From: an uncultured Enterobacteriaceae bacterium
Lineage (GTDB): Bacteria > Myxococcota_A > UBA9042
Assembly (NCBI GenBank): GCA_964356325.1
Contig: CAYHHL010000006.1
Coordinates: 6,536-70,535, forward strand
Direction of reading: 5' to 3'
Length of the DNA stretch: 64,000 nucleotides
Shown here: positions 1 through 64,000 of the stretch, piece after piece
How the letters are laid out: each line of letters opens with the position of its first letter
How positions within the stretch are numbered: position 1 is the first letter of the stretch
Translations under genes and position numbers: made by a program
The notes under the pieces: model-generated
What the model saw: only the letters and a program-made list of their open reading frames with translations
Told to the model about the DNA's origin: nothing
Databases searched by the model: none

Positions 1-620
1 GGCCCGAGCGTCTTTTCACGGATGCGCAGCGCCCGTTCGTACAGCGGCTTGGCCGCGGCATGGTCGCCCATGGTCAGCAGCAGGTTGGCCAGGCTGTTCA
101 GCGATTGCAGCACATCGGGATGCTCAGGCCCTAGCGCCTTTTCCCGCACGTGCAGCACGCGCTCGTACACCGGTTTGGCTGCAGCGTAATCGCCTATTGA
201 AGAGATCAGGTCTGCGAGGGTGTTCAGCGATTGCGCTACATCGGGATGCTCGGGGCCGAGCGCTTTTTCGCGAATTCGCACCACCCGCTCGAACAGAGGC
301 TTGGCCGCGGCGGATTCGCCTGTAGCCCGGAGCAGTTCGGCCAGGTTGTTCAAGGCTGTCGCGACATCGAGATGCTCGGGGCCGAGCACCTTCTCGAAGA
401 GGCGCAACGCCTCACGCGCGTGAGCCAACGCCTCGCGGAACTTGCCCCGGGCGTAGAGCACGAGAACCTGTTGGTTCAGGGCCACCGCCCGCGCAAGCCA
501 CGGATCCTGCTCGGTGCTCGGCGATTGGGCGACGGCGTTCGGGCTGAGCGGCAGCAAGCAGCCAGGCATCGCGCAAGCCGCGAGAATCAAGCGTGCTAGC
601 AGTGTCTTGCGTCGCAACAT
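1..620 (-). CDS. TPR-repeat (kinesin-light-chain-type) lipoprotein; 3' end runs past the window start
   Basis: A reverse-strand ATG at 618-620 gives MLRRKTLLARLILAACAMPGC..., a signal peptide with a lipobox-like LAAC. This is followed by at least four tandem ~42-aa TPR units (xAAAKPLYERALRIREKALGPEHPDVxQSLNxLAxLL). No stop occurs before position 1, which is why the ORF track omits it. Confidence 0.75.
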   Translation of the reverse strand, partial: MLRRKTLLARLILAACAMPGCLLPLSPNAVAQSPSTEQDPWLARAVALNQQVLVLYARGKFREALAHAREALRLFEKVLGPEHLDVATALNNLAELLRATGESAAAKPLFERVVRIREKALGPEHPDVAQSLNTLADLISSIGDYAAAKPVYERVLHVREKALGPEHPDVLQSLNSLANLLLTMGDHAAAKPLYERALRIREKTLG

Positions 621-646
621 CGCTTCCCAGGCCGCGCTCGCCGAGG

Positions 647-1897
647 TCAACCGGCGCCGAACAGGCCTTTGAGCGACATACCCGGCACCAACTGGTCGTA
701 CTGCTCCAGCAGGGCGCGGAAACGGCCCGGCACCTCCTCCTGCAGTTTGGCGTCGATCTCCTTGCGCACGAAATCCAGCTTGATATCCGGGGCCTGCCCC
801 CCGACGGGATGACCGGTGGCCATGCCGAGCAGTTGCACGAGTCCGACCAGCCCGTCGGCCAGCCGCTCTGCGGACAGGTCGTAGTCGAAGGTGAAAGTGC
901 CACCGCGCGCGATGTTCACCGAGCGCATGTCGAGTTCCTTGAATTCCTTGAAGTTGCCCGAGACAGGCTTGACGCGGATGCCCTTGCCGCCCGCGCCCAA
1001 GCTCAGCGACTGGATGACGGGATGGGCCAACGCGCCCTGCGATTGCGCGGACAGCGACAAGGGCGTGCCCTGGTCGATGACCAACTCCATGCCGCTGTCG
1101 CCCAGCGGTACCCGAAATTCCTTCGGCAAATCGACGTTCAGGCCTGCCGACGCATCGCGCAGCTTGCCGGCCATGCCACCGGCGCCGCCAGCACCCGCGC
1201 CAGGTGCTTGCGCGAAGTCGAACATCCGCGTCATCTGGCTAATCGTTCCGGCCAGATCCAGGTCGGTACGCGGACTGTAGCCTGCGCGCTGCACGGCGGC
1301 CGGCAGCAAGGGTTTGAGCTTCTGATCCAGGACCTTGGCGATCTTCCACGAGCCCAGGCGGCCGAGCACGCCCAGCACGTCGAAATGCGCAGCGGCGGCG
1401 TCCGTGATGAAGCGACCCTCAGCAAAGCTCCACGTGATCGATTTCAAGCGGAAATCTGGGGCGTTGCGCACCTGGATCAGGATTCCGGGCTCCGCGGTCA
1501 GGTGAATGCCGCCGCCATCCAACCGCGCCGCCAGCCGCGACCCTGGATCGAAGTCCACTTGGATATCCGAGTCCTTGTAGGCCGTCGTGCCTTCGGTCAT
1601 GGTGGCCCCGACATTTGCCGAGCGCACGGACTGTTGCGCCATACCCATCGCTTCGCCGGGCGACTGCGGCAGGCCGGGGAGGGCGGCCGGCTGCACCGCT
1701 CGCTTGCCATCCGCGTAGTTTTTGCCGCGGAGATCGTCGTTGCTGGCAGGCGCACCGGGCGCTCCACCGGGGGGCCGTGCCGCAGCCGGCTTCCCTTGCG
1801 CTGCAGCGGGTTTGCCTTGCGTGGCACCGGCGGCGGGCCGCCCTGCGGGGGCTGGCGCTTGCGGCGGCTTGGCATCGGGACTTGGCGCTGCGGGCAT
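647..1897 (-). CDS. Hypothetical protein with a Pro/Ala-rich N-terminus; no recognisable domain
   Basis: A 416-aa ORF, co-directional with and 22 nt upstream of the TPR gene and 22 nt downstream of menH. It has a low-complexity Pro/Ala/Gly N-terminus followed by a mixed-composition, beta-rich sequence. The exact start is uncertain. Confidence 0.45.
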   Translation of the reverse strand: MPAAPSPDAKPPQAPAPAGRPAAGATQGKPAAAQGKPAAARPPGGAPGAPASNDDLRGKNYADGKRAVQPAALPGLPQSPGEAMGMAQQSVRSANVGATMTEGTTAYKDSDIQVDFDPGSRLAARLDGGGIHLTAEPGILIQVRNAPDFRLKSITWSFAEGRFITDAAAAHFDVLGVLGRLGSWKIAKVLDQKLKPLLPAAVQRAGYSPRTDLDLAGTISQMTRMFDFAQAPGAGAGGAGGMAGKLRDASAGLNVDLPKEFRVPLGDSGMELVIDQGTPLSLSAQSQGALAHPVIQSLSLGAGGKGIRVKPVSGNFKEFKELDMRSVNIARGGTFTFDYDLSAERLADGLVGLVQLLGMATGHPVGGQAPDIKLDFVRKEIDAKLQEEVPGRFRALLEQYDQLVPGMSLKGLFGAG

Positions 1898-1918
1898 GAG
1901 ACACCTCCGCCCGGCAAC

Positions 1919-2764
1919 CTAGCGCGCTGATCGACAGCCGGCAAGGCGAACGGCATTGCCTGGTGCCAGTAGACCCTCGCTGGTTGCGTTTGCCAAACAG
2001 AGTACTTCTGCAACCTCCACCATGGCCTCGTGCCAAAGTGCGTGCCCGCCCGGCAACACGACGCTTTGCCCCTGCGGTGCCACGCCGGCCGCGCGCTGCG
2101 CCAGGTCCAGGTAGCGGGCGTCGTGGGTGCCCGCGAGCCACCACGAGGGCATCGTCAGCTTCGCAAGCTGCGGCCACAGGTTGGCCTGCCGACCGAGCGA
2201 GAACCGGCGCACCGCCACGGCCAGCCGGGCTGGATCGCCCTGGCGCCGGCGGGCGAGCAACTCGGCGAAGTCTGGCCGCTGCGATAGCTTGGCGAACAGC
2301 GGCTGGTCATACCAACGCGCCAGGAACGGCGCCATACCGTCGCGTGCCAATCCGGACGCCAGGAGGTCGTCAGCCGCCGCGCGCGCTTGGCGTTCGGCAG
2401 GGTCCGACAGCCCGGGCGAGGCCGACGTGACGAGCAGTCCCCGGCACCGCGTCGGCGCCGCCAAGGCCGCGTGCAGAGCCAGCCGCCCGCCGAGAGAGTA
2501 GCCCGCAAGGACCGCATGGCCGATGCCGAGACTGTCCAAGGTTGCCCAGAGTTGCCGACCAGCGGCCGGCAGTCCGCCAGGGCCCACGTCGGGCGAATCG
2601 CCATGCCCGGGCAGGTCGACCAACACGCAATGCCACCGCGGGACGCACCGTGCCGCCAGCGCCTGGCCATCGCGGCGGTCACCCAGCCACCCGTGCAGCA
2701 AGACCAGCACCGGCGCGTCGCAGGGTCCGAGCACTGCGGTCGCGAGCGGCGTCAGGTCGGCCAC
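1919..2764 (-). CDS. menH: Alpha/beta-hydrolase, MenH-like (SHCHC synthase)
   Basis: VLVLLHGWLGD ... GYSLGGRLAL (GxSxG nucleophile elbow) ... C-terminal His. Its position immediately after menD in the men operon supports the MenH assignment. Confidence 0.7.
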   Translation of the reverse strand: MADLTPLATAVLGPCDAPVLVLLHGWLGDRRDGQALAARCVPRWHCVLVDLPGHGDSPDVGPGGLPAAGRQLWATLDSLGIGHAVLAGYSLGGRLALHAALAAPTRCRGLLVTSASPGLSDPAERQARAAADDLLASGLARDGMAPFLARWYDQPLFAKLSQRPDFAELLARRRQGDPARLAVAVRRFSLGRQANLWPQLAKLTMPSWWLAGTHDARYLDLAQRAAGVAPQGQSVVLPGGHALWHEAMVEVAEVLCLANATSEGLLAPGNAVRLAGCRSAR

Positions 2765-4500
2765 GTTGCCTCCAACGACTCGCGGATGCGCGCGTGCAAG
2801 GTGAGGTGCAGCGCGTGGTCGGCGCGACGGTCCGTGCGCACGTGCAGCAGGCGCGGCGACGGTGATCGCCAGGATTCGTGCAAGACTTCGAGTAGATGCG
2901 TGCCATCGACGGCCTGGTAGGACACGCCCCAGGCGGCGCAGGCGGCGGCGAAGTCCGTGCCGTGCGGGGCGGCATAGAAGCGCTCGAACACATCGGTTTG
3001 TGCCGCGATGTCGAGGAACTGGAAGATGCCGCCGCCGTCGTTGTCGACCAGCACGATCGTCACCGGTGCGCGGCTCCTGCCCAGCAACGCGAGCGAGCCG
3101 ACGTCATGCAAGCACGCCTGATCACCCAGCAACAGTGTGACCGGACGACTGGCACCGACAGCGCAGCCCGTGGCCGTGGCGATGAGGCCGTCGATGCCGC
3201 TGGCGCCGCGGTTGGCGACCACCGTGCGCGGGCCACCAGTGCCCGGCGTGAACATGTCCAGATCGCGAATCGCCATGCTACTGGCGCACATCAGCACCTG
3301 CTCGGTCGGCAACGAGCGTGCCAGCGTCCGGGCGGTGGCGATGTCGTTCGCGTTATCTTGGCTGGCCAGCAGTTCGTCGACCAGCGCTTCGAGGCGAACG
3401 GACGCCGCCTGCAGGCGCAGCACCCGTGCGGAACTCCCGACGGCTCGCTGCGGCAACGCCGAGACCAACTCCGGCAAGCCGCAGATCAAGCGCAAGGTCA
3501 CGGTGTGCAACGGATCGCGGCGCTCAGAGTCGGCGCGGACCACGACGTGCGCCTCGGGTCGCGTCGCCGCCAGCCACTGCCCCAATCGCTTCGACGTCAC
3601 CGCTCCGCCGACCTGGACGACCGTGTCAGGCGCCTCGGTCTGACGCAACGCCGCTGACAACAGGAGCATATCGAACATCGGCACGAGGCCCGGCACGCTG
3701 GGATCGCCGCGCAGGCCGCTCGTCACATCGGCCAGCACCGGCCAACCGAGCCAGCCAGCCAGCGTGCGCACCGCGGCCTGCTCGCTCGCGTCGCGCAGGC
3801 CACCGACGACCAGCAACCCCTGGCGCGCATTCGCGACCACCGCCGTCAGGTCGCGCATCGCCTCGGCATCCGGCTGCAGACTCGGGCGGTGGTAGCGCGT
3901 CCACGGCCGCCCGCTTGCCAGCCACGTCGCGAGGCTCGGATCGGCCACCTCGACCGGAACCGGCCCGAGCGGCTCGCGCAGCATCGCGTTGATGTGCACG
4001 GGGCCAGCCGGAGGGCCCAGGCTGCGATGCACCGCCTGATCCAGCGTCGAAAGCAGAAACGCCGGCGGAACGGCAACATCCGGGCAAGGCAGGTCGACGT
4101 GCCAGCGCACGTGGCCGCCGAAGAGATGCACTTGATCCAACGTCTGATTGGCGCCCGTGGCGCGCAGTTCCGGCGGTCGATCGGCGGACATCAGCAGCAA
4201 CGGCACGGCATCGGCCTCGGCCTCCAGCACGGCGGGAAAAGCGTGCGCCATCGCGGTGCCCGACGTGGTGACCAGGCAGGCCGGCCGTCCCGTCGCCCTG
4301 CCGATACCCAGGGCCAGGAAGGCCGCGCTGCGTTCGTCCGTCACCACGTGGGTTTGCAGGCCGGGGTGACGGGCCAGGGCGGCGACCAGGGGCGTCGAGC
4401 GCGATCCGGGCGCGATGCAGGCGTGGGCGACGCCCAACCGCGCGAGTTCCTCAGCAATCAGGCGGCCCCACAGGCTGTTGAGCGAAGCAGGGTGGGTCAT
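2752..4500 (-). CDS. menD: 2-succinyl-5-enolpyruvyl-6-hydroxy-3-cyclohexene-1-carboxylate synthase (MenD), ThDP-dependent
   Basis: The true start is MTHPASLNSLWGRLIAEELARLGV... (ATG at 4498-4500). The ThDP-enzyme N-terminal fold is present (CIAPGSRSTPL ... DERSAAFLALG ... TSGTA). The ATG overlaps the menF stop (ATGA). The track ORF 2752..4944 carries a spurious 148-aa N-terminal extension. Confidence 0.85.
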   Translation of the reverse strand: MTHPASLNSLWGRLIAEELARLGVAHACIAPGSRSTPLVAALARHPGLQTHVVTDERSAAFLALGIGRATGRPACLVTTSGTAMAHAFPAVLEAEADAVPLLLMSADRPPELRATGANQTLDQVHLFGGHVRWHVDLPCPDVAVPPAFLLSTLDQAVHRSLGPPAGPVHINAMLREPLGPVPVEVADPSLATWLASGRPWTRYHRPSLQPDAEAMRDLTAVVANARQGLLVVGGLRDASEQAAVRTLAGWLGWPVLADVTSGLRGDPSVPGLVPMFDMLLLSAALRQTEAPDTVVQVGGAVTSKRLGQWLAATRPEAHVVVRADSERRDPLHTVTLRLICGLPELVSALPQRAVGSSARVLRLQAASVRLEALVDELLASQDNANDIATARTLARSLPTEQVLMCASSMAIRDLDMFTPGTGGPRTVVANRGASGIDGLIATATGCAVGASRPVTLLLGDQACLHDVGSLALLGRSRAPVTIVLVDNDGGGIFQFLDIAAQTDVFERFYAAPHGTDFAAACAAWGVSYQAVDGTHLLEVLHESWRSPSPRLLHVRTDRRADHALHLTLHARIRESLEATWPT

Positions 4501-5864
4501 GCGGCCTCTTCGACGGCAGTGATCGGGGCGAGGTCGGCGCCCAGGGCTTGCAGCATGCTCGCCAGTTTGGCGTCGAGTTCTCGCCATTCCGCTGCTGGCC
4601 GCGATCCGGGCACGAAGCCGGCGCCGGTGAAGGCGTGTACCGAATCGTCGCGGACCAGCGCCGACCGGATGCCGACCGCGAACTCCGCGCCTTGACTGCC
4701 CAACCAACCGATCGGGGCCGCGTAGTAATGCCTCTCGAAAGGCTCGTGCTGCAAGAGGAAGTCGTGGGCCAACGCCCGTGGCAGTCCGCACACCGCCGGG
4801 GTCGGGTGGATGGCGGCCAACAGCAGGGCGGCGCGGGACTCTGCGTTTTCTTTCCGCAACCGGCCGTGGATGGGCGTGAACAGATGGTGGACGCGCGACA
4901 GCGTTACGGTGCCAGGCCGATCCGCCGCCGACACGGACTCGCAAGCGCTCGCCAGCGTGTCGACCACATGCCGCACCACCACCGAGTGCTCGAGCAGATC
5001 CTTGGGCGATTGCAGCAGCATGCGCCGGCAGCGGTCATCTTCCAGCGCATCGGCCAGCCGCGCCGTCGTGCCAGCCAGCGCTTCGGTGGCCACAGAGTCA
5101 CCTTTCAGGGCGAACAGGCGCTCTGGTGACGCTCCCACGAAGGCAGCGCCGTCCGGCAGCGGCAGGCAGAAGCGAAACGTCGCCGGATCCGCCGCGGCCA
5201 GGCGCGCCAGCAAGGTCAGCGGCGGCACCGGCGCTTCGAAGCGCAGATCCGTTCGGCGGGCCAGAACCACCTTCGTCAGCCGATGCGCGTGCAGCCCGGC
5301 CAGAGCACGTTCGCCCGTCGCCTGCCAGCCGCTCGCGTCCGGCACATGGCGGTGGCCAACCAGCCGCGGCCATTGCGGTTGCCGTTGCAAGGCGGCAGGC
5401 AGGACCAGACCGGGTTGCGACGCGTGCACGGCCAGCCAGGAGCCTGCGACATCCGTGCCGATTTCCAGTCGCGGCAGGGTGAACTGCCAGTCCGGCACGC
5501 CGCGCCAGGTGTCGTCGCCTGGCATACCGTCGGCAAAACCGAGACCTCCGTACCAACGCAGACGCGGCGGTCCGCCCGCGAGTTCGCGCATCAGCCCCGC
5601 GACACCCGCGATCGCCGTCGCCAGCGGCCCGGTTCGCTGCGCCGCCACACCGTGGCCGACGACCTGCAAACCGCCGTCGCGCGCCAACCAGGCAAACGGG
5701 TCGGTAACCGCTTGCGCCGCCAGCCAATCCAGCGACTGCCCCGTCGTCAGAGGCACTTCGACGCGCAACCAGCCGCCGTCCGCCCGCCGGTTGGCCAACG
5801 CCCGCGTCACGGCACGCAGCCCGGCGTCCACGTCGTGTTCTTCTGGCAGGCACAGCAGTTCCAT
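4497..5864 (-). CDS. menF: Isochorismate synthase (MenF)
   Basis: Chorismate-binding enzyme motifs are present (GASPERLF ... PTPAVCGLP ... ERHYYAAPIGWL ... FAVGIRSAL). It sits between ubiE and menD. Confidence 0.85.
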   Translation of the reverse strand: MELLCLPEEHDVDAGLRAVTRALANRRADGGWLRVEVPLTTGQSLDWLAAQAVTDPFAWLARDGGLQVVGHGVAAQRTGPLATAIAGVAGLMRELAGGPPRLRWYGGLGFADGMPGDDTWRGVPDWQFTLPRLEIGTDVAGSWLAVHASQPGLVLPAALQRQPQWPRLVGHRHVPDASGWQATGERALAGLHAHRLTKVVLARRTDLRFEAPVPPLTLLARLAAADPATFRFCLPLPDGAAFVGASPERLFALKGDSVATEALAGTTARLADALEDDRCRRMLLQSPKDLLEHSVVVRHVVDTLASACESVSAADRPGTVTLSRVHHLFTPIHGRLRKENAESRAALLLAAIHPTPAVCGLPRALAHDFLLQHEPFERHYYAAPIGWLGSQGAEFAVGIRSALVRDDSVHAFTGAGFVPGSRPAAEWRELDAKLASMLQALGADLAPITAVEEAA

Positions 5865-5867
5865 GCG

Positions 5868-6551
5868 CTACACCTCGCCGGCATACACGTGGCAGGCGCC
5901 CAGGGTCAGCGGTGTCACCGTCACGGACCGCAGCCCGGCGGCGCGCATCTGCTCGGCGAATTCTTCGGGGGGTGGAAACGCGGCGATGCTCTGCTGCAAG
6001 TATCGGTATTCACGTGCAGACGACAGCCACGCACCCAACCGCGGCACGACGTGGTGCACGTGCCAGCGTGCCGGCCCGGCTTGCGGTTCGCCCAGTTCCA
6101 GCACCGCCACCCGCCCGCCGGGTCGTGTCACGCGCACGAATTCCCGCAGCGCTGCCGTCCGGTCCGGCACGTTGCGGATGCCGAAAGCGATGCACGTCGC
6201 AGCGAACTGCCCGTCCGCATAGGGTAAAGCCTGGGCGTCGCCGGGGGAAAGCTGAATGCGATCCGCGAGATTCGCCGCGATGACCTTGCGTTGCCCCTCG
6301 GCCAGCATGCCCGGCGACGAGTCGACGCCGATGACTCGTACGCCCGGATGCCGACGTGCCAGGGCCAGCGCCACGTCGGCGGTACCCGTCGCGACGTCGA
6401 GCACCTGATCGCCCGGGACCAACGGACCGAGTGCCGCGATCAGCCGCCGCCGCCACAAGCCGTCGAGGCCGAAACTGAGCACGCGGTTGAGCAGGTCGTA
6501 GCGCGGGGCGATGGCGTCGAACATAGCGCCGCTGCCAGGGGATGCAGTCAT
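5868..6551 (-). CDS. ubiE: Demethylmenaquinone/ubiquinone C-methyltransferase (UbiE/MenG class I SAM MTase)
   Basis: FDAIAPRYDLLNRVLSFGLDGLWRR ... VLDVATGTADVA (SAM motif I) ... RPGGRVAVLE. The start overlaps the DAHP synthase stop. Confidence 0.85.
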   Translation of the reverse strand: MTASPGSGAMFDAIAPRYDLLNRVLSFGLDGLWRRRLIAALGPLVPGDQVLDVATGTADVALALARRHPGVRVIGVDSSPGMLAEGQRKVIAANLADRIQLSPGDAQALPYADGQFAATCIAFGIRNVPDRTAALREFVRVTRPGGRVAVLELGEPQAGPARWHVHHVVPRLGAWLSSAREYRYLQQSIAAFPPPEEFAEQMRAAGLRSVTVTPLTLGACHVYAGEV

Positions 6552-7597
6552 GGTGTCACCGTGAATGAGAGGCGAGCGGCGTGGCGCGACTCGGTGTGGA
6601 GATTCGCGCCCAGGTGCACGAGCGCGGCCAGCGATAGCGCCTGCGGGCCGTCACTGCGCGCCGAAGCTGGGTCCGGGTGGCATTCGATCAGCAGACCGTC
6701 CGCACCCGCCGCCAGAGCCGCGCGCGACAGCGGTTCGATCAGATCGCGCCGGCCGACCGCATGCGACGGATCGACCAGGACAGGCTGGCCATACACGTGC
6801 TTGAGCAACGCAACCGCGCCGAGATCCAGGGTATTGCGCGTCTCCGGGTCCACGCCGACGATGCCGCGTTCGCAAAACACCACGCCGGCCGCGCCCGCCA
6901 ATAGCAGGTACTCGGCGGCGGCGCGCCACTCGGCCAAAGTCGCCGCGCGGCCTCGTTTCAGCAACACAGGTCGGCCCGTGCGACCCACCGCCGACAACAG
7001 CGCGAAGTTCTGCATGTTGCGCGAGCCTACCTGCACCAGATCGGCCACTTCGGCGACAGCCTCGACGTTGTGCTCGCTCAGGGCCTCGGTGACCAGCGCC
7101 AGACCGTAGGCATCCGCCGCCTCCCGCAGCCAGGTCAGCGCGATTTGACCATGGCCGCAGAAAGCATAGGGACTCGTGCGAGGCTTGAATGCACCGCCGC
7201 GCAGCAGCCGACCACCTGCCCGGGCGACCGCGGCCGCCGTCGTGTGCACCTGGGCTTCGGACTCCGCGCAGCACGGACCTGCCGCCAGCACGACCGGCGC
7301 GTCCCCGCCGATGCTGAGGCCCGGCCCCACCGCCACTGCTCGCCGCGATTGCCGATCGAGAAGCGGATGTTCGCTCGGTGACTGGTGGACTTCGGCCACG
7401 CCCGGCAGCCGGCGCAGCGTCTCGGCGGTTTGCGGCAGGGAGTGCGGCTCGACGCTGAACGCCGTCGTGCGTCCGCCAGCATCGCTGTGGCCCTGCACCC
7501 ACAGACCCAGCGCCTGCAGGTTGGCCCGCAAGCGAGCGGGGTCGGCGTCCGCCGTGACGGTCAAGATCGTCGCCATGGCAACCTCCTCAATTCTCAC
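6548..7597 (-). CDS. 3-deoxy-7-phosphoheptulonate (DAHP) synthase, type I-beta with an N-terminal ferredoxin-like regulatory domain
   Basis: AAGPCCAESEAQ ... KPRTSPYAF ... VQVGSRNMQNFALL ... PVLLKRG ... VVFCERG matches the DAHPS/KDO8PS family. An N-terminal ~90-aa extra domain is present. Confidence 0.75.
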   Translation of the reverse strand: MRIEEVAMATILTVTADADPARLRANLQALGLWVQGHSDAGGRTTAFSVEPHSLPQTAETLRRLPGVAEVHQSPSEHPLLDRQSRRAVAVGPGLSIGGDAPVVLAAGPCCAESEAQVHTTAAAVARAGGRLLRGGAFKPRTSPYAFCGHGQIALTWLREAADAYGLALVTEALSEHNVEAVAEVADLVQVGSRNMQNFALLSAVGRTGRPVLLKRGRAATLAEWRAAAEYLLLAGAAGVVFCERGIVGVDPETRNTLDLGAVALLKHVYGQPVLVDPSHAVGRRDLIEPLSRAALAAGADGLLIECHPDPASARSDGPQALSLAALVHLGANLHTESRHAARLSFTVTP

Positions 7598-8639
7598 GAT
7601 CTATCACTGCGGCAACTACGGCGGCGAGCGCACTGCGCGCAGGGCCGGGGCTGAACTCTGCCAGCGCCGAGTTCGCCACCGCGGCACACTCCATGGCGCG
7701 TATTCGGGTCGCGGCGATGCAGCCGGTCGACACCAGCCTGACGCGCAGGTCGGCGAGCACGGCAGAGTCGGTCCATGCGCCTGGATCTGCTGCGGCGGCC
7801 TGCAGTTCGACCAGCAACGCCGGCTCTCGCTGCACGGCAATCAGCAAAGGCCAGGTCAGCTTGCCTTCGCGCAGATCGAGCAGCACGTCCTTGCCGGTGT
7901 GTGCCGGGTCTCCGGCCAGATCCAGCGCGTCATCGGTGAGTTGGAACGCTTGCCCCAGCGCCGAGCCAAAGCGGGCCGCCGCGCTCACCTCGGGCACCGT
8001 GCAACCCGCGGCCGTCGTGCCCGCCTGCATCGCCCATGCGAACAGTGACGAGGTCTTGGCCGCGACGATGCGGTCGTACAGCGCGGGATCCGGGTCGAAA
8101 CGCCCGCGCAGTTCGAGTTGCAGTGCCTCGCCCGCCACCATGTCGCCGATGACGCCGAGCAGCGCGGTCAGAAGCTGGGGCGGCCCGGCCCGATCGACGC
8201 GCCGCAACGCCTCGACCAGCAAGTGATCGCCGCCCAGGACGCTGGCGGAGTTGCCGTAGATCATGCGCGCGGTCGGCGCACCTCGACGCTCCTCGCCGGA
8301 GTCGATCACATCGTCGTGCAGCAGCGTCGCCGCATGCGCAAGTTCGCATGCCACCGCCAGATCGCGCACCTTTGGCGCCGGCCGTGGCCCCAACCGCGCC
8401 GCCAGCAGCACGCACAGGGGCCGAATGCGCTTGCCGGGCCGTTGCAGCAGCCACGCCGCCGAACGCTCGGCCAGGTCGTCCTGCCGCCCGCACACGCCGC
8501 CCAGCTCACGCTCCAGGTCGCTGAGATCGCGAGCTAACCAGTCGCGGATCGCGTCGAAGTGTTGCGCGAGCGGCTGCAGCCCTTCGCGCCGGGTGACACG
8601 CGAAAGCGGTTCCAGAGTGTTGACAACCGGATCGTTCAT
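7587..8639 (-). CDS. All-trans polyprenyl-diphosphate synthase (hepta/octaprenyl; menaquinone side chain)
   Basis: The first DDxxD motif is LLHDDVIDSGEERRG and the second is FQLTDDALD. The length is ~350 aa. Confidence 0.85.
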   Translation of the reverse strand: MNDPVVNTLEPLSRVTRREGLQPLAQHFDAIRDWLARDLSDLERELGGVCGRQDDLAERSAAWLLQRPGKRIRPLCVLLAARLGPRPAPKVRDLAVACELAHAATLLHDDVIDSGEERRGAPTARMIYGNSASVLGGDHLLVEALRRVDRAGPPQLLTALLGVIGDMVAGEALQLELRGRFDPDPALYDRIVAAKTSSLFAWAMQAGTTAAGCTVPEVSAAARFGSALGQAFQLTDDALDLAGDPAHTGKDVLLDLREGKLTWPLLIAVQREPALLVELQAAAADPGAWTDSAVLADLRVRLVSTGCIAATRIRAMECAAVANSALAEFSPGPARSALAAVVAAVIDREN

Positions 8640-8655
8640 CCTCTACCTCTCCACC

Positions 8656-9084
8656 ATGTTCACGCACGTCTTGACAGTCAGGTTCCAACACGTCGACCGG
8701 GCGGGCATCGCCTTCTTCGCGCGCGCATTCGAGTACAGCCACGAGGCCTTCGAGGAGGTCCTAGCCGCTGCCGGTGTGACCGACGTGTTCGACCGCGAGG
8801 GTTGGGGCATGCCCCTGGTCCACGCCGAGGCCGACTTTCGCGCGCCCATGCGTCTCGGCGACCGGCTGGCAGTGGCAGTCCGCGTCGCCAGCGTGGGCCA
8901 GCGGTCCATCACGTTCGTGTTCGAGATCCGTGGCTTGCAGGATAATGTGTTGCACGCCAAGGTGCGCCACGTCCACGCCTTCGTCGACCTGAAGACTTTC
9001 CTGCCGCGCGAGGTCCCGGACAGTCTGCGCCGCGGCCTGACCGGCCTGGGCCTGCTGGAGCCATTGCCGGACGCGGCCCCGTAG
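8656..9084 (+). CDS. Hotdog-fold acyl-CoA thioesterase (4HBT/YbgC-like; candidate 1,4-dihydroxy-2-naphthoyl-CoA hydrolase)
   Basis: MFTHVLTVRFQHVDRAGIAFFARAFEYSHEAFEE ... PLVHAEADFRAPMRLGDRLAVAVRV ... fits the 4HBT pattern. It is on the plus strand inside a minus-strand men operon and overlaps the menE 3' end in antisense. Confidence 0.65.
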   Translation: MFTHVLTVRFQHVDRAGIAFFARAFEYSHEAFEEVLAAAGVTDVFDREGWGMPLVHAEADFRAPMRLGDRLAVAVRVASVGQRSITFVFEIRGLQDNVLHAKVRHVHAFVDLKTFLPREVPDSLRRGLTGLGLLEPLPDAAP

Positions 9085-11433
9085 CAGCTTGCCGGTCGCC
9101 GAGCGCGGCAGTTCAGGCACCAGCAGATAGCGGACCGGCCGACTGGGCGGCGGCACCTGCGCTGCCATGAAGTCATGCAGTTCAGCCACGCTCACCGGCG
9201 CCCGCACCACCACCACCGCCGCTGGCACTTGCCCCCAAATCGGGTGAGGCATGCCGACCACGATCGCTTCGGCCACCGCGGCATGGCGCAGCAGCGTCGT
9301 TTCGATGGGCTCGGGCGCCAGATTCTCGCCACCGCGAACGATGACGTTGTCTACGCGACCGTGAACATGCACCCGGCCATCGGCGTCGATCACACCGTGG
9401 TCGCCCGTCAGCAACGGCGAGGCACCGGCAAGCGGACCGGTCACCTGCAACCGCCCGTTCGGCAAGGTGGACACGGCGGCGAACGGCAGGGGCGGCAAGC
9501 CCGGGGCAGGATCGTCCGGAGCGGCGGTCGCTACCTGCGAGGCCGTTTCCGTCATGCCCCAAGTGCGCGCTACCGGCACGTGCAGCGCCCGGCAACGTGC
9601 AAGCAGCCCGGGCTCCGCGGGCGCGCCGCCGAGCAGAACCACCCGCAGTTCTTTCGGGAACGCGACACTTGCCCGCGTAGCCAGCACCCGCGCCAATTGG
9701 GTGGGCACCAGCGACACTGCCGTCGCGTCGCCCGCGTCGAGCGCCTGGGCCACGCGCGCTGCATCGAAGCGTTCGTGCAGCACCACGGTCGTTGCCAACC
9801 AGAGAGAACGCATCAGGATCGCCAGGCAGCCGACGTGGTGCAGCGGCAAGCAGGCCAGCCAGCGCTCGCCGGGATCGTGCCCCAGGCGAATGGCACTGCC
9901 GAACGTGCCGAACAGCCACTGCGCGGTCGTCAGCGCGACGAGCTTGGGGGAGCCGGTCGAACCCGAAGTCAGCACGTGCACGCGCACCTCGGTCAGCGCC
10001 CAGTCCTGTGCTGGATGGACAGGCAACCCGGACAACGCAGCCACGGTGGGCAGTTCACGCACGCGCCAGGGCCCCGCGGGCACAGCCAGCCCCGGTGCCA
10101 CCAGGACAATGTCGGGCTGGAGCAGCCGCAAAGCCACGGCCCGATCCGCCAGCGTAGCCCGGACGTCTAGCGGCGCCGCGACCGCGCCCAGCCAACCGAT
10201 GCCATGCAGGGCGACCACGAACGGAGCGGCGGCAGGCGCGAGCAGGGCAACGGTGTCGCGTCGATCGCGGTGAGGACCCGGACCGACGCCTTGCCGCGCG
10301 AGCCAGGTCGCTAGCTGCCCTGACAGATCAGCCAGTTGGCGAAAGTTCAGGGTCTCGTGAACATCGGCATGCAACGCGGCGTGGTGCGGGCGAGCCACGG
10401 CGGCAGCTGACAGCGGCTGGGGGATGGTCAGGCCAGCGACCGGCAGCGGCGACCGCCGGCTATGGCCAGGGGCAAGGCGGCGATCGAGACCGACGCCGAT
10501 CAGCGCGTGCGGCGGACAGGCACGGGCCACGGCGACCACGGCGGCCTCGGCGACCGGACCATCGAGGCAAGTCGTCACCACCACGCGCAATCCCGCCGCC
10601 GCCGCCGCGTGCGCGAGCGCTACGGTGCCGTGCAGGCTGCCCACCAGCATCGGCTTCAGCACCACGATGTCGGCGGCGCGCGCGGCCAGCACCGCGGCCA
10701 AGTCATTGCCATCACGGCAGGATTCATCCACTGCCAGCGCGATGCCGAGGCCGTGCTGGCTGGGCGCGCGGGTCCAGGAGCGCAGGGCGGCCAGGGCGGC
10801 GAGGTCGCGATCCCGCACCGGTTCCTCGAGCCACTCGATGCCATGTGGGGCAAAGGCGGTCAGAGCGGCTTGGGCTTCAGCCAGCGTCCAGGCTCCGTTG
10901 GCGTCCAGGCGCAGGCGCACGTCCGGGCCCACGGCCGATCGCACCGCGGCGACCCGCGCCACGTCGGCCTCAAGCGGCAGGCGGCCCACCTTGACCTTGA
11001 CCGCAGTGGCTCCGGCCGCGACGGCTGCGCGCGCCCCGGCGGCGTCGTCGACCAGCGCGTGCAGCGGCAGCGCGGCATCTTCGCGTCCACCCAAGAGGAC
11101 CGCGACACTGCGGCCGGTCCGTTGTGCCAGCAGTTCCAACAACGCCTGTTCGACGGCGTGCCCGGCGGCGGGCGGCAAGGCCAGACCGGCGACGAATTGC
11201 GCGATCTCACTGGGTTGTTCCGGCACGACGGACAAGGCGAGCTGCCGCAGGGCGAGCGCGGTGCCGCGATCGGATCGTGGCAGTGGCGCCGCTTCGCCCA
11301 CACCGGTGTGCTCGGCCTCGTCGGTCAGGCTCAGCGTCCAGCCCTGCCGCCGCGTGAGAACCGCGCGTGCGGTGTGGACGGGCGGCTGCAGGAAGCCGCG
11401 CCACGGCACCAGACCGATGGCGGTAATCCTCAT
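8761..11433 (-). CDS. menC-menE: In-frame fusion of o-succinylbenzoate synthase (MenC, enolase superfamily) and o-succinylbenzoate-CoA ligase (MenE, adenylate-forming)
   Basis: It starts [14 protein letters not shown]... (ATG at 11431-11433, overlapping the menA stop as ATGA). The MenC part includes ...LKPMLVGSL.... It continues without any stop into an ANL ligase (VLTSGSTGSPKLV ... WGMTETAS ... GDHGVIDADGRVHVHGRVDNVIVRGGENL ... SATGKLLR). The ORF then runs ~90 aa further, antisense to the thioesterase gene. The track ORF has a spurious 82-aa N-terminal extension. Confidence 0.7.
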   Translation of the reverse strand: MRITAIGLVPWRGFLQPPVHTARAVLTRRQGWTLSLTDEAEHTGVGEAAPLPRSDRGTALALRQLALSVVPEQPSEIAQFVAGLALPPAAGHAVEQALLELLAQRTGRSVAVLLGGREDAALPLHALVDDAAGARAAVAAGATAVKVKVGRLPLEADVARVAAVRSAVGPDVRLRLDANGAWTLAEAQAALTAFAPHGIEWLEEPVRDRDLAALAALRSWTRAPSQHGLGIALAVDESCRDGNDLAAVLAARAADIVVLKPMLVGSLHGTVALAHAAAAAGLRVVVTTCLDGPVAEAAVVAVARACPPHALIGVGLDRRLAPGHSRRSPLPVAGLTIPQPLSAAAVARPHHAALHADVHETLNFRQLADLSGQLATWLARQGVGPGPHRDRRDTVALLAPAAAPFVVALHGIGWLGAVAAPLDVRATLADRAVALRLLQPDIVLVAPGLAVPAGPWRVRELPTVAALSGLPVHPAQDWALTEVRVHVLTSGSTGSPKLVALTTAQWLFGTFGSAIRLGHDPGERWLACLPLHHVGCLAILMRSLWLATTVVLHERFDAARVAQALDAGDATAVSLVPTQLARVLATRASVAFPKELRVVLLGGAPAEPGLLARCRALHVPVARTWGMTETASQVATAAPDDPAPGLPPLPFAAVSTLPNGRLQVTGPLAGASPLLTGDHGVIDADGRVHVHGRVDNVIVRGGENLAPEPIETTLLRHAAVAEAIVVGMPHPIWGQVPAAVVVVRAPVSVAELHDFMAAQVPPPSRPVRYLLVPELPRSATGKLLRGRVRQWLQQAQAGQAAAQTVRDLARQESLQVDEGVDVAHLGVQHIILQATDLEHERDGPLAHAGDADCHCQPVAETHGRAKVGLGVDQGHAPTLAVEHVGHTGSG

Positions 11434-12377
11434 GACAGTACGCCTGTGAAGAGCAGCATTCCCACGGCCAGGAGCGCGCCGAACAGGGCTTCCAGGCGTG
11501 CGGTTCGCGCCAGCCACGGGTTCAGCGCCGCGCCGTCGGTCCGCCATAGGGCTCGGATGCAGACCGCCGCGACCGGCAGCGCCAGCCATGAGAGCAGCCA
11601 GCCCGGCCCGGCGCGGCCCGTGACCACGGCTAGAACTGGCGAGAGAAAAGCGAGAACGACCAAGCCCGTATACTCCCACCGAGCCGCCGTGGCGCCGAAG
11701 CGTACCGCGAGCGTCCGCTTGCCGGCTCGCGCGTCACCGCTGCGATCGCGAAGGTTGTTGACGACCAACACGCCTGTCGCCAGCGCGCCGATCGGAATCG
11801 AGGCCAGCAGACTGTTCACGGAGGCGTGACCAAGCTGCACGTACGCCGTGCCGCAGACCGCCACGGGGCCGAAGAACGTGAACACCAGGACGTCGCCGAG
11901 CCCCAGATAACCGAGTGGCCGCGGCCCGGCCGTGTAGCCGATGGCGGCTGTCACGCCGGCGAGACCGATCGCCACGACCGGCCAACCGGCGTGCCAGGTC
12001 AGCCACCCGCCTACTATCAACGCCAGCGTGAACGCCACTGCCGCGCCTTGCCACACTTGCCGCGCGGTCAGCCAACCCCGCTGCGTCGCACGGGCCGGGC
12101 CGAGACGTTCCGAGGTGTCGGCCCCGCGGGTGAAGTCTCCGGCATCATTGACGAAATTGCAGCCAATTTGTAGCAGCAGCGCGCCCGCCAACGCCGCCGC
12201 CGCAGGGCCTGCCGCGAAGCCGCCCTGCGCCGCGGCTACCGCTGACCCGACTACCACGGGCACCGCGCCCGCCGGCAGCGTCGCCGGTCGAGTCGCGGCG
12301 AGCCATACCGCCCAACTCGACGGTCGCGAGGCAGCAAACTCGGTCAAGGCGGCCTCCGGCACGTCGAAGTCCTTCAC
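11430..12377 (-). CDS. menA: 1,4-dihydroxy-2-naphthoate polyprenyltransferase (MenA, UbiA superfamily)
   Basis: A multi-TM UbiA-type sequence ([11 protein letters not shown]...). A GTG start at 12375-12377 overlaps the menB stop (GTGA). The track ORF is over-extended by ~99 aa. Confidence 0.85.
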
Positions 12378-13240
12378 GGCAAACGCGGAAAGCGCTTGAA
12401 GTCCGGCTTGCGCTTTTCCACGAACGCATCGCGACCTTCCTGGGCCTCCTGGCTCATGTAGAACAAAAGTGTGGCATTGCCAGCGAGTTCCTGGATTCCG
12501 GTTTGCCCATCGCAGTCCGCGTTCAGCGCCGACTTCAGGCAACGTAGCGCCAGCGGCGAGTGCGCCAACATTTCGCGGCACCACTGCACGGTCGTCGCTT
12601 CGAGGTCCGCTTGCGGCACCACGGTATTGACGAGACCCATCTGCAGCGCCTCGGCCGCCGAGTACTGCCGGCACAAGAACCAGATTTCTCTCGCCTTCTT
12701 CTGGCCGACGATGCGCGCCAGGTAGCCCGCGCCGAAACCGCCGTCGAAGCTGCCGACCTTGGGTCCCGTCTGACCGAAGATCGCGTTGTCACTGGCAATC
12801 GTCAGGTCGCACACGAGGTGCAGCACGTGGCCGCCGCCGATCGCGTAGCCGTTGACCATGGCTACGACCGGCTTGGGCAGCGTGCGGATGAACCTTTGCA
12901 GTTCCAGTACGTTCAAGCGTGGTACACCGTCGGCGCCGACATAGCCGGCCTCGCCGCGCACGGTCTGATCACCACCAGAGCAAAAGGCCTTGTCACCCTG
13001 GCCGGTCAACACCACGACGCCAATCTGCGGATCTTCCTTGGCGTCCAGGAATGCCGCGCTCAGGTCGAACAAGGTCTGCGGCCGGAACGCGTTGTGCACG
13101 TGCGGCCGAGCGATGGTGATGCGGGCAATGCCCTCGGCCTTGTCGTAGGTGATGTCTTCGAAGTCACGGACTTTTTGCCAGTCCAGCGTAGGCGCCGGCG
13201 ACTCCGTTGGCTTCGGTAAGTTCTGCGTATCCTGACCCAT
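12374..13240 (-). CDS. menB: 1,4-dihydroxy-2-naphthoyl-CoA synthase (MenB, crotonase fold)
   Basis: MGQDTQNL... [26 protein letters not shown] ... [18 protein letters not shown] ... is a MenB signature. The ATG at 13238-13240 is preceded by a GGAGGG Shine-Dalgarno. The track ORF is over-extended by ~98 aa. Confidence 0.9.
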
Positions 13241-13360
13241 CGTGTCGCCCTCCGTTTCTACAAGCCTACGCCGCGCCGAATCGATGTTCAAGATGTCGTG
13301 AACAACATTTGTGGCTTGCAGCGGGCTTGCAACCGGCGCGAGATCCGGCACGATGGCCGC

Positions 13361-13948
13361 ATGTCCAGCTTGCCCACCCAGCCGAACTCGTCTGAATTCG
13401 CCCGTCGGCGCCTCGATCGACTCGTGCTCCAAGTGTGTGAAAGCGTAGGCGCTTTCATCGAATGGTGGGGCTTCAAGGCGATCCACGGTCGGGTGTGGAC
13501 GCTGCTGGCCCTGCACCGCGAACCGCTGTCGCAAGCCGAAATCGCGCGCCAGCTGGGCGTGTCGCGGGCGCTACTGAGTTCAGCGATTCATGAACTGCAG
13601 GATTTTGGCCTGGTCAGACCGCTGGACGCAGGCCGCAATTCACCTTGGCAAGCGGTGCTGGACGTGTGGCCGGTCATCGGCAAAGTGCTGCGCCACCGCG
13701 AGTGGGCCATGGTCCAGGTCACGAAGGCGGCGCTCGAGGCGGCCATCGAGGAAGCCGATCTGGCCGAGGCCAGCGGGGAAGTGGTTGCGTACGATGTCCG
13801 GCGGATGCGCATGCTGTTGGCGCTGACCGAGACCGCGCACGTGACGTTGCGCCTGTTGGTGGCCCTGCGTGTACATAAGTCTATGGAATATCTGGGTGAG
13901 TCCCTGGGTCGGGCCTCGACGATCCTGCGGGTGTTGCGGCTGAAGTAG
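13361..13948 (+). CDS. Winged-helix transcriptional regulator (MarR/GbsR-like), divergent from the men operon
   Basis: [51 protein letters not shown] matches the GbsR/MarR HTH pattern. The start could be as early as 13298. Confidence 0.6.
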
Positions 13949-14075
13949 CATCCGCGGCGCTGGCTTGGGTGGCACGTTGGTGAAAATGCCGAGCCGCTGC
14001 GGTCCGGATCGCCGAGTACGGGTCACAGCCGTCGCGAGCAGTGGTAAGCTGCGCGAAGGCGGGGAGGGCGGGGCG

Positions 14076-15569
14076 GTGGACGTTCAACTGACGATCGACG
14101 GAAGGGTGCTGGACGCGCAAACCGGCGAGACCGTGCTGGAAGTTGCGGCCCGTCACGCGATTTACATCCCGACGCTGTGCCACTTCAAGGGCCTGTCGCC
14201 GCTGGACACGTGCCTGGTGTGCGTGGTCGAGCTGGCCGGCCAGGACGCCCTGGTGCCAGCGTGCGCGACACCTGTGGCGCTGGGCATGAACGTGACCGTG
14301 ACTTCGGATCGCCTGCAGGCGGCACGGCGCGGCGCGGTCGAGCTGCTGCTATCCGAACACCGCGGCGAGTGCCTTGCCCCGTGTGAAATCGCCTGTCCGG
14401 CCGGTTTGGACATTCCTGGCTTTCTGCAAGCGCTGCCAGTGGATGCCAAGGCAGCGGCGGCGCTGGCGGTGCGCGGTCTCGCCCTGCCGGCGACGCTGGG
14501 CTGGATCTGCGACGCGCCGTGCCAGCGCGCCTGTCGCCGCGGCGAGATCGACAGCACGATCGACATCCGTGCGCTGCACCTGGGCACGGCTACGCGCGAA
14601 GTGTTCTCTGACCTGGACGCCGATCCGCGCGCGCCGGCTACGGGCAAGCGGGTGGCCGTCGTCGGCAGTGGTCCGGCGGGGCTCGCGGCGGCGCTGCGGA
14701 CCTTGCTGCACGGCCACGCGTGCACGCTGTACGAACAGGAGCTGGAACTCGGCGGCACGCTGCGGGCGTCGAGCGAAAGCGTCTTGCCTGCCGCGGTGTT
14801 GGCAACCGATCTCGCGGTCCTGCAACGCCTGGGGCTGCACGTGCAGACCGGCGTGCGCTTGGGTCGCGAGCTGGAGTGGGCCGACCTGCTGGCGAGCTTC
14901 GACGCGGTGGTGCTGGCGACCGGCGACGCTTCGGACCTGCCGGCGCTCGCCGATCCGCGCACGGTGCGAGCGGGTGCCGCGGCCGGTCGCGCGGGAAAGG
15001 CCGTTCGCGTGGTGGCAGACGGTCTTGCCGCCGCCGACGCCATCGATCGCCTGCTGATGGCCAAGCCGGCGCCGCCCGCGCGCATCCGGGTGCGTTACGG
15101 TGAACTGGACCAGGCTGAGCGCACATTCCTGTATCGCAACGCGGATCCGGGACCGGCAAGCGTTGTGGCCGATGCGGCAGAGGCGGCGCGGCAGGAGGCC
15201 CTGCGTTGTCTTGCCTGCGGTTGCGCGGAGCACGACACTTGTGCCTTGCGCTTGGTGGCCGGCGCGCTGGCAGCGGTGCCCAAGCGCTTCGAGGGGGCGC
15301 ACCGTCCCATGGCCCGCGACGACTCCCACGCGGATCTCGTTTACGAATCGCACAAGTGCATCCTGTGCCAGGCGTGCGTGCGCCTCGCCGAGCCCAGCGC
15401 CGCGTATCCCGGCCTGACGATCGCGGGTCGTGGCTTTGCCTGCCGCGTGGTGGCGCCCTTGGACCAACCGCTGGCGACTGCCCTGGACTCCGCCACCGCG
15501 CTGCGCATCGCGGCTGCCTGCCCGACCAACGCGATGCGCGAGAAGTCGTCGTTCGAACGCAAGCGCTGA
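14076..15569 (+). CDS. Fe-S cluster-binding FAD/NAD(P) oxidoreductase (N-terminal 2Fe-2S ferredoxin, NuoG-like; GltD-like dinucleotide domain; C-terminal Cys clusters)
   Basis: LTIDGRVLDAQTGETVLEVAARHAIYIPTLCH...CLVCVVEL is a 2Fe-2S ferredoxin domain. CLAPCEIACPAG is a Cys cluster. KRVAVVGSGPAGLAAA is a GxGxxG motif. CLACGCAEHDTC and CILCQAC are further C-terminal Cys clusters. The GTG at 14076 has an upstream GGAGGG; an alternative ATG lies at 13986. Confidence 0.65.
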   Translation: MDVQLTIDGRVLDAQTGETVLEVAARHAIYIPTLCHFKGLSPLDTCLVCVVELAGQDALVPACATPVALGMNVTVTSDRLQAARRGAVELLLSEHRGECLAPCEIACPAGLDIPGFLQALPVDAKAAAALAVRGLALPATLGWICDAPCQRACRRGEIDSTIDIRALHLGTATREVFSDLDADPRAPATGKRVAVVGSGPAGLAAALRTLLHGHACTLYEQELELGGTLRASSESVLPAAVLATDLAVLQRLGLHVQTGVRLGRELEWADLLASFDAVVLATGDASDLPALADPRTVRAGAAAGRAGKAVRVVADGLAAADAIDRLLMAKPAPPARIRVRYGELDQAERTFLYRNADPGPASVVADAAEAARQEALRCLACGCAEHDTCALRLVAGALAAVPKRFEGAHRPMARDDSHADLVYESHKCILCQACVRLAEPSAAYPGLTIAGRGFACRVVAPLDQPLATALDSATALRIAAACPTNAMREKSSFERKR

Positions 15570-15571
15570 CC

Positions 15572-16150
15572 ATGACACTGGAAATGACGGGGCAAGACAT
15601 GGACGGAAGCGGGAATCAGACCGATGCGCCGATGCAGCGTGTGTCCAGCCGTTTGGTGCACAAGACGCCCTGGCTCGGCGTGCGCGAGGATCAGGTGCGC
15701 ATGGCCGACGGTCGCCAAAGTGCCTACACGGTCATCGAATGCGGCCATTGCGTGGGCGTGCTGCCGCTGCTCGAGGACGGTACCGTGCTGATGGTGCGCC
15801 AGTACCGTTACGTCGCGGGGTGTTACACGTGGGAGATGCCGACGGGAGGCGTGCGCCCGGGCGAGTCGTTCACTGACGCGGCGCAGCGTGAATTGGCCGA
15901 AGAGGCAGGGCACCGCGCCGGGACGCTGATTCCGTTGTCGGTCTACCACACCAGCAAGAGTTCCATCGACGAGACCGCGCACCTCTACCTCGGCCGTGAC
16001 CTGGTGCCGGCGAGCGCGACCGCGGACGAGGACGAGCAGATCGACGTGACGGCGATGCCTCTGGCGCGCGTGCTGCGGATGGTGCTGGATGGCGAGATCA
16101 CCGATAGCATGACCATCATTGCCGTGCTGCACGCCGTGCGCCTTGCCTGA
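15572..16150 (+). CDS. NUDIX hydrolase (ADP-ribose pyrophosphatase-like)
   Basis: The Nudix box GGVRPGESFTDAAQRELAEEAG is present. The start is 2 nt after the upstream stop. Confidence 0.8.
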   Translation: MTLEMTGQDMDGSGNQTDAPMQRVSSRLVHKTPWLGVREDQVRMADGRQSAYTVIECGHCVGVLPLLEDGTVLMVRQYRYVAGCYTWEMPTGGVRPGESFTDAAQRELAEEAGHRAGTLIPLSVYHTSKSSIDETAHLYLGRDLVPASATADEDEQIDVTAMPLARVLRMVLDGEITDSMTIIAVLHAVRLA

Positions 16151-16229
16151 ACGCGCTGGGCGCAGGCGCATTGTCAGGTGGCTCGCAAAGGGTTACTACC
16201 GGGCGTCAGCCGTTGCCCGGAGGTGCGCA

Positions 16230-17852
16230 GTGTCCAAGCCCGCCCAAGCTGAATTCGACTGCGATGTCCTGGTCATCGGCTCGGGCTTCGGCGGCGCCGT
16301 GTCCGCACTGCGCTTGTCCGAGAAGGGCTACGCGGTCCTGTTGGTCGAGCGCGGCAAGCGCTGGCCGGAAGGCTCCTTCCCCAAGACCAACTGGAACGTA
16401 CGCAAGTCCATGTGGGCGCCCGCGATCGGCTGTCACGGCATCCTGAACTTGTCACTGTTGGACGACGTTTTCGCCCTGTCCGGCAGCGGCGTGGGCGGCG
16501 GCAGCCTGGTGTACGCCAACACGCTGTTGGTGCCGCCCAGGCCGTTCTTCGTCGATCCGCAGTGGGCGGGCATGTGCGACTGGCAAACCGAGCTGGCGCC
16601 GCACTACCGCACCGCCCAGCGCATGCTCGGGGCCGTGCCTAATCCGGTGCTGGGGCCGGCTGATCAGGTGCTGCGTGAAGTGGCCGAGGAAATGGGCTGC
16701 GGCGATCGCGTGAAGGTCACCGACGTCGGCGTGTTCTTCGGCACTCCGGGCGAAACCGCGGCCGATCCCTACTTCGGCGGTGTAGGCCCCGACCGCAAGG
16801 GCTGCATCCGCTGCGGCGCGTGCATGACCGGCTGCAAGCACAACGCCAAGAATACGCTGGACAAGAACTACCTGTATCTCGCGGAAAAACGCGGCGCACG
16901 CATCCAGCCCGAGCGCGAAGCCGTCGCCATACGTTGCATCGGCGGCCCCGATCGGCGCGGCGCGGACGGCTACGAAGTCGTGCTGCGACCGTCCTTGGGC
17001 CCCTGGCCGCGCTTGTTCGGCGCCAGGCAGACCGTGCGCGCGCGTCAGGTCGTGTGCGCGGCGGGCGTGCTCGGCACCTTGCCTTTGCTGATGCGCAGCC
17101 GTGATCAGGGCCACTTGCCGCACTTGCCGGCCACGCTCGGCGACAAGTTGCGCACCAACAGCGAGGCGATCGTCGGCGCCATCGCTCACGGCGGTGCGGT
17201 CGACTACTCCAAGGGCGTGGCGATCACCAGCGGCGCCCACTTCGACGACCACACGCACATCGAGGTGGTCCGCTACGGTGAGGGCCAGGACGCGCTCAGC
17301 TTGCTGGGGACCCTGCTGACCGACGGCGGGGGCAAGATGCCGCGTGCGATTCGCTGGTTGGGCACTTGCTTGCGCCATCCGTTGACCTGGGCGCGCAACC
17401 TCTGGCCGTTCGGTTGGGCCAAGCACGGCATCATCCTGCTGGTGATGCAGACCTTGGACAACAGCTTGCGGGCGACCTGGCGCGGTGGACGTTTCAGCCC
17501 TTGGCGCAAGACCTTGCGCACGGAGTTGCCTCCCGGTGGCGCCGCCAACCCGACCTACATCCCGCTGGGCAACGAGGTGGCACGTCGCGTCGCCCAGAAG
17601 ATCCAGGGCCACGCCATGAGTTCGATCAACGAGGTGCTGTTCAACGTCCCGACCACCGCGCACATCCTCGGCGGCTGCGCTATCGGCCCCGAAGGCAGTG
17701 GCGTCATCGACGGCGGCAGTCGCGTGTACGGCTACCAGGGCCTGTATGTGTGCGATGGTTCGATGATGCCGGCGAACCTGGGGGTGAATCCGAGCCTGAC
17801 GATTACCGCGCTGACTGAGCATGCGATGGCGCAGGTGCCGGTCAAGGGTTGA
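16230..17852 (+). CDS. GMC-family FAD oxidoreductase (cholesterol oxidase-like)
   Basis: DVLVIGSGFGGAVSALRLSEKG is an FAD-binding GxGxxG motif. ILGGCAIG ... GLYVCDGSMMPANLGVNPSLTITALTEHA is the GMC C-terminal signature. A GTG start at 16230 follows a GGAGG Shine-Dalgarno. Confidence 0.8.
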   Translation: MSKPAQAEFDCDVLVIGSGFGGAVSALRLSEKGYAVLLVERGKRWPEGSFPKTNWNVRKSMWAPAIGCHGILNLSLLDDVFALSGSGVGGGSLVYANTLLVPPRPFFVDPQWAGMCDWQTELAPHYRTAQRMLGAVPNPVLGPADQVLREVAEEMGCGDRVKVTDVGVFFGTPGETAADPYFGGVGPDRKGCIRCGACMTGCKHNAKNTLDKNYLYLAEKRGARIQPEREAVAIRCIGGPDRRGADGYEVVLRPSLGPWPRLFGARQTVRARQVVCAAGVLGTLPLLMRSRDQGHLPHLPATLGDKLRTNSEAIVGAIAHGGAVDYSKGVAITSGAHFDDHTHIEVVRYGEGQDALSLLGTLLTDGGGKMPRAIRWLGTCLRHPLTWARNLWPFGWAKHGIILLVMQTLDNSLRATWRGGRFSPWRKTLRTELPPGGAANPTYIPLGNEVARRVAQKIQGHAMSSINEVLFNVPTTAHILGGCAIGPEGSGVIDGGSRVYGYQGLYVCDGSMMPANLGVNPSLTITALTEHAMAQVPVKG

Positions 17853-18004
17853 GGCGGTTGTCAGGCGCCGTTGCAACCCCAAGGAGTATCATGCAGGATC
17901 CGTACGGCCACCGCTGGTCCATGTCGTCCGAGCATAGCGACAAGAAGCCTGTCACCGAGAGCGACGAGTATCGCAAGCGTGCGGAGACGCGGTACCCGAC
18001 TTAG

Positions 18005-18132
<128 letters not shown>

Positions 18133-18302
18133 GATCGGCTTGCATAGGCGGCGGGGGCACTGCCACCCGGCGGGGCCGCCAACCCGACGCATTGCACATC
18201 AGCGTCGAACCGCGACGTCCTCCAACACATAGCAGCCATGTCACCGTCGCCGAATCGATCCCCGCCCCGCTGGGTTACGAACACCTCTGCGGACGGCGCG
18301 AC

Positions 18303-18521
18303 CTAAAGATCCTCCGGTCGCAACCCCGTGTTCCGGGCGAGCCGCGCCATCATCTTCGGCCCGATCTCCTCACCGTCGTGGAAGGCCCACACAACGTCCA
18401 GCCAGGCTTCCCGCCGCAGAATCTGGTGCGAGCCACCGCCACGACCTTCGACGCGCGCCCATCCCAGACGCAGCAGCGCCGCCAAGACGCGTTTCGCCTT
18501 GCACGCTGGCCAGACACTCAT
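18303..18521 (-). CDS. hicA: HicA-family toxin (mRNA interferase)
   Basis: KAKRVLAALLRLGWARVEGRGGGSHQILRREAWLDVVWAFHDGEEIGPKMMARLARNTGL matches the HicA pattern (GSH...H..EIG). Its ATG overlaps the hicB stop (ATGA). Confidence 0.75.
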   Translation of the reverse strand: MSVWPACKAKRVLAALLRLGWARVEGRGGGSHQILRREAWLDVVWAFHDGEEIGPKMMARLARNTGLRPEDL

Positions 18522-18730
18522 GCAGCACGCTTGGCCAGGGAGAATGTCACAGACGTCAGGCGCGCGGAGTGTTCGTGCTCGAGCCGATCCGCCATCACGC
18601 GCAGTGCCAGCGCCTGCACCTGCGCTATCGCGGCCGCGCGCGTTGTGCCGTAGACCAGAACGCCAGCCAACTCTGGGATCTCGGCGATCCAGCGGCCGTC
18701 TTCCTCGCGTTCCAACTCTATGTGCAGCAT
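18518..18730 (-). CDS. hicB: HicB-family antitoxin (UPF0150-like)
   Basis: MLHIELEREEDGRWIAEIPELAGVLVYGTTRAAAIAQVQALALRVMADRLEHE fits the HicB N-terminal fold. A start at M25 of the track ORF (18730) is assumed. Confidence 0.65.
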   Translation of the reverse strand: MLHIELEREEDGRWIAEIPELAGVLVYGTTRAAAIAQVQALALRVMADRLEHEHSARLTSVTFSLAKRAA

Positions 18731-18809
18731 GTTGCCTCCAGAACGCCTGGGATGATCATGTGGACGCGGGTGCCGGGTGTCAACACCCACATGCATCCGC
18801 ATGGCCGAA

Positions 18810-19030
18810 GCCGACTGGCGGCCCCGAAGGCAGCGGCGTCATCGACGGCGGCGGTCGTGTTTACGGCTACCAGGACCCGTACGTGTGCGACCGCCATGGT
18901 CTGAGATGTACTTCCGCGCTCAGGCCACATTCGCCTGGAAATGCAAGCGTATCACCCGGCTGACCAGACGCCGATTACCGTGCTGACCGAGCAGGCGATG
19001 GCTCAGGTTCCGGCCAAGGGTTGAGCCGGA
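18810..19030 (+). pseudogene. Degenerate duplicate of the 3' end of the GMC oxidoreductase gene (compare 17685-17855)
   Basis: The DNA reads ...GGCCCCGAAGGCAGCGGCGTCATCGACGGCGGCGGTCGTGTTTACGGCTACCAGG...GATTACCGTGCTGACCGAGCAGGCGATGGCTCAGGTTCCGGCCAAGGGTTGAG. This is ~75-80% identical to the end of the 16230-17852 gene, out of frame, and has no start. Confidence 0.6.
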
Positions 19031-19206
19031 AGCAGCCGCCTACGGATCGCCGGCGTCGTCCTGGCAGATGCGCGCGCGCTGTGACGGCTGGCGCGGAAGT
19101 GGGGCTCTTCTCAGCTCTTGCTGGACGCGCCGGACGCGGGGCTCGACCGTCTTGAGGTCGGGGCATTCTTTGCGAAATAATACGTAACCATCTGTATTCG
19201 CACCCG

Positions 19207-19238
19207 GGGTCACTGTATCCGCCGTGATACAGTGACCC
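19207..19238. promoter_or_regulatory. 13-bp perfect inverted repeat GGGTCACTGTATC-N6-GATACAGTGACCC in a relatively AT-rich intergenic patch
   Basis: Seen directly in the sequence. No T-tract follows, so it is not an obvious intrinsic terminator. It is a candidate operator. Confidence 0.3.
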
Positions 19239-19696
19239 GGCACGGCACCGGTTTGTGCGCCATGCAGAGCAGCCGCTTGCCGCGGCCCGGCAACAGCGCC
19301 AAGCTGCGGGGATGGAGGCTGAAGTGTCAGTTTCGCGGCGAGAAAGGCGGTCGGCTTCCGGGGAGACGGGCTTGCGCGGCCTGTGTACACCGAAGAGGAT
19401 CGCTCGATCCTGCAGTCACGGCTTGCACAGCGGTGCATAGCGGGCGACCCACGCCACGGACTCCGCCTGCCCCCGTCGGTCCGGCCGCCACCAGGGTGCC
19501 CTGTGGCTGCGCGGCGAGGTACTCGACCGGCTGGTCGGCGGACACGGAGTGCCACACGGCTTGCGGCTGTCCGGTGCAGGTCGGCTGGGTGCATGCCGTC
19601 CCGGCTAATAGTCTTGTCTTCCTTGGTAGGCGATTGGCCCGCTTGCTCGCCGGTCAATTGCTCGCCGTTTTCGTGCTGGCGGTTCAAGGCCTGCCA

Positions 19697-19965
19697 TCAC
19701 CACGGGGAACAACGCCCACCTACACAACTCAACCCGCCCCGGCATCGGTCGGCGTTGTTCACCTCCACGCAAGCCTCGCCCAGTTCCAAGCGCCTGCGAC
19801 AGAATCCCGCCACGCAACTCCGGTCGAAGTCAGCCATGCCGCAAACGCCCGCGAAGCAGGCTTCTCCCTCGGCCAGTTCGCGCAGGCACGGCGACGGTGA
19901 TCGCGCAGGCCAGCCTCCGTCGCGTCCGGTTCCGATCTCCACGCACGTTGGCGTCGCTCTCAGTG
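19697..19965 (-). pseudogene. Frameshifted partial tandem duplicate of the cysteine-rich repeat gene (N-terminal anchor segment fused to the last Cys-rich repeat)
   Basis: The DNA at 19899-19960 is homologous to the signal-anchor coding DNA at 21308-21365. The downstream sequence re-encodes LAEGEACxxxCGMxDFDRSCVxGFCRxRLELGxAC...CRxGLSCVGGxC in a different frame. Confidence 0.4.
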
Positions 19966-21357
19966 CGCACAGTGGCCGCCCACGCAACTCAGGCCCGAGC
20001 GGCAGCGCGCAACGCCTTCCCCATCCTCGCAAGCGGCACCGAGCTCCAAGCGGCTCCGACAGAATCCCTTCACGCAACTCCTGTCGAATTCCAACATTCC
20101 GCAAAGTCGTCTCGGGCAAGCATCGCCCTCGGCGAGTTCACGCACGCACAGTCGACGCTGTGGGTGGCACACGAACGGTGAGCGACAGCCCCAGTCTCCC
20201 GGCCTGAGTTCTGGGCTCGCCGAGCCGCACGGCTCTCCCTCGGTCGGCAACCCGACGCAGCGCCCGGCCCCGTCCTTCGTGGCACCCTGGCACTGCAACT
20301 CGTAACCGCACTCGTCATCGACGCGGCACGGCCCGCCAGCCTTTTGCATGCGCAGGCAGACCCGGCCCGTAGCCAGCGCGGTGCAGTACAGGCCCTCCTC
20401 GCACATCGTGGTGTCGGACCCTTCACAGGCCTGCCCTTCCCCTAGCCGCTTCGAACAGCGAGGCCCGGCGGCAGTGTCCAGGCAAAACAAGCCCTCGGCA
20501 CAGGAACCGGGCCTGCAAGCCTGGCCCTCGGCCAACCGTTCGCGACAGACGGCCGGCTTGCTTTCGACATCGCACCACAGGCCGGAAGCGGGCTCGCAGA
20601 TGTACTTGCAGCGTGCACCGGGAGTCGAGCCCCAGGGCAGGCAGCGTCCGTCGATGCAAAGCCTGGTGCCCGCATCGCAATCCGCGTCGCTCGAACAGCC
20701 CCCGTCCACCGAGGGCTTGCCCTGGACGGCGACAGCCCGGCACACGCCAGATTTGCTGTAGGGGCTCACAATGGTTGCGCTGCAGACCCGGCTCGCACAC
20801 TCCTCGCGCAACCGGCACAGTGCACCGACCACACCCTCGCCGTGGAAGACATGGGCGCAAACCGCCTCGCGAAGTTCCTCGGCGTCACAGAGACCGAACG
20901 CATGCACGCAGCGCGCGCCTGCACGGGCGTCATAGGTCAGCTTGCCGGCCCGAACGGCGTCCTCGTACTGCGAGCCGTGCATGCGGCGAAAAGCGGCAAA
21001 CATTGCCAGACAAGCTGGCAGGTCGGGACGTCGGCCGGGGCACCGGGCCAGGCTGCCGCACATGGCTTCGTCACGGGCCTCTTCGTACCGCTCGATCGGC
21101 AATGGCGCAGGCCCGTCCGTGCCAGTCGGAGCGTCGGCCAAGCGCGGCAGACCGGTGGGCACGGCGAGGCCCGCTTCGACCCCGCGTGCAGTGACGGCCG
21201 ACTGGGCCGGACCGGGCTCTCGGACGCGATGCTCGACCGTACCTGCGTTGGTTGCGACGTCCACGGGGCGGTAATCGCGAACGAAAAGCCAAGCGAGCAC
21301 CCCGACGGCGATCGCGCAGGCCAGCCAACGTCGCGTTCGGTTCCAATCTCGACGCAC
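19960..21357 (-). CDS. Membrane-anchored cysteine-rich repeat protein (myxobacterial-type Cys-rich repeats)
   Basis: A GTG at 21355-21357 gives VRRDWNRTRRWLACAIAVGVLAWLF, a signal anchor. It is followed by multiple C-x-x-G-x-C... repeat units and ends GLSCVGGHCAH. The start is uncertain. Confidence 0.6.
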   Translation of the reverse strand: MRRDWNRTRRWLACAIAVGVLAWLFVRDYRPVDVATNAGTVEHRVREPGPAQSAVTARGVEAGLAVPTGLPRLADAPTGTDGPAPLPIERYEEARDEAMCGSLARCPGRRPDLPACLAMFAAFRRMHGSQYEDAVRAGKLTYDARAGARCVHAFGLCDAEELREAVCAHVFHGEGVVGALCRLREECASRVCSATIVSPYSKSGVCRAVAVQGKPSVDGGCSSDADCDAGTRLCIDGRCLPWGSTPGARCKYICEPASGLWCDVESKPAVCRERLAEGQACRPGSCAEGLFCLDTAAGPRCSKRLGEGQACEGSDTTMCEEGLYCTALATGRVCLRMQKAGGPCRVDDECGYELQCQGATKDGAGRCVGLPTEGEPCGSASPELRPGDWGCRSPFVCHPQRRLCVRELAEGDACPRRLCGMLEFDRSCVKGFCRSRLELGAACEDGEGVARCRSGLSCVGGHCAH

Positions 21358-21620
21358 GTTGGCCTCCCGCCAGCAGAACCGCAGTCTGCGCCGCCGCCAC
21401 GGAGTTGTCAGCCCGGCAGGAAGCCCTCGAGCGCACGCTGCCAGGACAACTCGCCAGCCACCGTCTCGGCCACGGCGCGGGCAACGTCGAGAGCCTGCAC
21501 ATCGCCATTGCGGAGTCGCTTCTTCCGAAGACTGGCGTCTGAGCCGAGAGCGGACGGGCCTTGCGCCACCACCCCACCGCGCTACCCTGGCAGCCGCGCC
21601 GCACACCACCGGAGAACAGC

Positions 21621-22214
21621 ATGGGCCTGCCGCAACGTGAGACGAAACGCTTCACCTACGCCGACTACCTGCGCTGGCCGGACCCGCCGCGCCGCGAGTT
21701 GATCGACGGCTCGCCCTATGCCATGGCGCCCGCCCGCGACCTCGCGCACCAGGATGTCGTCGGCGAACTCATCCTGCAGCTCAAGCTGGCCCTCGAAGGC
21801 AAGCCCTGCCGGGCGTTCGTCGCCCCGGTCGCCGTCCGCCTGCCCAAGCACGACGAGGCCGACGAGAGCATCGACACCGTGGTCCAGCCCGACGTGTTCG
21901 TGGTGTGCGATCCCGGCAAGCTCGATCGCCGCGGCGTGCGCGGGGCACCGGACTGGGTGATCGAGGTCCTCTCGCCCGGCACCGCTGCCCACGACATGAT
22001 CCGCAAGCGGCGCGCCTACGAACAGGCCGGCGTGCGCGAGTACTGGCTGGTGCACTTGTTCGACCGCGTGGTCACCGTCTACCACCTGCAGGACGGCGCG
22101 TACGGTCGCCCGGATACCCAGGAACTCGAAGGCGAAACCGCGGTGGCGGCGCTGCCCGGCGTGGTCGTGCAATGGGCGCCGGTCGCGCGCTGGCTGCCGC
22201 CCCAAGAAGCTTGA
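21621..22214 (+). CDS. Uma2-family (DUF820) restriction-endonuclease-like protein
   Basis: YADYLRWPDPPRRELIDGSPYAMAPA ... PDVFVVCD ... PDWVIEVLSPGTAAHDMIRKRRAYEQAGVREYWLV is a PD-(D/E)xK-like Uma2 signature. Confidence 0.7.
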   Translation: MGLPQRETKRFTYADYLRWPDPPRRELIDGSPYAMAPARDLAHQDVVGELILQLKLALEGKPCRAFVAPVAVRLPKHDEADESIDTVVQPDVFVVCDPGKLDRRGVRGAPDWVIEVLSPGTAAHDMIRKRRAYEQAGVREYWLVHLFDRVVTVYHLQDGAYGRPDTQELEGETAVAALPGVVVQWAPVARWLPPQEA

Positions 22215-22236
22215 ACCTGTCACCTGGAGTCCCGCC

Positions 22237-22830
22237 ATGCTGCCCCTCGTCCTCGGTCTGCTGCTGTTCCTCGGCATCCACTCGACCTCGATCGTCGCCC
22301 CCGCCTGGCGTGACCGCACCGCCGCCCGCCTCGGCACGGGGCCGTGGAAGCTGCTCTACACCGTGGTCGGAGTCATAGGTTTCGCACTCATCGTCTGGGG
22401 TTATGGCCAGGCCCGCCGCGATCCCACGTTCCTGTACTTCCCGCCGCGTGGCCTGGGCCACTTCGCCTTGCTGCTGCTGGTGCCGGTCTTCCCCCTGCTG
22501 CTCGCCGCCTACCTGCCGGGCAAGATCCGCAGCAAAACCAAGCACCCCATGCTCGTCGCGACCAAGCTCTGGGCGCTGGCGCACCTGATGGCCAATGGCG
22601 GCTTGCATGACGTGGTGCTGTTCGGCAGCTTCCTGGCCTGGGCGGTGGCGGATCGCATCTCGCTGAAACGACGCCCGTCTCAGCCGGTCCCTGGCGCGCC
22701 GACCCTGGCCGGAGCCGAACGACGTGGGCCGTACAATGACGCCATCGTGGTGGTGGCCGGTCTGGCGCTGTACGTCGTGTTCCTGCTGTGGGGGCACCGC
22801 GCGCTCATCGGGGTGTCGCCGATGCCGTGA
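22237..22830 (+). CDS. NnrU-family membrane protein
   Basis: MLPLVLGLLLFLGIHSTSIVAPAWRDR... It has five predicted TM segments and the NnrU-like N-terminal motif. Confidence 0.65.
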   Translation: MLPLVLGLLLFLGIHSTSIVAPAWRDRTAARLGTGPWKLLYTVVGVIGFALIVWGYGQARRDPTFLYFPPRGLGHFALLLLVPVFPLLLAAYLPGKIRSKTKHPMLVATKLWALAHLMANGGLHDVVLFGSFLAWAVADRISLKRRPSQPVPGAPTLAGAERRGPYNDAIVVVAGLALYVVFLLWGHRALIGVSPMP

Positions 22831-22861
22831 CGTTGCCTGCTGCACTGGCAGCCCGCGCCGT

Positions 22862-23611
22862 TTAGACGTTGAACCAAGGCGTCACCCAAACGTACTTCAC
22901 GTTGAGCAGCAACCGCAGCGCCATCTTCAGCGGAATCGCCAACATCGTCAGCAGCAGGAACGCCGTCAACGCGTAGCGAGCCCCGCCCAGGGTCACCAGC
23001 GCGGGCGATCGGCGCCGCCACAGCCAGTACACCGGGGCCAGCGCGTACCAGCCCAGGACCAGCGCCATGCCCGCGAGGAACGCCGGCGTGCCCGTGTGGA
23101 TACCCAGCAGATCCGTCAGGTTGACGTTGGTCAGGTGCGGCGTCTTGGCGATGTCCCAGGACTGCCACGGCCAGTACCAATTCCAGCCGGGACCGCGGCA
23201 GAACACGCCGATGAGGATGGGCGCGATCCACAACCCCAAGAAACCGAACAGGAACGTGGCGATGGCGAACGGTCGCTCGCGTATCGTGTAGTAACCGCTG
23301 CCGTGCGGGTTGCGGTCCAGGTAGGGAATCGCCATGAGTCCCACGACGATGAGCAGCGGCAGGATGACGCCAGCGATCCACGGGTCGAAGTAGACCAGCA
23401 GTTCCTGCAAGCCGAGGAAATACCACGGCGCTTTGGACGGATCCGGCGTGCGGTTGGGATCGGCGGCTTCCTCCAACGGCGCGTCAATCGCGATCGACCA
23501 CACGGTCAGCACCACCATCGCCACCAACGTCGTCAGCAACTCGATGCGCACCAGATGCGGCCACGTGGTCACGGCGTCGGGCAGCGTTTCGTCGGCTGGG
23601 CGCTCGGTCAT
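22862..23611 (-). CDS. Cytochrome b C-terminal module (b6f subunit IV-like) of a split Rieske/cytb complex
   Basis: It contains a PEWYFL-type motif (SKAPWYFLGLQELLVYF). It is multi-TM and lies directly downstream of the cytochrome b6-like gene. Confidence 0.75.
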   Translation of the reverse strand: MTERPADETLPDAVTTWPHLVRIELLTTLVAMVVLTVWSIAIDAPLEEAADPNRTPDPSKAPWYFLGLQELLVYFDPWIAGVILPLLIVVGLMAIPYLDRNPHGSGYYTIRERPFAIATFLFGFLGLWIAPILIGVFCRGPGWNWYWPWQSWDIAKTPHLTNVNLTDLLGIHTGTPAFLAGMALVLGWYALAPVYWLWRRRSPALVTLGGARYALTAFLLLTMLAIPLKMALRLLLNVKYVWVTPWFNV

Positions 23612-23774
23612 CGCCGCATCTCCCGCTCGATTTCGTCCTTGCGACCCGCGCGGATCAGGCGGTCATGGCGCAAGGCCTGGCGCAACCAGACGCCGAGCAG
23701 GAAGCCCAGCGCCAGGACCATGCCGGCGATCGGCAGGTTGTCGGGTTGCTTCAGGATGGTCAGGAAGTTGTCCA

Positions 23775-24641
23775 TCAGCTGCCACTCTTGGGCCGAAAGC
23801 CGTGTGCGCGCGTGGGGGCGATTCCAGGCGATGGCTCTTCGGCGTGGGGCGGTCCCGAAATGCCGCCGTCTTTTCGCACCCGCCAGAAGTGCACGATCAT
23901 GAACACGCAGGCGACCAGGGGCAAGAACACGCAATGCAGCACGTAGAAACGCAGGATCGCCGGATCGCCCACCTGGGGTCCGCCGAGCAGAAGCGCTCGC
24001 AGATCAGTGCGTTCCGTGACGCCCGTCAGCCCGGCGCCCGGCCCCTCGTGACCGATGAACGGCGTCGCCGCGGCCATGTTGGTGCCGACCGTGATCGCCC
24101 AGCGCGCGAGTTGGTCCCACGGCAGCAGGTAGCCGGTGAACGACAGCAGCATGGTCAGCGTCAGCAGCAACACCCCGACCATCCAGTTGAATTCGCGCGG
24201 TGCCTTGTAGGAACCCGAGAGGAACACCCGCAGCATGTGCAGCCACACCAGGATGACCATCGCGTGCGCGGACCAGCGGTGCATGTTGCGCATCACCATG
24301 CCGAACGGGATCTCGTGCTGCAGGTTCTTCATGTCGACGTAGGCGTGCGCGGCGGTCGGGCGGTAGTAGAACATCAGCACGACGCCGGTGACGACGGTGA
24401 CCAGGAACATCAGGAACGACAGCCCGCCCATGCCCCACGTGTAACGCAAGCGCAGGCCGTGACGGCGGATCGTCGGCGGGTGCAGGTGCAGGAACACGTT
24501 GCCGGTGATCTGCAGCATCCGGTTGCGCGGCGTGTCGTCGAAGCGGTGACGGAACACGGAGTCGTAGAGTTGGCGCAGCAACCCCGGACGCTCCGGCTTG
24601 TTCTCGACCGGCGGCGGCTCGTGCTCGAAGGGCGCGGTCAT
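23775..24641 (-). CDS. Cytochrome b (b6-like N-terminal module; haem bL/bH His ligands)
   Basis: [11 protein letters not shown]... RHRFDDTP ... [39 protein letters not shown] shows conserved His pairs. The ATG at 24639-24641 has an AAGGAG Shine-Dalgarno and overlaps the Rieske stop (ATGA). The track ORF is over-extended by 185 aa. Confidence 0.85.
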
Positions 24642-25174
24642 GCGCGCTCCTTGGTGGGAACCGCCAGAGTGGCACCGGGTTGGCCCCAGTCGGCGCGCTC
24701 GAAACGTCGGCCGACGTCGACCCAGAGATCGCCGGCGTCGTCCTGCCAGATGCGCGCGCGTTGCAAGGGCCGCGGTGCCGGTCCCTCGAAGTTGACGCCG
24801 GCGGTGTCGAACCCCGAGCCGTGGCAGGGACATTTGAACTTGGATTCGCGGCTGTACCAGCGCGGTGTGCAGCCCAGGTGGGTGCAACGGCCGAAGATGG
24901 CGTAGAGCCGGCCGCCTTCGTGGACGATGAACACGCGCCAGGTCTTGAGGAATCGGTCGCTGACGGTGCCGGGAGCATAGTCGGTGGGCCGGCCGGCGCG
25001 AAACAGGGTGGGAGCCTCGACCGGGGCGCGGCGAAACAACAGGCGACCGAAGGCGGCGCTGGCGGCGAGCAGCGACGTGCCGACCGCGGACCAGCCCAGG
25101 GCGGTCAGGACGTCGCGGCGTCCCCACAAGTGCGCGCGGCCCGCCTTGTCGGCATCTCGTGGGCTGTCGCTCAT
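24638..25174 (-). CDS. Rieske [2Fe-2S] iron-sulfur protein with a Tat signal
   Basis: [10 protein letters not shown] is a twin-arginine signal. CTHLGC ... CPCHGS are the Rieske boxes. Its ATG overlaps the stop of the octaheme cytochrome gene. Confidence 0.85.
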
Positions 25175-27495
25175 GGCGCATCTCCCTTGCGGTCACTCTC
25201 TGGGCGTGCGTCGGCGTCGGTAGCCACGGGCAACAGCCCGAGGTGCATCAAGTAGTCTACCAGCAAGTCGATCTGCGCGCCCGCGTCGCCGCCCAGGATG
25301 TCGTGGACCGGCGTTTGGCCATCGGGGAAGAACTGCGGCATGCGCGTGCCCGGCAGCAGCTTGTCGGGATCTTGCAGGAACTTGCGAATCCACGCCGGAT
25401 CCAGGCGCTGGCGGGCCAGGCCGAGGTCGGGCGCCAGTTGCGCGGTTTCGACACCCTCGCCGCGCTGCATCCGGTGGCAGGTCACGCACTTGAGCCGGTC
25501 GAGCAACTGCGCGCCCAGCCGAGCGCGTTCAGGCGTCAGCGGCCGCGTCGCCAGGGGGCGCAGCGAGGGCGGTTGCGCGGCATGCTCGGCGAACCAGGCG
25601 GTCACGGCCTCGGCCTCTGCCGCGGTCAGGCGAAAGCGCGGCATGCGTACTTCCAGCCACGGCCGCAATGGCCCGGGATCCAACAGGTAACCGTACAGCC
25701 ATTGCGGTTGCAGGCGGGCGCCCGCGCCGTCGAGTTGCGGCGGAGCGAGGTGGGCGTCGCCATAATAGCGCGCAATCGCTCCGGCCTGACCGTCGAGCTT
25801 GTGGCACTGGCGGCAACCGCGCTCCTCGATGACGCGCTCGGCGAGGCGGTGCTGCGCGGCACGGGGCGGTTGCACGCGGTAGGCGGCGGGCGGGGAATTG
25901 GCCCTGAGTCCGCGCAGGTACACCGCCAGGCCGAGCACCTCCGGCTCGGACAGGGCCCACTGCGGCATCACCGGGTGGATATCGGCCGTCGCCAGCGCCC
26001 GCGGTGTGCGCAGCTTGGTCTCGGTGAAGCGGGCCCAGGTGCGTTGCGGGCGCGGAGGCGGCGCCGCTCCGAAGTGCATGTCGCGGGGATCCTTGGTGCC
26101 GTAGTCGCTGAGGTCTGGCCCCGGCCGGCCGTCCTGCTCGAAGCCGGCGATGTCGTGGCAGCCGAAGCAACCATAGGTACCGATGAGCTTCTTGCCCGCC
26201 TGGGCCAGCGCCGGATCGATGGGCGCCAGCAGCGCGGGTGGCGCGGGCAGCTTCGGTGTCGTCGCCGCGGTGGTCAGCCAGGATGCGAGCGCGTGCGCCT
26301 CGGAACGGGTCAGGCGCGGCGTCGGCATCGTCGCCTCGGGCCAGTACTGCGTCGGATCTTGCAACCACGCGAAAACGAAGCCGGGACGCACGCGCGCAGC
26401 CAACTCGCCCAGCGGAGGCGCGAAATCGCCGGTCTGTGCAGCATGGGCCGCCAGCGCCGCGGTCGCCGTCGCAGCTGCGGGCTCGGGCGCTTCTCCAAAC
26501 GAATCCCAAGCATCGTTGCCAGCTTGCGCGTCCGGTTTGGCCTCGCGGATCACGACGTCGTCGCGGCCCTGGCCACCGAGTGCATGGCAGCCACGGCAAC
26601 CGACGCGATCGAACAACTGCTGGCCCGCGGCGGCGAGCGCCGGATCCGCGGGCGGTGCCGTGGCAGCCGCTGGCCACGGCTCGGCAGTCTGCACCAGGTA
26701 GGCGGCGATGGCCACAGACTCGCGGTCGCGCAACTCTGCCTGTGCTGGAGACTTGTGCGCATCGGGCCAGAACTGCGGCATGCGGTGATGGGCGCGCCGA
26801 GCCTGCGGGTCGCGGATCCACGCGAGCAGGTAGCCGGGTTCGAGCTTGGCCGAGACTTTGCGCAGCGACGGCCCGCGCTTCGGCTCGGCAGGCGCGCCGT
26901 CGTGGGCATGGCAACCGCCGCAACCCAACTCGCGAAAGGCCCGGCGACCGCGGTTCAGGTCGGGCGCACCGGCAAGCGACTCCTGGTCGGCGTGGCAGCC
27001 CAGGCAACTCGCCTGCACGTAACGCCCGCGCAGCATGGGGTCCTGCCAATGCGGATCGGCCTCGCCATGCGCCGTTCCCGCTGTCAGCGCCAGGCCTTGG
27101 CCACGGTGGCAGGGCGTGCAGCCGAAGCGCGGCACCGGATGCTGACGCAAAAGCGTATCGCGCTGCGGATGGACACGCAGCACGCGCGGCACGCCAGGGC
27201 CGGTCATCGCCGGATCGTCGATGCCAGCGTGGCAGGTGATGCAACGGTCGACGACGCCGAGTTCAGGCACGACGACCTGGGCGACTGCCACTTCAGCCGC
27301 GCGGGCGGGCCGCAACTGGGCGTAGGTCTCCTGCCATTGCTTCCACGGCCGCCGCACCCAGGTCTCGTCGGCGATGGCCCACACGGTCACGGCGGCAAAC
27401 GCCAGGCTCAACACCACGAAGGCGGCGCGGAAGTGGCGGTTCTCGTCGCGCAGGTACGGAGACACGCGTGGCCTGGGATCGAACGGAGGGGCTAC
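25171..27495 (-). CDS. Membrane-anchored octaheme c-type cytochrome (8 CxxCH)
   Basis: The haem motifs are CITCH, CTPCH, CLGCH, CGGCH, CRGCH, CFGCH, CRQCH and CVTCH. An N-terminal TM helix is present ([21 protein letters not shown]). The GTG at 27493-27495 overlaps the upstream stop (GTGA). The track ORF is over-extended by 60 aa. Confidence 0.8.
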
Positions 27496-28196
27496 TTGTA
27501 CGCGTGCGAGGCGTCGACCGTGCCACCCGCCGTCACGGTGAACTTGTGCGACGCCTTGCCCAGCTTTTCCTGCCAGTACATCAGCGTATAGTCGCCCGGC
27601 GGGATGTCGGCGATGGCAAACCGCCCTTCCTTGTCGGTCACCGCGAAGTAGGGGTGGTCGAATACGGCGATCCACGCGTTCATCCAGGTGTGGCCGGCGT
27701 CGCAGCCGACCTTCATCAGGCCAGTGCGCGCGACTTTCTTCTTGATGACCTGGCCCTTCTCCGGAAGCGCGTAGTTGAACACGTCTGAAGTCGGCAAGCG
27801 GATGTGGGTGTTGTGTAATATCGCGTCTTCATTCTTGACGTGCAGTTCGGTGCCGACGGCGAAGGCCTGGACGTGCGGTTCGAAGCGACAACTCGCGTTG
27901 TCGAGCTCGGCCTTGCCGACGACGAGGGGCTTGCCGCGCTCGACGCGCTCGATGAACACCACGGCGTTGGCGACCCCTTTGCTGGCCGAGACGAGCAGGG
28001 CTTCGTCGGCCTTGTCGGCGCCACACACCTGCGTATCTTTGGTCACTGGCAGGCGAACCGGCTTGGGCACGGCGCCGAGAAAGCGCACCGACCCGCTCAA
28101 GGTGCCGCCGCCGGTCACCGGAGCGCCCGTGTAGGCGAGCGCCGTGCTGGCCATGCCGCTCAGGACAATCGCCGCTAGGAGATTCTGCCAACGCAT
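27492..28196 (-). CDS. Secreted cupredoxin-like protein (possible blue-copper electron carrier)
   Basis: A signal peptide (MRWQNLLAAIVLSGMASTALA) and a beta-rich body are present. The C-terminal GCDAGHTWM (C-x3-H-x2-M) plus upstream His resembles a type-1 copper site. The fold assignment is tentative. Confidence 0.45.
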   Translation of the reverse strand: MRWQNLLAAIVLSGMASTALAYTGAPVTGGGTLSGSVRFLGAVPKPVRLPVTKDTQVCGADKADEALLVSASKGVANAVVFIERVERGKPLVVGKAELDNASCRFEPHVQAFAVGTELHVKNEDAILHNTHIRLPTSDVFNYALPEKGQVIKKKVARTGLMKVGCDAGHTWMNAWIAVFDHPYFAVTDKEGRFAIADIPPGDYTLMYWQEKLGKASHKFTVTAGGTVDASHAYK

Positions 28197-28248
28197 CGAA
28201 GCTGCCCTCCTTTGCCCCGCCGAGCATAGGGTTGCGCCATTCGGGGTG

Positions 28249-28743
28249 TCAAGGCGGGGCCGCCGGGCCCGGCCGCTCCCGATCAGCGCAAGTCTGTATT
28301 ATCGCTCGATCGTTTCGTGGTGGCGCCAGGGTGATGGCGCCCTTGATGCACACGCGCGCGCAGTCGCCGCACGACACGCAGCGGTGCGGGATGGCCAGCG
28401 CGGCATGACCCTGATAGCGAGGTCCGAGCATACGCAGGCAGCCGAACGGGCAGAAGTCGGCGCACAAGTGGCAGCCGTTACACAAGTTTTCGTCGATGAC
28501 CGGTCGCAGCCGCTGGTCGCGCGGGATGCGCACGGCGAGCTGGCCGTTGCCGTCGAATACCGCCTGTTTGGGACAGACGAGCCCGCACACGCCGCAGTCG
28601 ATGCACAGGGCGGCGTCGATGGCGTAGCGCTCCTTGAAGTGGCCGGAGATCGCCGCCACAGGGCACTGCTGCGCGCATGCGCTGCAACCGTCGCAGGTCA
28701 GGCCGATGCCGAACGACACGCTGCCATCCTCGGGCCGGAGCAA
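28249..28743 (-). CDS. Polyferredoxin (4 x [4Fe-4S] CxxCxxCxxxCP motifs)
   Basis: The cluster motifs are CDGCSACAQQCP, CIDCGVCGLVCP, CNGCHLCADFCP and CVSCGDCARVC. Confidence 0.75.
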   Translation of the reverse strand: MLRPEDGSVSFGIGLTCDGCSACAQQCPVAAISGHFKERYAIDAALCIDCGVCGLVCPKQAVFDGNGQLAVRIPRDQRLRPVIDENLCNGCHLCADFCPFGCLRMLGPRYQGHAALAIPHRCVSCGDCARVCIKGAITLAPPRNDRAIIQTCADRERPGPAAPP

Positions 28744-28755
28744 CCGGCGCCGTCC

Positions 28756-30528
28756 TCAGTTTAGCATCACCGCTCCGAATTCACAGACTTCCCGGCAACC
28801 GCCGCAACGGATGCACGCCGCCGCGTCGATGGCCATCGGGATGCCATCGCCCAACAAGTTGATGGCCATCGAGGCACACTGTTCGGCGCAGCGCGTGCAA
28901 CCGTCACAGACGTAGGGTTCGATCTCGTAGCGCACCAGGTCTCGGCAGCGGCCAGCCGGGCAGCGCTGCTCGGCAATGTGCGCCTCGAACTCGGCGCGAA
29001 ACCAGCGCAACGTGGTCAAGACCGGATTGGGCGCCGCGCGGCCCAGGCCACAGGCCGAACTGGCGCCGACCAGGGTGGCCAGCGACTCGAGCTGCTCCAG
29101 GTCGCCACGCCGGCCATGACCCGCGCAAATGCGCTCCAAGATCTCGAGCATGCGCCGCGTGCCGACGCGACAAGCAGAACAGCGGCCGCACGATTCGTCC
29201 TGCGTGAAGGCGACGAAATAGCGCGCCACGTCGACCATGCAAGCGGTGTCGTCCATGACCACGAGGCCGCCCGAGCCCATGATCGCGCCGGTTGCGCGCA
29301 GGGCCTCGTAATCGATGCGCGTGTCGAACAGTTCCGCCGGCACGCAACCGCCCGAAGGCCCGCCGATCTGCACGGCCTTGATCGGCCGGCCGCTGCGGCT
29401 GCCACCGCCGATGGTTTCGATCACGGTGCGCAAGGTGGCGCCGAGCGGCACTTCGACCATGCCGCCGCGCCGAACGTCGCCGGCCAGCGAAAACACCTTG
29501 GTGCCGGAGCTGTCGCAAGAACCGTGGCGGGCAAACGCGGCGGCACCGTGGCCGAGGATCCACGTGACGTTGGCGTAGGTTTCGACGTTGTTGATGCTGG
29601 TTGGCTGCTGCCACAGGCCGCGCTCGGCGGGAAACGGGGGCCGGCGCCGTGGGATGCCGCGCTCGCCCTCCAGCGCGGCGATGAGTGCCGTCTCCTCGCC
29701 GCACACGAACGCGCCGGCACCACGGTGAATGCTGACATCAAAGGCAAAACCGCTGCCGCCGACAGCGTCGCCCAACCAACCGGCAGCGCGCGCCTGGGCC
29801 ACGGCCCGGTCCAAGCGCTCGACCGCCAACGGGTATTCCTCGCGCACGTAGACGATGCCGTGCGCGGCGCCGATGGCCCAGGCCGCCAGGATCATGCCCT
29901 CCAGCACGCTGTGTGGGTCGCCTTCCAAGAGGTTGCGGTCCATGAACGCGCCGGGATCGCCCTCGTCGGCGTTGCACACGACGTAGCGCAGGCTGGCCGG
30001 CGTGTCGCGGGCGAGGCGCCACTTGCGTGCGGTGGGGAAGCCGGCGCCGCCACGCCCGCGCAGGCCCGAAGTCTCGATTTCGCCAAGGACCGCGGCGGGT
30101 GATGACGTCGCCAGCGCGCGTGCCAGGGCCTGGTAGCCGCCGTGCGCGACATAGTCCTCGAGCGATTCGGGGTCGATGCGCCCGCAGCGGCCGAGCACCA
30201 GCCGTTCCTGGTGGGCGAAGAAATCGCGTTCGGCAACATAGGTTTCGCCGCGGGAGATGAGGTGGCCGGCGAGCGGCACTCCAGCGCGCAGGTGGCCATC
30301 GAGCAAGGCGGGCAAGAGTTCGGGCGTGACATCGCCGTAGAGGCAACGTCCGAGTGCGCCGCCTTCGACCTCGACCAGGACCTCGCGGTAGCACAGCCCG
30401 AGGCAACCGGTGATGCCCACTTGCGCGACAAGGCCCGATGCACGCAGGTATTGCTGCACGGCGTCCTGCACGCGCCGCCCGCCGGCCGCGATGCCGCACG
30501 AGCCCAAGCCGATGACGATGCGGGTCAC
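28756..30528 (-). CDS. NuoF-like NAD(H)-binding FMN flavoprotein (51-kDa subunit homolog) with an N-terminal thioredoxin-like [2Fe-2S] domain and two C-terminal 4Fe-4S ferredoxin motifs (HoxF/FdsB/NfnB-like architecture)
   Basis: VIGLGSCGIAAGGRRV is a 2Fe-2S thioredoxin-like domain. GRGGAGFPTARKW ... YVVCNADEGDPGAFMDR are the NuoF FMN/NADH motifs. ESCGRCSACRVG carries the N3 cluster Cys ligands. CDGCTRCAEQC and CIRCGGCREVC are ferredoxin motifs. The GTG at 30526-30528 overlaps the nuoE-like stop (GTGA). Confidence 0.85.
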   Translation of the reverse strand: MTRIVIGLGSCGIAAGGRRVQDAVQQYLRASGLVAQVGITGCLGLCYREVLVEVEGGALGRCLYGDVTPELLPALLDGHLRAGVPLAGHLISRGETYVAERDFFAHQERLVLGRCGRIDPESLEDYVAHGGYQALARALATSSPAAVLGEIETSGLRGRGGAGFPTARKWRLARDTPASLRYVVCNADEGDPGAFMDRNLLEGDPHSVLEGMILAAWAIGAAHGIVYVREEYPLAVERLDRAVAQARAAGWLGDAVGGSGFAFDVSIHRGAGAFVCGEETALIAALEGERGIPRRRPPFPAERGLWQQPTSINNVETYANVTWILGHGAAAFARHGSCDSSGTKVFSLAGDVRRGGMVEVPLGATLRTVIETIGGGSRSGRPIKAVQIGGPSGGCVPAELFDTRIDYEALRATGAIMGSGGLVVMDDTACMVDVARYFVAFTQDESCGRCSACRVGTRRMLEILERICAGHGRRGDLEQLESLATLVGASSACGLGRAAPNPVLTTLRWFRAEFEAHIAEQRCPAGRCRDLVRYEIEPYVCDGCTRCAEQCASMAINLLGDGIPMAIDAAACIRCGGCREVCEFGAVMLN

Positions 30529-31031
30529 GGGGCCAGCCGTCCGGACGCCGCGCCGGCCCGGTCCTCGATGGCGGCGACGGCGCGGCGGCTGTCGAGGCGG
30601 ACGTAGGTCTCGCCGTCTACGGTCATCACTGGCGCCAAGCTGCAACAGCCTAGGCACGCGACGGTTTTCAAGGTGAACGCCAGGTCTGACGTAGTGCCGC
30701 CCGGTGCGATGTCGAGGCGCTGCGCGACGGCTTCGGCAATGCGGCGCGCGCCGCTCACGTGGCAGGCCGTGCCCTTGCACACGCGCACCAGCACACGGCC
30801 GCGGCGCTCCAGCGAGAAACTGTCGTAGAACGTCGCCACGCCGTAGATGCGCGCCAGCGGGATGCCGGTGCGCTCGGCCAGCGCTCGCAACATCGCGCCC
30901 GGCATGTGCCCGAACTGCTTCTGCGTTTCCTGGAGCAGCGCCACTACATCGCCACCGTGGCGGGCAACGATCGCATCCAGCCACGCGCCGTGCGCTTCAG
31001 GGTCGATGGTAGCGGGTTCGGACGCGGCCAA
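30525..31031 (-). CDS. NuoE-like thioredoxin-fold [2Fe-2S] protein (24-kDa subunit homolog)
   Basis: GVATFYDSF ... CKGTACHVSG ... CLGCCSLAPVM is the NuoE cluster-binding pattern. A TTG start at 31029-31031 is preceded by AAGGAGG with a 5-nt spacer. Confidence 0.7.
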   Translation of the reverse strand: MAASEPATIDPEAHGAWLDAIVARHGGDVVALLQETQKQFGHMPGAMLRALAERTGIPLARIYGVATFYDSFSLERRGRVLVRVCKGTACHVSGARRIAEAVAQRLDIAPGGTTSDLAFTLKTVACLGCCSLAPVMTVDGETYVRLDSRRAVAAIEDRAGAASGRLAP

Positions 31032-31208
31032 GGCGGCCTCCTTGCAGCGGCGCGCCCTGATGACGCGATCGCTGCCGGGCCACACCGTAGGCTTGCCCCG
31101 GCTGGAGATCAAGGCAATGCAGCAGGATGCCAAGCGCCTGAGGTATCTGCAGCGGAAGGCAACGCCAACGTGGTCCCGCCCGCCGCGCTCTGCTACCCTC
31201 GGTCGGCG

Positions 31209-32444
31209 ATGCAACCACCAGACAACATGACTCCACTTCCATCACGACATGCCCGGGTTTCGGCGCGTTCGAAGGCGGCCCTCGCCGTGGCGGCACTGAC
31301 TTTGGCATGCGCGGCCGAACCGCTGGCACCGGGCGAAGCCAACCTGGGGCCCATCGAACACGTCGTCGACGCCAAGGCGCGCGCGGTCTGGCCCGGGCTG
31401 ACGCGCGACGACGGCAGCAGATATATTCGCCACATCAATGGATTTTTCGACGGCACGCCCACTGGTTGCTGGTTCTTCGGCCTGTCCTCGCGCGCGACGG
31501 CCGATGTCTTCGTGTTCTGCCGCGCCGGCGACAAAATGTGCCCGTTCGACGCCCAAGGCCGCGCGCAATGGTCGCACATGGCAGGCGATCCGGTGTTTGC
31601 GCGCATGCCCGGCGAGACCGGCTACTCGCCCTACTGGCTGGTGTGGGTGGTCACGGTGCCTGCAGACTACCGGGCGGGCGACCTCAAGTCGGTGGAAGGC
31701 ATCAACAAGGCCAAGGCAGCCGGCCGCGTCCAGGTCGATCAGCTCGTCTTCGACCACGGCGGCACGGTCGGCCCCGGCGTAGCGGTCATGCATTGCGCCC
31801 TGGTCCTGGCGGGCACGACGTTGGAGCGCGCGGGCGGCGATGTCGTCGGCCAGCCGGGCGTCGCGATCCGACCGATCGAGGACCGCTTGGGTTGGCACAA
31901 GCAGTATCGCGTCCACTTCTATGACTTCACCGCCAGCGAAGGGGTCGGGCCCGCCGATGCGTCCAGCCAGTCCCGGCCCATGATGATCGTCAGCGATCTC
32001 TTCGTGATCCAACGCGATTGTGCCGGTGGTTCAGCCTCGCCCTTGTGTACTGCCGGCATCGGGCGCGCTCCAGTCGGCGAACGCGACGTCGATATCGATT
32101 TCACCCACGACGGCGATAAGTTCGACACCAACTACGTGTTGATGGCGAACCCGTTCAAGGCGCCGGCCGACCCCGCGGACGCTGGCCGCGCCTACTCGCC
32201 CTTATGGCGGGTGAGCACGGTGCTGGTGCGACCCGCCCACGACGCCGAAGTGCCGCTCATCGACACCACCGGCAACCAAAGCCAATCGAGCATCAAGTCC
32301 GTGGCAGACCTGCGCGCGGCCATCGCCAAGGGAATCGCCGGCGAGCCCGAAGCCATGACCGAGGCGGCAACCGGCGCCATCCCCGGCAACGATGGCCATG
32401 CTTACTTCAGTTGCCCGTCGCAGGTGCCGTGGAACGCGCCCTGA
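31209..32444 (+). CDS. Lipoprotein of unknown function (paralog A)
   Basis: MQPPDNMTPLPSRHARVSARSKAALAVAALTLACAAEP has a lipobox (LTLAC). It is ~55% identical to the next gene over its body. It ends ...FSCPSQVPWNAP. Confidence 0.55.
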   Translation: MQPPDNMTPLPSRHARVSARSKAALAVAALTLACAAEPLAPGEANLGPIEHVVDAKARAVWPGLTRDDGSRYIRHINGFFDGTPTGCWFFGLSSRATADVFVFCRAGDKMCPFDAQGRAQWSHMAGDPVFARMPGETGYSPYWLVWVVTVPADYRAGDLKSVEGINKAKAAGRVQVDQLVFDHGGTVGPGVAVMHCALVLAGTTLERAGGDVVGQPGVAIRPIEDRLGWHKQYRVHFYDFTASEGVGPADASSQSRPMMIVSDLFVIQRDCAGGSASPLCTAGIGRAPVGERDVDIDFTHDGDKFDTNYVLMANPFKAPADPADAGRAYSPLWRVSTVLVRPAHDAEVPLIDTTGNQSQSSIKSVADLRAAIAKGIAGEPEAMTEAATGAIPGNDGHAYFSCPSQVPWNAP

Positions 32445-32570
32445 AGCTTTGACCACGACCCGGTGTGGTATGGGCTACGCAGATGGTGTAGGTTGGCAGC
32501 ACACTGCGGAACGGCCGTTTCGCAGCGCGTGCCGGGGCCTGCTCATGTGCGGCCAGACGGGAGGTATGCG

Positions 32571-33794
32571 ATGTGCGGAGCCCTTGCGCGACAGCGCCGG
32601 CACGCGAACCTGCTGAGCGTCGCGATGACCGCGCTGCTGCTTGCCGCTGCCTGCACCGCTGATCCAGAGCCGAGTGCCGAAGCCGACCTCGGCCCCATCG
32701 AGAACAGCCTCGACGACAACGCCTTGTCGGTGTTTCCCGGCCTCAAGCGGGATGACGGTAGCCATTACATCCGTCAGATCAATGGCTATTTCAACGGCCA
32801 AGAGACCGGCTACTGGTTCTTCGGCTTCGCCTCGCGCGCCACTGCCGACGTGTTCGTGTTTTGCCGGGAGGGCGACAAGGTCTGCCCGTTCGACCAGAAG
32901 GGCCACGCGCAATGGTCGCACATGGTCGGCGATCCGGTGTTCGCGCGCGTGCCGGGCCAGACCGGCTTCTCGCCATTCTGGCTGGTGTGGCAGGTCACGG
33001 TGCCGGCCAGCTACCAGGCCAACGACATCAAGTCGGTCGCTGGCGTGCACGCGGCCGTCGCTGCGGGGCGCGTCAAAATGGACCTGCACTTGCACGATCA
33101 CGGCGGCGCAATAGGCCGCGGCCAAACGATCATGCACTGCGCCCACGTGCTCGCCGACACGACGCTGGAACGGGCGGGCGAGGACATCGTCGGCAGGCCC
33201 GGCGTGAAGAACCTCGTCATCGAGCGCCGCCGCGGCTGGCACAAGCAGTACCGCATCCACCTGTTCGACTTCACCTCCAGCGAGGGCGTCACCGCGCCCG
33301 ACCCGAACAGCCAGTCGCGGCCGCTGATGCGCACGTCGGACATCTACGTCCTGTTTCGCGACTGCAACGGCGGTTCGAAATCGACCGCGTGCGGCCTGGT
33401 CAACACGTTGGCTGGTTCCGTCAGCGAGCGCGGCACCGAGACGGATCTGACCAACGACGCCGACAAGCGCGACACCAACAACGTGCTGGTCTCCTTCCCC
33501 GGCCAACTGCCCGTGGACCCCATCGATGCCGAGCGCGTGTACTCGCCGCTGTGGCGCGTCAACAAGGTGGTCGTCAAGGCCGCGTACGACAAGAACGTTC
33601 AACTGCTTGATGATACGCACGATCAGACGAAATCCAGCGTCAAGTCCGTGGCCGACATCCGAGCGCTGGTGACCCAGGGCTACGTCAAGCCGATCGAGTT
33701 CGTCGACGAAGGCATGACCGGCACGGCCATTCTCGGCAACGACGGCTTGACCTTCTTTTCCTGCCCATCCCAGGTGCCTTTCGATGCGCCTTGA
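32571..33794 (+). CDS. Lipoprotein of unknown function (paralog B, tandem duplicate of 31209..32444)
   Basis: GGGAGG-N6-ATG precedes MCGALARQRRHANLLSVAMTALLLAAAC (lipobox). The body is collinear with paralog A (DDGSxYIRxINGxFxGxxTGxWFFGxxSRATADVFVFCRxGDKxCPFD...). It ends FFSCPSQVPFDAP. Confidence 0.6.
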   Translation: MCGALARQRRHANLLSVAMTALLLAAACTADPEPSAEADLGPIENSLDDNALSVFPGLKRDDGSHYIRQINGYFNGQETGYWFFGFASRATADVFVFCREGDKVCPFDQKGHAQWSHMVGDPVFARVPGQTGFSPFWLVWQVTVPASYQANDIKSVAGVHAAVAAGRVKMDLHLHDHGGAIGRGQTIMHCAHVLADTTLERAGEDIVGRPGVKNLVIERRRGWHKQYRIHLFDFTSSEGVTAPDPNSQSRPLMRTSDIYVLFRDCNGGSKSTACGLVNTLAGSVSERGTETDLTNDADKRDTNNVLVSFPGQLPVDPIDAERVYSPLWRVNKVVVKAAYDKNVQLLDDTHDQTKSSVKSVADIRALVTQGYVKPIEFVDEGMTGTAILGNDGLTFFSCPSQVPFDAP

Positions 33795-34302
33795 CCGTTT
33801 TCGTCGCCATGTCGCGCTCGGCGCCTGGGCGCTGGCTACTGGCTGTTTGCTGACAAGCTGCGAGCCGGCCCCGGACATCGAGCCCTCGGCTTGCCGCAAT
33901 CCGGTGCCCGCGGTGGCTGAATTGGGCACGGGCGATCTCAACACCGGCTTCAAGCCGATGGCCGACGGCGCCGACGCGCTGGTCACGCTGGGGCCGCAAG
34001 GGCTGCACATGATCCTGGTGAGCGTCAAGCTGACCGGGTTCGAGGCGCCACCGGCGGGCGGCGGACGCAGTCAGCTCTGGCTCTCCGTGCGCAGCCAGGA
34101 CACGTTCCTGGGCGCGATTCCTGCGACGGAAAAGCCGGTCGTGCTGGACGACAAGACCGTGGCGTTCCTGGGCTTGCGGCCGGCGATGACGTTGGACAAT
34201 GTCAGCGCGTATTTCGGCAAGCTCTCCGAGGTCGAAGTGACGATCCGCGACGGCTGCGATCGGCTGATCCATGCCAAGCGCATGGTCCGACTGGTGCAAT
34301 GA
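33784..34302 (+). CDS. Small lipoprotein, hypothetical
   Basis: MRLDRFRRHVALGAWALATGCLLTSCEPAP has a lipobox (LTSC). Its start overlaps the previous stop. Confidence 0.5.
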   Translation: MRLDRFRRHVALGAWALATGCLLTSCEPAPDIEPSACRNPVPAVAELGTGDLNTGFKPMADGADALVTLGPQGLHMILVSVKLTGFEAPPAGGGRSQLWLSVRSQDTFLGAIPATEKPVVLDDKTVAFLGLRPAMTLDNVSAYFGKLSEVEVTIRDGCDRLIHAKRMVRLVQ

Positions 34303-35234
34303 CGCTGACTGCGGTGCTGCGCTGCGTCGCGCTGATCACCGTGACATGGGCATGCCGGTCGCCCGAGCCCACCAAGCCGTTGCCCGCGCCTGCGACACAA
34401 GCCCTGGAGATGGCTCGTGATCAGTGGTTCTTTGCCGCGCAAACCCCTGAACCTGTGCTGCTGGCGCTCATCCTCCAACGCACGCGCGACCGCGAGGCGA
34501 CCGCTACCACCCTGGAAGCCAAGGCGTTCCTGGTGGCGCGCGATCGCCTGCAGTCGCTGTTCTGGGAACGGGTGGAACTCGATCGCTGGCCCGGCGAGGA
34601 CCTGGCGACGGTCTTGACCGCGTGGCAGAAGCAGCGCAAGGGACCGGGGTTGCGGCTTGCGTTTGCCACCGAACCTGCCGGGCTGACCCTGACCGTGCGC
34701 CAGCCGGCTGGCGGCTTCACCCTGACCGCCACGGACTTGCAACCTATCGGTACGACCAACGATCCGCACGGCGAGAGCCAGCTTCGCGCCGGCACCGGTC
34801 AACTCGAGGTCAACGGCGTGAAGTGGCAGGGCCAGGTCCTCGCCGAGCACCTGGAGCCGGGCAGCCGGGCGTGGCCGAGCTTTGGCCGATTCGAGATGTG
34901 GCTCGCGGCCCCGACCGAGGGCGGCCTCGTGCTCGGTCGTTGCGATCTGCGCGCGCCGCCGCCCTGTGGCGAGGCGGTGGTGCTGTCGCCGGGCCAGCCA
35001 CCGCTCCGTCAGGGTTTCGCGGTCCAACCGTTCGATGCGCAACGCGACGTGACGACGGGATTTTTGCTGCCAAGGCGCTGGCGGCTGGAACCGATGGCCG
35101 GTGGCGAAGTCGTCTGGCGCGACGGGCAGACGGGGCGCGGTCGGGCACCGGGCGGGTCGCAGGCTGTTTACGATATCGGCGTCGCGAGCGGTCCAGGCGC
35201 GCTGGCGCTGGTCTTTCACTTGCAGGATCAATGA
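34299..35234 (+). CDS. Secreted protein or lipoprotein, hypothetical
   Basis: MTLTAVLRCVALITVTWACRSPEPT is a signal peptide. It overlaps the previous gene by ATGA. Confidence 0.5.
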   Translation: MTLTAVLRCVALITVTWACRSPEPTKPLPAPATQALEMARDQWFFAAQTPEPVLLALILQRTRDREATATTLEAKAFLVARDRLQSLFWERVELDRWPGEDLATVLTAWQKQRKGPGLRLAFATEPAGLTLTVRQPAGGFTLTATDLQPIGTTNDPHGESQLRAGTGQLEVNGVKWQGQVLAEHLEPGSRAWPSFGRFEMWLAAPTEGGLVLGRCDLRAPPPCGEAVVLSPGQPPLRQGFAVQPFDAQRDVTTGFLLPRRWRLEPMAGGEVVWRDGQTGRGRAPGGSQAVYDIGVASGPGALALVFHLQDQ

Positions 35235-36100
35235 GGTTCCGCGACAGGTAGATACGGTGCCGGAGTCGCCGTCGGTTCGCGCCACGTCGGTCGCTCGCTG
35301 AAGTAGAATCCCAAGCCGCGCGGGCGGCCGAGCGACAATACGTAGGCTACCAACGCCCAGCGATCCGCCTCGTCGGGCAGCGATTGGTCAAAGGCTGGCA
35401 TAGGCGCGCCGTCCAGGCCGGTCATGAAGGTGCGGTAGACGTCGATCGGGCCGTTGCCGCCCTTGTAGACGCCGTAAGTGAAGTCGAACACGTGGCTGAC
35501 GCTGCCATCGCTGTTGCGCGCCGTCGCCGCGGCCTTGCCATCGCCTCGGCCCTCGCTGCCATGGCACTCGCCGCAGCCCATCTTGACGTACAGCTTGGCG
35601 CCGCGCGCGATCAGGTCCGGCGTCGCGGCGACTGGGCTGATGTCTGCGGGCAGGACTACGTCTTCAGGCTGACGCGGCTCGGCGGCAAAGCGCGGCGACA
35701 GGGTTTCGAGGTAAAGTACAAGCGATGTCAGCTGATTGGGCGTGAGCTGATCGCGCCAACCGGGCATCGCGCTGCCGGGCAGGCCGAGCGCCAGCGTGCG
35801 TTCTAGGTCAGCGCGCGTCGGCAAGGTGCCGCTGGCGGTCGAGCGGAACCGGTACTCGCCGCGGGTCAAGTCGCGCGGTGGCGGCATCAAGCCCTCGCTG
35901 GCAGCACCCATGCCGTCGCCGCGCGCGCCGTGGCAGCCGGTGCAAGTCGCCAGGAACAGGCGGCGGCCCTCGGCGAGATCCGGCGGCGTGTCGGGACCGA
36001 CCGGATCGATGCGCGCCACGCCGCCAGCGCCGCACGCGACGGTCAGTGCGGTGGCCAGGAGCGCGAGCCCGAAGCGCCAGCCGTGGCTACAAAAAGCCAT
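35228..36100 (-). CDS. Dihaem c-type cytochrome lipoprotein
   Basis: MAFCSHGWRFGLALLATALTVACGAG is a signal peptide with a lipobox. CTGCHG and CGECHG are the haem motifs. The ATG is at 36098-36100. The track ORF is over-extended by 64 aa. Confidence 0.75.
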   Translation of the reverse strand: MAFCSHGWRFGLALLATALTVACGAGGVARIDPVGPDTPPDLAEGRRLFLATCTGCHGARGDGMGAASEGLMPPPRDLTRGEYRFRSTASGTLPTRADLERTLALGLPGSAMPGWRDQLTPNQLTSLVLYLETLSPRFAAEPRQPEDVVLPADISPVAATPDLIARGAKLYVKMGCGECHGSEGRGDGKAAATARNSDGSVSHVFDFTYGVYKGGNGPIDVYRTFMTGLDGAPMPAFDQSLPDEADRWALVAYVLSLGRPRGLGFYFSERPTWREPTATPAPYLPVAEPH

Positions 36101-37187
36101 GAATTTGCAGCAAGATCTCATTGGCATTGCCGTTGACCCGTTGGGGAATGTCGCGGTTGATGCGGTAGACTGCGCGCAGTTCGCTCCACTGCACCGGAAA
36201 CCATCCGAGGCCGAGAACGAACCGATCGCGCTCGTTTTCCTTGATCTCCAGCGACGGATCGAAGGACTCGAACCGGCCGCGCAGGTGCACACCCTTGTAC
36301 GCCTCGAAGTCGGCCTCCGTGAACAGCGCGACCTGGTCGTAGTCGTTCGGCGGCCCCATGCCGCGGATCCAATCCAGCGAGCCGAGCATCACCAGCCGAC
36401 CCAGGCGCAGTCCGCCATGCACGCCAGAAGTCAGCGTCTTGAAGGGAAAATCCTGAGCCGAAGTATCGTTGAAGGCCAGCGACGCCGACAGCCGGCCCCA
36501 CGGCGCGACGACGCCCACTTGCGCAGTCAACTGCTTGGCGAGGTTGGTATCGGGCCCGCCCAGACTGCCGTTGCTCACCGCCACCGAGGCCATGAACGGG
36601 TGCGGCGCGATGCCGACCTCCACGCCGAGATCTTGATTCGCATAGGTAAAACCTGTCTGTTGGCGGATGAACGCGGTGTCGTCCTGAACGCGCAGTCCGT
36701 ACGGTAGCAGGAAGTGACCAGCCTTGACGTAGCCACCCAGCGGCAGGCCTTGCAGCAGGACGAACGCCTCGCGATTGGCCGCGCCCTCCGGAGCCACCGT
36801 TTCGTCGACGTAGAAGCTCAGGCGCTGCGGCACGATTTCGGCGCGCACGTAGAGGTTAGCCTCGCTCACCTCGAACGAATTGGACGCCTTGGCCTGGTAG
36901 CGTTTGCCGTCCAGGCTGGTATGCGCCGCCAGCACGCTGCGTTGGTCCAGGCGCAGGTTGGCGCCCAGCGTCACCGATTCGCCGAGGCGCGGATCGAAGA
37001 CGCCGGGGGCGCGAAAGGTAGGCAGGTGGCTCTGGGCCCAGGCGACTCCGAAGGGCGTGCGCATGCCGCCGCCCGTGCGGTTGACGTGGCAGGCGCTGCA
37101 GGCAAGTCCCTCGCGCACGGCAAAAGCCGGTTCAGCGCGCAGGCTTGGCGCGGCGCTCAGGCCGTAGACCAGCAGGGTGGCGACGAC
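36087..37187 (-). CDS. Secreted beta-rich protein with a single N-terminal CxxCH (possible porin-like haem protein)
   Basis: ...VTAARVGFAVVATLLVYGLSAAPSLRAEPAFAVREGLACSACHVNRTGGG is followed by ~330 aa of alternating, aromatic-rich beta-type sequence. The start is uncertain. The track ORF begins in repeat-encoded SRSRSR. Confidence 0.45.
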   Translation of the reverse strand, partial: VVATLLVYGLSAAPSLRAEPAFAVREGLACSACHVNRTGGGMRTPFGVAWAQSHLPTFRAPGVFDPRLGESVTLGANLRLDQRSVLAAHTSLDGKRYQAKASNSFEVSEANLYVRAEIVPQRLSFYVDETVAPEGAANREAFVLLQGLPLGGYVKAGHFLLPYGLRVQDDTAFIRQQTGFTYANQDLGVEVGIAPHPFMASVAVSNGSLGGPDTNLAKQLTAQVGVVAPWGRLSASLAFNDTSAQDFPFKTLTSGVHGGLRLGRLVMLGSLDWIRGMGPPNDYDQVALFTEADFEAYKGVHLRGRFESFDPSLEIKENERDRFVLGLGWFPVQWSELRAVYRINRDIPQRVNGNANEILLQIHGFL

Positions 37188-37210
37188 CGCGAATCCGACG
37201 CGCGCTGCGG

Positions 37211-37720
37211 TCACTTTGCCCCCTCGTCTGCGCTGGCGTCGGCTCCGGCTCCGGCTCCGGCTCCGGGCAGCAAAGTCGCGCCCGCGTCGGCGGCATCGGC
37301 GTGCCAGTCCTTGCTCGCGCCCTCGGCGATCCATTTGCGCAGGGCACCGATCTGCGCATTGGTCAGGAACGGCGGCCCGTTGCGAGGCATGCGCGCGCCG
37401 ACACGACGCGGGTCCATGGCCGCGATCTTGACGATGAGGTAGCTGTCCTCGGGCCGACCGGGCGCCACACGCTGCATCGACGGCACCTCGGCCGCGGCCA
37501 CACCGACCAGATTCTGCAGTGCCACCGCATTGTCCAGCGACAGACCTTTGGGCGATGCACCGCCATGGTGGCACGACTGCGCGCACATCGGCTCCAGGAT
37601 CTGGGCCTGGATTTCCGGCCATGTGCGCGGCGCGACTCCGCCCGACTCCGGCGGCGCCGGCACGCCCTCGCCTGAACCGACACAGGCCGCGCACAGCCAC
37701 GTCAGCAGGAGCACTTGCAT
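37211..37720 (-). CDS. PSCyt1-like ('planctomycete cytochrome c' domain) haem lipoprotein
   Basis: MQVLLLTWLCAACVGSG has a lipobox. CAQSCHHGGASPKGLSLD ... VAPGRPEDSYLIVKIAAMDPRRVGARMPRNGPPFLTNAQIGALRKWIAEGA matches the PSCyt1 pattern. The C-terminal GAGAGAGADASADEGAK tail is encoded by the GCCGGA/GGCTCC repeat. Confidence 0.65.
   Translation of the reverse strand: MQVLLLTWLCAACVGSGEGVPAPPESGGVAPRTWPEIQAQILEPMCAQSCHHGGASPKGLSLDNAVALQNLVGVAAAEVPSMQRVAPGRPEDSYLIVKIAAMDPRRVGARMPRNGPPFLTNAQIGALRKWIAEGASKDWHADAADAGATLLPGAGAGAGADASADEGAK
37241..37267. repeat. Second short (GGCTCC)4.5 hexanucleotide run, reverse complement of the 18005 microsatellite unit
   Basis: Seen directly in the sequence, inside the 3' end of the PSCyt1 gene. 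Confidence 0.8.
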
Positions 37721-37781
37721 CGGGCCGCCTCCCTGCGACAATCGCCTACGCAGCGACTGGCTGCTCCTCGAGGTCGCCGTC

Positions 37782-38003
37782 ATGCACAGATTCCGCCTGG
37801 CAGCGCTCGCCGCGATCCTCAGCGTGGCGACCTCGCTGGGTGGTTGCGCGGCGGTCCAACCGTGGCAGCGCGGCCGTCTCAGCCAACCGGCGATGCAACT
37901 CAGCCCACGCCTGGGCGCGGAATTCCAGTCGCACCTGCGCCCCGTGCGCGAGGGCGCCATCGGCGGCGAGGGCGGGGCCGGCGGCGGCTGCGGCTGCAAC
38001 TGA
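37782..38003 (+). CDS. DUF4266-family small lipoprotein
   Basis: MHRFRLAALAAILSVATSLGGCAAVQPWQRGRLSQPAMQLSPRLGAEFQSHLRPVREGAIGGEGGAGGGCGCN. It has a lipobox, and the characteristic GGGCGCN C-terminus recalled for this family. Confidence 0.65.
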   Translation: MHRFRLAALAAILSVATSLGGCAAVQPWQRGRLSQPAMQLSPRLGAEFQSHLRPVREGAIGGEGGAGGGCGCN

Positions 38004-38023
38004 CGGTCGTGCAAGGGCATCGC

Positions 38024-39148
38024 TTACAAGTCCACGGAGACGGCGGCCTGTAGCACGGTCGCGATCGTGTCGGCCATGGGCACGAAGCGGTCCCCGTCCA
38101 CGGTGCGGAAGTCATCGTAACGCGTCCAGATCAGCATGCCCTGCGCCAGCAATTCGACGACACGCCACTTCCAGCGCAAGTTGAGGTCAACCGCATTGGA
38201 CCATTGGCCGGTCAGGCGCCTATCGCGGGTGATGTAGGCGCGGTCCACAGTGTACATCGAGCGGTAGAAGCTGGCTCGCGACTGCCAGTACAGCCGATTG
38301 GCGAGTTCGATTTCCAAGCCGTGGCCGACATCGAGGGTGGCGCCGAGTTCACCGGTGTTGCTGCGAATCGCCCAAGTATCGAGATAGCCGCGGTAAGTCG
38401 CGCGCAAGAACAGCGACCGACCGACGGCTTGGCGGCCTTCGAGCGTCAAACCGTGGCGGGTGCGGCTGTCCGGGTGGCGCTCGGCGACCCACTGCGCCTG
38501 ACTGTGCAGCCAAAGCGCGGGGTCACGCGGCACCAGCGGCACCAGGCGGTAGGGGCTCGATTGGAACCCGTCGACCAGCGCGAGCGTATATGCCACTGAA
38601 ACTATAGTGGAACGCGTGACGATTTGGCTGACCGTGGCGTCGAGACGGTGGCTCAGGCGGTCATGCCACAGCGACTCGGGCTGGCGCAGGCTGCCCAGGC
38701 GGTCCATGCCCAGACCATAGCTGAGCGCCAGTGTTAGGTTGCGCGCGAACAGCTCGGTCTGGCCGCCGGCCACCAAGGCGTGGCTGTGCGTGTCGTTCTC
38801 GGTGCTGTAGGTGTAGCCGGTATGGCCACGCCAGCCGTCGCGGTCGTAGTTGAGTTGGAAGCCCGCCTCCTTGCGCACCTCTTGGAAGCTCGGGCTGGCG
38901 CCGGAAACCATGTCGACCGATGCCGCGGTGATGAAGTCGGTGCGCACCGTGGCCTGGACGGAAGTGGATCCGAGGATCTGCTGGCGCGCCTCGAGCCACG
39001 GGCTGATGACGCTCAAGCCATCGTTATTGCTGTACACCGCCGTCCCGGTCGCTCCGTGCGTGGCCAGGCCTTCACCGTGTGCGCTGCCCGACAACGCCGA
39101 CCAGACGGCACAGCCTGCGAAAGCGGCCCGCCCGCCCCACCGGCTCAC
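38024..39148 (-). CDS. DUF3570-like outer-membrane beta-barrel candidate
   Basis: A GTG at 39146-39148 overlaps the upstream stop (GTGA). A signal-like AAFAGCAVWSALSGSAHG is followed by aromatic-rich, alternating beta sequence. The family assignment comes from pattern recall only. Confidence 0.5.
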   Translation of the reverse strand: MSRWGGRAAFAGCAVWSALSGSAHGEGLATHGATGTAVYSNNDGLSVISPWLEARQQILGSTSVQATVRTDFITAASVDMVSGASPSFQEVRKEAGFQLNYDRDGWRGHTGYTYSTENDTHSHALVAGGQTELFARNLTLALSYGLGMDRLGSLRQPESLWHDRLSHRLDATVSQIVTRSTIVSVAYTLALVDGFQSSPYRLVPLVPRDPALWLHSQAQWVAERHPDSRTRHGLTLEGRQAVGRSLFLRATYRGYLDTWAIRSNTGELGATLDVGHGLEIELANRLYWQSRASFYRSMYTVDRAYITRDRRLTGQWSNAVDLNLRWKWRVVELLAQGMLIWTRYDDFRTVDGDRFVPMADTIATVLQAAVSVDL

Positions 39149-39693
39149 TTCAGTCCCCCGGAGATCCAACCTTCCAGGGCCTTGTACGCCGGTTGGCTGC
39201 GGTCCGGGAACACGATCAAGCCATCGGCGTGGACGATGCCGCCCTGCTTGGGATCCAGGCATTTGAGCAGCAAAGCACTGTTCGCGGCCGACGTCTCGTT
39301 ACGCAAGCGCATGCACAAAGCTTCGTAGTTCCAAGACAACTCAGCATCGGTCAGGTGCTTCTCGTCGAGCGGCGTGTCCGAAAAGGCCGGAGGCGCGCGC
39401 AGGTAATCGACGGCGTACAGCGTCAGGCTGCTGCCGAGCTTGCCGTGGCAGGCGGCAAAGGCGCAACTGTGGCCGATCACAGGCTGGATCTTGGTCACGA
39501 ACACGCTGAAGTCGGCAACGGGCAATGGCGTGTACGGATTATCGACTGACGGGCAGGCAGTGGCAGTCACGGCGAGCCCGGTCAAGATCACGAAAAGCGC
39601 AGCTTGGCGACCGACTTGCGGCCACGGCGCGTCCCGCCGCTCAGTTGTCTGGGCGCATGGGGGACGCTGGACTTTCGGGTCGGTGGCACGCAT
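39145..39693 (-). CDS. Monohaem c-type lipoprotein with a PSCyt1-like C-terminus
   Basis: ALFVILTGLAVTATACPSVD has a lipobox. CAFAACHG is the haem motif. ...AYKALEGWISGGLK is the C-terminus. The true start is probably an internal GTG near 39615. Confidence 0.55.
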   Translation of the reverse strand: MRATDPKVQRPPCAQTTERRDAPWPQVGRQAALFVILTGLAVTATACPSVDNPYTPLPVADFSVFVTKIQPVIGHSCAFAACHGKLGSSLTLYAVDYLRAPPAFSDTPLDEKHLTDAELSWNYEALCMRLRNETSAANSALLLKCLDPKQGGIVHADGLIVFPDRSQPAYKALEGWISGGLK

Positions 39694-39740
39694 GGGCAGC
39701 CGTGGCGGCGTGGTGGTGGCGCCGCGTTGGTGAGGGTGGC

Positions 39741-42146
39741 ATGCTTCGGCGCGCGGCAGCGCCCTTTGCGGGGCTTCTCATTGCTGGTTTCGCGGGGCTT
39801 CTCATGGCTCGTGTCCCCGTCCCCTCCGGTTGCCGGCACCCTGGCGTCGACGTCGTGCGATGCTACGAGAAGCGGTGCGGCCGTGCAATCGCGCGCCTGG
39901 CGCTGCTGACCCTGCTCGCCGTGGCGGCTCTTGCCTGCGAGACGACGCCGACCGCCGCGGCGCGGGGCCCGACTGAAGGCTGCAACACTTCAAAATGCCA
40001 CGCAGAAATCGAGCAGATCCACTACGGTGGCCCGGCTCTGAGCTGCGTCGACTGTCACGGCGGCGATCCGCGGGCGACGACCAAGGCCGGTGCGCACGTC
40101 ACGGTGGACACGTCGTTGAACCCCTCGACGCCGGGCAAGCATTTCCTCGACGATCCCTCGCTGGCCGAACTCGCGCAGGCTTCGACCGAGGTGCTGCAGT
40201 TCCTCAACCCAGCGGATTATCGAGTTGTTTTAAGGACATGTGGCAGCACCACGCTGGCGGGCGGCGGTTGTCACTCGATCATCACGAACAACAGCCTGCT
40301 GCTCAACCGGGCGACGCTGGCAGGGCAATTGGCAGGCGGTGGCTTCATCGCCGGAACTCAGGGCAAGCAGCCGCACTATGGCATCGTGCCCGTGCAGGAT
40401 CGCTTCGTGCCCGCACAGCCGCCGCCGGGTACCGTCACCCACTTGGACCCGCTTCCGGCCGACCCACCCGCCACGGCGACCTCGGTGACTGCCAAGGCAT
40501 TCTACCCTGTCTACGAGCAGTTGTGCGCCGATTGCCACCTCGGGCGTGAGGGTTCCAAGGTGCCAGGGCGCTACTACTCGGCGGGCTGCAACGGCTGCCA
40601 CATGACCACCGCGGACGAGTCGCGCACGGCGACGGCCGACCCGACGCAGAACCGCGACGAGGCCGGTCACCCGCTCAAGCACCGATTCACCAACCTCATT
40701 CCCGACAGCCAGTGCGCGCATTGCCACATTTCGCACCTGGGCCGATCGCTGCTGGCACGCGGTGTGCGCGAGCGCTCCGAGCCCGAGGGCGACACGCTGA
40801 TGGGCGGCAAGAACACGGGTGCCGCCGATCCGCCCAACGCCGTGCCGTGGGGCAAGGAGAACTACGTCAAGTCCAAGGGCATGTTGTGGCAATACGGCAA
40901 GCCGTGGCCGTACTTCCTGGAGGATGAGGACGGCAGCAACGCCACGGACGAGACGCCACCCGACATCCACACGCAAATGGGCTTGGCCTGCATCGATTGC
41001 CACAACATGCGGGAAGCCCACGGTTCAGGCCGGGCCCAGGTGCGCATGGACCAGGAACTCGACGTGCGTTGCCAAAGTTGCCACGGCCGGCCGGGAGAGA
41101 AAGCCAAGCTGATGTCCGACTCGGGCATCACTTTTGACCAGGCGGGGACGGGCAAGGGCTCGGACGGCGCCAACCCGCAGACGGTCAAGGTCATCGGCGA
41201 TGGGAGCGTGCAGCAGCGCGACAAGCTGACCGGTGGACTGCATCCGGTCACGCAGATCACGCAACGTACTGATCCGAATGCCAAGCTGTACAATCCGCGC
41301 ACGCGCATGGGCTGCCAACTCCACGCGGGGACGGCGGCGGCGCGTCAGGCTCTCAAGGCCGAGTTCGCCGCGCTGGCTGCCCAGGATCCGGCGGCGGCGC
41401 AGAAGCAGTTTCCGGGCGTGCCGCCGGGCTTCCAGTTCGACGCCGTGGCTGTGGAGTCCGACGGCCGCACCGAATGCTTTGCCTGCCACAATGCCTGGAC
41501 GGTCAACTGCTACGGTTGCCACATGGTGCGCGACGACCGCGAGACCTACATCAGCCGGGTAAGCGGCGAGAAGCGGGTGGGCAAGGTCAAGTCCTTTGGT
41601 CTCAGCGTGATGGCCGACGCTCTCGCGCTGGGCTTCAACAGCCGAGGCCGTATCACGCCGCTGGTCGGGACCTCGATCTTCTTCACCCACATCGACGCTG
41701 CCGGCAACAAGGTCATCGATGCCGCGCCGTTGACCACGGGCGAAGGCCTGAGCGGCGACGGTAACGTTCACAACCCTGTGCACCATCACACGATTCAGAA
41801 GCAGCCTCGCGATTGCACCGGCTGCCATCCAGCGGCGGATGGCGCCGACAACGTGACGGCGGTACTGCGCGCGATCGGCTTGGGCACCGGCCAGTTCACG
41901 TTCGCCGATGGTGCTGGGCGGACCCACTGGCTCGACAGGCTGATCGTCGGTGACTACGATGGCGACGGCAAGCCGGACGACCCCATCGCGCTCGGGTTGC
42001 CCTCGTCGCTGGCGAGCGTGAAGCGCGTGGTCGGCACGACGCACATGCAGCTACCAGGCATGTCCGGAGGCCAACAGCCGGGACCGCTCGACGTCGAAAC
42101 AGTCAATCGCATCCTGAAGAACAAAGTGTTGCCGCAGCGGCCCTGA
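39741..42146 (+). CDS. Large multihaem c-type cytochrome lipoprotein (~11 CxxCH/CxnCH)
   Basis: There are two candidate signal peptides. One is MLRRAAAPFAGLLIAGFAGLLMA. The other is RLALLTLLAVAALACETTP, which carries a lipobox. The haem motifs are CNTSKCH, CVDCH, C(x9)CH, CADCH, CNGCH, CAHCH, CIDCH, CQSCH, CFACH, CYGCH and CTGCH. The start is uncertain (39741 to 39870). Confidence 0.75.
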   Translation: MLRRAAAPFAGLLIAGFAGLLMARVPVPSGCRHPGVDVVRCYEKRCGRAIARLALLTLLAVAALACETTPTAAARGPTEGCNTSKCHAEIEQIHYGGPALSCVDCHGGDPRATTKAGAHVTVDTSLNPSTPGKHFLDDPSLAELAQASTEVLQFLNPADYRVVLRTCGSTTLAGGGCHSIITNNSLLLNRATLAGQLAGGGFIAGTQGKQPHYGIVPVQDRFVPAQPPPGTVTHLDPLPADPPATATSVTAKAFYPVYEQLCADCHLGREGSKVPGRYYSAGCNGCHMTTADESRTATADPTQNRDEAGHPLKHRFTNLIPDSQCAHCHISHLGRSLLARGVRERSEPEGDTLMGGKNTGAADPPNAVPWGKENYVKSKGMLWQYGKPWPYFLEDEDGSNATDETPPDIHTQMGLACIDCHNMREAHGSGRAQVRMDQELDVRCQSCHGRPGEKAKLMSDSGITFDQAGTGKGSDGANPQTVKVIGDGSVQQRDKLTGGLHPVTQITQRTDPNAKLYNPRTRMGCQLHAGTAAARQALKAEFAALAAQDPAAAQKQFPGVPPGFQFDAVAVESDGRTECFACHNAWTVNCYGCHMVRDDRETYISRVSGEKRVGKVKSFGLSVMADALALGFNSRGRITPLVGTSIFFTHIDAAGNKVIDAAPLTTGEGLSGDGNVHNPVHHHTIQKQPRDCTGCHPAADGADNVTAVLRAIGLGTGQFTFADGAGRTHWLDRLIVGDYDGDGKPDDPIALGLPSSLASVKRVVGTTHMQLPGMSGGQQPGPLDVETVNRILKNKVLPQRP

Positions 42147-42164
42147 CGGCCGGACGAGGTCCAC

Positions 42165-42995
42165 ATGAAACGCTTGCTGCAATGCCTGGCGCTGACCTGG
42201 GGTCTGGCGGGCTGCGAGTCCAATCCGGAGCCGAGCGAGCCGGCGATCCAGGTCGAGACGCTGCCGGAGATGGCCGGCGCACCTACCAGCGTGGTCGATG
42301 GCCGTCTGACTTGCCTGGGCAAGGCCCCGGCGGCGGCCACTGCGGGCGCGCTGGAATTGACTGGCTACGTACGCACGCTGGCCGATCCCGAAGCGAAACT
42401 ACCGCCACCCGCGGCCAAGGTCGGCCTGTTCACCGCTGACGGCACGGAACTGGCCAGCGGTTTTGCCGACGCGGCCAAGGCCGGCCGTGTCTCGATCTCG
42501 GTGCCGGTCAAGGCTCAAGGCTTCGAAGGCTACGCGCTCGTGCAGCAACAAGGCTTCCTGGACTGGCGCTTCCAGACCAGCCGGCCGGTGACGACTACCG
42601 ACCTCACCGGCTGGGCTTGGCTGACCACACAGGGCGAGGTCGACACGCGAGCCAAGGCGCTGGGTTTCACGCTCAAGGCCAGCGCCGGCATCCTGGTCGG
42701 CGCCGTCCATGATTGTGACAGCTTCGGCGCGGCCAACGCCGTGGTCGTCGTCGGCGATGCGGGCGGCAACCCCGTGTATTACGTCGAAGGCTTCGATCTA
42801 GTGGCGGTACGTCCCTACACCAGCACCAGTGGCCGCTTCGTCGCTGCCAACCTCGCGCCGGGCACCGTGCAGGTCAAGGCGTTCGGGCGTACCAAAGTGG
42901 GCGGCCCGCTGGAACTCTTGTCCTCGGCGCGGGTCGTGATCGAGGCAGGCCGCATCACCGCCGTCGATCTCGCGCCGCGCACAGGCATCAAGTGA
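42165..42995 (+). CDS. Lipoprotein, hypothetical
   Basis: MKRLLQCLALTWGLAGCESNPEP has a lipobox. It lies 18 nt after the cytochrome stop. Confidence 0.55.
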   Translation: MKRLLQCLALTWGLAGCESNPEPSEPAIQVETLPEMAGAPTSVVDGRLTCLGKAPAAATAGALELTGYVRTLADPEAKLPPPAAKVGLFTADGTELASGFADAAKAGRVSISVPVKAQGFEGYALVQQQGFLDWRFQTSRPVTTTDLTGWAWLTTQGEVDTRAKALGFTLKASAGILVGAVHDCDSFGAANAVVVVGDAGGNPVYYVEGFDLVAVRPYTSTSGRFVAANLAPGTVQVKAFGRTKVGGPLELLSSARVVIEAGRITAVDLAPRTGIK

Positions 42996-44275
42996 CGCCT
43001 GGCTCAGATGCGAGGCGCTGGCACGCCGCGCCTCCGTTGGCCGCCGGTCTGTCTGCGCTGGCCATCTGCGCTGCGGGCTTCGACATCACACCTGACATGC
43101 CCGCTACGAACCTGTTCCCTTTGCTGTATTATCCGCTGCTGGTGCTGAGTCTCGGCACCGCCTGGTGGGTCTGGCGCCATCCGCGCTGCATCGGTTTTGC
43201 CACGGTGTTGGCGTTTGCCCTGGCGTTCCGTCTGCTTGCTGCCGCGGAACCGCCCTCGCTGTCGAGCGATGTCTACCGCTACGCCTGGGACGGCCACGTG
43301 CAGCGCGCCGGCATCAGCCCTTACGCCCACGCCCCTGGCGATGCCGCGTTGGCGCCGTTGCGCGATGCCGCGATCTACCCGCACATCAACCGCAAACAGG
43401 CGCACACGGTCTATCCGCCGGGCGCGCAGGTGCTGTTCCTGGCGCTGCCCTTTGGCCTGGACGCGGTCCGCCTGGCGATGATCGCCTTGGATCTGCTGAC
43501 GATCGTGCTGCTCGGCCGGCTCTTGCGCGATCTGGGCCAGGATCCGGCGCGCGCGCTGCTTTACGCCTGGTCGCCGCTCGCGATCTACGAAATCGGCAAC
43601 GGCGGCCATCTCGAGGCGGCGGTGCTGCCGTTGCTGCTGGGCGCGGTGCTGGCGTGGCGTGCAGGGCGCTGGCGGACGGTCGGGCTGCTGCTCGGCGGCG
43701 CGGCCTCGCTCAAACTGTATCCGCTGTTGCTCGGCAGTGTTCTGGCGCCGCCACGCTGGTTGCGCGTGCTCGGCCCGGCCGCGGTATTGCTGGGTGTCGT
43801 GTACTTCGCCTATGGCCTCGCGGCGGGCGTGGGCGTGCTGGGCTTCCTGCCGCAGTACCTCGGATCGGCTGAGGATCACAACAACGGACTGCGCGCGCTG
43901 TTCGAGTGGACCCTCGGCCCGCTGCCGGCGCAGTACCGGCGCCCGTTGGCGTTTGCCCTGTGCCTGGTCGCGATGGTGACCCTGATGCGCAAGGCGGCGC
44001 GCGCTGATGTGGCCATCGAACACAAGATTCGCGACCTTGCGGGCATCTACTTGGTGACGGTACCCACGGCGCTGCACCCCTGGTACGCGCTCTGGCTCGT
44101 GCCGTGGCTGTGCATCGCGCCGCACGCCGGGTGGCTGTGGCTGGTGGCGACCGTGCCGCTCTCGTACCTCAAATACGCCAGCCCCGGCGGGGTGATGCCG
44201 GCGTGGGTGATGCCGCTGGAGTTCGTGCCGACCGGAGTGCTGCTGGCGTGGCCGATGTGGCGGCGGCCGGCATGA
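42992..44275 (+). CDS. DUF2029/GT87-like polytopic membrane glycosyltransferase (polyprenol-phosphate-sugar dependent, GT-C-like)
   Basis: It has about 10 TM segments. SSDVYRYAWDGHV is the DUF2029-type periplasmic loop motif. The start overlaps the previous stop (ATGA). Confidence 0.65.
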   Translation: MTPGSDARRWHAAPPLAAGLSALAICAAGFDITPDMPATNLFPLLYYPLLVLSLGTAWWVWRHPRCIGFATVLAFALAFRLLAAAEPPSLSSDVYRYAWDGHVQRAGISPYAHAPGDAALAPLRDAAIYPHINRKQAHTVYPPGAQVLFLALPFGLDAVRLAMIALDLLTIVLLGRLLRDLGQDPARALLYAWSPLAIYEIGNGGHLEAAVLPLLLGAVLAWRAGRWRTVGLLLGGAASLKLYPLLLGSVLAPPRWLRVLGPAAVLLGVVYFAYGLAAGVGVLGFLPQYLGSAEDHNNGLRALFEWTLGPLPAQYRRPLAFALCLVAMVTLMRKAARADVAIEHKIRDLAGIYLVTVPTALHPWYALWLVPWLCIAPHAGWLWLVATVPLSYLKYASPGGVMPAWVMPLEFVPTGVLLAWPMWRRPA

Positions 44276-45723
44276 GCCTGTGGTCCGCCGTAGCCTTGCT
44301 GCCTTACCTCGGACTGCTAGCCGTGATGCTGGCTTACAGCGCCCACAGCCTGGTGCTGGTGATCGTCCACGCCCGCTCGCCGGCCCGCCGCCGAGAGTCG
44401 TGGCCATCGCCAGGAACCGAGCCGCACGTCGTTGTGCAATTGCCAGTGTACAATGAGGAAAATGTCGTCGCGCGGCTCCTGGATGCCGTTGCCGCTTTGG
44501 ATTGGCCACCCGACCGGCTGACCATCCAACTGCTCGACGACTCGACCGATGCCACCGCCGCGCTGGCCGAGCCGTGCGTCGCGCGGATGCAAGAGGCGGG
44601 TCTGCGCGTCCAACACCTGCGGCGGGCCCAGCGGCACGGCTTCAAGGCCGGCGCGCTGGCGCATGGCTTGGCGCAAACCGACGCCGCGTTCTTCGCCATC
44701 TTTGACGCCGACTTCGTACCGCCGCCCGACTTCTTGCGCCGCGCGCTGCCGCACTTCGCCGACCCGAGCATCGCCGCGGTCCAGGGCCGCTGGACGCATC
44801 TGAACCGCGACTGGTCGAGCCTGACGCGCGCTCAGGCCCTGGCCATCGACGGTCATTTCGCCATCGAGCAGGAGGCCCGCTTTCGCGCCGGCTGGTTCCT
44901 CAACTTCAACGGCAGCGCGGGGGTATGGCGGCGCGCGGCGATCGAGGCGGCCGGCGGCTGGTCGGCGGACACCTTGACCGAGGATCTGGACCTTTCCTAC
45001 CGCGCGCAGCTGTGCGGTTGGCGCCTCGCGTTCGATCGCGATCTCACATGCCCCGCCGAATTACCGAGTACTCTGGCTGCCTTCAAGGCTCAGCAACGGC
45101 GCTGGGCAACCGGGTCGATGCAGACGGCGCGCAAGCTCCTGCCGGCGATCTGGCAGAGCCGAACGAGCCTGGCCGCGCGACTGGCGGCGACGCTGCACCT
45201 GACGCACTACGCCGTGCACCCATTGCTGGCGACGACCGCGCTGCTGTCGATTCCGTGCGTTCTGCTGCCAGGGCTGTTGGCGCCCCCGGGGCCTCTGTGG
45301 GGTGTGCTGCTGCCGTTCGGCCTGGCGATGGTCGGGCCCACAGCGCTGTATCTGTACGCGCGCCGGGTGCTCGGGTTGCCGATCGCGCCGGCGCTGCGCG
45401 ATCTCGGCACGCTGACCCTGGTGGGCGTGGGCATCGCCGTCAGCAATGGTCGCGCGGTGTTGCGCGCCTTCCAGCGGCGGCAGATCCCATTCGAGCGAAC
45501 GCCCAAGCTGGGAGAGCCAGGCGACTGCATCCGCCAGCGCTATCCGGTGACCGCGGACGGCCTCGCGCGCATGGAGCTGGCCCTGGCGCTGTATTGCCTG
45601 TGCGCCGCGCTGGGACTGCTGTGGACTGGGGTGTATGCGGTGGCGCCCTTCCTGCTTCTGGACGCCGCCGGGTTCGGCTATGTAGCGGTGCGCGGCGCTG
45701 CAAGTGACCAGGAGCGTTGGTGA
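44272..45723 (+). CDS. Family-2 membrane glycosyltransferase (processive, cellulose-synthase-like fold)
   Basis: VVQLPVYNEENVV ... LLDDSTD ... FDADFVPPPDF ... QQRRWATG is a QxxRW motif. C-terminal TM helices follow. ATGA overlap with the previous gene. Confidence 0.8.
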   Translation: MSLWSAVALLPYLGLLAVMLAYSAHSLVLVIVHARSPARRRESWPSPGTEPHVVVQLPVYNEENVVARLLDAVAALDWPPDRLTIQLLDDSTDATAALAEPCVARMQEAGLRVQHLRRAQRHGFKAGALAHGLAQTDAAFFAIFDADFVPPPDFLRRALPHFADPSIAAVQGRWTHLNRDWSSLTRAQALAIDGHFAIEQEARFRAGWFLNFNGSAGVWRRAAIEAAGGWSADTLTEDLDLSYRAQLCGWRLAFDRDLTCPAELPSTLAAFKAQQRRWATGSMQTARKLLPAIWQSRTSLAARLAATLHLTHYAVHPLLATTALLSIPCVLLPGLLAPPGPLWGVLLPFGLAMVGPTALYLYARRVLGLPIAPALRDLGTLTLVGVGIAVSNGRAVLRAFQRRQIPFERTPKLGEPGDCIRQRYPVTADGLARMELALALYCLCAALGLLWTGVYAVAPFLLLDAAGFGYVAVRGAASDQERW

Positions 45724-46412
45724 AGATCGTCGCCATCCTGCCCGCGCTGAACGAGGCCGCCACCGTCGGAGCGGTGGTTCGTGGCCTCCGAGACTTCGTC
45801 GCGGCAGTGGTCGTGGTCGACGGCGGCAGTAGCGACGACACCTGCGCCCAAGCCCGCGCCGCCGGAGCCGAAGTCGTCGTCGAACCACGCCCCGGCTACG
45901 GCCGCGCCTGCCGCGCTGGCGTCGCCTTCGCCACGGACTCGAGTGCCGAGGTCGTCGCCTTTCTCGACGCCTCCAGCGCCACCTATCCGGAGGACCTGCG
46001 CGCCGTGCTGGCACCGATCCTGAACGGCGGGTTCGACTTCGTGCTCGGCTCACGTGTCAGCGGTCAGGCCGAACCGGGCTCGCTGCGCCCCTTGCAGCGC
46101 GCTGGCAACCGACTTGCCACCCAGCTCATCGCCTGGCTGCACGGCCACGCCTACAGCGATCTCGGCTCGATGCGCGCCATCCGCCTGGGTTGTCTCGCCA
46201 CCCTCGAAATGCAAGAATCCGCGCACGGCTGGCCCGCCGAGATGCAGGTCAAGGCGGCGCGGCGCGGCCTGCGCATCTGCGAGGTGCCCATCCGCTACCG
46301 CCGTCGCCGCGCGGGTCGGTCCAAGGTGTCCGGCACGGCCATCGGCTCGCTGCGGGCGGGTTTCGCCATCTTGCGCGTCGTGCTCACGGGCGCGCGAACA
46401 CGCGGCAACTAG
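45717..46412 (+). CDS. Family-2 glycosyltransferase, polyprenol-phosphate sugar synthase-like (DPM1/GtrB-type)
   Basis: VKIVAILPALNEAATVGAVV ... VVVVDGGSSDDT ... the length and motifs match DPM1/ArnC-type GT2 enzymes. Confidence 0.7.
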   Translation: MVKIVAILPALNEAATVGAVVRGLRDFVAAVVVVDGGSSDDTCAQARAAGAEVVVEPRPGYGRACRAGVAFATDSSAEVVAFLDASSATYPEDLRAVLAPILNGGFDFVLGSRVSGQAEPGSLRPLQRAGNRLATQLIAWLHGHAYSDLGSMRAIRLGCLATLEMQESAHGWPAEMQVKAARRGLRICEVPIRYRRRRAGRSKVSGTAIGSLRAGFAILRVVLTGARTRGN

Positions 46413-46486
46413 CGCAACAACCGAGCCCGCCGAAAGGGGCCGGCAGACTGCCAGGTGCGCGCCGCGTTCAAGCTGTGGGTTGTCTC

Positions 46487-48121
46487 ATGCACGCCAAGGC
46501 CGCGGTCGCCATCATCAGCAAAGTGCCGCGTCCCGGGCGATCCAAGACGCGTCTGGCCCGGACGCTCGGCTTGCCGGCGGCGCTGGACCTGCACCGCGCA
46601 TTCCTGGCCGATGAACTGCGTCAGTTGCACGCCCCGGATTGCTGGCGGCTCGTGTTCATCCACGATGCCATTGAAACTGCACAAGAAGTAGAGGAACTCG
46701 CCAGCCTCGTCGCCGGTCGCGCCGACTACGTGGTGCCGGGCAAGCGCGATCTCGCTCACGAACTTCTCGAAGCGTTTCGCCTGCTGCTTGCCGAACACGA
46801 GCGCGTGGTCATCGTCAGCGGCGATGTGCCGCACATCGATCCGGAACTGGTGGCGCGCGCGTTGGCGGCGCTCGATACCGCCGATCTGGTGCTGGGTCCC
46901 GGACCGGATGGCGGCTACTACCTCGTCGGGCTCAAGGTGCCGCACGACGTCTTCACTACGATTCCGATGGGTACCGCTGCGGTCGAGAAGGCGACCGTGG
47001 CCGCGGCGCAGCGACTGGGCCTGCAGGTGGCGCACATCGAGGCGATGGTCGATCTGGACGAGGCCCAGGATCTGCTTGCGCTCGAGGCGATGGCACCTGG
47101 GCTTGCCCAAGCGACGCGCGCGGTGGTGGCGCAACTCGGGCGTACCGATCTGAGCGCGACCCTGCCAACCGAGCTCCAGGTCGAGGTCACCAGCCGTTGC
47201 AACCTGCGCTGTTCAGCCTGCCTGATCACCCACGAAACGCTGGCGCCGGATGCGGATCTCGACATGGCGGATTGGCATCGCATCGTCGATGGCCTGCCGA
47301 ACCTTGGCCGCGTGGCCTTCCAGCTCAACGGTGAACCGCTTCTGTGTCGCGACGTATTCGCCATGATCGCGGACGCAGTGGCTCGCGGTGCCACTACGGT
47401 GATGAATACCAACGGCCTGCTTCTCGACGAACAGCGCCGTGTCGGAGTGCTGAGCAGCGGCCTGCATGAACTGCGCGTGTCGCTGGACGGCGCCAGGCCA
47501 CAAACCGTGCTTGAGATGGCAGGCGCGGATATCCTGGGCGCCGTGACGCGCCGCGTGCGCGAAATGGTCCAGGCTCGCGGCTCGGCGACCCTGCCTCGCA
47601 TCAGCCTGTGGATGGTGGCGACGCGGCTCAATATCGAGGAACTGCCAGATCTCGTGCGCCTGGCAGCTGAGCTGGGGGTCGAGGAAGTCTACGCCCAACG
47701 CCTGGTGCTGACCGGCCACGGGGTGGCGCAACGAGCGTACTCACTGCACGGCCGGAGCGGACCGCTGCTGCGCGACGTGGTGGCGCGCGCCGAGGCCATT
47801 GCGGCCGAAACCGGAGTGGCCTTGCGGGCATCGGGCAGGCAGCCGATCCTGGAGAGCTTCGCCGCCTCGGACGACCCGCATCCGCAGCGGGGTTGCTGGC
47901 GGCCCTGGCGCAGCGCTGTGGTGACTGCATCGCTGAAGGTGCTGCCGTGTTGCATCGCCAGCTTCACGCAGTCCTACGCCGAGTTGGAACTGGGCGATCT
48001 GCGAACGCAAACGTGGTCGGACATTTGGAACGGCGCCGCCTATCGACGGTTGCGCAACGGCCTCCTGGACGGCCCGCCGCAGCGCGGATGCCGCGACTGT
48101 GGCAAGGAGTGGAGCCTGTGA
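46487..48121 (+). CDS. Fusion protein: DUF2064 (TIGR04282-type glycosyltransferase-like nucleotidyltransferase fold) + radical SAM with a C-terminal SPASM domain
   Basis: The N-terminus is AAVAIISKVPRPGRSKTRLARTLG ... GDVPHIDPE ... GPGPDGGYYLVGL. The C-terminus has VEVTSRCNLRCSACL (CxxxCxxC), then CWRPWRSAVVTASLKVLPCCIAS ... GCRDCG (SPASM cysteines). Confidence 0.75.
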   Translation: MHAKAAVAIISKVPRPGRSKTRLARTLGLPAALDLHRAFLADELRQLHAPDCWRLVFIHDAIETAQEVEELASLVAGRADYVVPGKRDLAHELLEAFRLLLAEHERVVIVSGDVPHIDPELVARALAALDTADLVLGPGPDGGYYLVGLKVPHDVFTTIPMGTAAVEKATVAAAQRLGLQVAHIEAMVDLDEAQDLLALEAMAPGLAQATRAVVAQLGRTDLSATLPTELQVEVTSRCNLRCSACLITHETLAPDADLDMADWHRIVDGLPNLGRVAFQLNGEPLLCRDVFAMIADAVARGATTVMNTNGLLLDEQRRVGVLSSGLHELRVSLDGARPQTVLEMAGADILGAVTRRVREMVQARGSATLPRISLWMVATRLNIEELPDLVRLAAELGVEEVYAQRLVLTGHGVAQRAYSLHGRSGPLLRDVVARAEAIAAETGVALRASGRQPILESFAASDDPHPQRGCWRPWRSAVVTASLKVLPCCIASFTQSYAELELGDLRTQTWSDIWNGAAYRRLRNGLLDGPPQRGCRDCGKEWSL

Positions 48122-48135
48122 CTGCACCATCCGGC

Positions 48136-48906
48136 ATGTTCGGCAGGCCGCGCCCGGCACCGCATGGGCGCATGGCGCTCCTGATGGCGTCGACCTGCCT
48201 GATCGCAGCCTGCGTCGGCAGTGGCGAACTGCCGGCGACCCTGAGCGGCCAGATCGTCGGCGGGGACGATCGGCCGCTAGGTCCCGGACTGGTCCTGATC
48301 GAGCGCGGCAAAGTTCACGCCGGCGCCTATGAGGGCGGGACGCTCATCGACGCGCAAGGCAAGTTCAGCCTGCCTCTGCCAGGCGGCGGCACGTGGGGCA
48401 TCCACTTGTTCCACAGCGACTATTCCTACGTGCCCATCGAACTGACGATCGACCCGCACCAGCAAGTGGTGCTCACCAACATGATGGCCTCCTGGGGGGT
48501 GTGGCTGGACTTGACCGGGCAGCCGACCTGGCCCGATCAGCCCGACGACACCCGGCTGTTGCGCATGCCCGTCGATGACAACAAGGCCGACAACCCGGTG
48601 CTGTCCGACATCGAGATGACCTACCCGAGCAAGACGCTGATGCAGATCACGGCGCAGGCGTTCGATCCGGACGGCGACCTGTCGCGCATGGTCCTGGTGC
48701 ACGACACGGCCACGGGCGCCGGCTACGCTCTCAACCCGCCATCGCCGCCCGATGCCAAGGGTAACTACCCCAATGGTAAGTATTCGCTGAAGATATTCAT
48801 CGATCCCCGCCATGTGCCTGGGAAGTCGCTGTGGTACTTCGTCGTGTCCGACAACATGTGCAACAACACGCCGATCATGCCGGTCGCGATGCCTCCGCTG
48901 CCGTAA
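48136..48906 (+). CDS. Lipoprotein, hypothetical
   Basis: MFGRPRPAPHGRMALLMASTCLIAACVGSG has a lipobox. The mature part is beta-rich. It lies 14 nt after the radical SAM gene. Confidence 0.5.
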   Translation: MFGRPRPAPHGRMALLMASTCLIAACVGSGELPATLSGQIVGGDDRPLGPGLVLIERGKVHAGAYEGGTLIDAQGKFSLPLPGGGTWGIHLFHSDYSYVPIELTIDPHQQVVLTNMMASWGVWLDLTGQPTWPDQPDDTRLLRMPVDDNKADNPVLSDIEMTYPSKTLMQITAQAFDPDGDLSRMVLVHDTATGAGYALNPPSPPDAKGNYPNGKYSLKIFIDPRHVPGKSLWYFVVSDNMCNNTPIMPVAMPPLP

Positions 48907-49101
48907 TGACAGCACGGGCCGTTGTGTGAAAATTGGTTGCGACTGAAGCGGCCGGTGTGGAGTAGGGAGCTGGCGATGGCCGTCTGAGCAGGCTCGGACG
49001 CGTCGGGCGGGGTGGCAATGTCCCGTGGTGGGTGTAGGCTGGCTCCATTGCGCACGTCGGGTGCGCGGGCGGCCTTCGAGCCCGAGGAGACAGGCCCTGC
49101 C

Positions 49102-50130
49102 ATGGCCCAACAATCGCAGACTTCTCTGGCGTTACAGGCACCCGCCTTCGAAGCATTGTTGACGATCATCGACAGCGTCGACGCCGGCATCTATGTCGCT
49201 GACTTGCAGACCTACGAACTGCTCTTCGTCAACGATTACTTTCGCAATGTCTTCGGAGATATCGCGGGCAAGACCTGTTGGAAGGTCCTCCAGCGCGACC
49301 AGACCGGCCCGTGCGCGTTCTGCACCAATCCGCTGCTGGTCGACGCCGAGGGCAACCCGACCGGCCCGGTGGTCTGGCAGCATCACAACCTCCTGGTCGA
49401 CCGCTGGTATGAAGTGCGCGATTGCGCGATCCGCTGGGGCGATGGCCGACTCGTGCGCCTCGAGGTCGCCACAGACATCACGGCCCAGCACCAGGTGCAA
49501 GACGCCCTGCGCGAAAGCGAGCAGATGCTGCGGGACATCACGTCGGACTTGGGAGAGGGCGTGTTCGTCCTGGACGCTCGCGGCCGCGCGACTTTCGTCA
49601 ATCCCAAGGCTTCGGAACTGCTAGGTTGGACCCCACAAGAACTGCTCGGCACCGATCTGCATGAGATCCTGCACGCGAAACGCCCCGGTGGCGAGGACGT
49701 GCCTGCCGGCCAGTGCGGGCTGCTGCGCGTCCTCGAGACCGGCGAAACTTTCAAAGCGCACGAGGAGTTCTACCGCCGCAAGGACGGGACGTTCGTCCCG
49801 GTCGCGCTGGTCGCCACCTCCATCGTGCGCGACGGGCGCATCATCGGCGCCGTGACTGCATTCCACGACATCACGGCACGCAAGGCGGCTGAGGCCGAGC
49901 AAGCGCGCCTGATTACAGAGTTGCAGGACGCGCTGGCCAACGTCAGGACCTTGCGCGGCCTGCTGCCGGTCTGTGCCTGGTGCAAGAAGATTCGCGATGA
50001 TGACGGCTATTGGCAGCAAGTCGAAGTCTACTTGAGTTCGCACGCCGACGTGAAAGTCACCCACGGCATGTGCACCCAGTGCCTGACCGAAGCGATCGCG
50101 AATCTGGATCAGGAAGCTGCCGCGCGATGA
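49102..50130 (+). CDS. Cytoplasmic tandem-PAS sensor protein with a C-terminal 4-Cys (CxxC...HGxCxxC) motif
   Basis: It has two PAS-like blocks (…IYVADLQTYELLFVND… and …VFVLDARGRATFVNPKASELLGW…). It ends LPVCAWCKKIRDDDGYWQQVEVYLSSHADVKVTHGMCTQC. Confidence 0.7.
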   Translation: MAQQSQTSLALQAPAFEALLTIIDSVDAGIYVADLQTYELLFVNDYFRNVFGDIAGKTCWKVLQRDQTGPCAFCTNPLLVDAEGNPTGPVVWQHHNLLVDRWYEVRDCAIRWGDGRLVRLEVATDITAQHQVQDALRESEQMLRDITSDLGEGVFVLDARGRATFVNPKASELLGWTPQELLGTDLHEILHAKRPGGEDVPAGQCGLLRVLETGETFKAHEEFYRRKDGTFVPVALVATSIVRDGRIIGAVTAFHDITARKAAEAEQARLITELQDALANVRTLRGLLPVCAWCKKIRDDDGYWQQVEVYLSSHADVKVTHGMCTQCLTEAIANLDQEAAAR

Positions 50131-51917
50131 ACAAAGGCCGTATCAGCCGGATCGGCTTTCGTATCGCGGCACCAGCGGCCGTCGCGGCTGTGGCCCTGGT
50201 CGTCGTCTTGTTCTACATGCAGCGTCGCCAGGCGCGGGAGGGGGCGCAAGCCTATGACGGCTATGCCGATCTCCTGGGCCGTCTCATCGTCAACGACCTG
50301 CGCGACGGCATGTTGTCCGAGGACCGTCCGCGCATCCAGCGTGAATTGACGCGCCTGGCCGACATGGCGCCCATCCGCTCGGCGCGCGTCGTGGACAAGC
50401 AAGGCAAGGTAGTGTTTGCCAGCGATGCCGCAGTGTTGGGGACGGTCATGTCTCGCACGGAGCCCAGTTGCGTCGCCTGCCACCAGCGCGGCGTGCCGGC
50501 CGAGCGACGCGGACACATCCTGCGCTTCGAGGCCAACGGTCGGCGGGTGCACCGCGTCGTGCAACCCATCACCCTCGATCACGCTTGCCTGACCTGCCAC
50601 GAGGAGAAGGAGGGCGCGGTGGTCGGCGTGCTCATCACCGATCTCGACGATGACCTGCTGACCGGCGGAGTGCGGGCCGACAGCACGCGCTCGGCCTGGG
50701 CCATCACCGTGCTGTTGGCGCTGCTGGTCGCGGCGGGGGCCGTCTTTGTTTGGCGGCATGTCGTGACGCGTATCCGCAACCTTCGGCATTTGCTCGATCT
50801 ACTGCGCAGCGGTGCGCGTGCCAGTGTCTTGTCGGTCAGTTCCGCGGACGAGATCGACGAGGTCACGCGCGCCGTGCAGGCTCTGGCGCTCGACCTGGAC
50901 GGCCGCGTCGGGCTGGAGCGGGCCAGCCGTCGCCTGGCGCCCGTGCTGGAACGCGAGGCCGGCGCGGTGTTGCTGGTCGACGCCGATGGCTGGATATTCG
51001 CCGCCAACCGCGCGGCCGTGCAGCGCATGGATGTGGCGGGCGAAGGTCTGATCGGTCGTGATCGCAGCCACTTCGAAGGCCCCGGCGAGGGTCTGTCGGA
51101 TCAGGCGCACGACTTGGGCTGGGCGCTGCCGGCCGAAGGGCAGGACGGGCCCGCGGTGGTGGCGCTGGCCGACGCCGCCGGCAAGGTCATTGCCTGCCTG
51201 GAACTGTGGGCGGTCCAACCGGGCGAGCATGCAGCCGATGGTGTGGCTGAAGCGAGTCTTGCCGCGACCACGATCCCTGAGAATCCTGAGTGGTTGCTGT
51301 ATGGTGCGGTGCTCGCCGAGTCCATCCGACCTAGCCGGCAGGGCGGACCGACGGTGATGCGTTTCGACCCGCGACTGGCGCGAGCCCGGCGCCTGGCCGG
51401 CGATCTGGTGGCCTTGGGCAGCGAGGCGGCCACCGAGCGCGAGCAGGTCGATCTCAAGTCCCTGGGCATCATCATGCTGTGGGATCTGGAACGCGACATG
51501 CCGTTGCAGAAGTGGTATTTCCTGTATGATTCTGGGCAACGCGTGACGGGGGCGCGCTACCAACTGCGTGCGTTGCTGGAGCGTCTGGCACGGGCGGCTG
51601 GCCGTCAAGCCGGACCGGGCGGCCAGGTCGTCTTGTTCACGCAGGCTCGTCCCGGCCACGACGCGGTCTTTGTCGCCGCGTGGGCCAGTCGCGCGGGCGG
51701 TTCCGTGCTGCTCGACCCGCCGGACGGTCCGGCCTTGGCCAGCGCCATCGCCAGTGGTCACGGCGGCGGTGTCGAGGTCGATCCGGCCTTCGACATGCAA
51801 GCCATCCCTGGTTTCATGAACATGCGTCTGCCTTGTGGCACCGTCGGCACGCTCTTCGTGGCCGAACTGGCGGTGTCCGGCACGGTGCCCAAGCCGCATT
51901 CCCGGCATCTGGCATGA
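50127..51917 (+). CDS. Membrane sensor with a periplasmic dihaem-c domain (2 CxxCH) and a HAMP domain; no recognisable output domain
   Basis: TM1 is ...AAVAAVALVVVLFY. The periplasmic part has CVACHQ and CLTCHE. TM2 is AWAITVLLALLVAAGAVFVW. HAMP is VTRIRNLRHLLDLL...ADEIDEVTRAVQALALDLDGR. The ATG overlaps the previous stop (ATGA). Confidence 0.6.
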   Translation: MNKGRISRIGFRIAAPAAVAAVALVVVLFYMQRRQAREGAQAYDGYADLLGRLIVNDLRDGMLSEDRPRIQRELTRLADMAPIRSARVVDKQGKVVFASDAAVLGTVMSRTEPSCVACHQRGVPAERRGHILRFEANGRRVHRVVQPITLDHACLTCHEEKEGAVVGVLITDLDDDLLTGGVRADSTRSAWAITVLLALLVAAGAVFVWRHVVTRIRNLRHLLDLLRSGARASVLSVSSADEIDEVTRAVQALALDLDGRVGLERASRRLAPVLEREAGAVLLVDADGWIFAANRAAVQRMDVAGEGLIGRDRSHFEGPGEGLSDQAHDLGWALPAEGQDGPAVVALADAAGKVIACLELWAVQPGEHAADGVAEASLAATTIPENPEWLLYGAVLAESIRPSRQGGPTVMRFDPRLARARRLAGDLVALGSEAATEREQVDLKSLGIIMLWDLERDMPLQKWYFLYDSGQRVTGARYQLRALLERLARAAGRQAGPGGQVVLFTQARPGHDAVFVAAWASRAGGSVLLDPPDGPALASAIASGHGGGVEVDPAFDMQAIPGFMNMRLPCGTVGTLFVAELAVSGTVPKPHSRHLA

Positions 51918-52092
51918 ACACACCATGGCGGTGGTGCCTTCGGGGCAGCCGGAAATGGTTCTGCGGCGTCGGTGGAAATGGTGGGTCTGGGCGATGTTGG
52001 CCCGGGTTCATGGGCGGTACCTTGAGTTCGAGGCCTGCGAGATTCACAGGCTCCGAACAGGGCGCAACCCGCCCGGCAACTGGAGGCCCCAC

Positions 52093-52389
52093 ATGGACAG
52101 CAACTTCATCGGACAGCTCGTACTCAGCATCGCCATCTTCGCCCCGGGTCTGGTCATGCTCGCCGGCCTGGCGTTCATCGGACTGCTGATGATGCTGGAG
52201 CGGACCGTGCTGCGCGGCAAGCCGGACCTGGCCGTCGTGGCGAAGACTTCGGCTGCCGCGCAACACCTGCCGGCCCGCAATCCGGCGCCGGATCGCATCG
52301 TCGCTGGCTTGAAGGAGGCCGTGGCTGAACAGGCCAATCCGGTCGAGCTCGAACGCCCCGCAGACCTGCGCAACAAGGGCAGTCGCTAG
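52093..52389 (+). CDS. Small membrane protein, hypothetical
   Basis: MDSNFIGQLVLSIAIFAPGLVMLAGLAFIGLLMMLE has one or two TM segments. Support is weak (position only). Confidence 0.3.
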   Translation: MDSNFIGQLVLSIAIFAPGLVMLAGLAFIGLLMMLERTVLRGKPDLAVVAKTSAAAQHLPARNPAPDRIVAGLKEAVAEQANPVELERPADLRNKGSR

Positions 52390-52486
52390 AGACTCGAGTC
52401 CGCATCCTGTCAGGAAGCCCGCCTGAGAGACCCAGCGCCAGCAGCCCACGAGGCCCTGGCGCCCGGAGTCGAGGAGAAACAGCGCC

Positions 52487-53836
52487 ATGTCCCGCTTCGA
52501 TGCCCTGCTCAGACGCCTGTCGCGGCCGCAAGATCGTCTCCCGCCCGACCAACACCCCGGCTGGAAGGTACGCCTGCGCATGATGGCCCGCATTGCGTGG
52601 CGTTATGTGTGGGTCTACTTCGCCCTGCTGGCCCTGGCCGTGACGTGGGTCGCCGCTTCCGGCATGGACGTCTATCACCGCACGGAGATGCCCGAGTTTT
52701 GCGGGACTTGCCACGAGATGGGCGCCAACTTCGACACCTGGTCCAACTCCCGCCACGGCAGCATCCGCTGCATCGACTGCCATGCTCGCCCGGGCATCTC
52801 CGGCTGGGTCGCGGCCAAGATGGGCGGCATGTCGCAGCTGTACACTCACCTGACTGCGGATTCCATCAAGGATATCCACCTGCAGACGAAGCACGCCACC
52901 ATCGTCAGCGAAAACTGCTCGCGCTGCCACACCGACAGCGCGCGGGCGGGCGACCGTCACAGCCGTGCGATGGCCCATAGCCAGCACGCGGATCTGGGCA
53001 TACAGTGCGTCGCTTGTCATTCCGGCAATATAGCGCACCCGACCGCCGCCGAAGCGCGCGATTCGGTGGCAGGCCTGGTCGACGTCGGTACCTGCTTCAA
53101 GTGCCACGATGGCAAGCAAACGGTCGGCAAGAAGGTCGCATTTGCCGCGCGCGACGAGAAGTCGTGTGAGAAATGCCACCTGGATGCACACTTTGCCAAC
53201 CAGCATTTCGCGGGTGACAAGTCCGGCACCACGCACAAGCTTTGCCTGGACTGTCACGAGGCGCGTCCGGGGCAACCGCACTACGCCATGGACAAGCGAG
53301 ACCAGGGTCGCCTGTGTGCCAAGTGCCATGAACCGCCCAAGGATCTAGTGTCGACCCACAAGCCCTTCCGGGAGGGCAAGTGCGACGAGTGCCACCGCGT
53401 CATGACCCCGGCCTACCTGTTCCGTCACGGTCCGAAGCCGGACCAGGCGTTCTGTCTGCACTGTCATGATGATGTCGGCGCCGTCCTCGGCCTTGCCGAA
53501 CCCACGACACGGACAGCGTTTGCCGAGGCCAAGACCGACCTGCACCGCCAGCACGCCGACGACATCGGCAAAGCGACGCCCGACCTGTGCCTCAAGTGTC
53601 ATGCCGGCCACGGCAGCACCGCGCCACGCGGCCTGGTCCATCTGGCCCCGAGCGAGGACGGCGATGGCAAGCCGGGCCTCTTCAAGGCGACGAAAACTGG
53701 TGGCAGTTGCAGTGGAAGTTGTCACGGCGACGAGGCCGTCCGCTATGACCTGAATGGCAGCAAAGACGAAGACGAAGACGAAGAAGAAGCCAAGCCGGCC
53801 GCCGGCGCCAAGGTGCAAGAGGAGGTCGAACCATGA
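52487..53836 (+). CDS. Membrane-anchored NapC/NirT-like multihaem cytochrome c (12 CxxCH)
   Basis: An N-terminal TM anchor (WRYVWVYFALLALAVTWVAA) is followed by CGTCH and CIDCH in NapC/NirT spacing. Ten further haem motifs follow: CSRCH, CVACH, CFKCH, CEKCH, CLDCH, CAKCH, CDECH, CLHCH, CLKCH and CSGSCH. Confidence 0.8.
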   Translation: MSRFDALLRRLSRPQDRLPPDQHPGWKVRLRMMARIAWRYVWVYFALLALAVTWVAASGMDVYHRTEMPEFCGTCHEMGANFDTWSNSRHGSIRCIDCHARPGISGWVAAKMGGMSQLYTHLTADSIKDIHLQTKHATIVSENCSRCHTDSARAGDRHSRAMAHSQHADLGIQCVACHSGNIAHPTAAEARDSVAGLVDVGTCFKCHDGKQTVGKKVAFAARDEKSCEKCHLDAHFANQHFAGDKSGTTHKLCLDCHEARPGQPHYAMDKRDQGRLCAKCHEPPKDLVSTHKPFREGKCDECHRVMTPAYLFRHGPKPDQAFCLHCHDDVGAVLGLAEPTTRTAFAEAKTDLHRQHADDIGKATPDLCLKCHAGHGSTAPRGLVHLAPSEDGDGKPGLFKATKTGGSCSGSCHGDEAVRYDLNGSKDEDEDEEEAKPAAGAKVQEEVEP

Positions 53837-56070
53837 TTCACCGTCGCTTCCTGGTGTATTTCCTGGTGCTGTCGGCCATCACCGTGGTCGCGACGGTGGC
53901 TTTCGAAGCCTGGTCGTTCCGGCGCGCCATCGACCACTCCCTGAACCAGAACCTGCTGTTTGCACGCAGTGTCGCCCGCGTCGTGAGCGGTGCGGTCGAG
54001 CAGGAGAAGGCGCACCTCGAGCGTCTGCTGGACGCCGCGGGCAAGGACGCGGCGGATCCCAAGGCCTTGGCCGCCGACCTCAAGACGGTGCGGTTGGCTA
54101 CGCTGGACAAGGACGGCATGGCCCTGTTCGACGACAAACGTCAACTGCTGGCGGCAGATACCGATCCCGGGGGCCTGCCGCCGCCAGAAGTCCTGCTGCC
54201 AGCCCTGCGCCGGACCCAGGCATCGGGGCACGTGGTCGTGAGCGACCTGTGGAAGGGCATCGACCACAAGCCGCGCGTCGCCATCGTGCTCGGGCGCACG
54301 CTGGGGACCGGCGAGACGGCGGCGTGGCGGGCCGCGGTGGTCTACGTGCGCTTGGATGGCAAGAACTTCCAGCGCATCTTCGACAACTTCCTGGTCAACG
54401 AGCAGTCGCGGCTGCAACTGCTCGACTCGACGGGCGTGGCCCTGTACTCGACCTTGCCCCGGGAGCGCTTCCGTTCGGTGGTCCACGGCACCTACTTCAC
54501 GGACAAGGTACGGCTGGGCAACGCCGTGCAAATGCCCTGTCATTCCTGCCACAAGAACGGCGAGTCGGAGACGATTCGGCAAAGCGAGGTGACGACCGTG
54601 GCGCCCCTGGCCGGCATCGGCTGGACGGTGACCGTGCGCGAGGGCACGCGCGACCTGTACGCGCCGATGCGTGAGACCGTGTACACTTCGTCGGCACTGG
54701 TGTCCTTGATATTCGGCTGCTTTGTCGGCTTCTACGTCCTGTTGTCGCGGCGGGTTTTGAGGCCGATGCGTCAACTGGCGGAAACGGCGACGGCCTTGGC
54801 CCAGGACGCTGGCGCAACCCAGACCGGCTTTCGATCCCGGGATGAATTCGCCATGTTGTCGGAGTCCTTCGAGGCGATGCGGTCCCGTTCCACCGCCGCG
54901 AAGGACGCTTTGCCGAACAGCCCCATGCAGGCAGTCCACCGGCAACCCAGCGGGATCGTGGTCTCCGACCTGCGCAAGACCCTGAACGGCCTGGTCGATG
55001 GCGTTGCCAAGAGCAAGGCGGTGCGTTCCGTGGTCTTGCACCTGGACGGACCGGCGCTGGAGGAGGGCTTCTTCGCCTGCCAGGACATCGCCTTGCGTAG
55101 CGAGGGGCGGATCGGCGCGAGCCTGGATGCCGCGGCCGCCGGTCGGTCGCAGGTGAGCGTCGCCGACCTGGACAGCCGCGGAATCGCTGTCGAGAATGCT
55201 CACGAAACCAAGCTGTTCTACGTGCAGCGGATCCGCGTGGCCGACGCGCTGGACGGGGCGTTGTGGATCGGCGTCGCCGATGGCAGCGAGGAACTCGGGC
55301 GCTACCTTGGGCCGACGATGGCGCTCATCGCCAACCAGGTGCAATCGCTCATCGAACGCAGCCTGCTGCAGGACCAGCTGCGGGTGGAGCAGGCGCACAA
55401 GGATCGCATGCTGCGTCACCTGTTCGAGGCAGAAGCCGAGGAACGCAAGCGGATTGCTCGGGAAATCCACGACGGCACTGCGCAGGAACTGACGGCGCTG
55501 CTGCTGGTGCTGGAAACGCTACCCGACGGAGTGTCACCCGGCGACAAGGCCAACATGGAACGGGCCAAGAACCTGGTCGGCCAGATCCTCGATGGCATCA
55601 ACCGGCTGGTGCGGCGCTTGCGGCCGGCGGTGCTCGATGATCTCGGCCTCATCGAAGCCGTTCGCGCAACTGGGCAAAACCTCATGGAAACAGCGGGGAT
55701 CGGCTTCGATCTGGAAGTCGTCGGCGAGGATCTGATGGTGCCCAAGGACGTGGAAGACACGGTCTATCGCGTGTTCCAGGAAACCGCGACCAACGTCGTG
55801 CGCCACGCCGGTGCCACCCACGTCAAGATGCGCCTGCACTTGGAGCCCGAGCGGCTGATGGGCTGGATCGAGGACAACGGGCGCGGCATGGATCTGTCGT
55901 GGCTGGACGACATCGCCGCCCGACCCCGTTGGGGCCTGCTCGGCGTGCGCGAGCGTATCGTCCAGGCGGGTGGTACGATTGACTTCATGACGCCGGCCTC
56001 GGGTGGCCTGCGCATCGTATTCGAAGTGCCGCTCACCCTGAATATGTACGCGAAAGTGGCGCAAGCCTGA
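53833..56070 (+). CDS. Sensor histidine kinase (NarX/HisKA_3 type) with a periplasmic haem-c (CxxCH) sensor domain
   Basis: TM1 is FLVYFLVLSAITVVATVAF. The periplasmic domain contains MPCHSCHK. TM2 and HAMP are ...VSLIFGCFVGFYVLLSRRVLRPMRQLAETATALAQ. The H-box is ERKRIAREIHDGTAQELTAL. HATPase is ETATNVVRHAGATHVKMRLH...EDNGRGMD. ATGA overlap with the upstream gene. Confidence 0.85.
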   Translation: MIHRRFLVYFLVLSAITVVATVAFEAWSFRRAIDHSLNQNLLFARSVARVVSGAVEQEKAHLERLLDAAGKDAADPKALAADLKTVRLATLDKDGMALFDDKRQLLAADTDPGGLPPPEVLLPALRRTQASGHVVVSDLWKGIDHKPRVAIVLGRTLGTGETAAWRAAVVYVRLDGKNFQRIFDNFLVNEQSRLQLLDSTGVALYSTLPRERFRSVVHGTYFTDKVRLGNAVQMPCHSCHKNGESETIRQSEVTTVAPLAGIGWTVTVREGTRDLYAPMRETVYTSSALVSLIFGCFVGFYVLLSRRVLRPMRQLAETATALAQDAGATQTGFRSRDEFAMLSESFEAMRSRSTAAKDALPNSPMQAVHRQPSGIVVSDLRKTLNGLVDGVAKSKAVRSVVLHLDGPALEEGFFACQDIALRSEGRIGASLDAAAAGRSQVSVADLDSRGIAVENAHETKLFYVQRIRVADALDGALWIGVADGSEELGRYLGPTMALIANQVQSLIERSLLQDQLRVEQAHKDRMLRHLFEAEAEERKRIAREIHDGTAQELTALLLVLETLPDGVSPGDKANMERAKNLVGQILDGINRLVRRLRPAVLDDLGLIEAVRATGQNLMETAGIGFDLEVVGEDLMVPKDVEDTVYRVFQETATNVVRHAGATHVKMRLHLEPERLMGWIEDNGRGMDLSWLDDIAARPRWGLLGVRERIVQAGGTIDFMTPASGGLRIVFEVPLTLNMYAKVAQA

Positions 56071-56091
56071 ACGATTGCGCAAGGGGGCCCC

Positions 56092-56748
56092 ATGGCGGCA
56101 CAGGTGCGTATCATCCTGGCCGACGACCACAACCTGGTGCGCGAGGGCATGCGCGGCTTGTTGGAAGTGCGGATGCCGGAAGCCGTCGTGGTGGCGGAGG
56201 CGGCGACCGGTCACGACACCCTTCGAGAATGCGCCCGCCACCAGCCGGACCTGTTGCTGCTGGACATTTCGATGCCTGATCTCGGTGGCTTGGAGGTCCT
56301 GGCCGAACTGCCCAACGTCAGCCCGCTGACCCGCGTCGCCATCGTCTCGCAGTACACCGATCGCGCCTACGTGATTCGGGCGTTGAAGTTGGGCGCCAAG
56401 GCGTACCTGCCCAAACAGGTGATGGCGCGGGAACTGGTCGCGGCGCTGCGCAGTGTGCTGGAAGGCCGCACGTGGCTGGATCCGTCGGTGGCGGATCTGG
56501 TCGTCGCGGCGGCGCTGCATCCGGACGCCGGCACCGAAGCCCCGGAACTCGCTTCGCTGACCGACCGGGAACGCGAGGTGCTCAAGCTGATCGCAGAGGG
56601 CAATACCGCGCCGCAGATGGCGAAACTGCTAGGGATTTCAGTGCACACGGCCAACCGCCACCGCGCCAACCTGATGGAAAAGGTCCACGCGCACAGCAAG
56701 ACGGAATTGGTCAAGCTGGCGGTGCGATTGCGGGTGGTCGACGCGTAG
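56092..56748 (+). CDS. NarL/LuxR-family response regulator
   Basis: The REC domain shows VRIILADDHNLVREG...LLLLDISMPDLGG (phospho-Asp context). The LuxR HTH is LTDREREVLKLIAEGNTAPQMAKLLGISVHTANRHRANLMEKV. Confidence 0.9.
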   Translation: MAAQVRIILADDHNLVREGMRGLLEVRMPEAVVVAEAATGHDTLRECARHQPDLLLLDISMPDLGGLEVLAELPNVSPLTRVAIVSQYTDRAYVIRALKLGAKAYLPKQVMARELVAALRSVLEGRTWLDPSVADLVVAAALHPDAGTEAPELASLTDREREVLKLIAEGNTAPQMAKLLGISVHTANRHRANLMEKVHAHSKTELVKLAVRLRVVDA

Positions 56749-56864
56749 TCGGGGCGAGCCTTGGTCCTTAGAACAAGCCGATGTCCAACACGATACCCAA
56801 GTCAGCAGCAGCTATTAGCGAGTGACACGTCGACCACCTGCACGCAGGGGGCCAATTCCGGGAG

Positions 56865-57746
56865 TCACCGCGCAGGCAACGTCGGCCGCAACGCCAACAT
56901 CAGCACGCCGCCCAGAACCATCGCCCCGCCGACCCAAGTCCGCGGCCCGACGACGTTGTCCAGCGCCACCACACCCAGCAACGTCGCCAGCAGCGGCGTC
57001 GCCAGGAACCAGGGCGCCACCTGCGCCACCGGATGCCGTTGCGTCAGAACGTAGAATAGCCCGTGGCCGACCAGCGACGCGATCAGCGCGGCATACACCA
57101 CGCCGCCCCAGCCGATCCAAGTCGCATTGCGCAACGAGTCCAAGCCGTTCGATTCGACCAGCAGACTCCACGCCAACAACGGCACGATGCCGATGACCGC
57201 CGTCCAGCCCTGCTGGCTGAACATGTCCAAGCCCTTGAGTTGGCGCATCAACACCGTGCCCAGAGCGAGAAAGAAGGCTGAGGTCAACATCAGCAGCATC
57301 ACCTTCGGGTGCTCGAGCGCCGACGGTTCGAAACCGAGCACCAGCACGCCGATGAAACTGACGGCGATCGCCACACCAACGCGCAATGCCACGCGTTCGC
57401 CGAGCAGGAGCCAGGCCAGCACCGCCGCCATCGGCACGTAGCTTTGCAGCACGATGGCCGGGGAGGCGAGCGTGGTCGAGAGCTTGAGCGCCCAGAAGTT
57501 CAAGCCGAAATGCAGGACGCCGTTGCAGAGCGCCACCGCGATGAGGCGCGGCCACTGGCCTGGAGCAGGACGGCGCAGGAAGCGGCCCAGCAGCACCGCC
57601 AGCAGCACGAGGCGCAAGGCGGTGAACAGCAGCGGCGGAAATTCCTGCAACGCCAGTTTGGACGTCAGGAAATTGCCGGCCCAGGCCAAGCAGATGGCGA
57701 CGACCAGCAAGGCGTCGCGCCCGCCCAAACCCTTTGCTATGGCCAC
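56865..57746 (-). CDS. EamA/DMT-family transporter
   Basis: Ten TM helices with duplicated EamA halves. A GTG start at 57744-57746 gives VAIAKGLGGRDALLVVAICLAWAGNF.... The track ORF is over-extended by 60 aa. Confidence 0.75.
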   Translation of the reverse strand: MAIAKGLGGRDALLVVAICLAWAGNFLTSKLALQEFPPLLFTALRLVLLAVLLGRFLRRPAPGQWPRLIAVALCNGVLHFGLNFWALKLSTTLASPAIVLQSYVPMAAVLAWLLLGERVALRVGVAIAVSFIGVLVLGFEPSALEHPKVMLLMLTSAFFLALGTVLMRQLKGLDMFSQQGWTAVIGIVPLLAWSLLVESNGLDSLRNATWIGWGGVVYAALIASLVGHGLFYVLTQRHPVAQVAPWFLATPLLATLLGVVALDNVVGPRTWVGGAMVLGGVLMLALRPTLPAR

Positions 57747-57935
57747 GCCTTGCCTCCGCGTCGCAACTCCGGGCGCCCGACGCGCGGTAACGTACGGCCG
57801 GATCCTTCCGCGAGGCAAGCCCAGGTCATGGTGAGGGGACGGCGGAGGTCGCACGGAGTGAGTCTGGACCCGCGGGTGCGGTTCCGAAATCTTGGTCGTG
57901 GTCCACGGCAAAAGCCGCCGAATCAACGATCACGT

Positions 57936-58021
57936 GTAGGGGCGGGCTTCCAGCCCGCCCTCCCACGCGCCAGCGTCAATCCCAGTCCGGGGAGGAGGGC
58001 GGGCTGGAAGCCCGCCCCTAC
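57936..58021. repeat. 28-bp perfect inverted repeat (GTAGGGGCGGGCTTCCAGCCCGCCCTCC ... GGAGGGCGGGCTGGAAGCCCGCCCCTAC) with a 30-bp spacer; each arm is itself internally palindromic
   Basis: Seen directly in the sequence. It lies in the divergent intergenic region between the EamA gene and the 58152 gene. Confidence 0.8.
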
Positions 58022-58151
58022 ATTCGCCACAAGCAGCACCGTCACCGACCCGGAATCCAGAACCGCGCCCTGGACCCGCCGAGCAGGCTGGCACGGCTCC
58101 GGCTTCAATGCCATGCTCGGCGTTGCGGTCCCCATGCCGCGGAGTTCCGTC

Positions 58152-58544
58152 ATGACCGACCTGCGCAACCCCGGCGGCACTCCTGGCGGCCTGGGCCTGT
58201 TCCTCGGCGGCTGCGGCCTGAGCGCGCTCGGCTCCTACCTGCTGTTTTCCCGCGTCATAGTGTCCGCCGGCTACTGGTGGCAGGGCACGACGGGCCTCGG
58301 CTTGGGCCAAGGCGGTGGCGTGGCCCTGGTGTTGCTGCCGTTCTTCGGTGGCATCGCGCTGCTGTTTCGTAGCGCCCAGTCCAAGACCGGCTGGGTCCTG
58401 CTGATTGCCGGCATCGCGCTGCTGGTGCTGGAAATCATCATGAGCCTGCGCATCCACTTCACGCCGACGCCACTGCCTGTGGTGCTGCTGATGATCGGCT
58501 CGATCGCGGCGGGCGTGGGCATGGTGCTGCGGTCGCTGCGCTAG
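58152..58544 (+). CDS. Small Gly-rich polytopic membrane protein, hypothetical
   Basis: GGAG-N7-ATG precedes MTDLRNPGGTPGGLGLFLGGCGLSALGSYLLF.... It has three or four TM helices. The track ORF 57309..58544 upstream part is spurious. Confidence 0.45.
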   Translation: MTDLRNPGGTPGGLGLFLGGCGLSALGSYLLFSRVIVSAGYWWQGTTGLGLGQGGGVALVLLPFFGGIALLFRSAQSKTGWVLLIAGIALLVLEIIMSLRIHFTPTPLPVVLLMIGSIAAGVGMVLRSLR

Positions 58545-58559
58545 GTCAGAGCGCGCAAG

Positions 58560-60707
58560 TCACTTCCCTAGCTTGCCGCAATTCCCTTGCACTTTAGCCC
58601 AGTTTCCCGGCAGCTTGGGCGCGAATCCCGGCGTGCTCACCGCCGCCGCGGCGATCGCCCCGCTCGGCTCCGGCTTCAGCGCGATCCCGGTTACCGTCGG
58701 CTGCACGCTCGCGGACGCCCAGCCGCCTTTCATCGCCTTGGCAGCCGCGGTCGGACCGTCGCCCAGACTGTCCAGCTTGACCAGCCAGGTGTTGAAGTGC
58801 GTATTTCCTGGGGGGATTGTCCGCCCAGCCAGCGCGAAGCCACCGTCGGGCGTCGCCGCCAAGGCCACGTCGCGTTCCGGGGCCAGCGTGCCGTACGCCC
58901 GCGCGCCCACGACCGTGCCATCGCCAGCCAGGCGTGCCACGAAGGCGTCCTGGCTGCCAGTGCCCAACCCGACGCCGTGGCCCGCGATCCACAGCCCGCC
59001 CGGCACCGCCCTTACCGCGCTCGCCAGATCGTCGTCGCTACCGCCCAGACGCTGCGTCCACACGACTTCGCCGGCAGGATCCAAGCGCAGGATCAACGCG
59101 TCCCAAGCGTTTGCAGACAGGCCCTGGGTCCGGCCTGCCAAGGCAAAGCCACCGTCGGGCGTGCGCGTGGCGGCCAGCGCGAAGTCTTCTGCAGGACTGC
59201 CGTAGGCCTTGGACCACGCGAGGTTGCCATCGGCATCCAGGCGGACTGCCCAGGCGTCGTGCAGTCCCGCGCCCCAGGTCAGCGTCGTGCCGACCAGCAG
59301 GGTGCCGCCCGCGTTGCAGGCACTGTCGCGCGCCTCGACCACGTCAGCTAGCGACTCGCCCGCCGCGCCGCCAAAGGCTCGTGTCCACAGGACCTTGCCG
59401 TCCGCGCTCAGGTGGGCAGCGAACACCGCGCTCTGCTTGCCCAGCTCCGGTCCCGCCGAATAGGTATCGCCTGCCACCACGAAACCGCCGTCCTCGACCT
59501 GACGCACTCCCTTCACCTCGTCGTAACCAGGCCCGCCGATTCGGATCGACCACTGTACGCTGCCGGTGGCGTCGGTGCGCACGACCCAGCCGTCGAACCA
59601 GGGGCCCCAGCTGCGCGTCGTGCCGCCGAGCAGGAAGCCGCCATCGGCCACCTCCGCGATAGCACCCAGTTCGTCGTCATCGTCGCCGCCGTAGCCACGC
59701 ACGACGCCCGGGTTGCCACAGCCGTCGGTAAGCACCAGGAACGCGTCGCGTTTGCCCTCCTTGCTCCAAGCGTCGGTGCCGCCGATGAAGACGAGGCCGC
59801 CGTCCGGGCGGGCCAGCAAGCCGCGCGCCTCCTCTTCCGCCTTGGCGCCGAACGTGCGCGTGAAGGTGACGCCGCAGCCGCCGCCGGATGGGGCAGCGGC
59901 GCAGCTTGGGCCTGGTGGCAAGGCGCAGGGGCCGGGCAACCACACGGGGGTCGGGTCCTGCGGGCAGTCCAGCGCCGAGCCGCCGACGCACGCCCCGTTG
60001 CTGCAATGGTCCGCGGTGCACGGCTTGCCGTCGAGCTCACACGTCCCGGCTAACGTGGCGTGTTTGCAGCCCTTGTTCGGATCGCAACTGTCCGTCGTAC
60101 ACGCGTTGGCGTCGTCGCAGCCGGACCCCAGGTCATCTACCAAACCGTTGCAGTCGTTGTCCGCGCCGTCGCACACCTCAGTGGGAGCGCCTGCGAGACT
60201 GCACGCGGAAAGGCCGCCATCGCCGCAAGTGCGTTGTCCGGTGCACTGGCCGACGAGTCGATCGGTGCCGTCGTAACTGAACTTGACGCAGGCCGTGCCG
60301 ACGCCGGCGGCGATGTCCTCGAAACTACAGGTACAAGCGTCGCCCGATGGCAGGCAGAAGCTGCCCTGGTCGCCGCGCTCGGTACACTTCAGGCCGGCGG
60401 GGCAACTGGGGCCGCTGGCGCAGGGCAGGGCGCAGATCCGCCCGTCGACTCCCGATCCGCGACCGATGGCCACGCAAGCTTCGCCCGACGTGGCGCCAGG
60501 TAGCCCGGCGCAGTCGTCCTGGCTGGCGCACGGATGGCACAAGCCGTTCCAACTCGCAGTGATGTCGGCCACCGCCGTGGCGTCGGTGCTCGCGTCCGGT
60601 AGGGCCACCGGCGCCGCGACGTCCGGTGAATCGGCGTGGCCGGTCGATGGCGAGGGCTGGCTGCAAGCGCTCGCACCGCATAGCCATATCAGCATCGTGA
60701 AGACCAT
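58560..60707 (-). CDS. Large lipoprotein: N-terminal cysteine-rich repeats + C-terminal beta-propeller-type DGGF..AG repeats
   Basis: MVFTMLIWLCGASAC has a lipobox. The Cys-rich part reads CDGADNDCNGLVDDLGSGCDDANACTTDSCDPNKGCKH.... At least seven repeats then follow of the form PDGGFxLAGxTxSxG...DAxxxRLDxxGxxxWxxxxGG. Confidence 0.7.
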   Translation of the reverse strand: MVFTMLIWLCGASACSQPSPSTGHADSPDVAAPVALPDASTDATAVADITASWNGLCHPCASQDDCAGLPGATSGEACVAIGRGSGVDGRICALPCASGPSCPAGLKCTERGDQGSFCLPSGDACTCSFEDIAAGVGTACVKFSYDGTDRLVGQCTGQRTCGDGGLSACSLAGAPTEVCDGADNDCNGLVDDLGSGCDDANACTTDSCDPNKGCKHATLAGTCELDGKPCTADHCSNGACVGGSALDCPQDPTPVWLPGPCALPPGPSCAAAPSGGGCGVTFTRTFGAKAEEEARGLLARPDGGLVFIGGTDAWSKEGKRDAFLVLTDGCGNPGVVRGYGGDDDDELGAIAEVADGGFLLGGTTRSWGPWFDGWVVRTDATGSVQWSIRIGGPGYDEVKGVRQVEDGGFVVAGDTYSAGPELGKQSAVFAAHLSADGKVLWTRAFGGAAGESLADVVEARDSACNAGGTLLVGTTLTWGAGLHDAWAVRLDADGNLAWSKAYGSPAEDFALAATRTPDGGFALAGRTQGLSANAWDALILRLDPAGEVVWTQRLGGSDDDLASAVRAVPGGLWIAGHGVGLGTGSQDAFVARLAGDGTVVGARAYGTLAPERDVALAATPDGGFALAGRTIPPGNTHFNTWLVKLDSLGDGPTAAAKAMKGGWASASVQPTVTGIALKPEPSGAIAAAAVSTPGFAPKLPGNWAKVQGNCGKLGK

Positions 60708-60767
60708 GCGGGGATGGGCGGTACCGGTGCGGGGCATGGCGGCGATCCTTGCGGTGGCTTCGAACGC

Positions 60768-63700
60768 CTACTGGCAGACGCAAATCGCCGTCGAGGTCGG
60801 CAACGGCGTGGTGGCCGGCGAGAAGGACGACGGCAGCTTGAAGCCACCGCCGAAATCCTGCGGCGTGATGATCTTGGTCTTGGCCCCGCACGTCGCTTGG
60901 TCGATTGTCGACAGTGAGAGCACCTTGGTGTCGCAACTGCCGCCCGCGTCGCCAGCCGTGTCCGTCTTGACCAGGAAGCCGTCGGACTTGCCGCTGCCCT
61001 GGCCGAACGTCTGGCCGCAGAAGACGAATCCACCGGTCGTGTCGACATCGCCCGAGAAGCCGTACTGCGTCGAAGCGTTGCCGTAGATCTTCATCGAAAC
61101 CAGGTTGCCGCTCTTGTCCGTCCTGGCGTAGAACATGTCGAACTGAATGAGAGGATTGTACTTCTCCTCAGGGGTGGCGACCCACTTGATGCCAGTGTCC
61201 TTGCTGGATCCGAAGCTGGCAGTCCGCCCCGTGACCACGTAGCCGTCGGCCGTTTCGAAGCAGGCGGCGCCACGGTCGTCATCGAATCCGCCCCAACGCT
61301 TCATCCACTGCACCTTCATGTTGGCGCCGATCTTGATGAGCATGATGTCCTTGCTGTGGTAGATCGTGCCCCAGCCCGTGGTGTGTCCGGTCATCAGGAA
61401 GCCGCCGTCACTGGTGCGAATCAGGTCGGCCGCCTCGTCGTCGGCATCCAGGCCGTACAGCCAGGACGCGACGTGCTTGCCGTCCTTGTCGAGCTTGAAC
61501 AGCCAGATGTCGTCGTCGCCCATCGAATCGCTCTCCTCGCCGCCTGCCACCATCAGCGAACCATCGTCCATCTCCAGGATCTTGAACGGCGCGTCGCCCT
61601 CGGAGTCCACCGAGTCACCGCCGCCGTAGGTATGCACCCAGACCACCGTGCCCGCGCTGTCGACCTTCATGATCGTGGCCTTGTGCGTCTTGCCGACCTT
61701 GGAGCTGTAGGTGTACTGCTCGACGATGAAGGCATAGCCGCCGTCCTGCAGTTGGATGATCTTGCGGCCAAAGTCCAACCCACCGCCGCCGTACACGTTC
61801 TGCCACTGCACGTTGCCCACCGCGTCGGTCTTGACGACGTAAGTGCCCTGCCAGGTGGCCGACTCGCCGACCGCGATGAAGCCGCCGTCCACCGTGCTGG
61901 TGACGCCCCAGAACGCATCGTCCTCGTCGCCACCATAGTTCTTGGCCCAAACGAGGCTGCCGCACGCGTCGACCTTGACCAGGTAGGCATCTTTGCCGCC
62001 CGCGCTCCAACCGGTGGTATGTCCCGCCGCGACGAAGCCGCCGTCGCTGGTGTGGACCACGCCATAGAAGTTCTCCGCCTCCGCGCTGCCGACCGCCCGC
62101 TGCCACTTCTTGCCGACGCAAGCCGCCTGGATTTTGTACGCGCAGGTGCCTGATTTCGTGTCACAGGAGTCCGCCGTACAGTCGCTGCCATCGCTGCAGG
62201 TCTTCACCGCGCCCACGCAGGCGCCGGCCTTGCACGCATCGGCCAACGTGCACGCGTTGGTGTCATCGCAAGGCGTGGCGTTGTCGACCTGCACGCAGCC
62301 CTTGCCCGCGTCGCAACTGTCGTCAGTGCAAGGGTTGCCGTCGTCGCACTTGACCGCCGCGCCCGCTGCGCACGCCCCGGACTTGCAGGCGTCCCCGCTC
62401 GTGCAAGCGCTGCCGTCGTCGCAGGCCTTGCCCTCGGCGGCGGACACCATCGCGCACAGGCCGCTTTGGCTGTTGCAGAGGTTGGTCGCGCAGGCATCGT
62501 TCTTGCTTACATCGCACACGACGACCGTGCCCACAGCGATCGCGCACTTGTTCGCCTGGCACACGTGCTTGCCCGCGCACAAGTTGCCGTCGCTCTTGGC
62601 GGTGCAGTCCGCGTCGTTCAGGCACTCGCAAACATTGCCGCCGCTCACACACTTGCTGTCCTTGCATGCGTCGCCCTGGGTGCAAGCGTTGCCGTCGTCG
62701 CAAGCACCGATGCCGGCGACCGAAGCACAGGTCCCGTTGGCGCACGCGTCGACCGTGCACGGATTGCCGTCATCACAGCCCTTGGCCTTGCCGCCCTTGC
62801 ACTTGCCCAGCGCGCACACGTCGTCCAGCGTGCACCCGTCGGCGTCGTCGCAGGCATTGCCGTTGACGCCCGGACTGCTCACACAAGCGCCGGTCTTGGG
62901 ATCGCACGCGTCCGCGGTGCAAGGGTTGGCGTCGTCGCAGACCTTGGCCGCGCCGCCCGCGCACGCCCCGCCCTTGCACGAGTCTGCGCCGGTGCAGCCG
63001 TTGCCGTCGTCGCAGGCCGCGCTGTTCGGGGTGTGCGTGCAGCCCTTGGCCTTGTCGCAGGCGTCGGTCGTGCACGGGTTGGCGTCGTCGCAGGTATCCG
63101 CTTTGCCCGTCGCGCACTTGCCGGCCACGCACTTGTCGCTGACCGTACACACGTTGCCGTCCGCGTCGCACGGGCCGCCCTCGTTTTGCGCCGTGGCCGC
63201 GCACTTGCCTACCTTGGCGTCGCACACGCTCTGGCTGCACGCCGTGTCGTTGCTCGCGTCGCATTTCACCGCGGAACCGGCCTTGATCGCGCATTTCCCT
63301 TGGCTGCACGCCATTTGGCCTGCGCACAAGTCCGCGCCAGGCTTGCAGTCCGCGTCCGACTGGCACTCGCAAGTGTTCGCCCCAGTCACGCACTTGCCCG
63401 CCAGGCAGGCGTCGCCCTTGGTGCACGGGTTGCCGTCGTCGCACAGACCGCCGTCATCGATCTGACCGTCGCAGTCGTCGTCCTTGCCATTGCAGGTTTC
63501 CGCCAGTGGTTCGGGCGCGTCGCACAAGGCCTTGCCGCCAGCGTTGCAACTCCAGGTCCCTTTGCACTGGCTGACGACGTTGCCCGCGGCGTCCAGGACC
63601 ACCGCCATGCACGGCGTCGTCCACTTGCCCGCGACCGCTTGAGCACTGCAGCCGCACGCCTGGGCGTCGGGCACGCACACGGTCGCGGTTCCGCCGCCCA

Positions 63701-64000
63701 CCGGCTTGGCGCCTGCACACGTGTAGCCCGAGGGGCAGGCGCCGTTCTTTCCGCAAGCCTGGGCGCAGAATTGGCCAGCGGCACCAGCGGGCTCGCCCAA
63801 GCCGATGCACGCGGCCCCGGCCCCGAGTCCGCTGCACTGCGCGCCGGTCGTGCAAGGGTCGCACGCTCCGATGGCCCCGACGGCCTTGATATCGGCTTCG
63901 GGAGCCTTGATATCGGCTTCAGGGGCCTTGATATCGGCTTCGGGAGCCTTGATATCTGCCTCAGGAGCCTTGATATCTGCCTCAGGAGCCTTGATATCGG
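60768..64000 (-). CDS. Very large secreted cysteine-rich repeat protein (many CDDGNxCTxDxC units) + beta-propeller-type repeats; 5' end lies beyond the window end
   Basis: More than 1010 aa are in the window. The frame stays open upstream of the track start at 63800 and continues through the 21-bp tandem repeat (…APEADIKAPEADIK…). About 20 Cys-rich units such as CDDANPCTTDACDKAKGC are present. The propeller-type repeats are shared with the 58560 gene. Confidence 0.7.
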   Translation of the reverse strand, partial: DIKAPEADIKAPEADIKAPEADIKAPEADIKAPEADIKAVGAIGACDPCTTGAQCSGLGAGAACIGLGEPAGAAGQFCAQACGKNGACPSGYTCAGAKPVGGGTATVCVPDAQACGCSAQAVAGKWTTPCMAVVLDAAGNVVSQCKGTWSCNAGGKALCDAPEPLAETCNGKDDDCDGQIDDGGLCDDGNPCTKGDACLAGKCVTGANTCECQSDADCKPGADLCAGQMACSQGKCAIKAGSAVKCDASNDTACSQSVCDAKVGKCAATAQNEGGPCDADGNVCTVSDKCVAGKCATGKADTCDDANPCTTDACDKAKGCTHTPNSAACDDGNGCTGADSCKGGACAGGAAKVCDDANPCTADACDPKTGACVSSPGVNGNACDDADGCTLDDVCALGKCKGGKAKGCDDGNPCTVDACANGTCASVAGIGACDDGNACTQGDACKDSKCVSGGNVCECLNDADCTAKSDGNLCAGKHVCQANKCAIAVGTVVVCDVSKNDACATNLCNSQSGLCAMVSAAEGKACDDGSACTSGDACKSGACAAGAAVKCDDGNPCTDDSCDAGKGCVQVDNATPCDDTNACTLADACKAGACVGAVKTCSDGSDCTADSCDTKSGTCAYKIQAACVGKKWQRAVGSAEAENFYGVVHTSDGGFVAAGHTTGWSAGGKDAYLVKVDACGSLVWAKNYGGDEDDAFWGVTSTVDGGFIAVGESATWQGTYVVKTDAVGNVQWQNVYGGGGLDFGRKIIQLQDGGYAFIVEQYTYSSKVGKTHKATIMKVDSAGTVVWVHTYGGGDSVDSEGDAPFKILEMDDGSLMVAGGEESDSMGDDDIWLFKLDKDGKHVASWLYGLDADDEAADLIRTSDGGFLMTGHTTGWGTIYHSKDIMLIKIGANMKVQWMKRWGGFDDDRGAACFETADGYVVTGRTASFGSSKDTGIKWVATPEEKYNPLIQFDMFYARTDKSGNLVSMKIYGNASTQYGFSGDVDTTGGFVFCGQTFGQGSGKSDGFLVKTDTAGDAGGSCDTKVLSLSTIDQATCGAKTKIITPQDFGGGFKLPSSFSPATTPLPTSTAICVCQ
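63883..64000. repeat. 21-bp tandem repeat (GCCTTGATATCGGCTTCGGGA)n, at least 5.5 copies, each containing an EcoRV-type GATATC; on the minus strand it encodes (APEADIK)n in frame with the large Cys-rich protein
   Basis: Seen directly in the sequence. The period is 21 nt with CGG/CAG and GGC/TGC variants. Confidence 0.85.

Follow-up and report, generated by a model that had tools for sequence, protein, structure and literature searches.

A Rieske/cytochrome b operon with an octahaem cytochrome c and a polyferredoxin adjoins genes for a predicted bifurcating-type flavoprotein core in a Myxococcales lineage

Among the closest described systems are the anammox complexes Kustd1480-1485 and Kuste4569-4574 of Kuenenia stuttgartiensis, in which a b6-like four-helix cytochrome b and a subunit IV-like protein are combined with a hexa- or octahaem cytochrome c replacing cytochrome f, and with a co-encoded cytoplasmic iron-sulfur/flavin module that binds NAD(P). 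The NAD(P) reductase subunits of Kuenenia resemble NfnABC domains plus the polyferredoxin FwdF, all subunits of the complex, the NAD(P) reductase included, co-migrate experimentally, and an AF3 model gives a path from haem b through four clusters to the flavin, in a scheme described there as having 'unusual energetics' (PMC12954380). A Rieske/cytochrome b6 operon type with an octahaem cytochrome has been reported for Nitrospina gracilis, and likewise for Kuenenia and Methylomirabilis oxyfera (PMC3578206). In the ext cluster of Geobacter sulfurreducens (ExtO/P/Q/S, ExtM) the genes surrounding a b-type complex encode multihaem cytochromes together with a porin-like protein of the outer membrane (PMC5877670). 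The Bfu family of flavoproteins (NfnABC/StnABC, HydABC) has been surveyed separately; Nuo-Bfu and Mbh-Bfu are the members predicted to be membrane-bound, the predictions include quinones among the third substrates, as in Nuo-Bfu, and the terms 'Rieske' and 'cytochrome b' each occur 0 times in the survey, which thus contains no example of a Bfu enzyme associated with such a complex (PMC9304861).

The window analysed here, a stretch of DNA of 64,000 nucleotides, has a GC content of about 68% and its nearest relatives are uncultured Myxococcales MAGs, in agreement with the initial annotation, which had taken it for a high-GC myxobacterium-like genome. On its minus strand, positions 22862-31031 hold nine closely spaced genes. 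Eight of them had been named previously on this strand and in this order (NuoE-like, NuoF-like, polyferredoxin, cupredoxin, octahaem cytochrome, Rieske, cytochrome b6-like and subunit IV-like), as strong family matches bear out, and the last six of these calls are upheld. The gap of about 160 nt formerly considered the largest turns out to contain a ninth gene (23608-23775), and the successive gaps are -4, 12, 52, 26, -4, -4, -1 and -4 nt, the widest, of 52 nt, separating the polyferredoxin gene from the cupredoxin gene. Four 4-nt overlaps had also been proposed: the GTGA at 30525-30528, which joins the NuoF-like gene to the upstream NuoE-like gene, and the ATGA at 25171-25174 and 24638-24641 are present, but positions 27492-27495 read GTAG and not GTGA. 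The lengths of eight of the nine genes are identical in independent gene calls from another assembly of the same organism (L168), where the NuoE-like gene is truncated by the contig end; its call of 168 aa comes from L169.

The Tat-exported Rieske [2Fe-2S] protein (24638-25174, 178 aa) matches the Pfam family Rieske (E 3e-10), carries the boxes CTHLGC and CPCHGS as well as a twin-arginine signal (GRRDVL), and its gene has ATGA overlaps at both ends. The Ser/Phe pattern adjoining its second box (CPCHGSGF) is shared with Kustd1480, a Rieske protein with a measured potential of +335 mV. The four-helix cytochrome b6-like protein (23775-24641, 288 aa; Pfam Cytochrome_B, E 1.6e-42) has the invariant haem ligands His121, 135, 236 and 251, and presents a Gly at the position of the haem ci Cys. 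The subunit IV-like protein (22862-23611, 249 aa, about five transmembrane segments; Cytochrom_B_C, E 1e-6) matches the b6f subunit IV profile below its cut-off and has APWY in place of PEWY. This motif and a menaquinone biosynthesis cluster present in the window fit a low-potential quinone, so that a very reducing b-haem branch is possible. Between the two genes, the ninth encodes a membrane protein of 55 aa with a single transmembrane segment, overlaps both neighbours (TGATG and ATGA), and is called with the same length in L004-L007 and L168; its tblastn matches extend to Nitrospina, which has a similar small protein of 55-60 aa.

Such a core complex is found widely across phyla. Identity to Nitrospina gracilis reaches 70% for cytochrome b, 58% for subunit IV, 47% for the Rieske protein and 32% for the multihaem cytochrome. 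However, in Nitrospina the multihaem gene is last, no polyferredoxin, Bfu genes or cupredoxin lie nearby, and the haem ci cysteine is kept (FTWCMGG, against YTWGMGG in the clade of the window).

The octahaem cytochrome c (25171-27465, 764 aa) has eight CxxCH motifs, one N-terminal transmembrane anchor and four stretches matching Pfam Cytochrom_C (E 9e-33). Its start was set from independent gene calls at the GTG of 27465, 26 nt past the upstream stop. The product of the gene before it (27492-28196, 234 aa) is a secreted cupredoxin domain followed by a C-terminal transthyretin-like (CarboxypepD_reg) domain. Signal and transmembrane analysis places the Rieske protein, the octahaem cytochrome and the cupredoxin among exported or anchored proteins. 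Cytochromes c1 and f are both missing, the octahaem cytochrome being present instead, and the view that the complex is neither a bc1 nor a b6f is thus confirmed. For cytochrome b and subunit IV the best NCBIfam profiles are those of the ext cluster proteins ExtP (8e-81) and ExtQ (9e-15), and for a nearby 9-haem cytochrome it is ExtM, although all scores fall below the equivalog cut-offs. To our knowledge the ext designations (extHIJKLMNOPQS), judged by gene names only, comprise no flavoprotein or polyferredoxin. The neighbourhood as a whole is conserved as an island that comprises cytochromes, lipoproteins and a Cyc2-like porin.

The first two genes had been described as NADH-dehydrogenase subunits of NuoE and NuoF type. 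The family folds, the extra 2Fe-2S domain and the two ferredoxin domains of that description are correct, the last being seen as two C-terminal CxxCxxCxxxC motifs, whereas the assignment to complex I is not. The smaller protein (30525-31031, 168 aa, TTG start), a thioredoxin-like [2Fe-2S] subunit (2Fe-2S_thioredx, E 7e-43), scores under the NuoE equivalog cut-off of NCBIfam, and its best solved relatives are 8oh5_A, 9bov_C (NfnC) and HydC. The larger one (28756-30528, 590 aa) has the FMN-NAD(H) fold (Complex1_51K, 6e-48; NADH_4Fe-4S, 3e-30; SLBB and Fer4), a [2Fe-2S] domain at the N-terminus and, at the C-terminus, a 2x[4Fe-4S] domain with the motifs at 541 and 572; it scores under the NuoF cut-off, and its residues 3-588 match NfnB 9bov_B over the full length (E 6e-226), Cys motifs included, followed by 9n5u_B (NfnB), 8oh5_B (deposited as HoxF) and HydB. 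It also fits the features by which genuine Bfu enzymes are told apart from NuoF homologues that do not bifurcate (PMC9304861). Judged from its sequence, it is a complete bifurcating-type BfuB subunit, and the pair is the full BfuC/BfuB core of an electron-bifurcating flavoprotein of the NfnBC/HydBC type and not a complex-I module. The operon has no BfuA, as is also the case for the Type 4 members of the family (PMC9304861).

That the pair could instead serve as diaphorase to an enzyme whose genes lie elsewhere (a formate dehydrogenase, a hydrogenase or complex I) is suggested by sub-threshold matches to the HoxE, FdsG and NuoE/NuoF profiles of NCBIfam. This is very improbable: every score lies below the equivalog cut-offs, the non-bifurcating FdsB and Nqo1 do not have the extra clusters of BfuB, and the scanned ORFs of the window include no NuoG, molybdopterin, or formate dehydrogenase or hydrogenase catalytic gene; the initial annotation had named a formate dehydrogenase or hydrogenase with partner genes elsewhere as possible counter-evidence. 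Nor is a NuoG, molybdopterin or hydrogenase catalytic gene evident in the gene calls of L006, the sole related Bfu locus with Pfam annotation.

The polyferredoxin gene (28249-28743, 164 aa) begins 12 nt after that of BfuB. Four CxxCxxCxxxC motifs (positions 17, 47, 88 and 122) agree with the 4x[4Fe-4S] content first attributed to it, and among solved structures it is closest to MvhB (9sw6_G) and FwdF (5t5i_F). BfuB, BfuC and the polyferredoxin have neither a signal peptide nor a real transmembrane segment and are therefore cytoplasmic. In L006, L014 and L019 an orthologue of the polyferredoxin follows the Bfu genes, and in L004, L011, L012 and L013, with the Bfu genes not nearby, it is the leading gene of the Rieske/cytochrome b operon; five related loci keep it with no Bfu genes within 5.8-10 kb, and L016 has neither. 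By its placement the polyferredoxin bridges the two modules.

Bfu genes adjoin Rieske/cytochrome b genes in five loci, the window, L019, L006, L014 and L018, which show four different gene orders; the linkage persists through an inversion, a gene fusion and a transposition that moved genes to the operon's opposite end. No Rieske/cytochrome b neighbour was found in the 80 generic BfuB loci, and no description of this arrangement was found in the searchable literature. The flavoprotein and the polyferredoxin stand beside the core complex in only one Myxococcales lineage, and the linked BfuB proteins are each other's best hits in one clade; therefore the five loci do not represent as many separate acquisitions, and a common origin of these proteins is suggested.

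A candidate for a displaced third subunit, an NfnA-like short BfuA, is encoded on the plus strand (13965-15569) in a separate MarR/GMC-oxidoreductase cluster, 13 kb from the BfuBC genes. It has a [2Fe-2S] domain, a GltD-like FAD/NAD(P) domain and NuoG-like clusters (Fer2_4, Fer4_20, FAD/NAD-binding), with 9bov_A (2e-67), 8oh5_C and the NfnA 9n5u_A as best solved relatives, and among the loci fetched it is matched best by the NfnA-like gene of L006, which lies beside the Rieske/cytochrome b genes. Such an NADP/FAD subunit accompanies the Bfu genes in three of the five linked loci (L019, L014 and L006), in the first two in the C-B-A order that is canonical in the 80 generic loci. These proteins are short (about 530 aa), without the C-terminal molybdopterin-like domain of 9bov_A.

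The presence of BfuA in relatives therefore makes a self-contained NADPH/NAD/ferredoxin transhydrogenase a live rival: BfuBC and the NfnA-like BfuA could form a soluble bifurcating enzyme of the Nfn/Stn type with the polyferredoxin as its ferredoxin partner, their adjacency to the membrane complex being the result of common ancestry or of joint regulation in a larger redox gene island. We regard this as rather unlikely. The relationship of all three proteins to the solved NfnABC (9bov, 9n5u) and 8oh5 chains, the canonical gene order, the single BfuB clade and the conserved island speak for it, as do the closest relatives of the polyferredoxin in a library-wide search, which are either small stand-alone ferredoxins or proteins fused to iron alcohol dehydrogenase. 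Yet the adjacency outlasts all three rearrangements, the polyferredoxin stays in the Rieske/cytochrome b operon even where Bfu genes are not nearby, the operon of the window joins it closely to BfuB with no BfuA, and the analogous anammox module is reported to co-migrate with its complex.

A promoter-like site also speaks for this alternative. A sigma-70-like match (TTGACA-18-TATGCT, 10/12 matches, a consensus match only) at 28252-28223 on the minus strand lies in the gap from the polyferredoxin to the cupredoxin gene as a possible internal promoter, so the cytochrome part could have a separate transcript; two sites of this grade occur in 10 kb against 0.5 expected. It falls exactly on the ferredoxin/cupredoxin junction, where a transcript boundary had earlier been named as possible evidence against the operon. 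On the same strand a sigma-54-like TGGCAT-N4-CTGCA (31117-31132) lies 86 nt upstream of the first gene; it is one of only two matches in the window and is not conserved in relatives.

On balance, we consider it fairly probable that BfuBC and the polyferredoxin are wired to the Rieske/cytochrome b complex, in either direction. We infer that all the genes may encode one single complex, in which the polyferredoxin would dock on cytochrome b or subunit IV, electrons would pass between haem b and the clusters, and a physical wire would thus link haem b to NAD(H). The nine genes would then represent a menaquinol-oxidising complex of the Rieske/cytochrome b6 type, with a periplasmic branch running from the Rieske centre through the octahaem cytochrome to the cupredoxin and neighbouring c-type cytochromes, and a low-potential branch running from the two b haems through the polyferredoxin on the cytoplasmic face to BfuBC, a module with FMN in which BfuC has one [2Fe-2S] cluster and BfuB has five clusters.

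Tentatively, the most likely direction of electron flow is from quinol to NAD+. Following the scheme proposed for anammox, quinol oxidation at Qo would send one electron downhill to the periplasmic chain while the second, crossing the membrane uphill, would reach the polyferredoxin and BfuB, the site of NAD+ reduction. The energetics of this direction are tight, as the crossing from the P to the N side opposes the membrane potential, and a Rieske centre near +300 mV together with very low b-haem potentials would be needed for menaquinol to reduce NAD+. The lack of the haem ci cysteine that Nitrospina relatives possess also counts against it.

The same wiring could work in reverse, with NADH or reduced ferredoxin passing electrons by way of BfuBC and the polyferredoxin into haem bH and the n-side quinone site. 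The complex would then be an oxidoreductase of the NADH (or ferredoxin):quinone or :cytochrome c kind, which is an unlikely reading. A similar role, that of ferredoxin-plastoquinone reductase, has long been proposed for b6f with bound FNR. Thermodynamically the reverse flow is easy (NADH -320 mV, menaquinone -74 mV), the evidence of gene linkage counts equally for it, quinones are already predicted Bfu substrates, and the window shows no genes for complex I. Nevertheless about 250 mV is lost by a non-pumping input of NADH, BfuB of the bifurcating type seems too elaborate for such a task, and cytochrome b does not have the haem ci cysteine that is thought to serve n-side input in b6f.

Returning to the wired complex, the parallel with the anammox R/b complexes drawn in the initial annotation has gained strength from the likeness of the Kuenenia module to NfnA plus an FwdF-type polyferredoxin (PMC12954380), the FwdF/MvhB matches of the window polyferredoxin and the NfnA-like gene adjoining in relatives; this comparison was drawn from published descriptions of the Kuenenia proteins. 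The same types of part occur unfused in the window, L019 and L014, with BfuBC added. Because the library-wide search with the window polyferredoxin gave no NfnA-fused relatives, its homology to the anammox domain is unproven. Unlike the anammox complexes, the window has the polyferredoxin as a separate protein, an FMN-containing BfuBC core that is unreported for them, an NfnA-like gene outside the operon, a cupredoxin and the 55-aa subunit, while an HAO-like octahaem protein and the haem ci cysteine are absent and the host is a Myxococcales MAG, not a member of the Brocadiales. With the NfnA-like subunit, reduction of NADP+ or ferredoxin would also be possible. The clustering of a quinol-oxidising membrane complex with a cytoplasmic bifurcating-type NAD(H)/ferredoxin flavoprotein is otherwise known only from anammox bacteria.

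The Rieske/cytochrome b operon comprises nine genes, all on the minus strand, and not the eight of the initial annotation, although every one of those eight calls was supported by Pfam and NCBIfam. In order, they encode a NuoE-like protein of 168 aa (30525-31031; 2Fe-2S_thioredx, E 7e-43), a NuoF-like protein of 590 aa (28756-30528; Complex1_51K 6e-48, NADH_4Fe-4S 3e-30, SLBB and a C-terminal Fer4), a polyferredoxin with four CxxCxxCxxxC motifs (28249-28743), a secreted 234-aa protein with the ligand residues and fold of a cupredoxin (27492-28196), a 764-aa octahaem cytochrome c with one N-terminal transmembrane segment (25171-27465), a Rieske protein (24638-25174), a b6-like cytochrome b (23775-24641; Cytochrome_B, E 1.6e-42) and a subunit IV-like protein (22862-23611; Cytochrom_B_C, E 1e-6). 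The additional gene (23608-23775) encodes a single-span membrane protein of 55 aa, overlaps both neighbours and fills what had been described as a 160-nt gap. It is also annotated in five further assemblies. Exact-sequence look-ups gave no match for the cytochrome b protein or for protein P0001, but that of the cupredoxin (P0121) led to ENA assemblies of the same organism.

The intergenic distances along the nine genes are -4, 12, 52, 26, -4, -4, -1 and -4 nt. Three of the four overlaps listed in the initial annotation were found again; the one placed at 27492-27495 reads GTAG, and the octahaem gene begins with a GTG at 27465, leaving 26 nt between it and the stop codon of the cupredoxin gene. 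A terminator scan of the operon found no credible internal terminator. The 52-nt gap holds a consensus match to a sigma-70-like promoter (TTGACA-18-TATGCT); two such sites were observed in 10 kb, where 0.5 would be expected. A sigma-54-like sequence (TGGCAT-N4-CTGCA, 31117-31132, minus strand) lies 86 nt ahead of the first gene, one of only two matches to this pattern in the 64 kb and one that is not kept in the related loci. The gene for NnrU, a family tied to denitrification and NO stress (22237-22830, plus strand), converges on the end of the operon and is preceded by a Uma2 endonuclease-like gene (21561-22214, plus strand) and by a gene for a large Cys-rich protein (19960-21609, minus strand) with no Pfam match.

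The Rieske protein carries both cluster boxes (CTHLGC and CPCHGS) and a twin-arginine signal (GRRDVL; Pfam Rieske E 3e-10). The cytochrome b is of the four-helix type, and its two histidine pairs, H121/H135 and H236/H251, are invariant among 24 homologues with b6-like spacing, as the predicted ligation of haems bL and bH would require. The Qo motif of subunit IV reads APWY in place of PEWY and so is devoid of the Glu, a position that is often varied in lineages using menaquinol. As had been proposed, the complex is neither a bc1 nor a b6f, since the cluster has no cytochrome c1 or f; their place is occupied by the octahaem cytochrome, the gene of which (8 CxxCH) shares a 4-nt overlap with that of the Rieske protein. 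Against the NCBIfam profiles of the Geobacter Ext proteins, cytochrome b scored 270.7 (ExtP, equivalog cut-off 290) and subunit IV scored 55 (ExtQ, cut-off 150), both below the threshold.

Two candidate n-side features were rejected. The Cys that covalently binds haem ci (cn) is a feature of the cyanobacterial and Firmicute b6f and b6c complexes and precedes helix A in the Nitrospina-type relatives (FTWCMGG), whereas it is replaced by Gly in the Myxococcales clade, including the present protein (YTWGMGG; cytochrome b residues 50-72 compared), and haem ci as the entry point on the n-side was rejected because of this substitution. The other candidate was a clade-specific n-side His for the extra haem b proposed for Kuenenia. 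The whole family, Nitrospina included, keeps LHLHP and RRH unchanged, so that these motifs cannot separate linked from unlinked complexes; one of their His could correspond to the residue that ligates the extra haem b in the AF3 prediction for Kuenenia.

The description of the 234-aa protein as cupredoxin-like was borne out by conserved ligand residues and by a confident AF2 model (pLDDT 93.6) with the beta-sandwich fold. The His...Cys-Xn-His-Xm-Met ligand set is present (H128/H131, C165, H169, M172), and no change is seen at C58, C103, H128, H131, C165, D166, H169, W171 or M172 across 30 homologues with identities down to 41%. This supports the protein as a predicted type-1 copper protein.

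The identity of the NuoE- and NuoF-like proteins had to be revised. As complex I subunits both fall below the NCBIfam cut-offs (NuoF TIGR01959, 457 vs 559; NuoE NF005722, 127 vs 141), and neither NuoG nor any other nuo gene was found among the scanned ORFs of the window. Residues 3-588 of the NuoF-like protein align instead with NfnB of the Caldicellulosiruptor NfnABC structure (9bov_B, E 6e-226), followed among the solved structures by archaeal NfnB (9n5u_B), then 8oh5_B, the NiFe and FeFe HydB proteins and finally FdsB and Nqo1. The alignment with 9bov_B keeps the cysteines of the N-terminal thioredoxin-like [2Fe-2S] domain, the NuoF-type cluster and both C-terminal [4Fe-4S] motifs, in agreement with the Pfam domains (FMN/NADH, SLBB, NuoF-type [4Fe-4S]) and the two CxxCxxCxxxC motifs. 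The gene for the NuoE-like protein adjoins via a GTGA overlap, and the best solved relatives of its product are 8oh5_A, NfnC and HydC. According to the survey of the Bfu family (PMC9304861), from which the membership criteria were drawn, such extra clusters set the bifurcating BfuBC cores apart from NuoF homologues that do not bifurcate; the NuoF-like protein carries them, and by its sequence the pair is thus classed as a BfuC/BfuB core of the bifurcating type. That the pair serves complex I, a formate dehydrogenase or a hydrogenase is highly improbable, since the scores stay below threshold, the extra clusters are present and no catalytic genes for such enzymes were found among the scanned ORFs of the window. 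In a related locus (L006, 11788-14082) the NuoE-like and NuoF-like proteins are fused into one protein of 764 aa, which confirms that the two act together.

The third Bfu subunit, BfuA, which brings in electrons from a third substrate, is absent from the operon, where only 12 nt separate BfuB from the polyferredoxin. The sole BfuA homologue in the window is an NfnA-like short form of 534 aa (13965-15569, plus strand; best match 9bov_A), encoded in a separate cluster 13 kb away. Its gene stands between those of a MarR-like regulator and a GMC oxidoreductase (13298-17852, plus strand). The operon fits either the rare Type 4 members of the classification, which likewise have no BfuA (PMC9304861), or a displaced BfuA, and the NfnA-like gene may be the displaced partner of this BfuBC.

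The polyferredoxin has its best solved relatives in MvhB and FwdF (5t5i_F), and this four-cluster protein is encoded within the operon. A phmmer search of the whole library with this protein, seeking fusions of polyferredoxin to NfnA like those of anammox bacteria, returned six close orthologues only. Among the longer hits scanned there were no NfnA-type fusions, these being fusions to an iron alcohol dehydrogenase (proteins P0370 and P0427) or larger all-Fer4 proteins. In Kuenenia, two complexes combine an NAD(P) oxidoreductase on the cytoplasmic side with a cytochrome b resembling b6, a subunit IV and a cytochrome c that carries six or eight haems (PMC12954380); according to experiments cited there, every subunit co-migrates. 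The reductase subunits are structural homologues of domains of NfnABC (9bp5) and of the FwdF polyferredoxin (5t5i), the AF3 model leads from haem b through four clusters to FAD, and the Rieske potentials are +303 and +335 mV (PMC12954380). As in the anammox complexes, where a multihaem cytochrome c with 6-8 haems is encoded with Rieske, b6 and subunit IV, the present operon joins these genes to one with 8 CxxCH motifs. The flavin subunit differs, being NfnA-like in the anammox type and the FMN protein BfuB here. The relationship of the polyferredoxin to MvhB/FwdF and of the NfnA-like proteins to 9bov_A means that, judged by homology and with the Kuenenia modules compared by their published description, the anammox part types appear to recur here unfused, with BfuBC added. 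In the openly accessible literature on Rieske/cytochrome b with NuoF, Bfu or polyferredoxin, anammox papers only were found, and neither Rieske nor cytochrome b is mentioned anywhere in the Bfu survey (PMC9304861). The core complex was known before, and so was the concept of linking a Rieske/cytochrome b complex to NAD(P). New are the linkage in a non-anammox lineage, the full bifurcating BfuBC core as the flavoprotein, the stand-alone polyferredoxin and the cupredoxin subunit.

A cytochrome b scan with one genome per species gave 80 loci, to which all nine proteins were compared by tblastn. The core (Rieske, cytochrome b, the 55-aa protein in part, subunit IV, multihaem cytochrome c and cupredoxin) is present in MAGs labelled Acidobacteriota, Planctomycetota, Bacteroidota/Ignavibacteria, Zixibacteria, Nitrospinota, Binatia and Chlorobium. 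In Nitrospina gracilis the core stands without any flavoprotein; its operon was described in 2013 as one shared with Kuenenia and Methylomirabilis (PMC3578206). Among the 80 loci, Bfu genes beside the core and polyferredoxin orthologues (50-60% identity) are both confined to the closest, Myxococcales-labelled clade, in which cytochrome b is at least 74% identical; beyond it the polyferredoxin gave two weak matches of 28% and 37% (L027, L057).

Within this clade the order of the genes varies. In the window the NuoE- and NuoF-like genes and the polyferredoxin precede cupredoxin, multihaem cytochrome, Rieske, cytochrome b, 55-aa protein and subunit IV. In L019 they follow subunit IV, with NfnA inserted before the polyferredoxin; in L006 the fused NuoE/NuoF-like gene and the polyferredoxin follow subunit IV, and a divergent NfnA lies on the side of the multihaem cytochrome; in L014 the core from multihaem cytochrome to subunit IV is convergent with NuoE-like, NuoF-like, NfnA and polyferredoxin genes; and in L018 subunit IV is followed by the NuoE-like gene at the contig end. 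NfnA-like genes thus adjoin in L019, L014 and L006. The BfuB proteins of the linked loci find one another as best hits, which points to a probable single acquisition followed by rearrangements that preserved adjacency. A further five loci (L004/L015, L011, L012 and L013) have the polyferredoxin ahead of cupredoxin and multihaem cytochrome, with no Bfu genes within 5.8-10 kb, and L016 has neither. As the polyferredoxin accompanies either module, its pattern is that expected of an adaptor. The alternative that no electron path joins haem b, polyferredoxin and BfuBC, the last forming a soluble Nfn-type transhydrogenase with the polyferredoxin as its ferredoxin, is only slightly less probable than the favoured path from quinol to NAD+. 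A metagenome scan with BfuB, dominated by one generic peptide pattern, yielded ordinary Bfu loci (48-55% identical) and no further Myxococcales loci. As a negative control, Rieske/cytochrome b genes were found at 0 of 80 of these generic loci, in which the order is mostly the usual C-B-A.

The operon is set in a conserved redox island. Divergently upstream (31230-35234, plus strand) are genes for a paralogous pair of DUF7482-like lipoproteins, for a further lipoprotein of 172 aa and for a protein of 311 aa, the homologues of which adjoin Rieske/cytochrome b genes in L006, L016 and L019, so that these proteins may belong to the same system. Past them are genes for a dihaem cytochrome c and for a cytochrome-porin of 375 aa, in which a monohaem cytochrome is fused to a porin and the haem-proximal motif (AEPAFAVRE-x3-CSACH) fits the Cyc2 signature only in part; the pair is found again in L019 and L014. 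At 38024-42146 a DUF3570 gene (minus strand) and an ExtM-like 9-haem cytochrome c gene (plus strand) follow; L018 and L019 have both of them upstream of cupredoxin, and the cytochrome occurs also in L009. Surroundings of this kind suggest an exchange of electrons between the periplasmic branch and the exterior of the cell, in either direction. A fused CofC/DUF2064/radical-SAM/SPASM gene (46190-48121, plus strand) has the same unusual architecture as one at the edge of L006 (20050-20786), which extends the synteny with that locus past the island. Further on are a NapC/NirT-type multihaem cytochrome, a HAMP histidine kinase and a LuxR-type response regulator (52487-56748, plus strand), and two large proteins with Dicty_CTDC repeats (58560-63800, minus strand). 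The cluster at 2752-13534, with a MenD-like TPP enzyme, isochorismate synthase (MenF), DAHP synthase, a polyprenyl synthetase, a MenC/MenE-like fusion (972 aa) and a MenB-like enoyl-CoA hydratase, serves menaquinone and aromatic precursors and implies a menaquinone-based respiratory chain.

Motifs and hydropathy place BfuBC and the polyferredoxin in the cytoplasm and the Rieske protein, octahaem cytochrome and cupredoxin in the periplasm. The polyferredoxin would dock on the n-side and join haem bH to BfuB. Quinol would be oxidised at Qo, one electron passing to the Rieske protein, the octahaem cytochrome and the cupredoxin, and the second through the b haems and the polyferredoxin to BfuB and NAD+. 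This direction, from quinol to NAD+ as in anammox bacteria, is the one we tentatively favour. If the quinone is menaquinone and the Rieske potential lies near +300 mV, the b branch could become very reducing, but the electron step opposes the membrane potential and is thermodynamically tight. Reduction of NAD+ by menaquinol would call for a Rieske centre of at least about +300 mV and for b haems at or below -300 mV. The reverse flow, in which NADH or ferredoxin supplies a quinone site on the n-side, is rated as somewhat less likely. Should electrons run from quinol to NAD+, two serial bifurcations can also be envisaged, the low-potential electrons derived from Qo being split again at BfuBC, one share going to NAD+ and the other to ferredoxin, or to NADP+ in the case of loci with NfnA; this is a distinctly improbable arrangement. 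A menaquinone-using respirer would then obtain NADH and reduced ferredoxin directly from quinol at the expense of a high-potential acceptor in the periplasm, and the acceptor chain may reach the neighbouring Cyc2-like cytochrome-porin. If true, it would be the first Bfu enzyme with a Rieske/cytochrome b complex as third partner.

NAD(P)-linked Rieske/cytochrome b complexes have hitherto been an unproven peculiarity of anammox bacteria. Their homologous core, with the same kinds of cytoplasmic parts, in a second and unrelated lineage argues for a general design, and the Myxococcales loci provide sequence variation for modelling and mutagenesis, with split and fused parts and with and without NfnA. 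This is the first genomic case found in which a quinol-oxidising complex is encoded together with a complete BfuBC core of the bifurcating type, bringing quinone-based and flavin/iron-sulfur-based bifurcating systems together in one operon. If the path from haem b to BfuBC is absent, the operon still illustrates clearly how a redox gene island is conserved in freshwater Myxococcales; if it exists, it would change the view of how NADH, NADPH and ferredoxin are generated in respiring bacteria.

Follow-up and report, generated by a model that had tools for sequence, protein, structure and literature searches.

A putative Cyc2-like haem-porin operon beside a DUF3570/DUF4266 module and an 11-haem lipoprotein in an uncultured Myxococcota genome

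The middle of the window (the whole stretch of DNA that was analysed, 64,000 nucleotides) carries a dense cluster of genes for extracytoplasmic redox proteins, designated A to F, together with a small DUF4266 gene (Table 1). Proteins A to F contain 12 CxxCH motifs as compared to 0.027 expected from their own composition, which bears out the cytochrome density noted in the original prediction. Haem motifs were found in five proteins (A, B, C, E and F) and not in six as had been proposed; C and E have CX3CH and CX4CH, respectively, in place of CxxCH. In keeping with the prediction for all products, visual inspection revealed signal peptides or lipoboxes in proteins A to G and in the DUF4266 protein. 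Identical gene calls on ENA metagenome contigs support the gene coordinates in the window. Those first proposed were correct except for the start of B, which is GTG 37214, preceded by the ribosome-binding site GAGGGGG; sequence inspection revealed no in-frame start at the formerly assigned position 37187. Instead of the 22-nt gap assumed between C and B, the stop of C and the start of B share a GTGA overlap. The 14-nt overlap of the A start with the B end and the GTGA overlap of E and D are present as described.

Table 1. Genes of the cluster and associated genes in the window.
Gene	Position	Strand	Product
U4, U3, U2, U1	31200..35234	+	associated genes, convergent with A
A	35228..36100	-	dihaem c-type cytochrome lipoprotein, 290 aa, kustc0457-like
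B	36087..37214	-	putative fused monohaem cytochrome-porin, 375 aa, Cyc2-like
C	37211..37720	-	small haem lipoprotein, 169 aa, CAQSCH (CX3CH)
DUF4266	37782..38003	+	small lipoprotein, 73 aa, ends GGGCGCN (C-terminal CXC)
D	38024..39148	-	DUF3570 protein, 374 aa, signal peptide, one ApbE-type motif (VDMVSGAS)
E	39145..39693	-	lipoprotein, 182 aa, conserved C-x4-CHG, sequence CAFAACH (CX4CH)
F	39741..42146	+	multihaem lipoprotein, ~11 haems, 801 aa as called
G	within 42165..45723	+	associated gene, 276-aa lipoprotein, weak CarboxypepD_reg-like match
H	within 42165..45723	+	associated gene, MptA_B/GT87-type GT-C glycosyltransferase
I	within 42165..45723	+	associated gene, GT2

Protein B comprises a signal peptide (up to ...SLRA, followed by EP), a stretch of 30 residues (letters not shown) and a 16-strand OprP-type barrel; its closest structural relatives are the anion-specific porins OprP and Omp32. 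A single CxxCH, invariant in the family, is located 10 residues past the signal-peptide cleavage site. B is thus, as predicted, a secreted beta protein with its own CxxCH, namely an outer-membrane-type porin with its own putative haem, so that electrons could plausibly cross the outer membrane. The barrel and a long internal loop are strongly conserved, with Y135, D137, R148, E149, K164, D178 and R184 being invariant. Position 51 holds M, K, G or A in different homologues and hence does not provide the distal haem ligand.

The two neighbours of B in the operon are cytochromes. C is classified, by its sequence, as a divergent class-I or PSCyt1-like cytochrome c, probably monohaem with His/Met ligation. 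The Cys...Cys-His of the haem site is always kept in the C family, with spacings CX2CH (22), CX3CH (25), CX4CH (14) and CX5CH (1), and C46, C50, H51, M111, P112 and W130 are invariant. Among 52 family members Pfam matches were obtained to Cytochrome_CBB3 (nine), PSCyt1 (seven) and Cytochrom_C (four). The proposal of two PSCyt1-type lipoproteins was not upheld: the window C matched PSCyt1 with E=0.043, under the Pfam cutoff, and E had no Pfam or NCBIfam match at all. A is dihaem as predicted, with two CxxCH and two domains each of Pfam Cytochrom_C (3.9e-23) and Cytochrome_CBB3 (7.8e-19). It aligned with PDB chain 6h5l_B over 219 residues (E 3.1e-51), with both CxxCH motifs conserved; we take this chain to be kustc0457, a dihaem partner protein. 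Entry 6H5L is a HAO structure of Kuenenia stuttgartiensis (preprint). A differs from kustc0457 in being a lipoprotein, and its gene adjoins that of a haem-porin rather than that of a HAO-like octahaem enzyme.

In 64 of 83 loci the gene directly upstream of B is C. A adjoins the C-B pair in 45 of the 83 loci; it follows the pair in Myxococcota and precedes it in Gemmatimonadota and other groups. All carrier genomes are uncultured MAGs. Linkage of C-B and A spans six phyla (Myxococcota, Gemmatimonadota, Latescibacterota, KSB1, Planctomycetota and Marinimicrobia). Some B homologues are solitary among housekeeping genes. D, E, DUF4266 and F were found with the trio in Myxococcota alone (12 close loci as well as L027, L090 and L091). 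In L090 and L091, whose F proteins are 50-51% identical to that of the window, gene order is shuffled, yet C-B-A, E-D, DUF4266 and F stay clustered. Such re-clustering in different orders speaks for selection that keeps these genes close together in Myxococcota. In six to eight Gemmatimonadota or unclassified loci, the surroundings of the trio include a cupredoxin (SoxE/Copper-bind), additional c-type cytochromes and a CydA-like protein. FeGenie independently flagged sulfocyanin and Cyc2 in marine Gemmatimonadota MAGs from the same study (PMC11316326).

The predicted DUF4266/DUF3570 pair was confirmed by Pfam matches (6.3e-18 and 6e-32, respectively, both above cutoff), except that DUF4266 has a separate ORF on the plus strand, pointing towards D and away from the C-B-A operon. 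This ORF was also called on metagenome contigs and is conserved in 12 loci and in L090. The motif region of D is kept as SVD[MV][IV][ST][GA]A[ST] in 12 homologues, and CX4CHG in 12 of 12 homologues of E. Although BLASTP did not match E to C, hhalign aligned E with the C family over 96 columns (probability 42%, E 2.6e-4); E belongs to a narrow Myxococcota family weakly related to C. The family of D, DUF3570, is described as a protein flavinylated by ApbE in a DsbD/thioredoxin-type system (Méheust et al. 2021, PMC8238504), rather than as a sheath for cytochromes. With that system the genes at the locus share a DUF3570 protein with an ApbE-type [S/T]GA[S/T] site beside a CXC-ending DUF4266 small lipoprotein. 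They differ from it in that (i) no gene for ApbE, a thioredoxin-like protein or DsbD is nearby; (ii) D has one motif only, which is degenerate to SAAT/TAAT in relatives; (iii) DUF4266 is on the strand opposite D; and (iv) D shares translational coupling with E, a haem-type lipoprotein bearing CX4CH. The latter coupling may be a case of the flavin/cytochrome interchange discussed in PMC8238504.

F has 11 conserved haem-type sites (nine CxxCH, one CX4CH and an invariant C-x9-CH), in agreement with the predicted number, and a beta-rich C-terminal part. Its lipobox (...LAVAALAC) lies after an alternative start at 39855. F matched the NCBIfam model of ExtM with 1.2e-41 and 143 bits, far under the equivalog cutoff of 800, and is a distantly ExtM-like protein, weakly OTR-like in fold. 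ExtM is the 12-haem cytochrome of the extHIJKLMNOPQS cluster of Geobacter sulfurreducens, which is Fe(III)-induced and encodes multihaem cytochromes along with a Rieske/cytochrome b pair and ExtI, an OprP-like porin (Jahan et al. 2018, PMC5877670). The window has a similar inventory, with an OprP-like porin, several multihaem or lipoprotein cytochromes and a cytochrome b complex nearby. Unlike the haem-bearing B, ExtI is porin-like and absent from the list of cytochromes of that cluster (PMC5877670), and the rhodanese, the ExtKL selenoprotein and the Rieske protein were not found here. The relatives of F, ExtM and proteins fused to surface domains, are linked to organisms that reduce Fe(III).

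We favour, with a probability of about 0.55, the view that the cluster consists of three adjacent extracytoplasmic redox modules rather than a single Mtr-like conduit, and that its probable function is electron transfer across the cell envelope. The first, C→B→A, would be Cyc2-like; the second is E→D with the convergent DUF4266, a DUF3570/DUF4266 module; the third is the 11-haem lipoprotein F. As part of this reading, B is regarded as representing a family that had not been delimited before and is a distant sister of Cyc2, the fused cytochrome-porin iron oxidase exemplified by A. ferrooxidans Cyc2 and Mariprofundus Cyc2-PV1 (Keffer et al. 2021, PMC8406198).

B was compared with genuine Cyc2 proteins from replicons of Ralstonia, Methylocystis, Caballeronia, Ideonella, Polymorphobacter and A. 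ferrooxidans. In B as in Cyc2, the signal peptide is followed by one CxxCH, some 10 residues after the start of the mature protein, and by an OprP/OprO-like 16-strand porin, and the mature N-termini of the two share the spacing A-x-P-x-F-A-xxx-G-xx-CxxCH...T-P-[FY]-G. In hhalign the N-terminus of the B family matched Cyc2 with 89% probability (E 2e-6), whereas the reversed alignment and other CxxCH families gave 12% or less. A neighbouring gene of each encodes a c-type cytochrome that has a pair of Cytochrom_C domains or a comparable make-up; a c-type cytochrome gene follows the Cyc2 genes used for comparison, and the rus operon contains the pair cyc2-cyc1 (PMC10654088) and, like the surroundings of some B relatives, a cupredoxin. 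Yet the Cyc2-defining motifs FAR[Q/K][T/Y] and PXL occur in none of 114 B-family members, so that the Cyc2 authors' own screen would exclude this family. B has V-R-E in place of R[Q/K][T/Y], and N-x-T-G-G-G-x-R, three residues longer, in place of PXL. B is also shorter (~375 aa, most Cyc2 400 aa or more), its porin part shows no detectable sequence similarity to that of Cyc2, its dihaem partner is kustc0457-like and not a c4-type Cyc1, and it has an upstream partner, the CXnCH lipoprotein C. The phyla differ as well (Myxococcota, Gemmatimonadota, Latescibacterota, KSB1 and others for B).

B most likely conducts electrons across the outer membrane through a single haem in the manner of Cyc2; oxidation of Fe(II) is favoured, although the direction of flow is unproven. 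The functional core would be the operon C→B→A with its translational coupling, and one haem would be bound covalently within the first ~45 mature residues of B. Fe2+, as the best candidate, or another small soluble redox species might enter the B pore and exchange one electron with this haem. The electron could then pass to the periplasmic lipoprotein cytochromes C and A and on to a quinone- or oxidase-linked membrane complex. Candidate partners are a bc-type complex 4 kb away in this genome (encoded with NuoEF-like genes at 22.9-31.0 kb of the window) and, in some Gemmatimonadota, the sulfocyanin-like cupredoxin and the CydA-like protein; terminal oxidase or ccm genes were not found within the window. 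E→D/DUF4266, as a cytochrome-associated variant of the flavinylation system, and the ExtM/OTR-related F would be lineage-specific Myxococcota additions, probably feeding or draining the same periplasmic electron pool.

The original prediction of a trans-envelope conduit, with its emphasis on Fe(III) and Mn(IV) reduction, corresponds to a single porin-cytochrome machine in which electrons pass from the quinone pool via A, C and E to B and/or D and on to a surface-located F, which would reduce Fe(III), Mn(IV), electrodes or metalloid oxyanions. All parts are extracytoplasmic, B is a haem-porin, F is a lipoprotein whose distant relatives carry He_PIG, Big_9 or cadherin-like surface domains, and the kinship with ExtM, the Fe(III)-induced ext cluster and the persistent clustering in Myxococcota fit this idea. 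We nevertheless consider it unlikely. The combination of lipoprotein cytochromes, barrel and large multihaem protein is not conserved as a unit: C-B-A occurs without D, E or F outside Myxococcota, loci L017-L019 contain C-B-A-G-H-I without F, and one distant relative of F lacks all of these neighbours. With MtrCAB and other Pcc conduits the cluster shares the concept of cytochromes and an outer-membrane barrel carrying electrons across the envelope, but the B barrel has 16 strands and not the ~26 of an MtrB-type sheath, and the haem is fused to the barrel instead of a decahaem protein being threaded through it. In line with the predicted lack of similarity to MtrABC, no match to the MtrA/DmsE-type decahaem or MtrC families was found in the region. 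Surface exposure of F is putative. Overall, reduction is supported no better than the opposite direction, and arguably less.

It is quite unlikely that B is a substrate-specific channel or enzyme and not an iron oxidase, with its haem and the invariant charged loop residues as catalytic or sensing site and C and A as electron donors, acting on peroxide, NO, sulfur or selenium oxyanions, or Mn(II). The strongly conserved barrel and loop contrast with the poorly conserved porin part of Cyc2 (PMC8406198) and hint at a different, specific chemistry. The missing Cyc2 motifs, the proximity to anion-specific porins, the many non-iron contexts of B homologues, the homology of A to the partner of a HAO-like reductase and the fact that the sole structural relative of F is an enzyme, OTR, point the same way. 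However, no neighbouring gene indicates a candidate substrate, the gene context in Gemmatimonadota, with sulfocyanin and a CydA-like protein, is closer to respiratory chains of iron oxidation than to detoxification, and a lone c-type haem would be an unusual catalytic centre for multi-electron chemistry.

That unrelated extracytoplasmic redox genes came to lie side by side in a cytochrome-rich genome, with no common function, is highly improbable: the window does contain other multihaem genes of families unrelated to those of the cluster (an 8-haem cytochrome, 25195-27465, and an 11-haem NapC/MtrC-like protein, 52427-53836), and most loci with the first module lack the other two, but the synteny of C-B-A across six phyla, its translational coupling and the re-clustering of all three modules in L090 and L091 speak against it.

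Two further groups of genes are associated with the cluster. G-H-I follow F in the window, in L005-L013 and in L090, and directly follow A in L017-L019. U4 and U3 encode paralogous lipoproteins of ~400 aa with weak similarity to DUF7482 (2e-4, the sole Pfam match among U1-U4), and U2 and U1 proteins of 172 aa and 311 aa, respectively. U1-U4 are located beside C-B-A in 8-13 Myxococcota loci, and between C-B-A and E-D in L090 and L091.

The best-supported interpretation of B, a fused monohaem cytochrome-porin, is that of a single-haem electron gate in the outer membrane, working in the style of Cyc2, the fused cytochrome-porin iron oxidase. The gene for B forms an operon with those for C, a small CX3CH haem lipoprotein, and A, a dihaem cytochrome lipoprotein. 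Two further modules lie next to this C-B-A operon: the pair of a CX4CH lipoprotein (E) and a DUF3570 protein (D) together with a DUF4266 ORF, and the gene for the ~11-haem lipoprotein F. The gene map was built from frame-specific GC3, start-codon context and metagenome gene calls. The G+C content of the window is 66-72%. Exact copies of its genes are present on the ENA metagenome contigs ERZ4201064 and ERZ4201063, and the nearest relatives in genome collections are uncultured Myxococcales MAGs, with a B protein 84% identical in the closest. The E/D and C/B pairs each share a GTGA overlap, B is preceded by the ribosome-binding site GAGGGGG, and B and A overlap by 14 nt. In the original prediction B started at 37187 behind a 22-nt gap; it maps from 37214 and the gap disappears in the overlap with C. 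Similarly, the six haem-c proteins counted there are reduced to five with haem-type motifs, among which C has CX3CH and E has CX4CH. Within the six proteins A to F, CxxCH occurs 12 times, as compared to 0.027 expected from composition.

Features of the window and of the extended A-C-B cluster. Positions refer to the window unless a locus (L-number, homologues in other genomes) is named.
Feature	Position	Strand	Length	Remarks
Menaquinone cluster	2752-13570			MenD-like TPP enzyme, MenF-like isochorismate synthase, UbiE/MenG methyltransferase, fused MenC-MenE, MenB
Stretch of low coding signal	17860-21610		about 3.7 kb	
Longest ORF in that stretch	19960-21609	minus	549 aa	unannotated
Putative operon	22862-31031	minus		NuoE-like 2Fe-2S protein, NuoF-like protein (Complex1_51K), 4Fe-4S ferredoxin, CarboxypepD_reg/fn3_3 lipoprotein, membrane-anchored cytochrome c (757 aa, 8 CxxCH), cytochrome b N-terminal part, petD-like C-terminal part
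U4 and U3	31200-35234	plus	~400 aa each	paralogous lipoproteins; positions include U2 and U1
A	36100→35228	minus	290 aa	
B	37214→36087	minus	375 aa	
C	37720→37211	minus	169 aa	
DUF4266 ORF	37782→38003	plus	73 aa	
D	39148→38024	minus	374 aa	
E	39693→39145	minus	182 aa	
F	39741→42146	plus	801 aa	lipobox after alternative start 39855
C129-x9-C139-H140 of F	40239-40274	plus		residues numbered from 39855
G	42165→42995	plus	276 aa	lipoprotein
H	42992→44275	plus	427 aa	GT-C, MptA_B family
GT2 genes	from about 44266	plus		
G, GT-C and GT2 region	42165-46412	plus		
NapC/NirT-family protein	52427-56748 region	plus	469 aa	MtrC-domain II/IV-like region; 11 CxxCH and one CSGSCH
Two very large Cys-rich proteins	58560-63998	minus		Dicty_CTDC repeats, MopE-like metal-binding motifs
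Extended A-C-B cluster	L095 (= L055) 548-18301			also L036, L047, L048, L053, L057, L072, L075, L082

B starts with a signal peptide recognised by inspection only (MTAARVGFAVVATLLVYGLSAAPSLRA followed by EP), and the mature start AEP is kept in homologues. Its single CxxCH (C39-S-A-C42-H43), located near the mature N-terminus, is found in 116 of 120 hits and does not vary among the 114 members that were aligned. The remainder of the protein is a 16-strand porin with an OprO/OprP-like fold, and the AlphaFold2 model is a confident barrel (pLDDT 91.3). Invariant positions of the alignment are E28, P29, C39, C42, H43, N45 and G48-50. A segment of the barrel is strikingly conserved as well (Y135, D137, R148, E149, K164, D178, R184, E199), and H372 is retained in 112 of the 114 members. 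Met51 was considered as distal haem ligand and rejected, the position being M, K, G or A across the family. B has more than 380 database homologues and no match in Pfam or NCBIfam; a profile search returned 2,727 clusters at 50% identity with E<=1e-3 and 429 with E<=1e-30. A tblastn search of plasmids with B gave chance hits only.

Cyc2 is defined by a signal peptide, one CXXCH and an OprO/OprP-like 16-strand porin, and by the motifs AXPXFAR[Q/K][T/Y] before and PXL after CXXCH (Keffer et al., PMC8406198). Genuine Cyc2-family genes were retrieved with a consensus peptide from replicons of Ralstonia, Methylocystis, Caballeronia, Ideonella, Polymorphobacter and A. ferrooxidans and then checked against the published motif. 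Compared with their typical N-terminus (AVPAFARQTGMACMACHVSFPELTPFGRFFK), B has identical spacing up to CxxCH, while the loop before T-P-F-G is three residues longer. When the mature cytochrome part of B was aligned with six genuine Cyc2 proteins in hhalign, 53% identity was obtained over 30 columns (probability 89%, E 2e-6); controls with reversed Cyc2, the C family and the F family did not exceed a probability of 12%. Comparison of the porin profiles alone revealed no sequence similarity between B and Cyc2, which is typical within Cyc2 too, where identity between clusters is only 17-20%. With 375 aa, B is longer than the minimum of 365 aa set for Cyc2 together with the FeGenie HMMs. Upstream of CxxCH, A.P.[FLMY]A is found in 90 of 114 B-family members and FAR[QK][TY] in none of them. 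Likewise, none of the 114 has PXL four residues after CxxCH; the family has CH-[VI]-N-x-T-G-G-G-x-R in its place. Since the architectural features of Cyc2 are present and two defining sequence features are absent, the B family is regarded as a sister family of Cyc2, which probably has a Cyc2-like mode of working and is not a canonical member.

Synteny was scored in 83 loci, i.e. 80 loci from GTDB species representatives and three copies of the source contig. A homologue of C lies directly upstream of B in 64 of these, and a homologue of A is adjacent in 45. In Myxococcota and Planctomycetota the genes run C-B-A; Gemmatimonadota, Latescibacterota, KSB1 and Marinimicrobia have them as A-C-B; some B homologues are accompanied by C only or stand alone among housekeeping genes. 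Each of the annotated genuine Cyc2 genes is likewise followed by a gene for a c-type cytochrome, as cyc2 is by cyc1 in the rus operon (PMC10654088).

C is a divergent class-I cytochrome c. Although Cys...Cys-His is invariant in its family, the spacing drifts from CX2CH (22 members) over CX3CH (25) and CX4CH (14) to CX5CH (1). In homologues at L005-L083, encoded upstream of B about 300-900 nt before position 10001, the domain is otherwise conserved despite the change in spacing. Such variation within one orthologous family represents a natural series for the tolerance of cytochrome c maturation. M111-P112 is also invariant, and judged from the alignment M111 is the probable distal Met ligand. 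The original label 'PSCyt1-type' for C and E is weakly supported for C, which matches PSCyt1 (PF07635) with an E value of 0.043 and 14.9 bits, i.e. below the cutoff of 22; it is not borne out for E, which gave no match to this profile. Among 52 members of the C family, nine matched Cytochrome_CBB3 and seven PSCyt1 at E<=0.01. A PDB sequence search with C returned nothing. A matched chain B of PDB entry 6H5L (6h5l_B) with an E value of 3.1e-51; residues 43-261 of A correspond to 9-222 of the chain, and both haem motifs are in register. We take this chain to be the dihaem partner kustc0457, with which A thus shares full-length homology and both conserved CXXCH motifs. The entry is described in a preprint as the Kuenenia stuttgartiensis HAO structure.

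In six to eight Gemmatimonadota or unclassified loci, A-C-B is part of a longer cluster. The latter encodes a sigma-54 two-component system, three CarboxypepD_reg-like proteins, a second porin-like protein, a double cupredoxin (Copper-bind and SoxE hits, sulfocyanin-like), a 676-aa CydA-like protein, two cytochromes c and a dihaem cytochrome fused to an EB_dh haem-b domain. Several of these loci stem from a study whose marine Gemmatimonadota MAGs have FeGenie hits for sulfocyanin and Cyc2, as reported independently by authors who regarded the direction of iron metabolism as undecidable (PMC11316326).

Both Pfam assignments of the proposed DUF4266/DUF3570 pair were confirmed: D matches PF12094 (6e-32), and the small plus-strand ORF, which ends in GGGCGCN (CXC), matches PF14086 (6.3e-18). 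DUF3570 proteins are flavinylated by ApbE at two [S/T]GA[S/T] motifs, and their genes normally cluster with those for ApbE, a thioredoxin-like protein, DUF4266 and often DsbD (Méheust et al., PMC8238504). D has one motif of this type, SGAS within VDMVSGAS, and no second motif was found; distant homologues have SAAT or TAAT at the site. ApbE, thioredoxin-like and DsbD genes were found neither among the Pfam-scanned ORFs of the window nor in the precomputed annotation of 10 kb on either side. In contrast to the Méheust system, the DUF3570/DUF4266 genes of the window are accompanied by the cytochrome-type E, a lipoprotein from a narrow family that is translationally coupled to D and in which C-x4-CHG is invariant. 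As E is coupled to D in the same way as C to B, the locus has two instances of a small haem lipoprotein joined through GTGA to a secreted beta-rich protein. BLASTP of C against E yielded nothing; comparison of E with the C-family profile gave a weak link (probability 42%, E 2.6e-4), which suggests that E may be a remote relative of C. E has GGI[RV]H at the position of the G-x-R-M-P of C. No match to D was obtained in a PDB sequence search, and a hydrophobic-moment script tried for D failed to tell known barrels from other proteins.

Eleven haem-type sites are conserved in F, among them one CX4CH and C129-x9-C139-H140 (TCGSTTLAGGGCH). The latter is invariant in 97 aligned homologues and, in analogy to the CX15CH haem site of MccA, may attach haem through an unusual CX9CH. 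F is only a distant homologue of ExtM, scoring 142.7 bits against a cutoff of 800 for the NCBIfam equivalog NF040943. ExtM is a 12-haem cytochrome whose Geobacter cluster also encodes the OprP-like porin ExtI and a Rieske/cytochrome b pair (PMC5877670). Relatives with about 30% identity to F are fused to He_PIG, Big_9 or cadherin-like domains, and these fusions suggest that F may be located at the cell surface. A PDB sequence search with F gave weak matches to NrfB/NrfA only. A Foldseek search of the PDB returned nothing, leaving this 11-haem protein and its invariant CX9CH without a solved structural relative there; the sole structural relative of F is the enzyme OTR, with a weak likeness of fold.

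Twelve close Myxococcales loci, and L027 too, have D, E, DUF4266 and F beside C-B-A. The F proteins of L090 and L091 are 50-51% identical to that of the window; in these two loci D, E and F are clustered again (with DUF4266 in L090), in changed order and with U genes (genes convergent with A) interposed. C-B-A is clearly present in L090, and L091 has two unannotated ORFs of matching size at the expected places of C and B. Three loci (L017-L019) have C-B-A followed by the lipoprotein and glycosyltransferase genes G-H-I and no F, and a distant relative of F has none of these neighbours. By this distribution, the E-D and F modules are lineage-specific companions of C-B-A and not parts of the universal machine.

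B would be linked to membrane complexes and have the periplasmic lipoproteins C and A as its two partner cytochromes. The function we favour for C-B-A is Fe(II) oxidation, with direction and substrate only inferred, on three grounds: the specific similarity to Cyc2, the cyc2-cyc1-like gene pairing, and the presence of sulfocyanin and CydA-like genes nearby in Gemmatimonadota. The absence of the Cyc2 motifs, the strong conservation of the pore loop and the ties of F to ExtM and OTR leave room for two alternatives, electron export to metals and some other small-molecule chemistry. A more far-reaching joint reading is in our view rather unlikely. It holds that the B family (about 2,700 clusters at 50% identity, at least six phyla, all uncultured) makes up a large and so far overlooked class of haem-porins with redox function in the outer membrane, always paired with a CXnCH lipoprotein (spacing 2 to 5). 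The chemistry of this class would differ from that of Cyc2, given the invariant acidic/basic constriction loop, the N-x-T-G-G-G haem pocket and a possible distal ligand in the C-terminal His372. In Myxococcota, E and DUF3570 would repeat the succession of haem lipoprotein and barrel, so that DUF3570 barrels would be wired by cytochromes and not by ApbE-attached flavins, and F, as a new and possibly catalytic 11-haem protein with CX9CH, would join them. Finally, an MtrB-like role for B was rejected on its fold. Trans-envelope electron transfer, as originally proposed for the locus, is partly right as a general idea. The Mtr-like logic of a barrel plus a large multihaem cytochrome does not apply to the conserved core, and neither a large barrel (about 20-26 strands) around a periplasmic multihaem cytochrome nor an extracellular decahaem lipoprotein of the MtrC/OmcA type was found at the locus.

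Cyc2 is the main genetic marker by which iron oxidation is inferred from metagenomes. The B family, abundant in phyla of soil, sediment and groundwater (Myxococcota, Gemmatimonadota, Latescibacterota), has the Cyc2 architecture without its signature motifs; it either widens the set of iron-exchanging organisms or marks the limit of safe Cyc2-based inference. The three-gene cassette C-B-A is compact and testable by expression.

Several neighbouring genes deserve mention. U4 and U3 are 59% identical to each other, weakly match DUF7482 and are adjoined by U2 (172 aa) and U1 (311 aa). All four are conserved beside C-B-A in 8-13 Myxococcota loci; in L090 and L091 they separate it from E-D. G, the GT-C protein (MptA_B/GT87 family) and two GT2 enzymes follow F in the window and directly follow A in L017-L019. 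They form a periplasmic glycosylation system that stays with the cytochrome genes across loci and might act on the cytochromes or the surrounding envelope.

Further away, at 4 kb from C-B-A, the putative 22862-31031 operon combines a bc-type complex with an NAD(H)-side module; no Rieske protein was seen in it. Between 17860 and 21610, no long ORF passes the GC3 coding filter or matches Pfam. A polyprenyl synthase and a DAHP synthase are encoded alongside the menaquinone genes. The NapC/NirT-family gene is followed by genes for a HAMP/HisKA_3 histidine kinase and a LuxR-type response regulator. One of the two Cys-rich proteins also has an arylsulfotransferase-like propeller, and the second runs off the end of the window.

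Follow-up and report, generated by a model that had tools for sequence, protein, structure and literature searches.

Gene content of the locus

The window, by which we mean the whole 64,000-nucleotide stretch that was analysed, contains a run of seven plus-strand ORFs (39741-48906; coding-type GC3 0.79-0.85) that leads from a multihaem cytochrome to a final lipoprotein. All seven were recovered where an earlier sequence-only reading of this DNA had placed them, and they are tightly packed. The gaps of 18 nt or less and the overlaps that it described hold at five junctions: cytochrome to lipoprotein 1 (18 nt), lipoprotein 1 to the GT-C gene (4-nt overlap at 42992, which is GTGA and not ATGA as had been read), GT-C to the processive GT2 (ATGA at 44272, as proposed), processive to small GT2 (7 nt with the TTG start at 45717 or 4 nt with the GTG start at 45720, again as proposed), and radical SAM to lipoprotein 2 (14 nt, ATG at 48136). 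They do not hold between the small GT2 and the DUF2064-radical SAM gene, which lie 74 nt apart if translation starts at the ATG at 46487, or 62 nt apart with a GTG start.

The first gene (39741-42146, 801 aa as called) encodes a multihaem c-type cytochrome lipoprotein. The earlier count of about 11 haems is borne out by 11 candidate sites, comprising nine CxxCH motifs, one CX4CH (residues 81-87) and one C167-X9-C177-H178, and every haem Cys and His is invariant across nine orthologues. The lipobox Cys66, preceded by a signal-peptide-like stretch, is likewise invariant in the nine, and conserved VHHHT and DxDGDG motifs are also present. The top NCBIfam match is ExtM, but its 142.7 bits fall short of the cut-off of 800 and membership was rejected. 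The two other lipoproteins that had been predicted in the run are confirmed by their lipoboxes. Lipoprotein 1 (42165-42995, plus strand, 276 aa, LAGC) has a weak CarboxypepD_reg-like beta-sandwich and lies directly 5' of the GT-C gene in 9 of 10 well-flanked Myxococcota-type loci, being absent from that position in L007 and L027. Lipoprotein 2 (48136-48906, plus strand, 256 aa, IAAC) has two beta-sandwich (transthyretin/CarboxypepD_reg-like) domains and the mature N-terminus CVGSG.

Upstream lie further candidate redox genes. The divergent neighbour of the cytochrome (39145-39693, minus strand) encodes a lipoprotein of 182 aa, in which CX4CH (CAFAACH) is conserved, and travels with the cytochrome across Myxococcota-type loci. 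It is followed on the minus strand by a DUF3570 protein (38024-39148; PF12094, 110.8 bits) with a single SGAS motif at residue 82, which belongs to a family whose flavinylation by ApbE has been demonstrated (eLife 2021, PMC8238504). A small secreted DUF4266 lipoprotein ending in a CXC motif (…GCGCN) is encoded on the plus strand (37782-38003), and another lipoprotein, of 169 aa and with CX3CH (CAQSCH) conserved, on the minus strand (37211-37720); the latter shares the mature N-terminus CVGSG with lipoprotein 2, and the two unrelated families have C-V-G-[SNT]-G in common. In the adjoining 375-aa protein (36087-37214, minus strand), a signal peptide and one CSACH are joined to a porin-like C-terminal body, which makes it a fused cytochrome-porin architecture; all 387 homologues are named 'hypothetical', and two carry PF13609 Porin_4. 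A 290-aa dihaem class-I cytochrome c lipoprotein (35228-36100, minus strand) comes next, together with three co-travelling, function-unassigned plus-strand proteins (32445-35234) of about 400 aa (faint DUF7482 match), 172 aa (lipobox LTSC) and 311 aa.

The glycosyltransferases and the radical SAM fusion

The polytopic GT-C glycosyltransferase (42992-44275, plus strand, 427 aa) is GT87/MptA-B-like and carries invariant D93 and D100 within an LSSDVYRYxWDG motif. Its assignment to DUF2029/GT87 in the sequence-only reading stands through its relatives and its fold and not through a match of its own: the ORF has no Pfam match even at E<=10, the GT87 model included, whereas 37 of 38 close homologues match PF09594 GT87, and the public record of the exact protein carries PF26314 MptA_B_family. 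With an AF2 model of high confidence (pLDDT 93.8), Foldseek against the PDB placed PimE, a GT87 enzyme, on top (9dm5; E 9e-5, TM 0.55-0.60), followed by GPI-mannosyltransferase I (GPI-MT-I), ALG3 and ALG6, while the known protein O-mannosyltransferase Pmt4 matched far worse (E 0.6). PimE, GPI-MT-I and ALG3 all use polyprenyl- or dolichyl-phosphate sugars, and the acceptors of PimE, GPI-MT-I and ALG3/6 are lipid-linked glycans, not proteins.

Two GT2 enzymes follow. The larger (44272-45723, plus strand, 483 aa) is a membrane-embedded, processive-type synthase with DxD, TED and QQRRW motifs in its translation, one hydrophobic segment at the N-terminus and about four at the C-terminus; a PilZ domain is absent. 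The earlier GT2 call holds, and BcsA is the closest solved relative (E 8e-21), with which it shares BcsA-type motifs; CelA membership was rejected, the NCBIfam score of 115 bits lying below the 699 cut-off. The smaller, soluble enzyme (45717-46412, plus strand, 231 aa) had been proposed as a polyprenol-phosphate-sugar synthase type, and its family profile agrees, matching Dol-P-Man synthase over the full length (DPMS, 5mlz; E 1.5e-18), then ArnC (1e-15) and GtrB (3e-6). On NCBIfam it reaches 124 bits against a cut-off of 325 for AglJ/Dol-P-hexose transferase; unlike DPMS, ArnC and AglJ it lacks C-terminal membrane helices, and its N-terminal half is also similar to soluble GpgS. The DPMS-like profile and the PimE-like model together fit the two-step polyprenyl-phosphate-sugar route suggested previously.

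The next ORF contains Pfam matches to DUF2064, Radical_SAM and SPASM. Its N-terminal half (46487-47149, plus strand) is a DUF2064/TIGR04282-like domain of nucleotide-diphospho-sugar-transferase fold (PF09837, 73.6 bits; TIGR04282, 128.3 bits against a cut-off of 134; PDB 3cgx, E 2e-16). The C-terminal half (47150-48121, plus strand) is a radical SAM domain that carries CX3CX2C and ends in a five-cysteine, twitch-like auxiliary-cluster domain; across 54 homologues, conservation is >=98% at C17/C21/C24 and at C249/C267/C268/C314/C317. The DUF2064-radical SAM/SPASM enzyme described earlier is thus a genuine fusion, but its 'SPASM' portion shows a BtrN-like twitch cysteine pattern and is not a full SPASM domain. 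Solved relatives are BtrN (E 1e-11), PqqE, BlsE and MoaA, and no RRE/PqqD-like domain was found in the protein. In 11 other genome loci the two domains likewise form one ORF with no intervening stop codon, and they are also fused in L002, whereas elsewhere each has its own gene; from this Rosetta-stone pattern, DUF2064 and radical SAM may perform consecutive steps. In L007 DUF2064 is fused to NUDIX, a NUDIX cluster being found in 13 loci, and the orthologous locus L005 retains DUF2064 and lacks the radical SAM.

A conserved cassette and its linkage to the cytochrome

The GT87-like enzyme, twitch radical SAM, small GT2 and DUF2064 form a conserved cassette, a new finding of which we found no description in the literature. 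It occurs in Myxococcota-type MAGs, Methylomirabilota, Rokubacteria, Acidobacteriaceae, Chloroflexota and Nitrospinae (at least six phyla). Around the GT-C gene in 42 well-flanked species genomes, the small GT2 was found 39 times, radical SAM 37, DUF2064 34 and the processive GT2 21. Dozens of independent loci share the gene order, at protein identities as low as 43-50%, which is far beyond chance. A methyltransferase and a NUDIX hydrolase often accompany the cassette; the locus in this window has no methyltransferase and no flippase gene (GtrA/SMR/MATE). Cassette genes are packed too tightly to hold a precursor-peptide gene, and a second radical SAM in other loci resembles MftC. In Acidobacteriaceae the genes form a tight operon, MT-DUF2064-GT87-rSAM-GT2, from which the processive GT2 is absent; therefore the acceptor cannot be identical everywhere.

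Orthologous cytochromes do travel with these glycosyltransferases. The GT-C gene comes next after the cytochrome in 10 of 11 metagenome loci with >1.5 kb downstream, and it follows the cytochrome in 9 of 10 well-flanked Myxococcota-type genome loci. The order cytochrome-lipoprotein-GT-C-GT2 holds to about 50% identity while the neighbours (A/B/C, lipoprotein 2, DUF3570) are shuffled. However, the cytochrome-linked loci all come from a single group of related MAGs, and synteny confined to one lineage could come partly from shared descent. No orthologue of this locus's cytochromes lies within 8 kb of the cassette in Acidobacteriaceae, Methylomirabilota, Rokubacteria, Chloroflexota or Nitrospinae, and three Myxococcota-type loci (L015, L016, L020) keep the cassette and lack the 11-haem cytochrome. 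The earlier view of the glycosylation and radical SAM genes as a toolkit dedicated to the cytochrome does not survive these cases. The cassettes of the three loci still adjoin cytochrome-porin and dihaem genes, and in L016 other cytochrome genes lie co-directionally 5' of lipoprotein 1 and GT-C.

Proposed function and alternatives

We consider it about an even chance that the locus encodes a periplasmic, polyprenyl-phosphate-dependent glycosylation module with a radical-SAM-tailored sugar, recruited to an extracellular redox island. The core cassette would be a self-contained, phylum-spanning envelope glycosylation unit; in this locus DUF2064 is fused to radical SAM, and the BcsA-like GT2 and the two beta-sandwich lipoproteins are added. 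We infer the following substrates and order of steps. In the cytoplasm, DUF2064 (nucleotide-sugar-transferase/CofC-like fold) and the radical SAM would successively remodel a nucleotide-linked, sugar-like precursor, with a SAM methyltransferase and NUDIX hydrolase taking part in other phyla. The product would be loaded onto polyprenyl phosphate by the small GT2 and, once turned over by a putative flippase, be transferred periplasmically by GT-C. The acceptor would be a glycan, either polymeric or lipid-linked, and in this lineage the adjacent processive GT2 most likely makes it. The second module would be an extracytoplasmic redox island of the 11-haem lipoprotein, cytochrome-porin fusion, dihaem cytochrome c, flavinylation-type DUF3570/DUF4266 and two small non-canonical haem lipoproteins.

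It is possible, if unlikely, that GT-C instead places its sugar directly on the 11-haem and/or beta-sandwich lipoproteins, the cassette being their dedicated maturation system. Nearly every orthologous locus does have the cytochrome and lipoprotein 1 directly 5' of GT-C, the cassette is joined by lipoprotein 2 homologues in Rokubacteria as well, the C-V-G-[SNT]-G terminus recurs in two island families, and streptococci offer a precedent in three-component-type systems able to glycosylate proteins associated with the membrane (PMC12041528). However, five other phyla have the cassette without a nearby orthologue of the cytochrome or lipoprotein 1, the variable S/N/T position offers no consistent O-glycosylation site, and the co-conserved processive GT2 would be left without a role. 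Because the solved relatives of GT-C act on lipid-linked glycans and Pmt4 is a poor match, cytochrome glycosylation, an earlier candidate, is less likely, and a glycan or glycolipid is the more likely acceptor. An absence of any functional link, with the cassette serving a general envelope function (LPS, EPS, glycolipid) beside the cytochrome by inheritance only, strikes us as rather improbable. It would suit the cassette's independence of these cytochromes in most phyla, the single group of related MAGs and the 74-nt gap, which leaves room for separate transcription units, but not the gene order that survives amid shuffled neighbours, the 18-nt or overlapping junctions, or the co-directional cytochrome genes of L016.

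Two further readings concern the radical SAM chemistry. That it matures a peptide or protein, such as the cytochrome or another metalloenzyme, with the glycosyltransferases as accessories, is very unlikely: its top NCBIfam models are the 'putative metalloenzyme maturase' TIGR04311 (110 bits), the tungsten-enzyme maturase TIGR04317 and PqqE, and the second radical SAM of other loci is MftC-like, but scores fall far under the cut-offs of 380-400, an RRE/PqqD-like domain is lacking, auxiliary cysteines number only five and compact cassettes have no space for a precursor-peptide gene. The small carbohydrate and nucleoside substrates of relatives such as BtrN, BlsE and MoaA, the fusion to a nucleotide-sugar-transferase-fold domain and the radical SAM's constant pairing with both a GT-C and a DPMS-like GT2 point to a small molecule or sugar as the probable substrate. 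We give least credence, and very little, to an organo-metalloid (arsenosugar-like) pathway in which DUF2064, GT2, radical SAM and methyltransferase parallel ArsM/ArsS/TIGR04282/TIGR04283, coupled to a metalloid-reducing, ExtM-like cytochrome. The Acidobacteriaceae DUF2064 passes TIGR04282 (165.7 against 134; NCBI family name 'arsenosugar biosynthesis'), many cassettes include a methyltransferase, and the cytochrome's top NCBIfam matches are selenite/tellurite-operon cytochromes. Yet the radical SAM is not ArsS: TIGR04167 is not among the matches listed for the enzyme in the window, and the second radical SAM of other loci scores just 30 bits on that model against 300. The small GT2 scores 41 against 182 on TIGR04283, methyltransferase matches to the ArsM model are generic (43.6 against 510), ExtM gives 143 against 800, and this locus has no methyltransferase. 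To our knowledge, the known arsenosugar scheme also has no place for a GT-C.

Under the glycosylation module that we favour, the likeliest reason for its retention beside the redox island in Myxococcota-type bacteria would be that the decorated glycan or glycolipid serves as a surface matrix or anchor for the redox proteins, a link to electron transfer that we infer. With the glycosyltransferase set following immediately on an 11-haem surface cytochrome, the bacterium's extracellular electron-transfer machinery may include a special envelope glycan.

Gene layout and the glycosyltransferases

The seven plus-strand open reading frames proposed in the sequence-only reading are present between 39741 and 48906, with GC3 of the coding type in a window of high GC (0.65-0.72). 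They encode a multihaem cytochrome (39741-42146), lipoprotein 1 (42165-42995), a GT-C enzyme (42992-44275), a processive GT2 (44272-45723), a small GT2 (45717-46412), a DUF2064-radical SAM fusion (46487-48121) and lipoprotein 2 (48136-48906). The cytochrome and lipoprotein 1 are separated by 18 nt, the fusion and lipoprotein 2 (ATG at 48136) by 14 nt, and the overlap described at the start of the small GT2 (45717) measures 7 nt, or 4 nt from 45720. Of the two ATGA overlaps claimed, the one at 44272 is ATGA and the one at 42992 is GTGA, and the statement that all gaps are 18 nt or less fails at one junction, where 74 nt precede the ATG of the fusion (46487). A consensus promoter and terminator scan of 39000-49600 returned three promoter-like sites (0.8 expected) and three terminator-like sites (4.9 expected), none at a meaningful position. 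The scan is uninformative, speaking neither for nor against an operon, so that the case for an operon is one of spacing and synteny.

The GT-C enzyme had been called GT87/DUF2029. Its own Pfam scan does not bear this out, with no match even at E<=10 and likewise none in NCBIfam, but its fold and its homologues are GT87-like. Of 430 relatives retrieved from a database, 120 were listed, most of them with PF09594 (GT87), PF26314 (MptA_B_family) or both; in our own scan all but one of 38 aligned homologues, at 37-73% identity, matched PF09594, and the public record of an identical protein carries PF26314. Searched by sequence against solved structures, the family profile picks out GPI mannosyltransferase I (E 7e-7) and PimE (E 2e-3). 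The AlphaFold (AF2) model (pLDDT 93.8) has PimE 9dm5 as its top PDB match in Foldseek (E 9e-5, prob 1.00, TM 0.55-0.60), followed by GPI-MT-I, ALG3, PIG-U and ALG6. Two aspartates, D93 and D100, show no variation across 38 sequences; they lie in the motif LSSDVYRYxWDG, which follows the third predicted helix. In GT-C enzymes in general, one or more acidic residues in the first extracytoplasmic loop act as the catalytic base. Taken together, the Pfam matches of the homologues, the family profile and the nearness of the model to PimE place the protein as a predicted GT87-like member of the GT-C group that uses polyprenyl- or dolichyl-phosphate sugars.

Both Pfam and NCBIfam agree that the locus holds two GT2 proteins. 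For the small GT2 (231 aa), the best NCBIfam matches are AglJ (124 bits against an equivalog cut-off of 325) and Dol-P-hexose transferases, all below cut-off, and when the protein is searched alone the solved structure that it matches best is GpgS, over the N-terminal half only. When a family profile of 16 orthologues drawn from all clades was searched against the PDB, Dol-P-Man synthase 5mlz headed the list with a full-length match (E 1.5e-18, positions 1-207 of 222), followed by ArnC (~1e-15) and GtrB (3e-6). This ranking supports a putative polyprenyl-phosphate-sugar synthase, although the small GT2, unlike those three enzymes, has no membrane helices. The translation of the 483-aa GT2 contains LLDDSTD, FDADF, LTEDLD and QQRRW motifs (DxD, TED and QxxRW types) with hydrophobic segments on its N- and C-terminal sides, and its closest solved relative is BcsA (E 8e-21). 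By these features it is a predicted synthase of the processive type, resembling the membrane-embedded GT2 with TED and QxxRW of synthase-dependent exopolysaccharide systems (BcsA, PgaC). However, the locus has no BcsB, PgaB or PilZ partners, and the protein belongs to no curated NCBIfam equivalog, scoring far under the cut-offs for cellulose and PNAG synthases (CelA, 115 against 699; PgaC, 90 against 422).

The pairing of a GT-C nearest to PimE 9dm5 with a Dol-P-Man-synthase-like GT2 recalls mycobacterial PIM/LM/LAM synthesis, in which Ppm1 is the polyprenyl-P-mannose synthase and PimE and MptA-B are GT87 and related GT-C enzymes. The GT-C of the locus is only 21% identical to PimE, however, and misses the Pfam GT87 model. 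We know of no PIM or LAM in the cassette hosts (Gram-negative-type Myxococcota, Acidobacteriota and others) and, to our knowledge, the mycobacterial pathway has no radical SAM or DUF2064 partners.

The DUF2064-radical SAM fusion

The N-terminal half of the fusion (to 47149) matches PF09837 at 73.6 bits against a cut-off of 25.8, and also PDB 3cgx, which is annotated as a 'putative nucleotide-diphospho-sugar transferase'. Against TIGR04282 (DUF2064, glyco_like_cofC) it scores 128.3 bits, under the curated cut-off of 134, and the orthologue from L084, an Acidobacteriaceae locus, scores 165.7 bits, above it. The closest solved relatives of the radical SAM half (from 47150) are BtrN, PqqE, the nucleoside-sugar decarboxylase BlsE and MoaA, and its CX3CX2C motif (C17, C21 and C24 of the domain) is kept across 54 homologues from six groups. 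For the radical SAM, the GT-C and the small GT2 alike, NCBIfam has no curated model.

The earlier description as a DUF2064-radical SAM/SPASM enzyme stands as far as domain matches go, since Pfam and NCBIfam give a fusion of DUF2064, Radical_SAM and SPASM (PF13186, 47 bits), but the seven-cysteine motif for two auxiliary [4Fe-4S] clusters is not present in the 54 homologues. Only five C-terminal cysteines are conserved among them (C249, C267, C268, C314 and C317, spaced C-x17-CC-x45-C-x2-C), which is consistent with one twitch-type auxiliary cluster rather than with a SPASM domain, as judged from the alignment. The NCBIfam twitch family NF033640 matches this region at 46 bits here and 74.5 bits in L084, and the spacing C-x17-C...C-x2-C is also that of BtrN. 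BtrN, a 2-deoxy-scyllo-inosamine dehydrogenase and the founder of the twitch-domain class of radical SAM enzymes, ranks nearest to the radical SAM core among solved structures; the enzyme of the locus is likewise short and without an RRE. The similarity is limited to the N-terminal core, with about 105 residues aligned, and the enzyme of the locus differs in its extra adjacent cysteine (CC) and in its fusion to DUF2064.

This fusion is limited to Myxococcota-type loci (11 genome loci, the marine locus L002 and the window), and it suggests that the twitch-type radical SAM is functionally tied to DUF2064. At L005 (GCA_054014975.1, 12769-14195), DUF2064 is a stand-alone protein of 224 aa, and the stretch from its gene to lipoprotein 2 has no radical SAM gene; that genome may do without the radical SAM step or encode it elsewhere.

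Conservation of the cassette and its redox setting

The cassette of GT-C, small GT2, DUF2064 and radical SAM is conserved, and its tie to cytochromes is strict yet lineage-specific. A scan with the GT-C, taking one genome per species, gave 310 stretches with a relative. The best 80 of these 310 were analysed and came from Myxococcota-type MAGs, Methylomirabilota/NC10, Rokubacteria, Acidobacteriaceae, Chloroflexota and Nitrospinae; the nearest among them (68-73% identity) were Myxococcota-type MAGs titled uncultured Myxococcales. Partners were counted by tblastn with the window proteins within 8 kb of the GT-C at the 42 loci where it is flanked by 5 kb or more on either side. The small GT2 was found at 39 of these loci, the radical SAM at 37, DUF2064 at 34 and the processive GT2 at 21, the last in Myxococcota-type, NC10 and Rokubacteria loci and the one 'other' locus. 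An orthologue of the window cytochrome was near the GT-C at nine of the 42, all nine among the 10 Myxococcota-type loci, and orthologues of the window-locus cytochromes were absent within 8 kb of the GT-C in every other group of this set.

The composition of the cassette varies among groups. The Acidobacteriaceae, known here from MAG or draft records, have a compact operon of methyltransferase, DUF2064, GT87, radical SAM and GT2, and NC10 loci have in addition a second radical SAM, which resembles MftC, together with a methyltransferase and a membrane protein of DoxD type. The DoxD-like protein, with four helices, lies upstream of the GT-C at 30 loci, mainly in Methylomirabilota, Rokubacteria and Chloroflexota. 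A NUDIX hydrolase occurs at 13 loci, and in L007 NUDIX is fused to DUF2064. When the window was searched with partners from other loci, no methyltransferase, second radical SAM or DoxD-like protein was found near the locus. The sole such partner in the window is a NUDIX hydrolase at 15614-16141 (+), 27 kb off the locus, which is 55% identical to the NUDIX protein in or beside the cassette of a Rokubacteria locus (L051) and of L002; its neighbours encode an Fe-S flavoprotein and a GMC oxidoreductase.

Scanning metagenomes with an alignment of the cytochrome gave 17 orthologous loci (~46-79% identity, some near-duplicates). Whether orthologous cytochromes always travel with these glycosyltransferases was a check named in the sequence-only reading; they do so at 10 of the 11 loci having more than 1.5 kb downstream, where the GT-C comes next, usually after lipoprotein 1, and not at one, L101. 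In the latter (2200-8448) lipoprotein 1 is present with no GT-C cassette within 5 kb downstream, the only such cytochrome orthologue found. Across loci the block cytochrome-lipoprotein 1-GT-C-GT2 is constant while the flanking genes shuffle (a DUF7482-like protein, 172-aa and 311-aa proteins, lipoprotein 2 and DUF3570). Three loci (L015, L016 and L020) are without the window-type cytochrome and DUF3570 and have a small CX3CH protein, a cytochrome-porin fusion, a dihaem cytochrome and lipoprotein 1 co-directional, ahead of the GT-C.

The estimate of about 11 haems for the cytochrome is matched by nine CxxCH, one CX4CH and one C-X9-CH motif, all invariant in nine orthologues, as is the lipobox cysteine. 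The C-X9-CH, CGSTTLAGGGCH (residues 167-178, window 40239-40274), may bind a further haem through a long spacer, in addition to the CX4CH candidate at residues 81-87. Searches against PDB sequences gave just weak local NrfB/NrfA matches, and assignment as an ExtM-type cytochrome (NF040943) was rejected at 142.7 bits in four stretches against a curated cut-off of 800. Lipoproteins 1 and 2 have canonical lipoboxes and neither looks enzymatic. The CarboxypepD_reg signal of lipoprotein 1 is weak; lipoprotein 2 comes from a family without Pfam assignment, with 74 relatives found, every one of at least 48% identity, and its model (pLDDT 90.4) shows two beta-sandwich domains of the transthyretin/CarboxypepD_reg kind, for which the fold search gave generic beta-sandwich matches and no enzymatic fold.

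The locus appears from its gene content to stand in an extracytoplasmic redox island. Upstream of the cytochrome lie a divergent lipoprotein with a CX4CH (CxxxxCH) motif (39145-39693, -), a DUF3570 protein (38024-39148, -; PF12094, 110.8 bits) with one SGAS at residue 82, a DUF4266 protein (37782-38003, +) ending in a CXC motif (CGC), a lipoprotein with a CX3CH motif (CAQ[SP]CH; 37211-37720, -) and a 375-aa cytochrome-porin protein (36087-37214, -); the upstream divergent set also includes a dihaem cytochrome c. The cytochrome-porin protein carries a signal peptide and, at residue 39, its single CSACH; the C-terminal body is porin-like and its last residues are ...IHGFL. All of its 387 homologues are named 'hypothetical protein', two of them with Porin_4, and the fused architecture is known from the Fe(II) oxidase Cyc2. 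The CX3CH and CX4CH lipoproteins, which have conserved non-canonical haem-type motifs and no family assignment, co-travel with the cytochrome island. A mature N-terminus C-V-G-[S/N/T]-G is common to the CX3CH lipoprotein and lipoprotein 2 at many loci; the two families are otherwise apparently unrelated, and the shared N-terminus may be a sorting or modification signal.

The DUF3570 family is flavinylated by ApbE, and the characterised DUF3570 protein has two [S/T]GA[S/T] motifs in systems with ApbE nearby (Meheust et al. 2021, PMC8238504). The divergent DUF3570 (with SGAS) and DUF4266 (with C-terminal CXC) resemble these systems and differ from them in being embedded among c-type cytochromes; in the part of the window ORFs that was scanned, genes for ApbE, thioredoxin-like proteins and DsbD were looked for and not found, in contrast to the published clusters. 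The wider window holds genes for a bc-type cytochrome b, NuoE-like proteins and ferredoxins, an NrfH/MtrC-like multihaem cytochrome, sensors and menaquinone synthesis. Downstream of the locus, 50010-56748 (+) encodes a 635-aa protein with a Tll0287-like domain, a HAMP histidine kinase and a LuxR-type response regulator, and 52427-53836 an NrfH/NapC-type and MtrC-like multihaem cytochrome; the genes of 50010-56748 may regulate the island and connect it to quinol. The menaquinone-type genes (isochorismate-synthase-like, a 990-aa MenC-like and AMP-binding fusion, polyprenyl synthetase and DAHP synthase) and a split cytochrome b of a bc-type complex, at 4497-11733 (-) and 22862-25247 (-), are general respiratory context.

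Proposed route, rival explanations and meaning

We infer from these sequences that the locus encodes polyprenyl-phosphate/GT-C periplasmic glycosylation with a constant radical SAM/DUF2064 tailoring pair, joined by a cytochrome partner in one lineage. DUF2064 and the radical SAM would tailor a donor sugar in the cytoplasm, with a methyltransferase and NUDIX joining elsewhere, and the tailored sugar would then be loaded onto polyprenyl phosphate. The route would resemble three-component periplasmic glycosylation, which consists of a synthase, a flippase and a GT-C (GtrA/GtrB/Gtr*, CsbB/GtcA/YfhO and pentofuranose systems; Kelly et al. 2024, PMC11127046). Shared with those systems are the adjacency of the synthase and GT-C genes and, by prediction, a cytoplasmic GT2-type polyprenyl-phosphate-sugar synthase and a GT-C that decorates a pre-made glycan outside the cytoplasm with a lipid-linked monosaccharide. 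In contrast, the locus has no flippase gene (GtrA, SMR or MATE type) in its seven genes or their neighbours by domain scans, its synthase lacks membrane helices, its GT-C is GT87-like and not of Gtr or GT136 type, the radical SAM/DUF2064 pair is added as a constant partner, and a processive synthase and cytochromes accompany the module. The absent flippase gene, the helix-less synthase and L005 without radical SAM are the weak points of this model, whose members are known from sequence.

The sequence-only reading is supported in part: the GT-C and the Dol-P-Man-synthase-like GT2 favour its periplasmic route, and its candidate cytochrome acceptor loses ground. The solved relatives of the GT-C act on lipid-linked glycans and the processive synthase is co-conserved in this lineage, and the acceptor is therefore more likely to be a polysaccharide or glycolipid, whose decorated form could serve as a matrix or anchor for surface redox proteins. 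The Xap polysaccharide of Geobacter, which anchors extracellular multihaem cytochromes, is a precedent for glycan-held redox proteins, likened to the locus by role. Direct glycosylation of the cytochrome or the lipoproteins is unlikely on this account, even though the cytochrome and lipoprotein 1 are encoded directly ahead of the GT-C. That the cassette stands beside the cytochrome merely by inheritance ranks just after it as an explanation we also doubt; the pairing is confined to one lineage, and within it the block holds while its flanks are rearranged.

A radical SAM acting as a maturase is improbable. The RiPP reading was rejected on a clustering of ORFs of at least 80 aa, in which no conserved ORF was found beyond shadow ORFs; compact cassettes have no space for a precursor gene. 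An arsenosugar-like pathway is the least probable of the four. The 'arsenosugar biosynthesis' set of NCBI naming (TIGR04282, TIGR04283 and ArsS TIGR04167) likewise combines a DUF2064 transferase-like protein, a small GT2, a radical SAM and often a SAM methyltransferase. However, the radical SAM of the locus is twitch/SPASM-like and not ArsS, the GT2 is not TIGR04283, and the cassette adds the GT-C as a constant member. Model scores speak against membership: TIGR04167 does not appear in the top 25 of the 42 families matched by the window radical SAM, the second radical SAM of L009, a relative locus, reaches 30 bits on that model against a cut-off of 300, and the small GT2 scores 41 bits on TIGR04283 (cut-off 182). 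The arsenosugar literature gave just ArsS/ArsL chemistry and nothing on the cassette, and full-text searches found no description of this gene combination. All four explanations are weaker than polyprenyl-phosphate/GT-C glycosylation.

A bolder extension is conceivable, if rather doubtful as a whole. The cassette, with or without its methyltransferase, would be a hitherto undescribed, phylum-spanning pathway that puts a radical-SAM-remodelled sugar on polyprenyl phosphate for extracytoplasmic installation, and in Myxococcota-type bacteria the resulting glycan would be an obligatory structural part of a new apparatus for extracellular electron transfer, consisting of the 11-haem lipoprotein, the Cyc2-like cytochrome-porin fusion and a flavinylated DUF3570, with the glycan as anchor or matrix or as a covalent modification.

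Automatic 'arsenosugar biosynthesis' names for DUF2064/TIGR04282 proteins in such cassettes call for caution. If polyprenyl-phosphate/GT-C glycosylation is the correct reading, a widespread four- to five-gene cassette, whose members public databases now list as generic 'glycosyltransferase', 'radical SAM' and 'DUF2064' entries, would gain a testable function in the periplasmic addition of a radical-SAM-tailored sugar, and a genetic test would be feasible if the cassette also occurs in cultured Acidobacteriaceae. A new class of donor-tailoring chemistry would then join the three-component paradigm, and the fixed linkage to multihaem cytochromes in uncultured Myxococcota would offer a genetic handle on how glycans hold or organise surface redox proteins.
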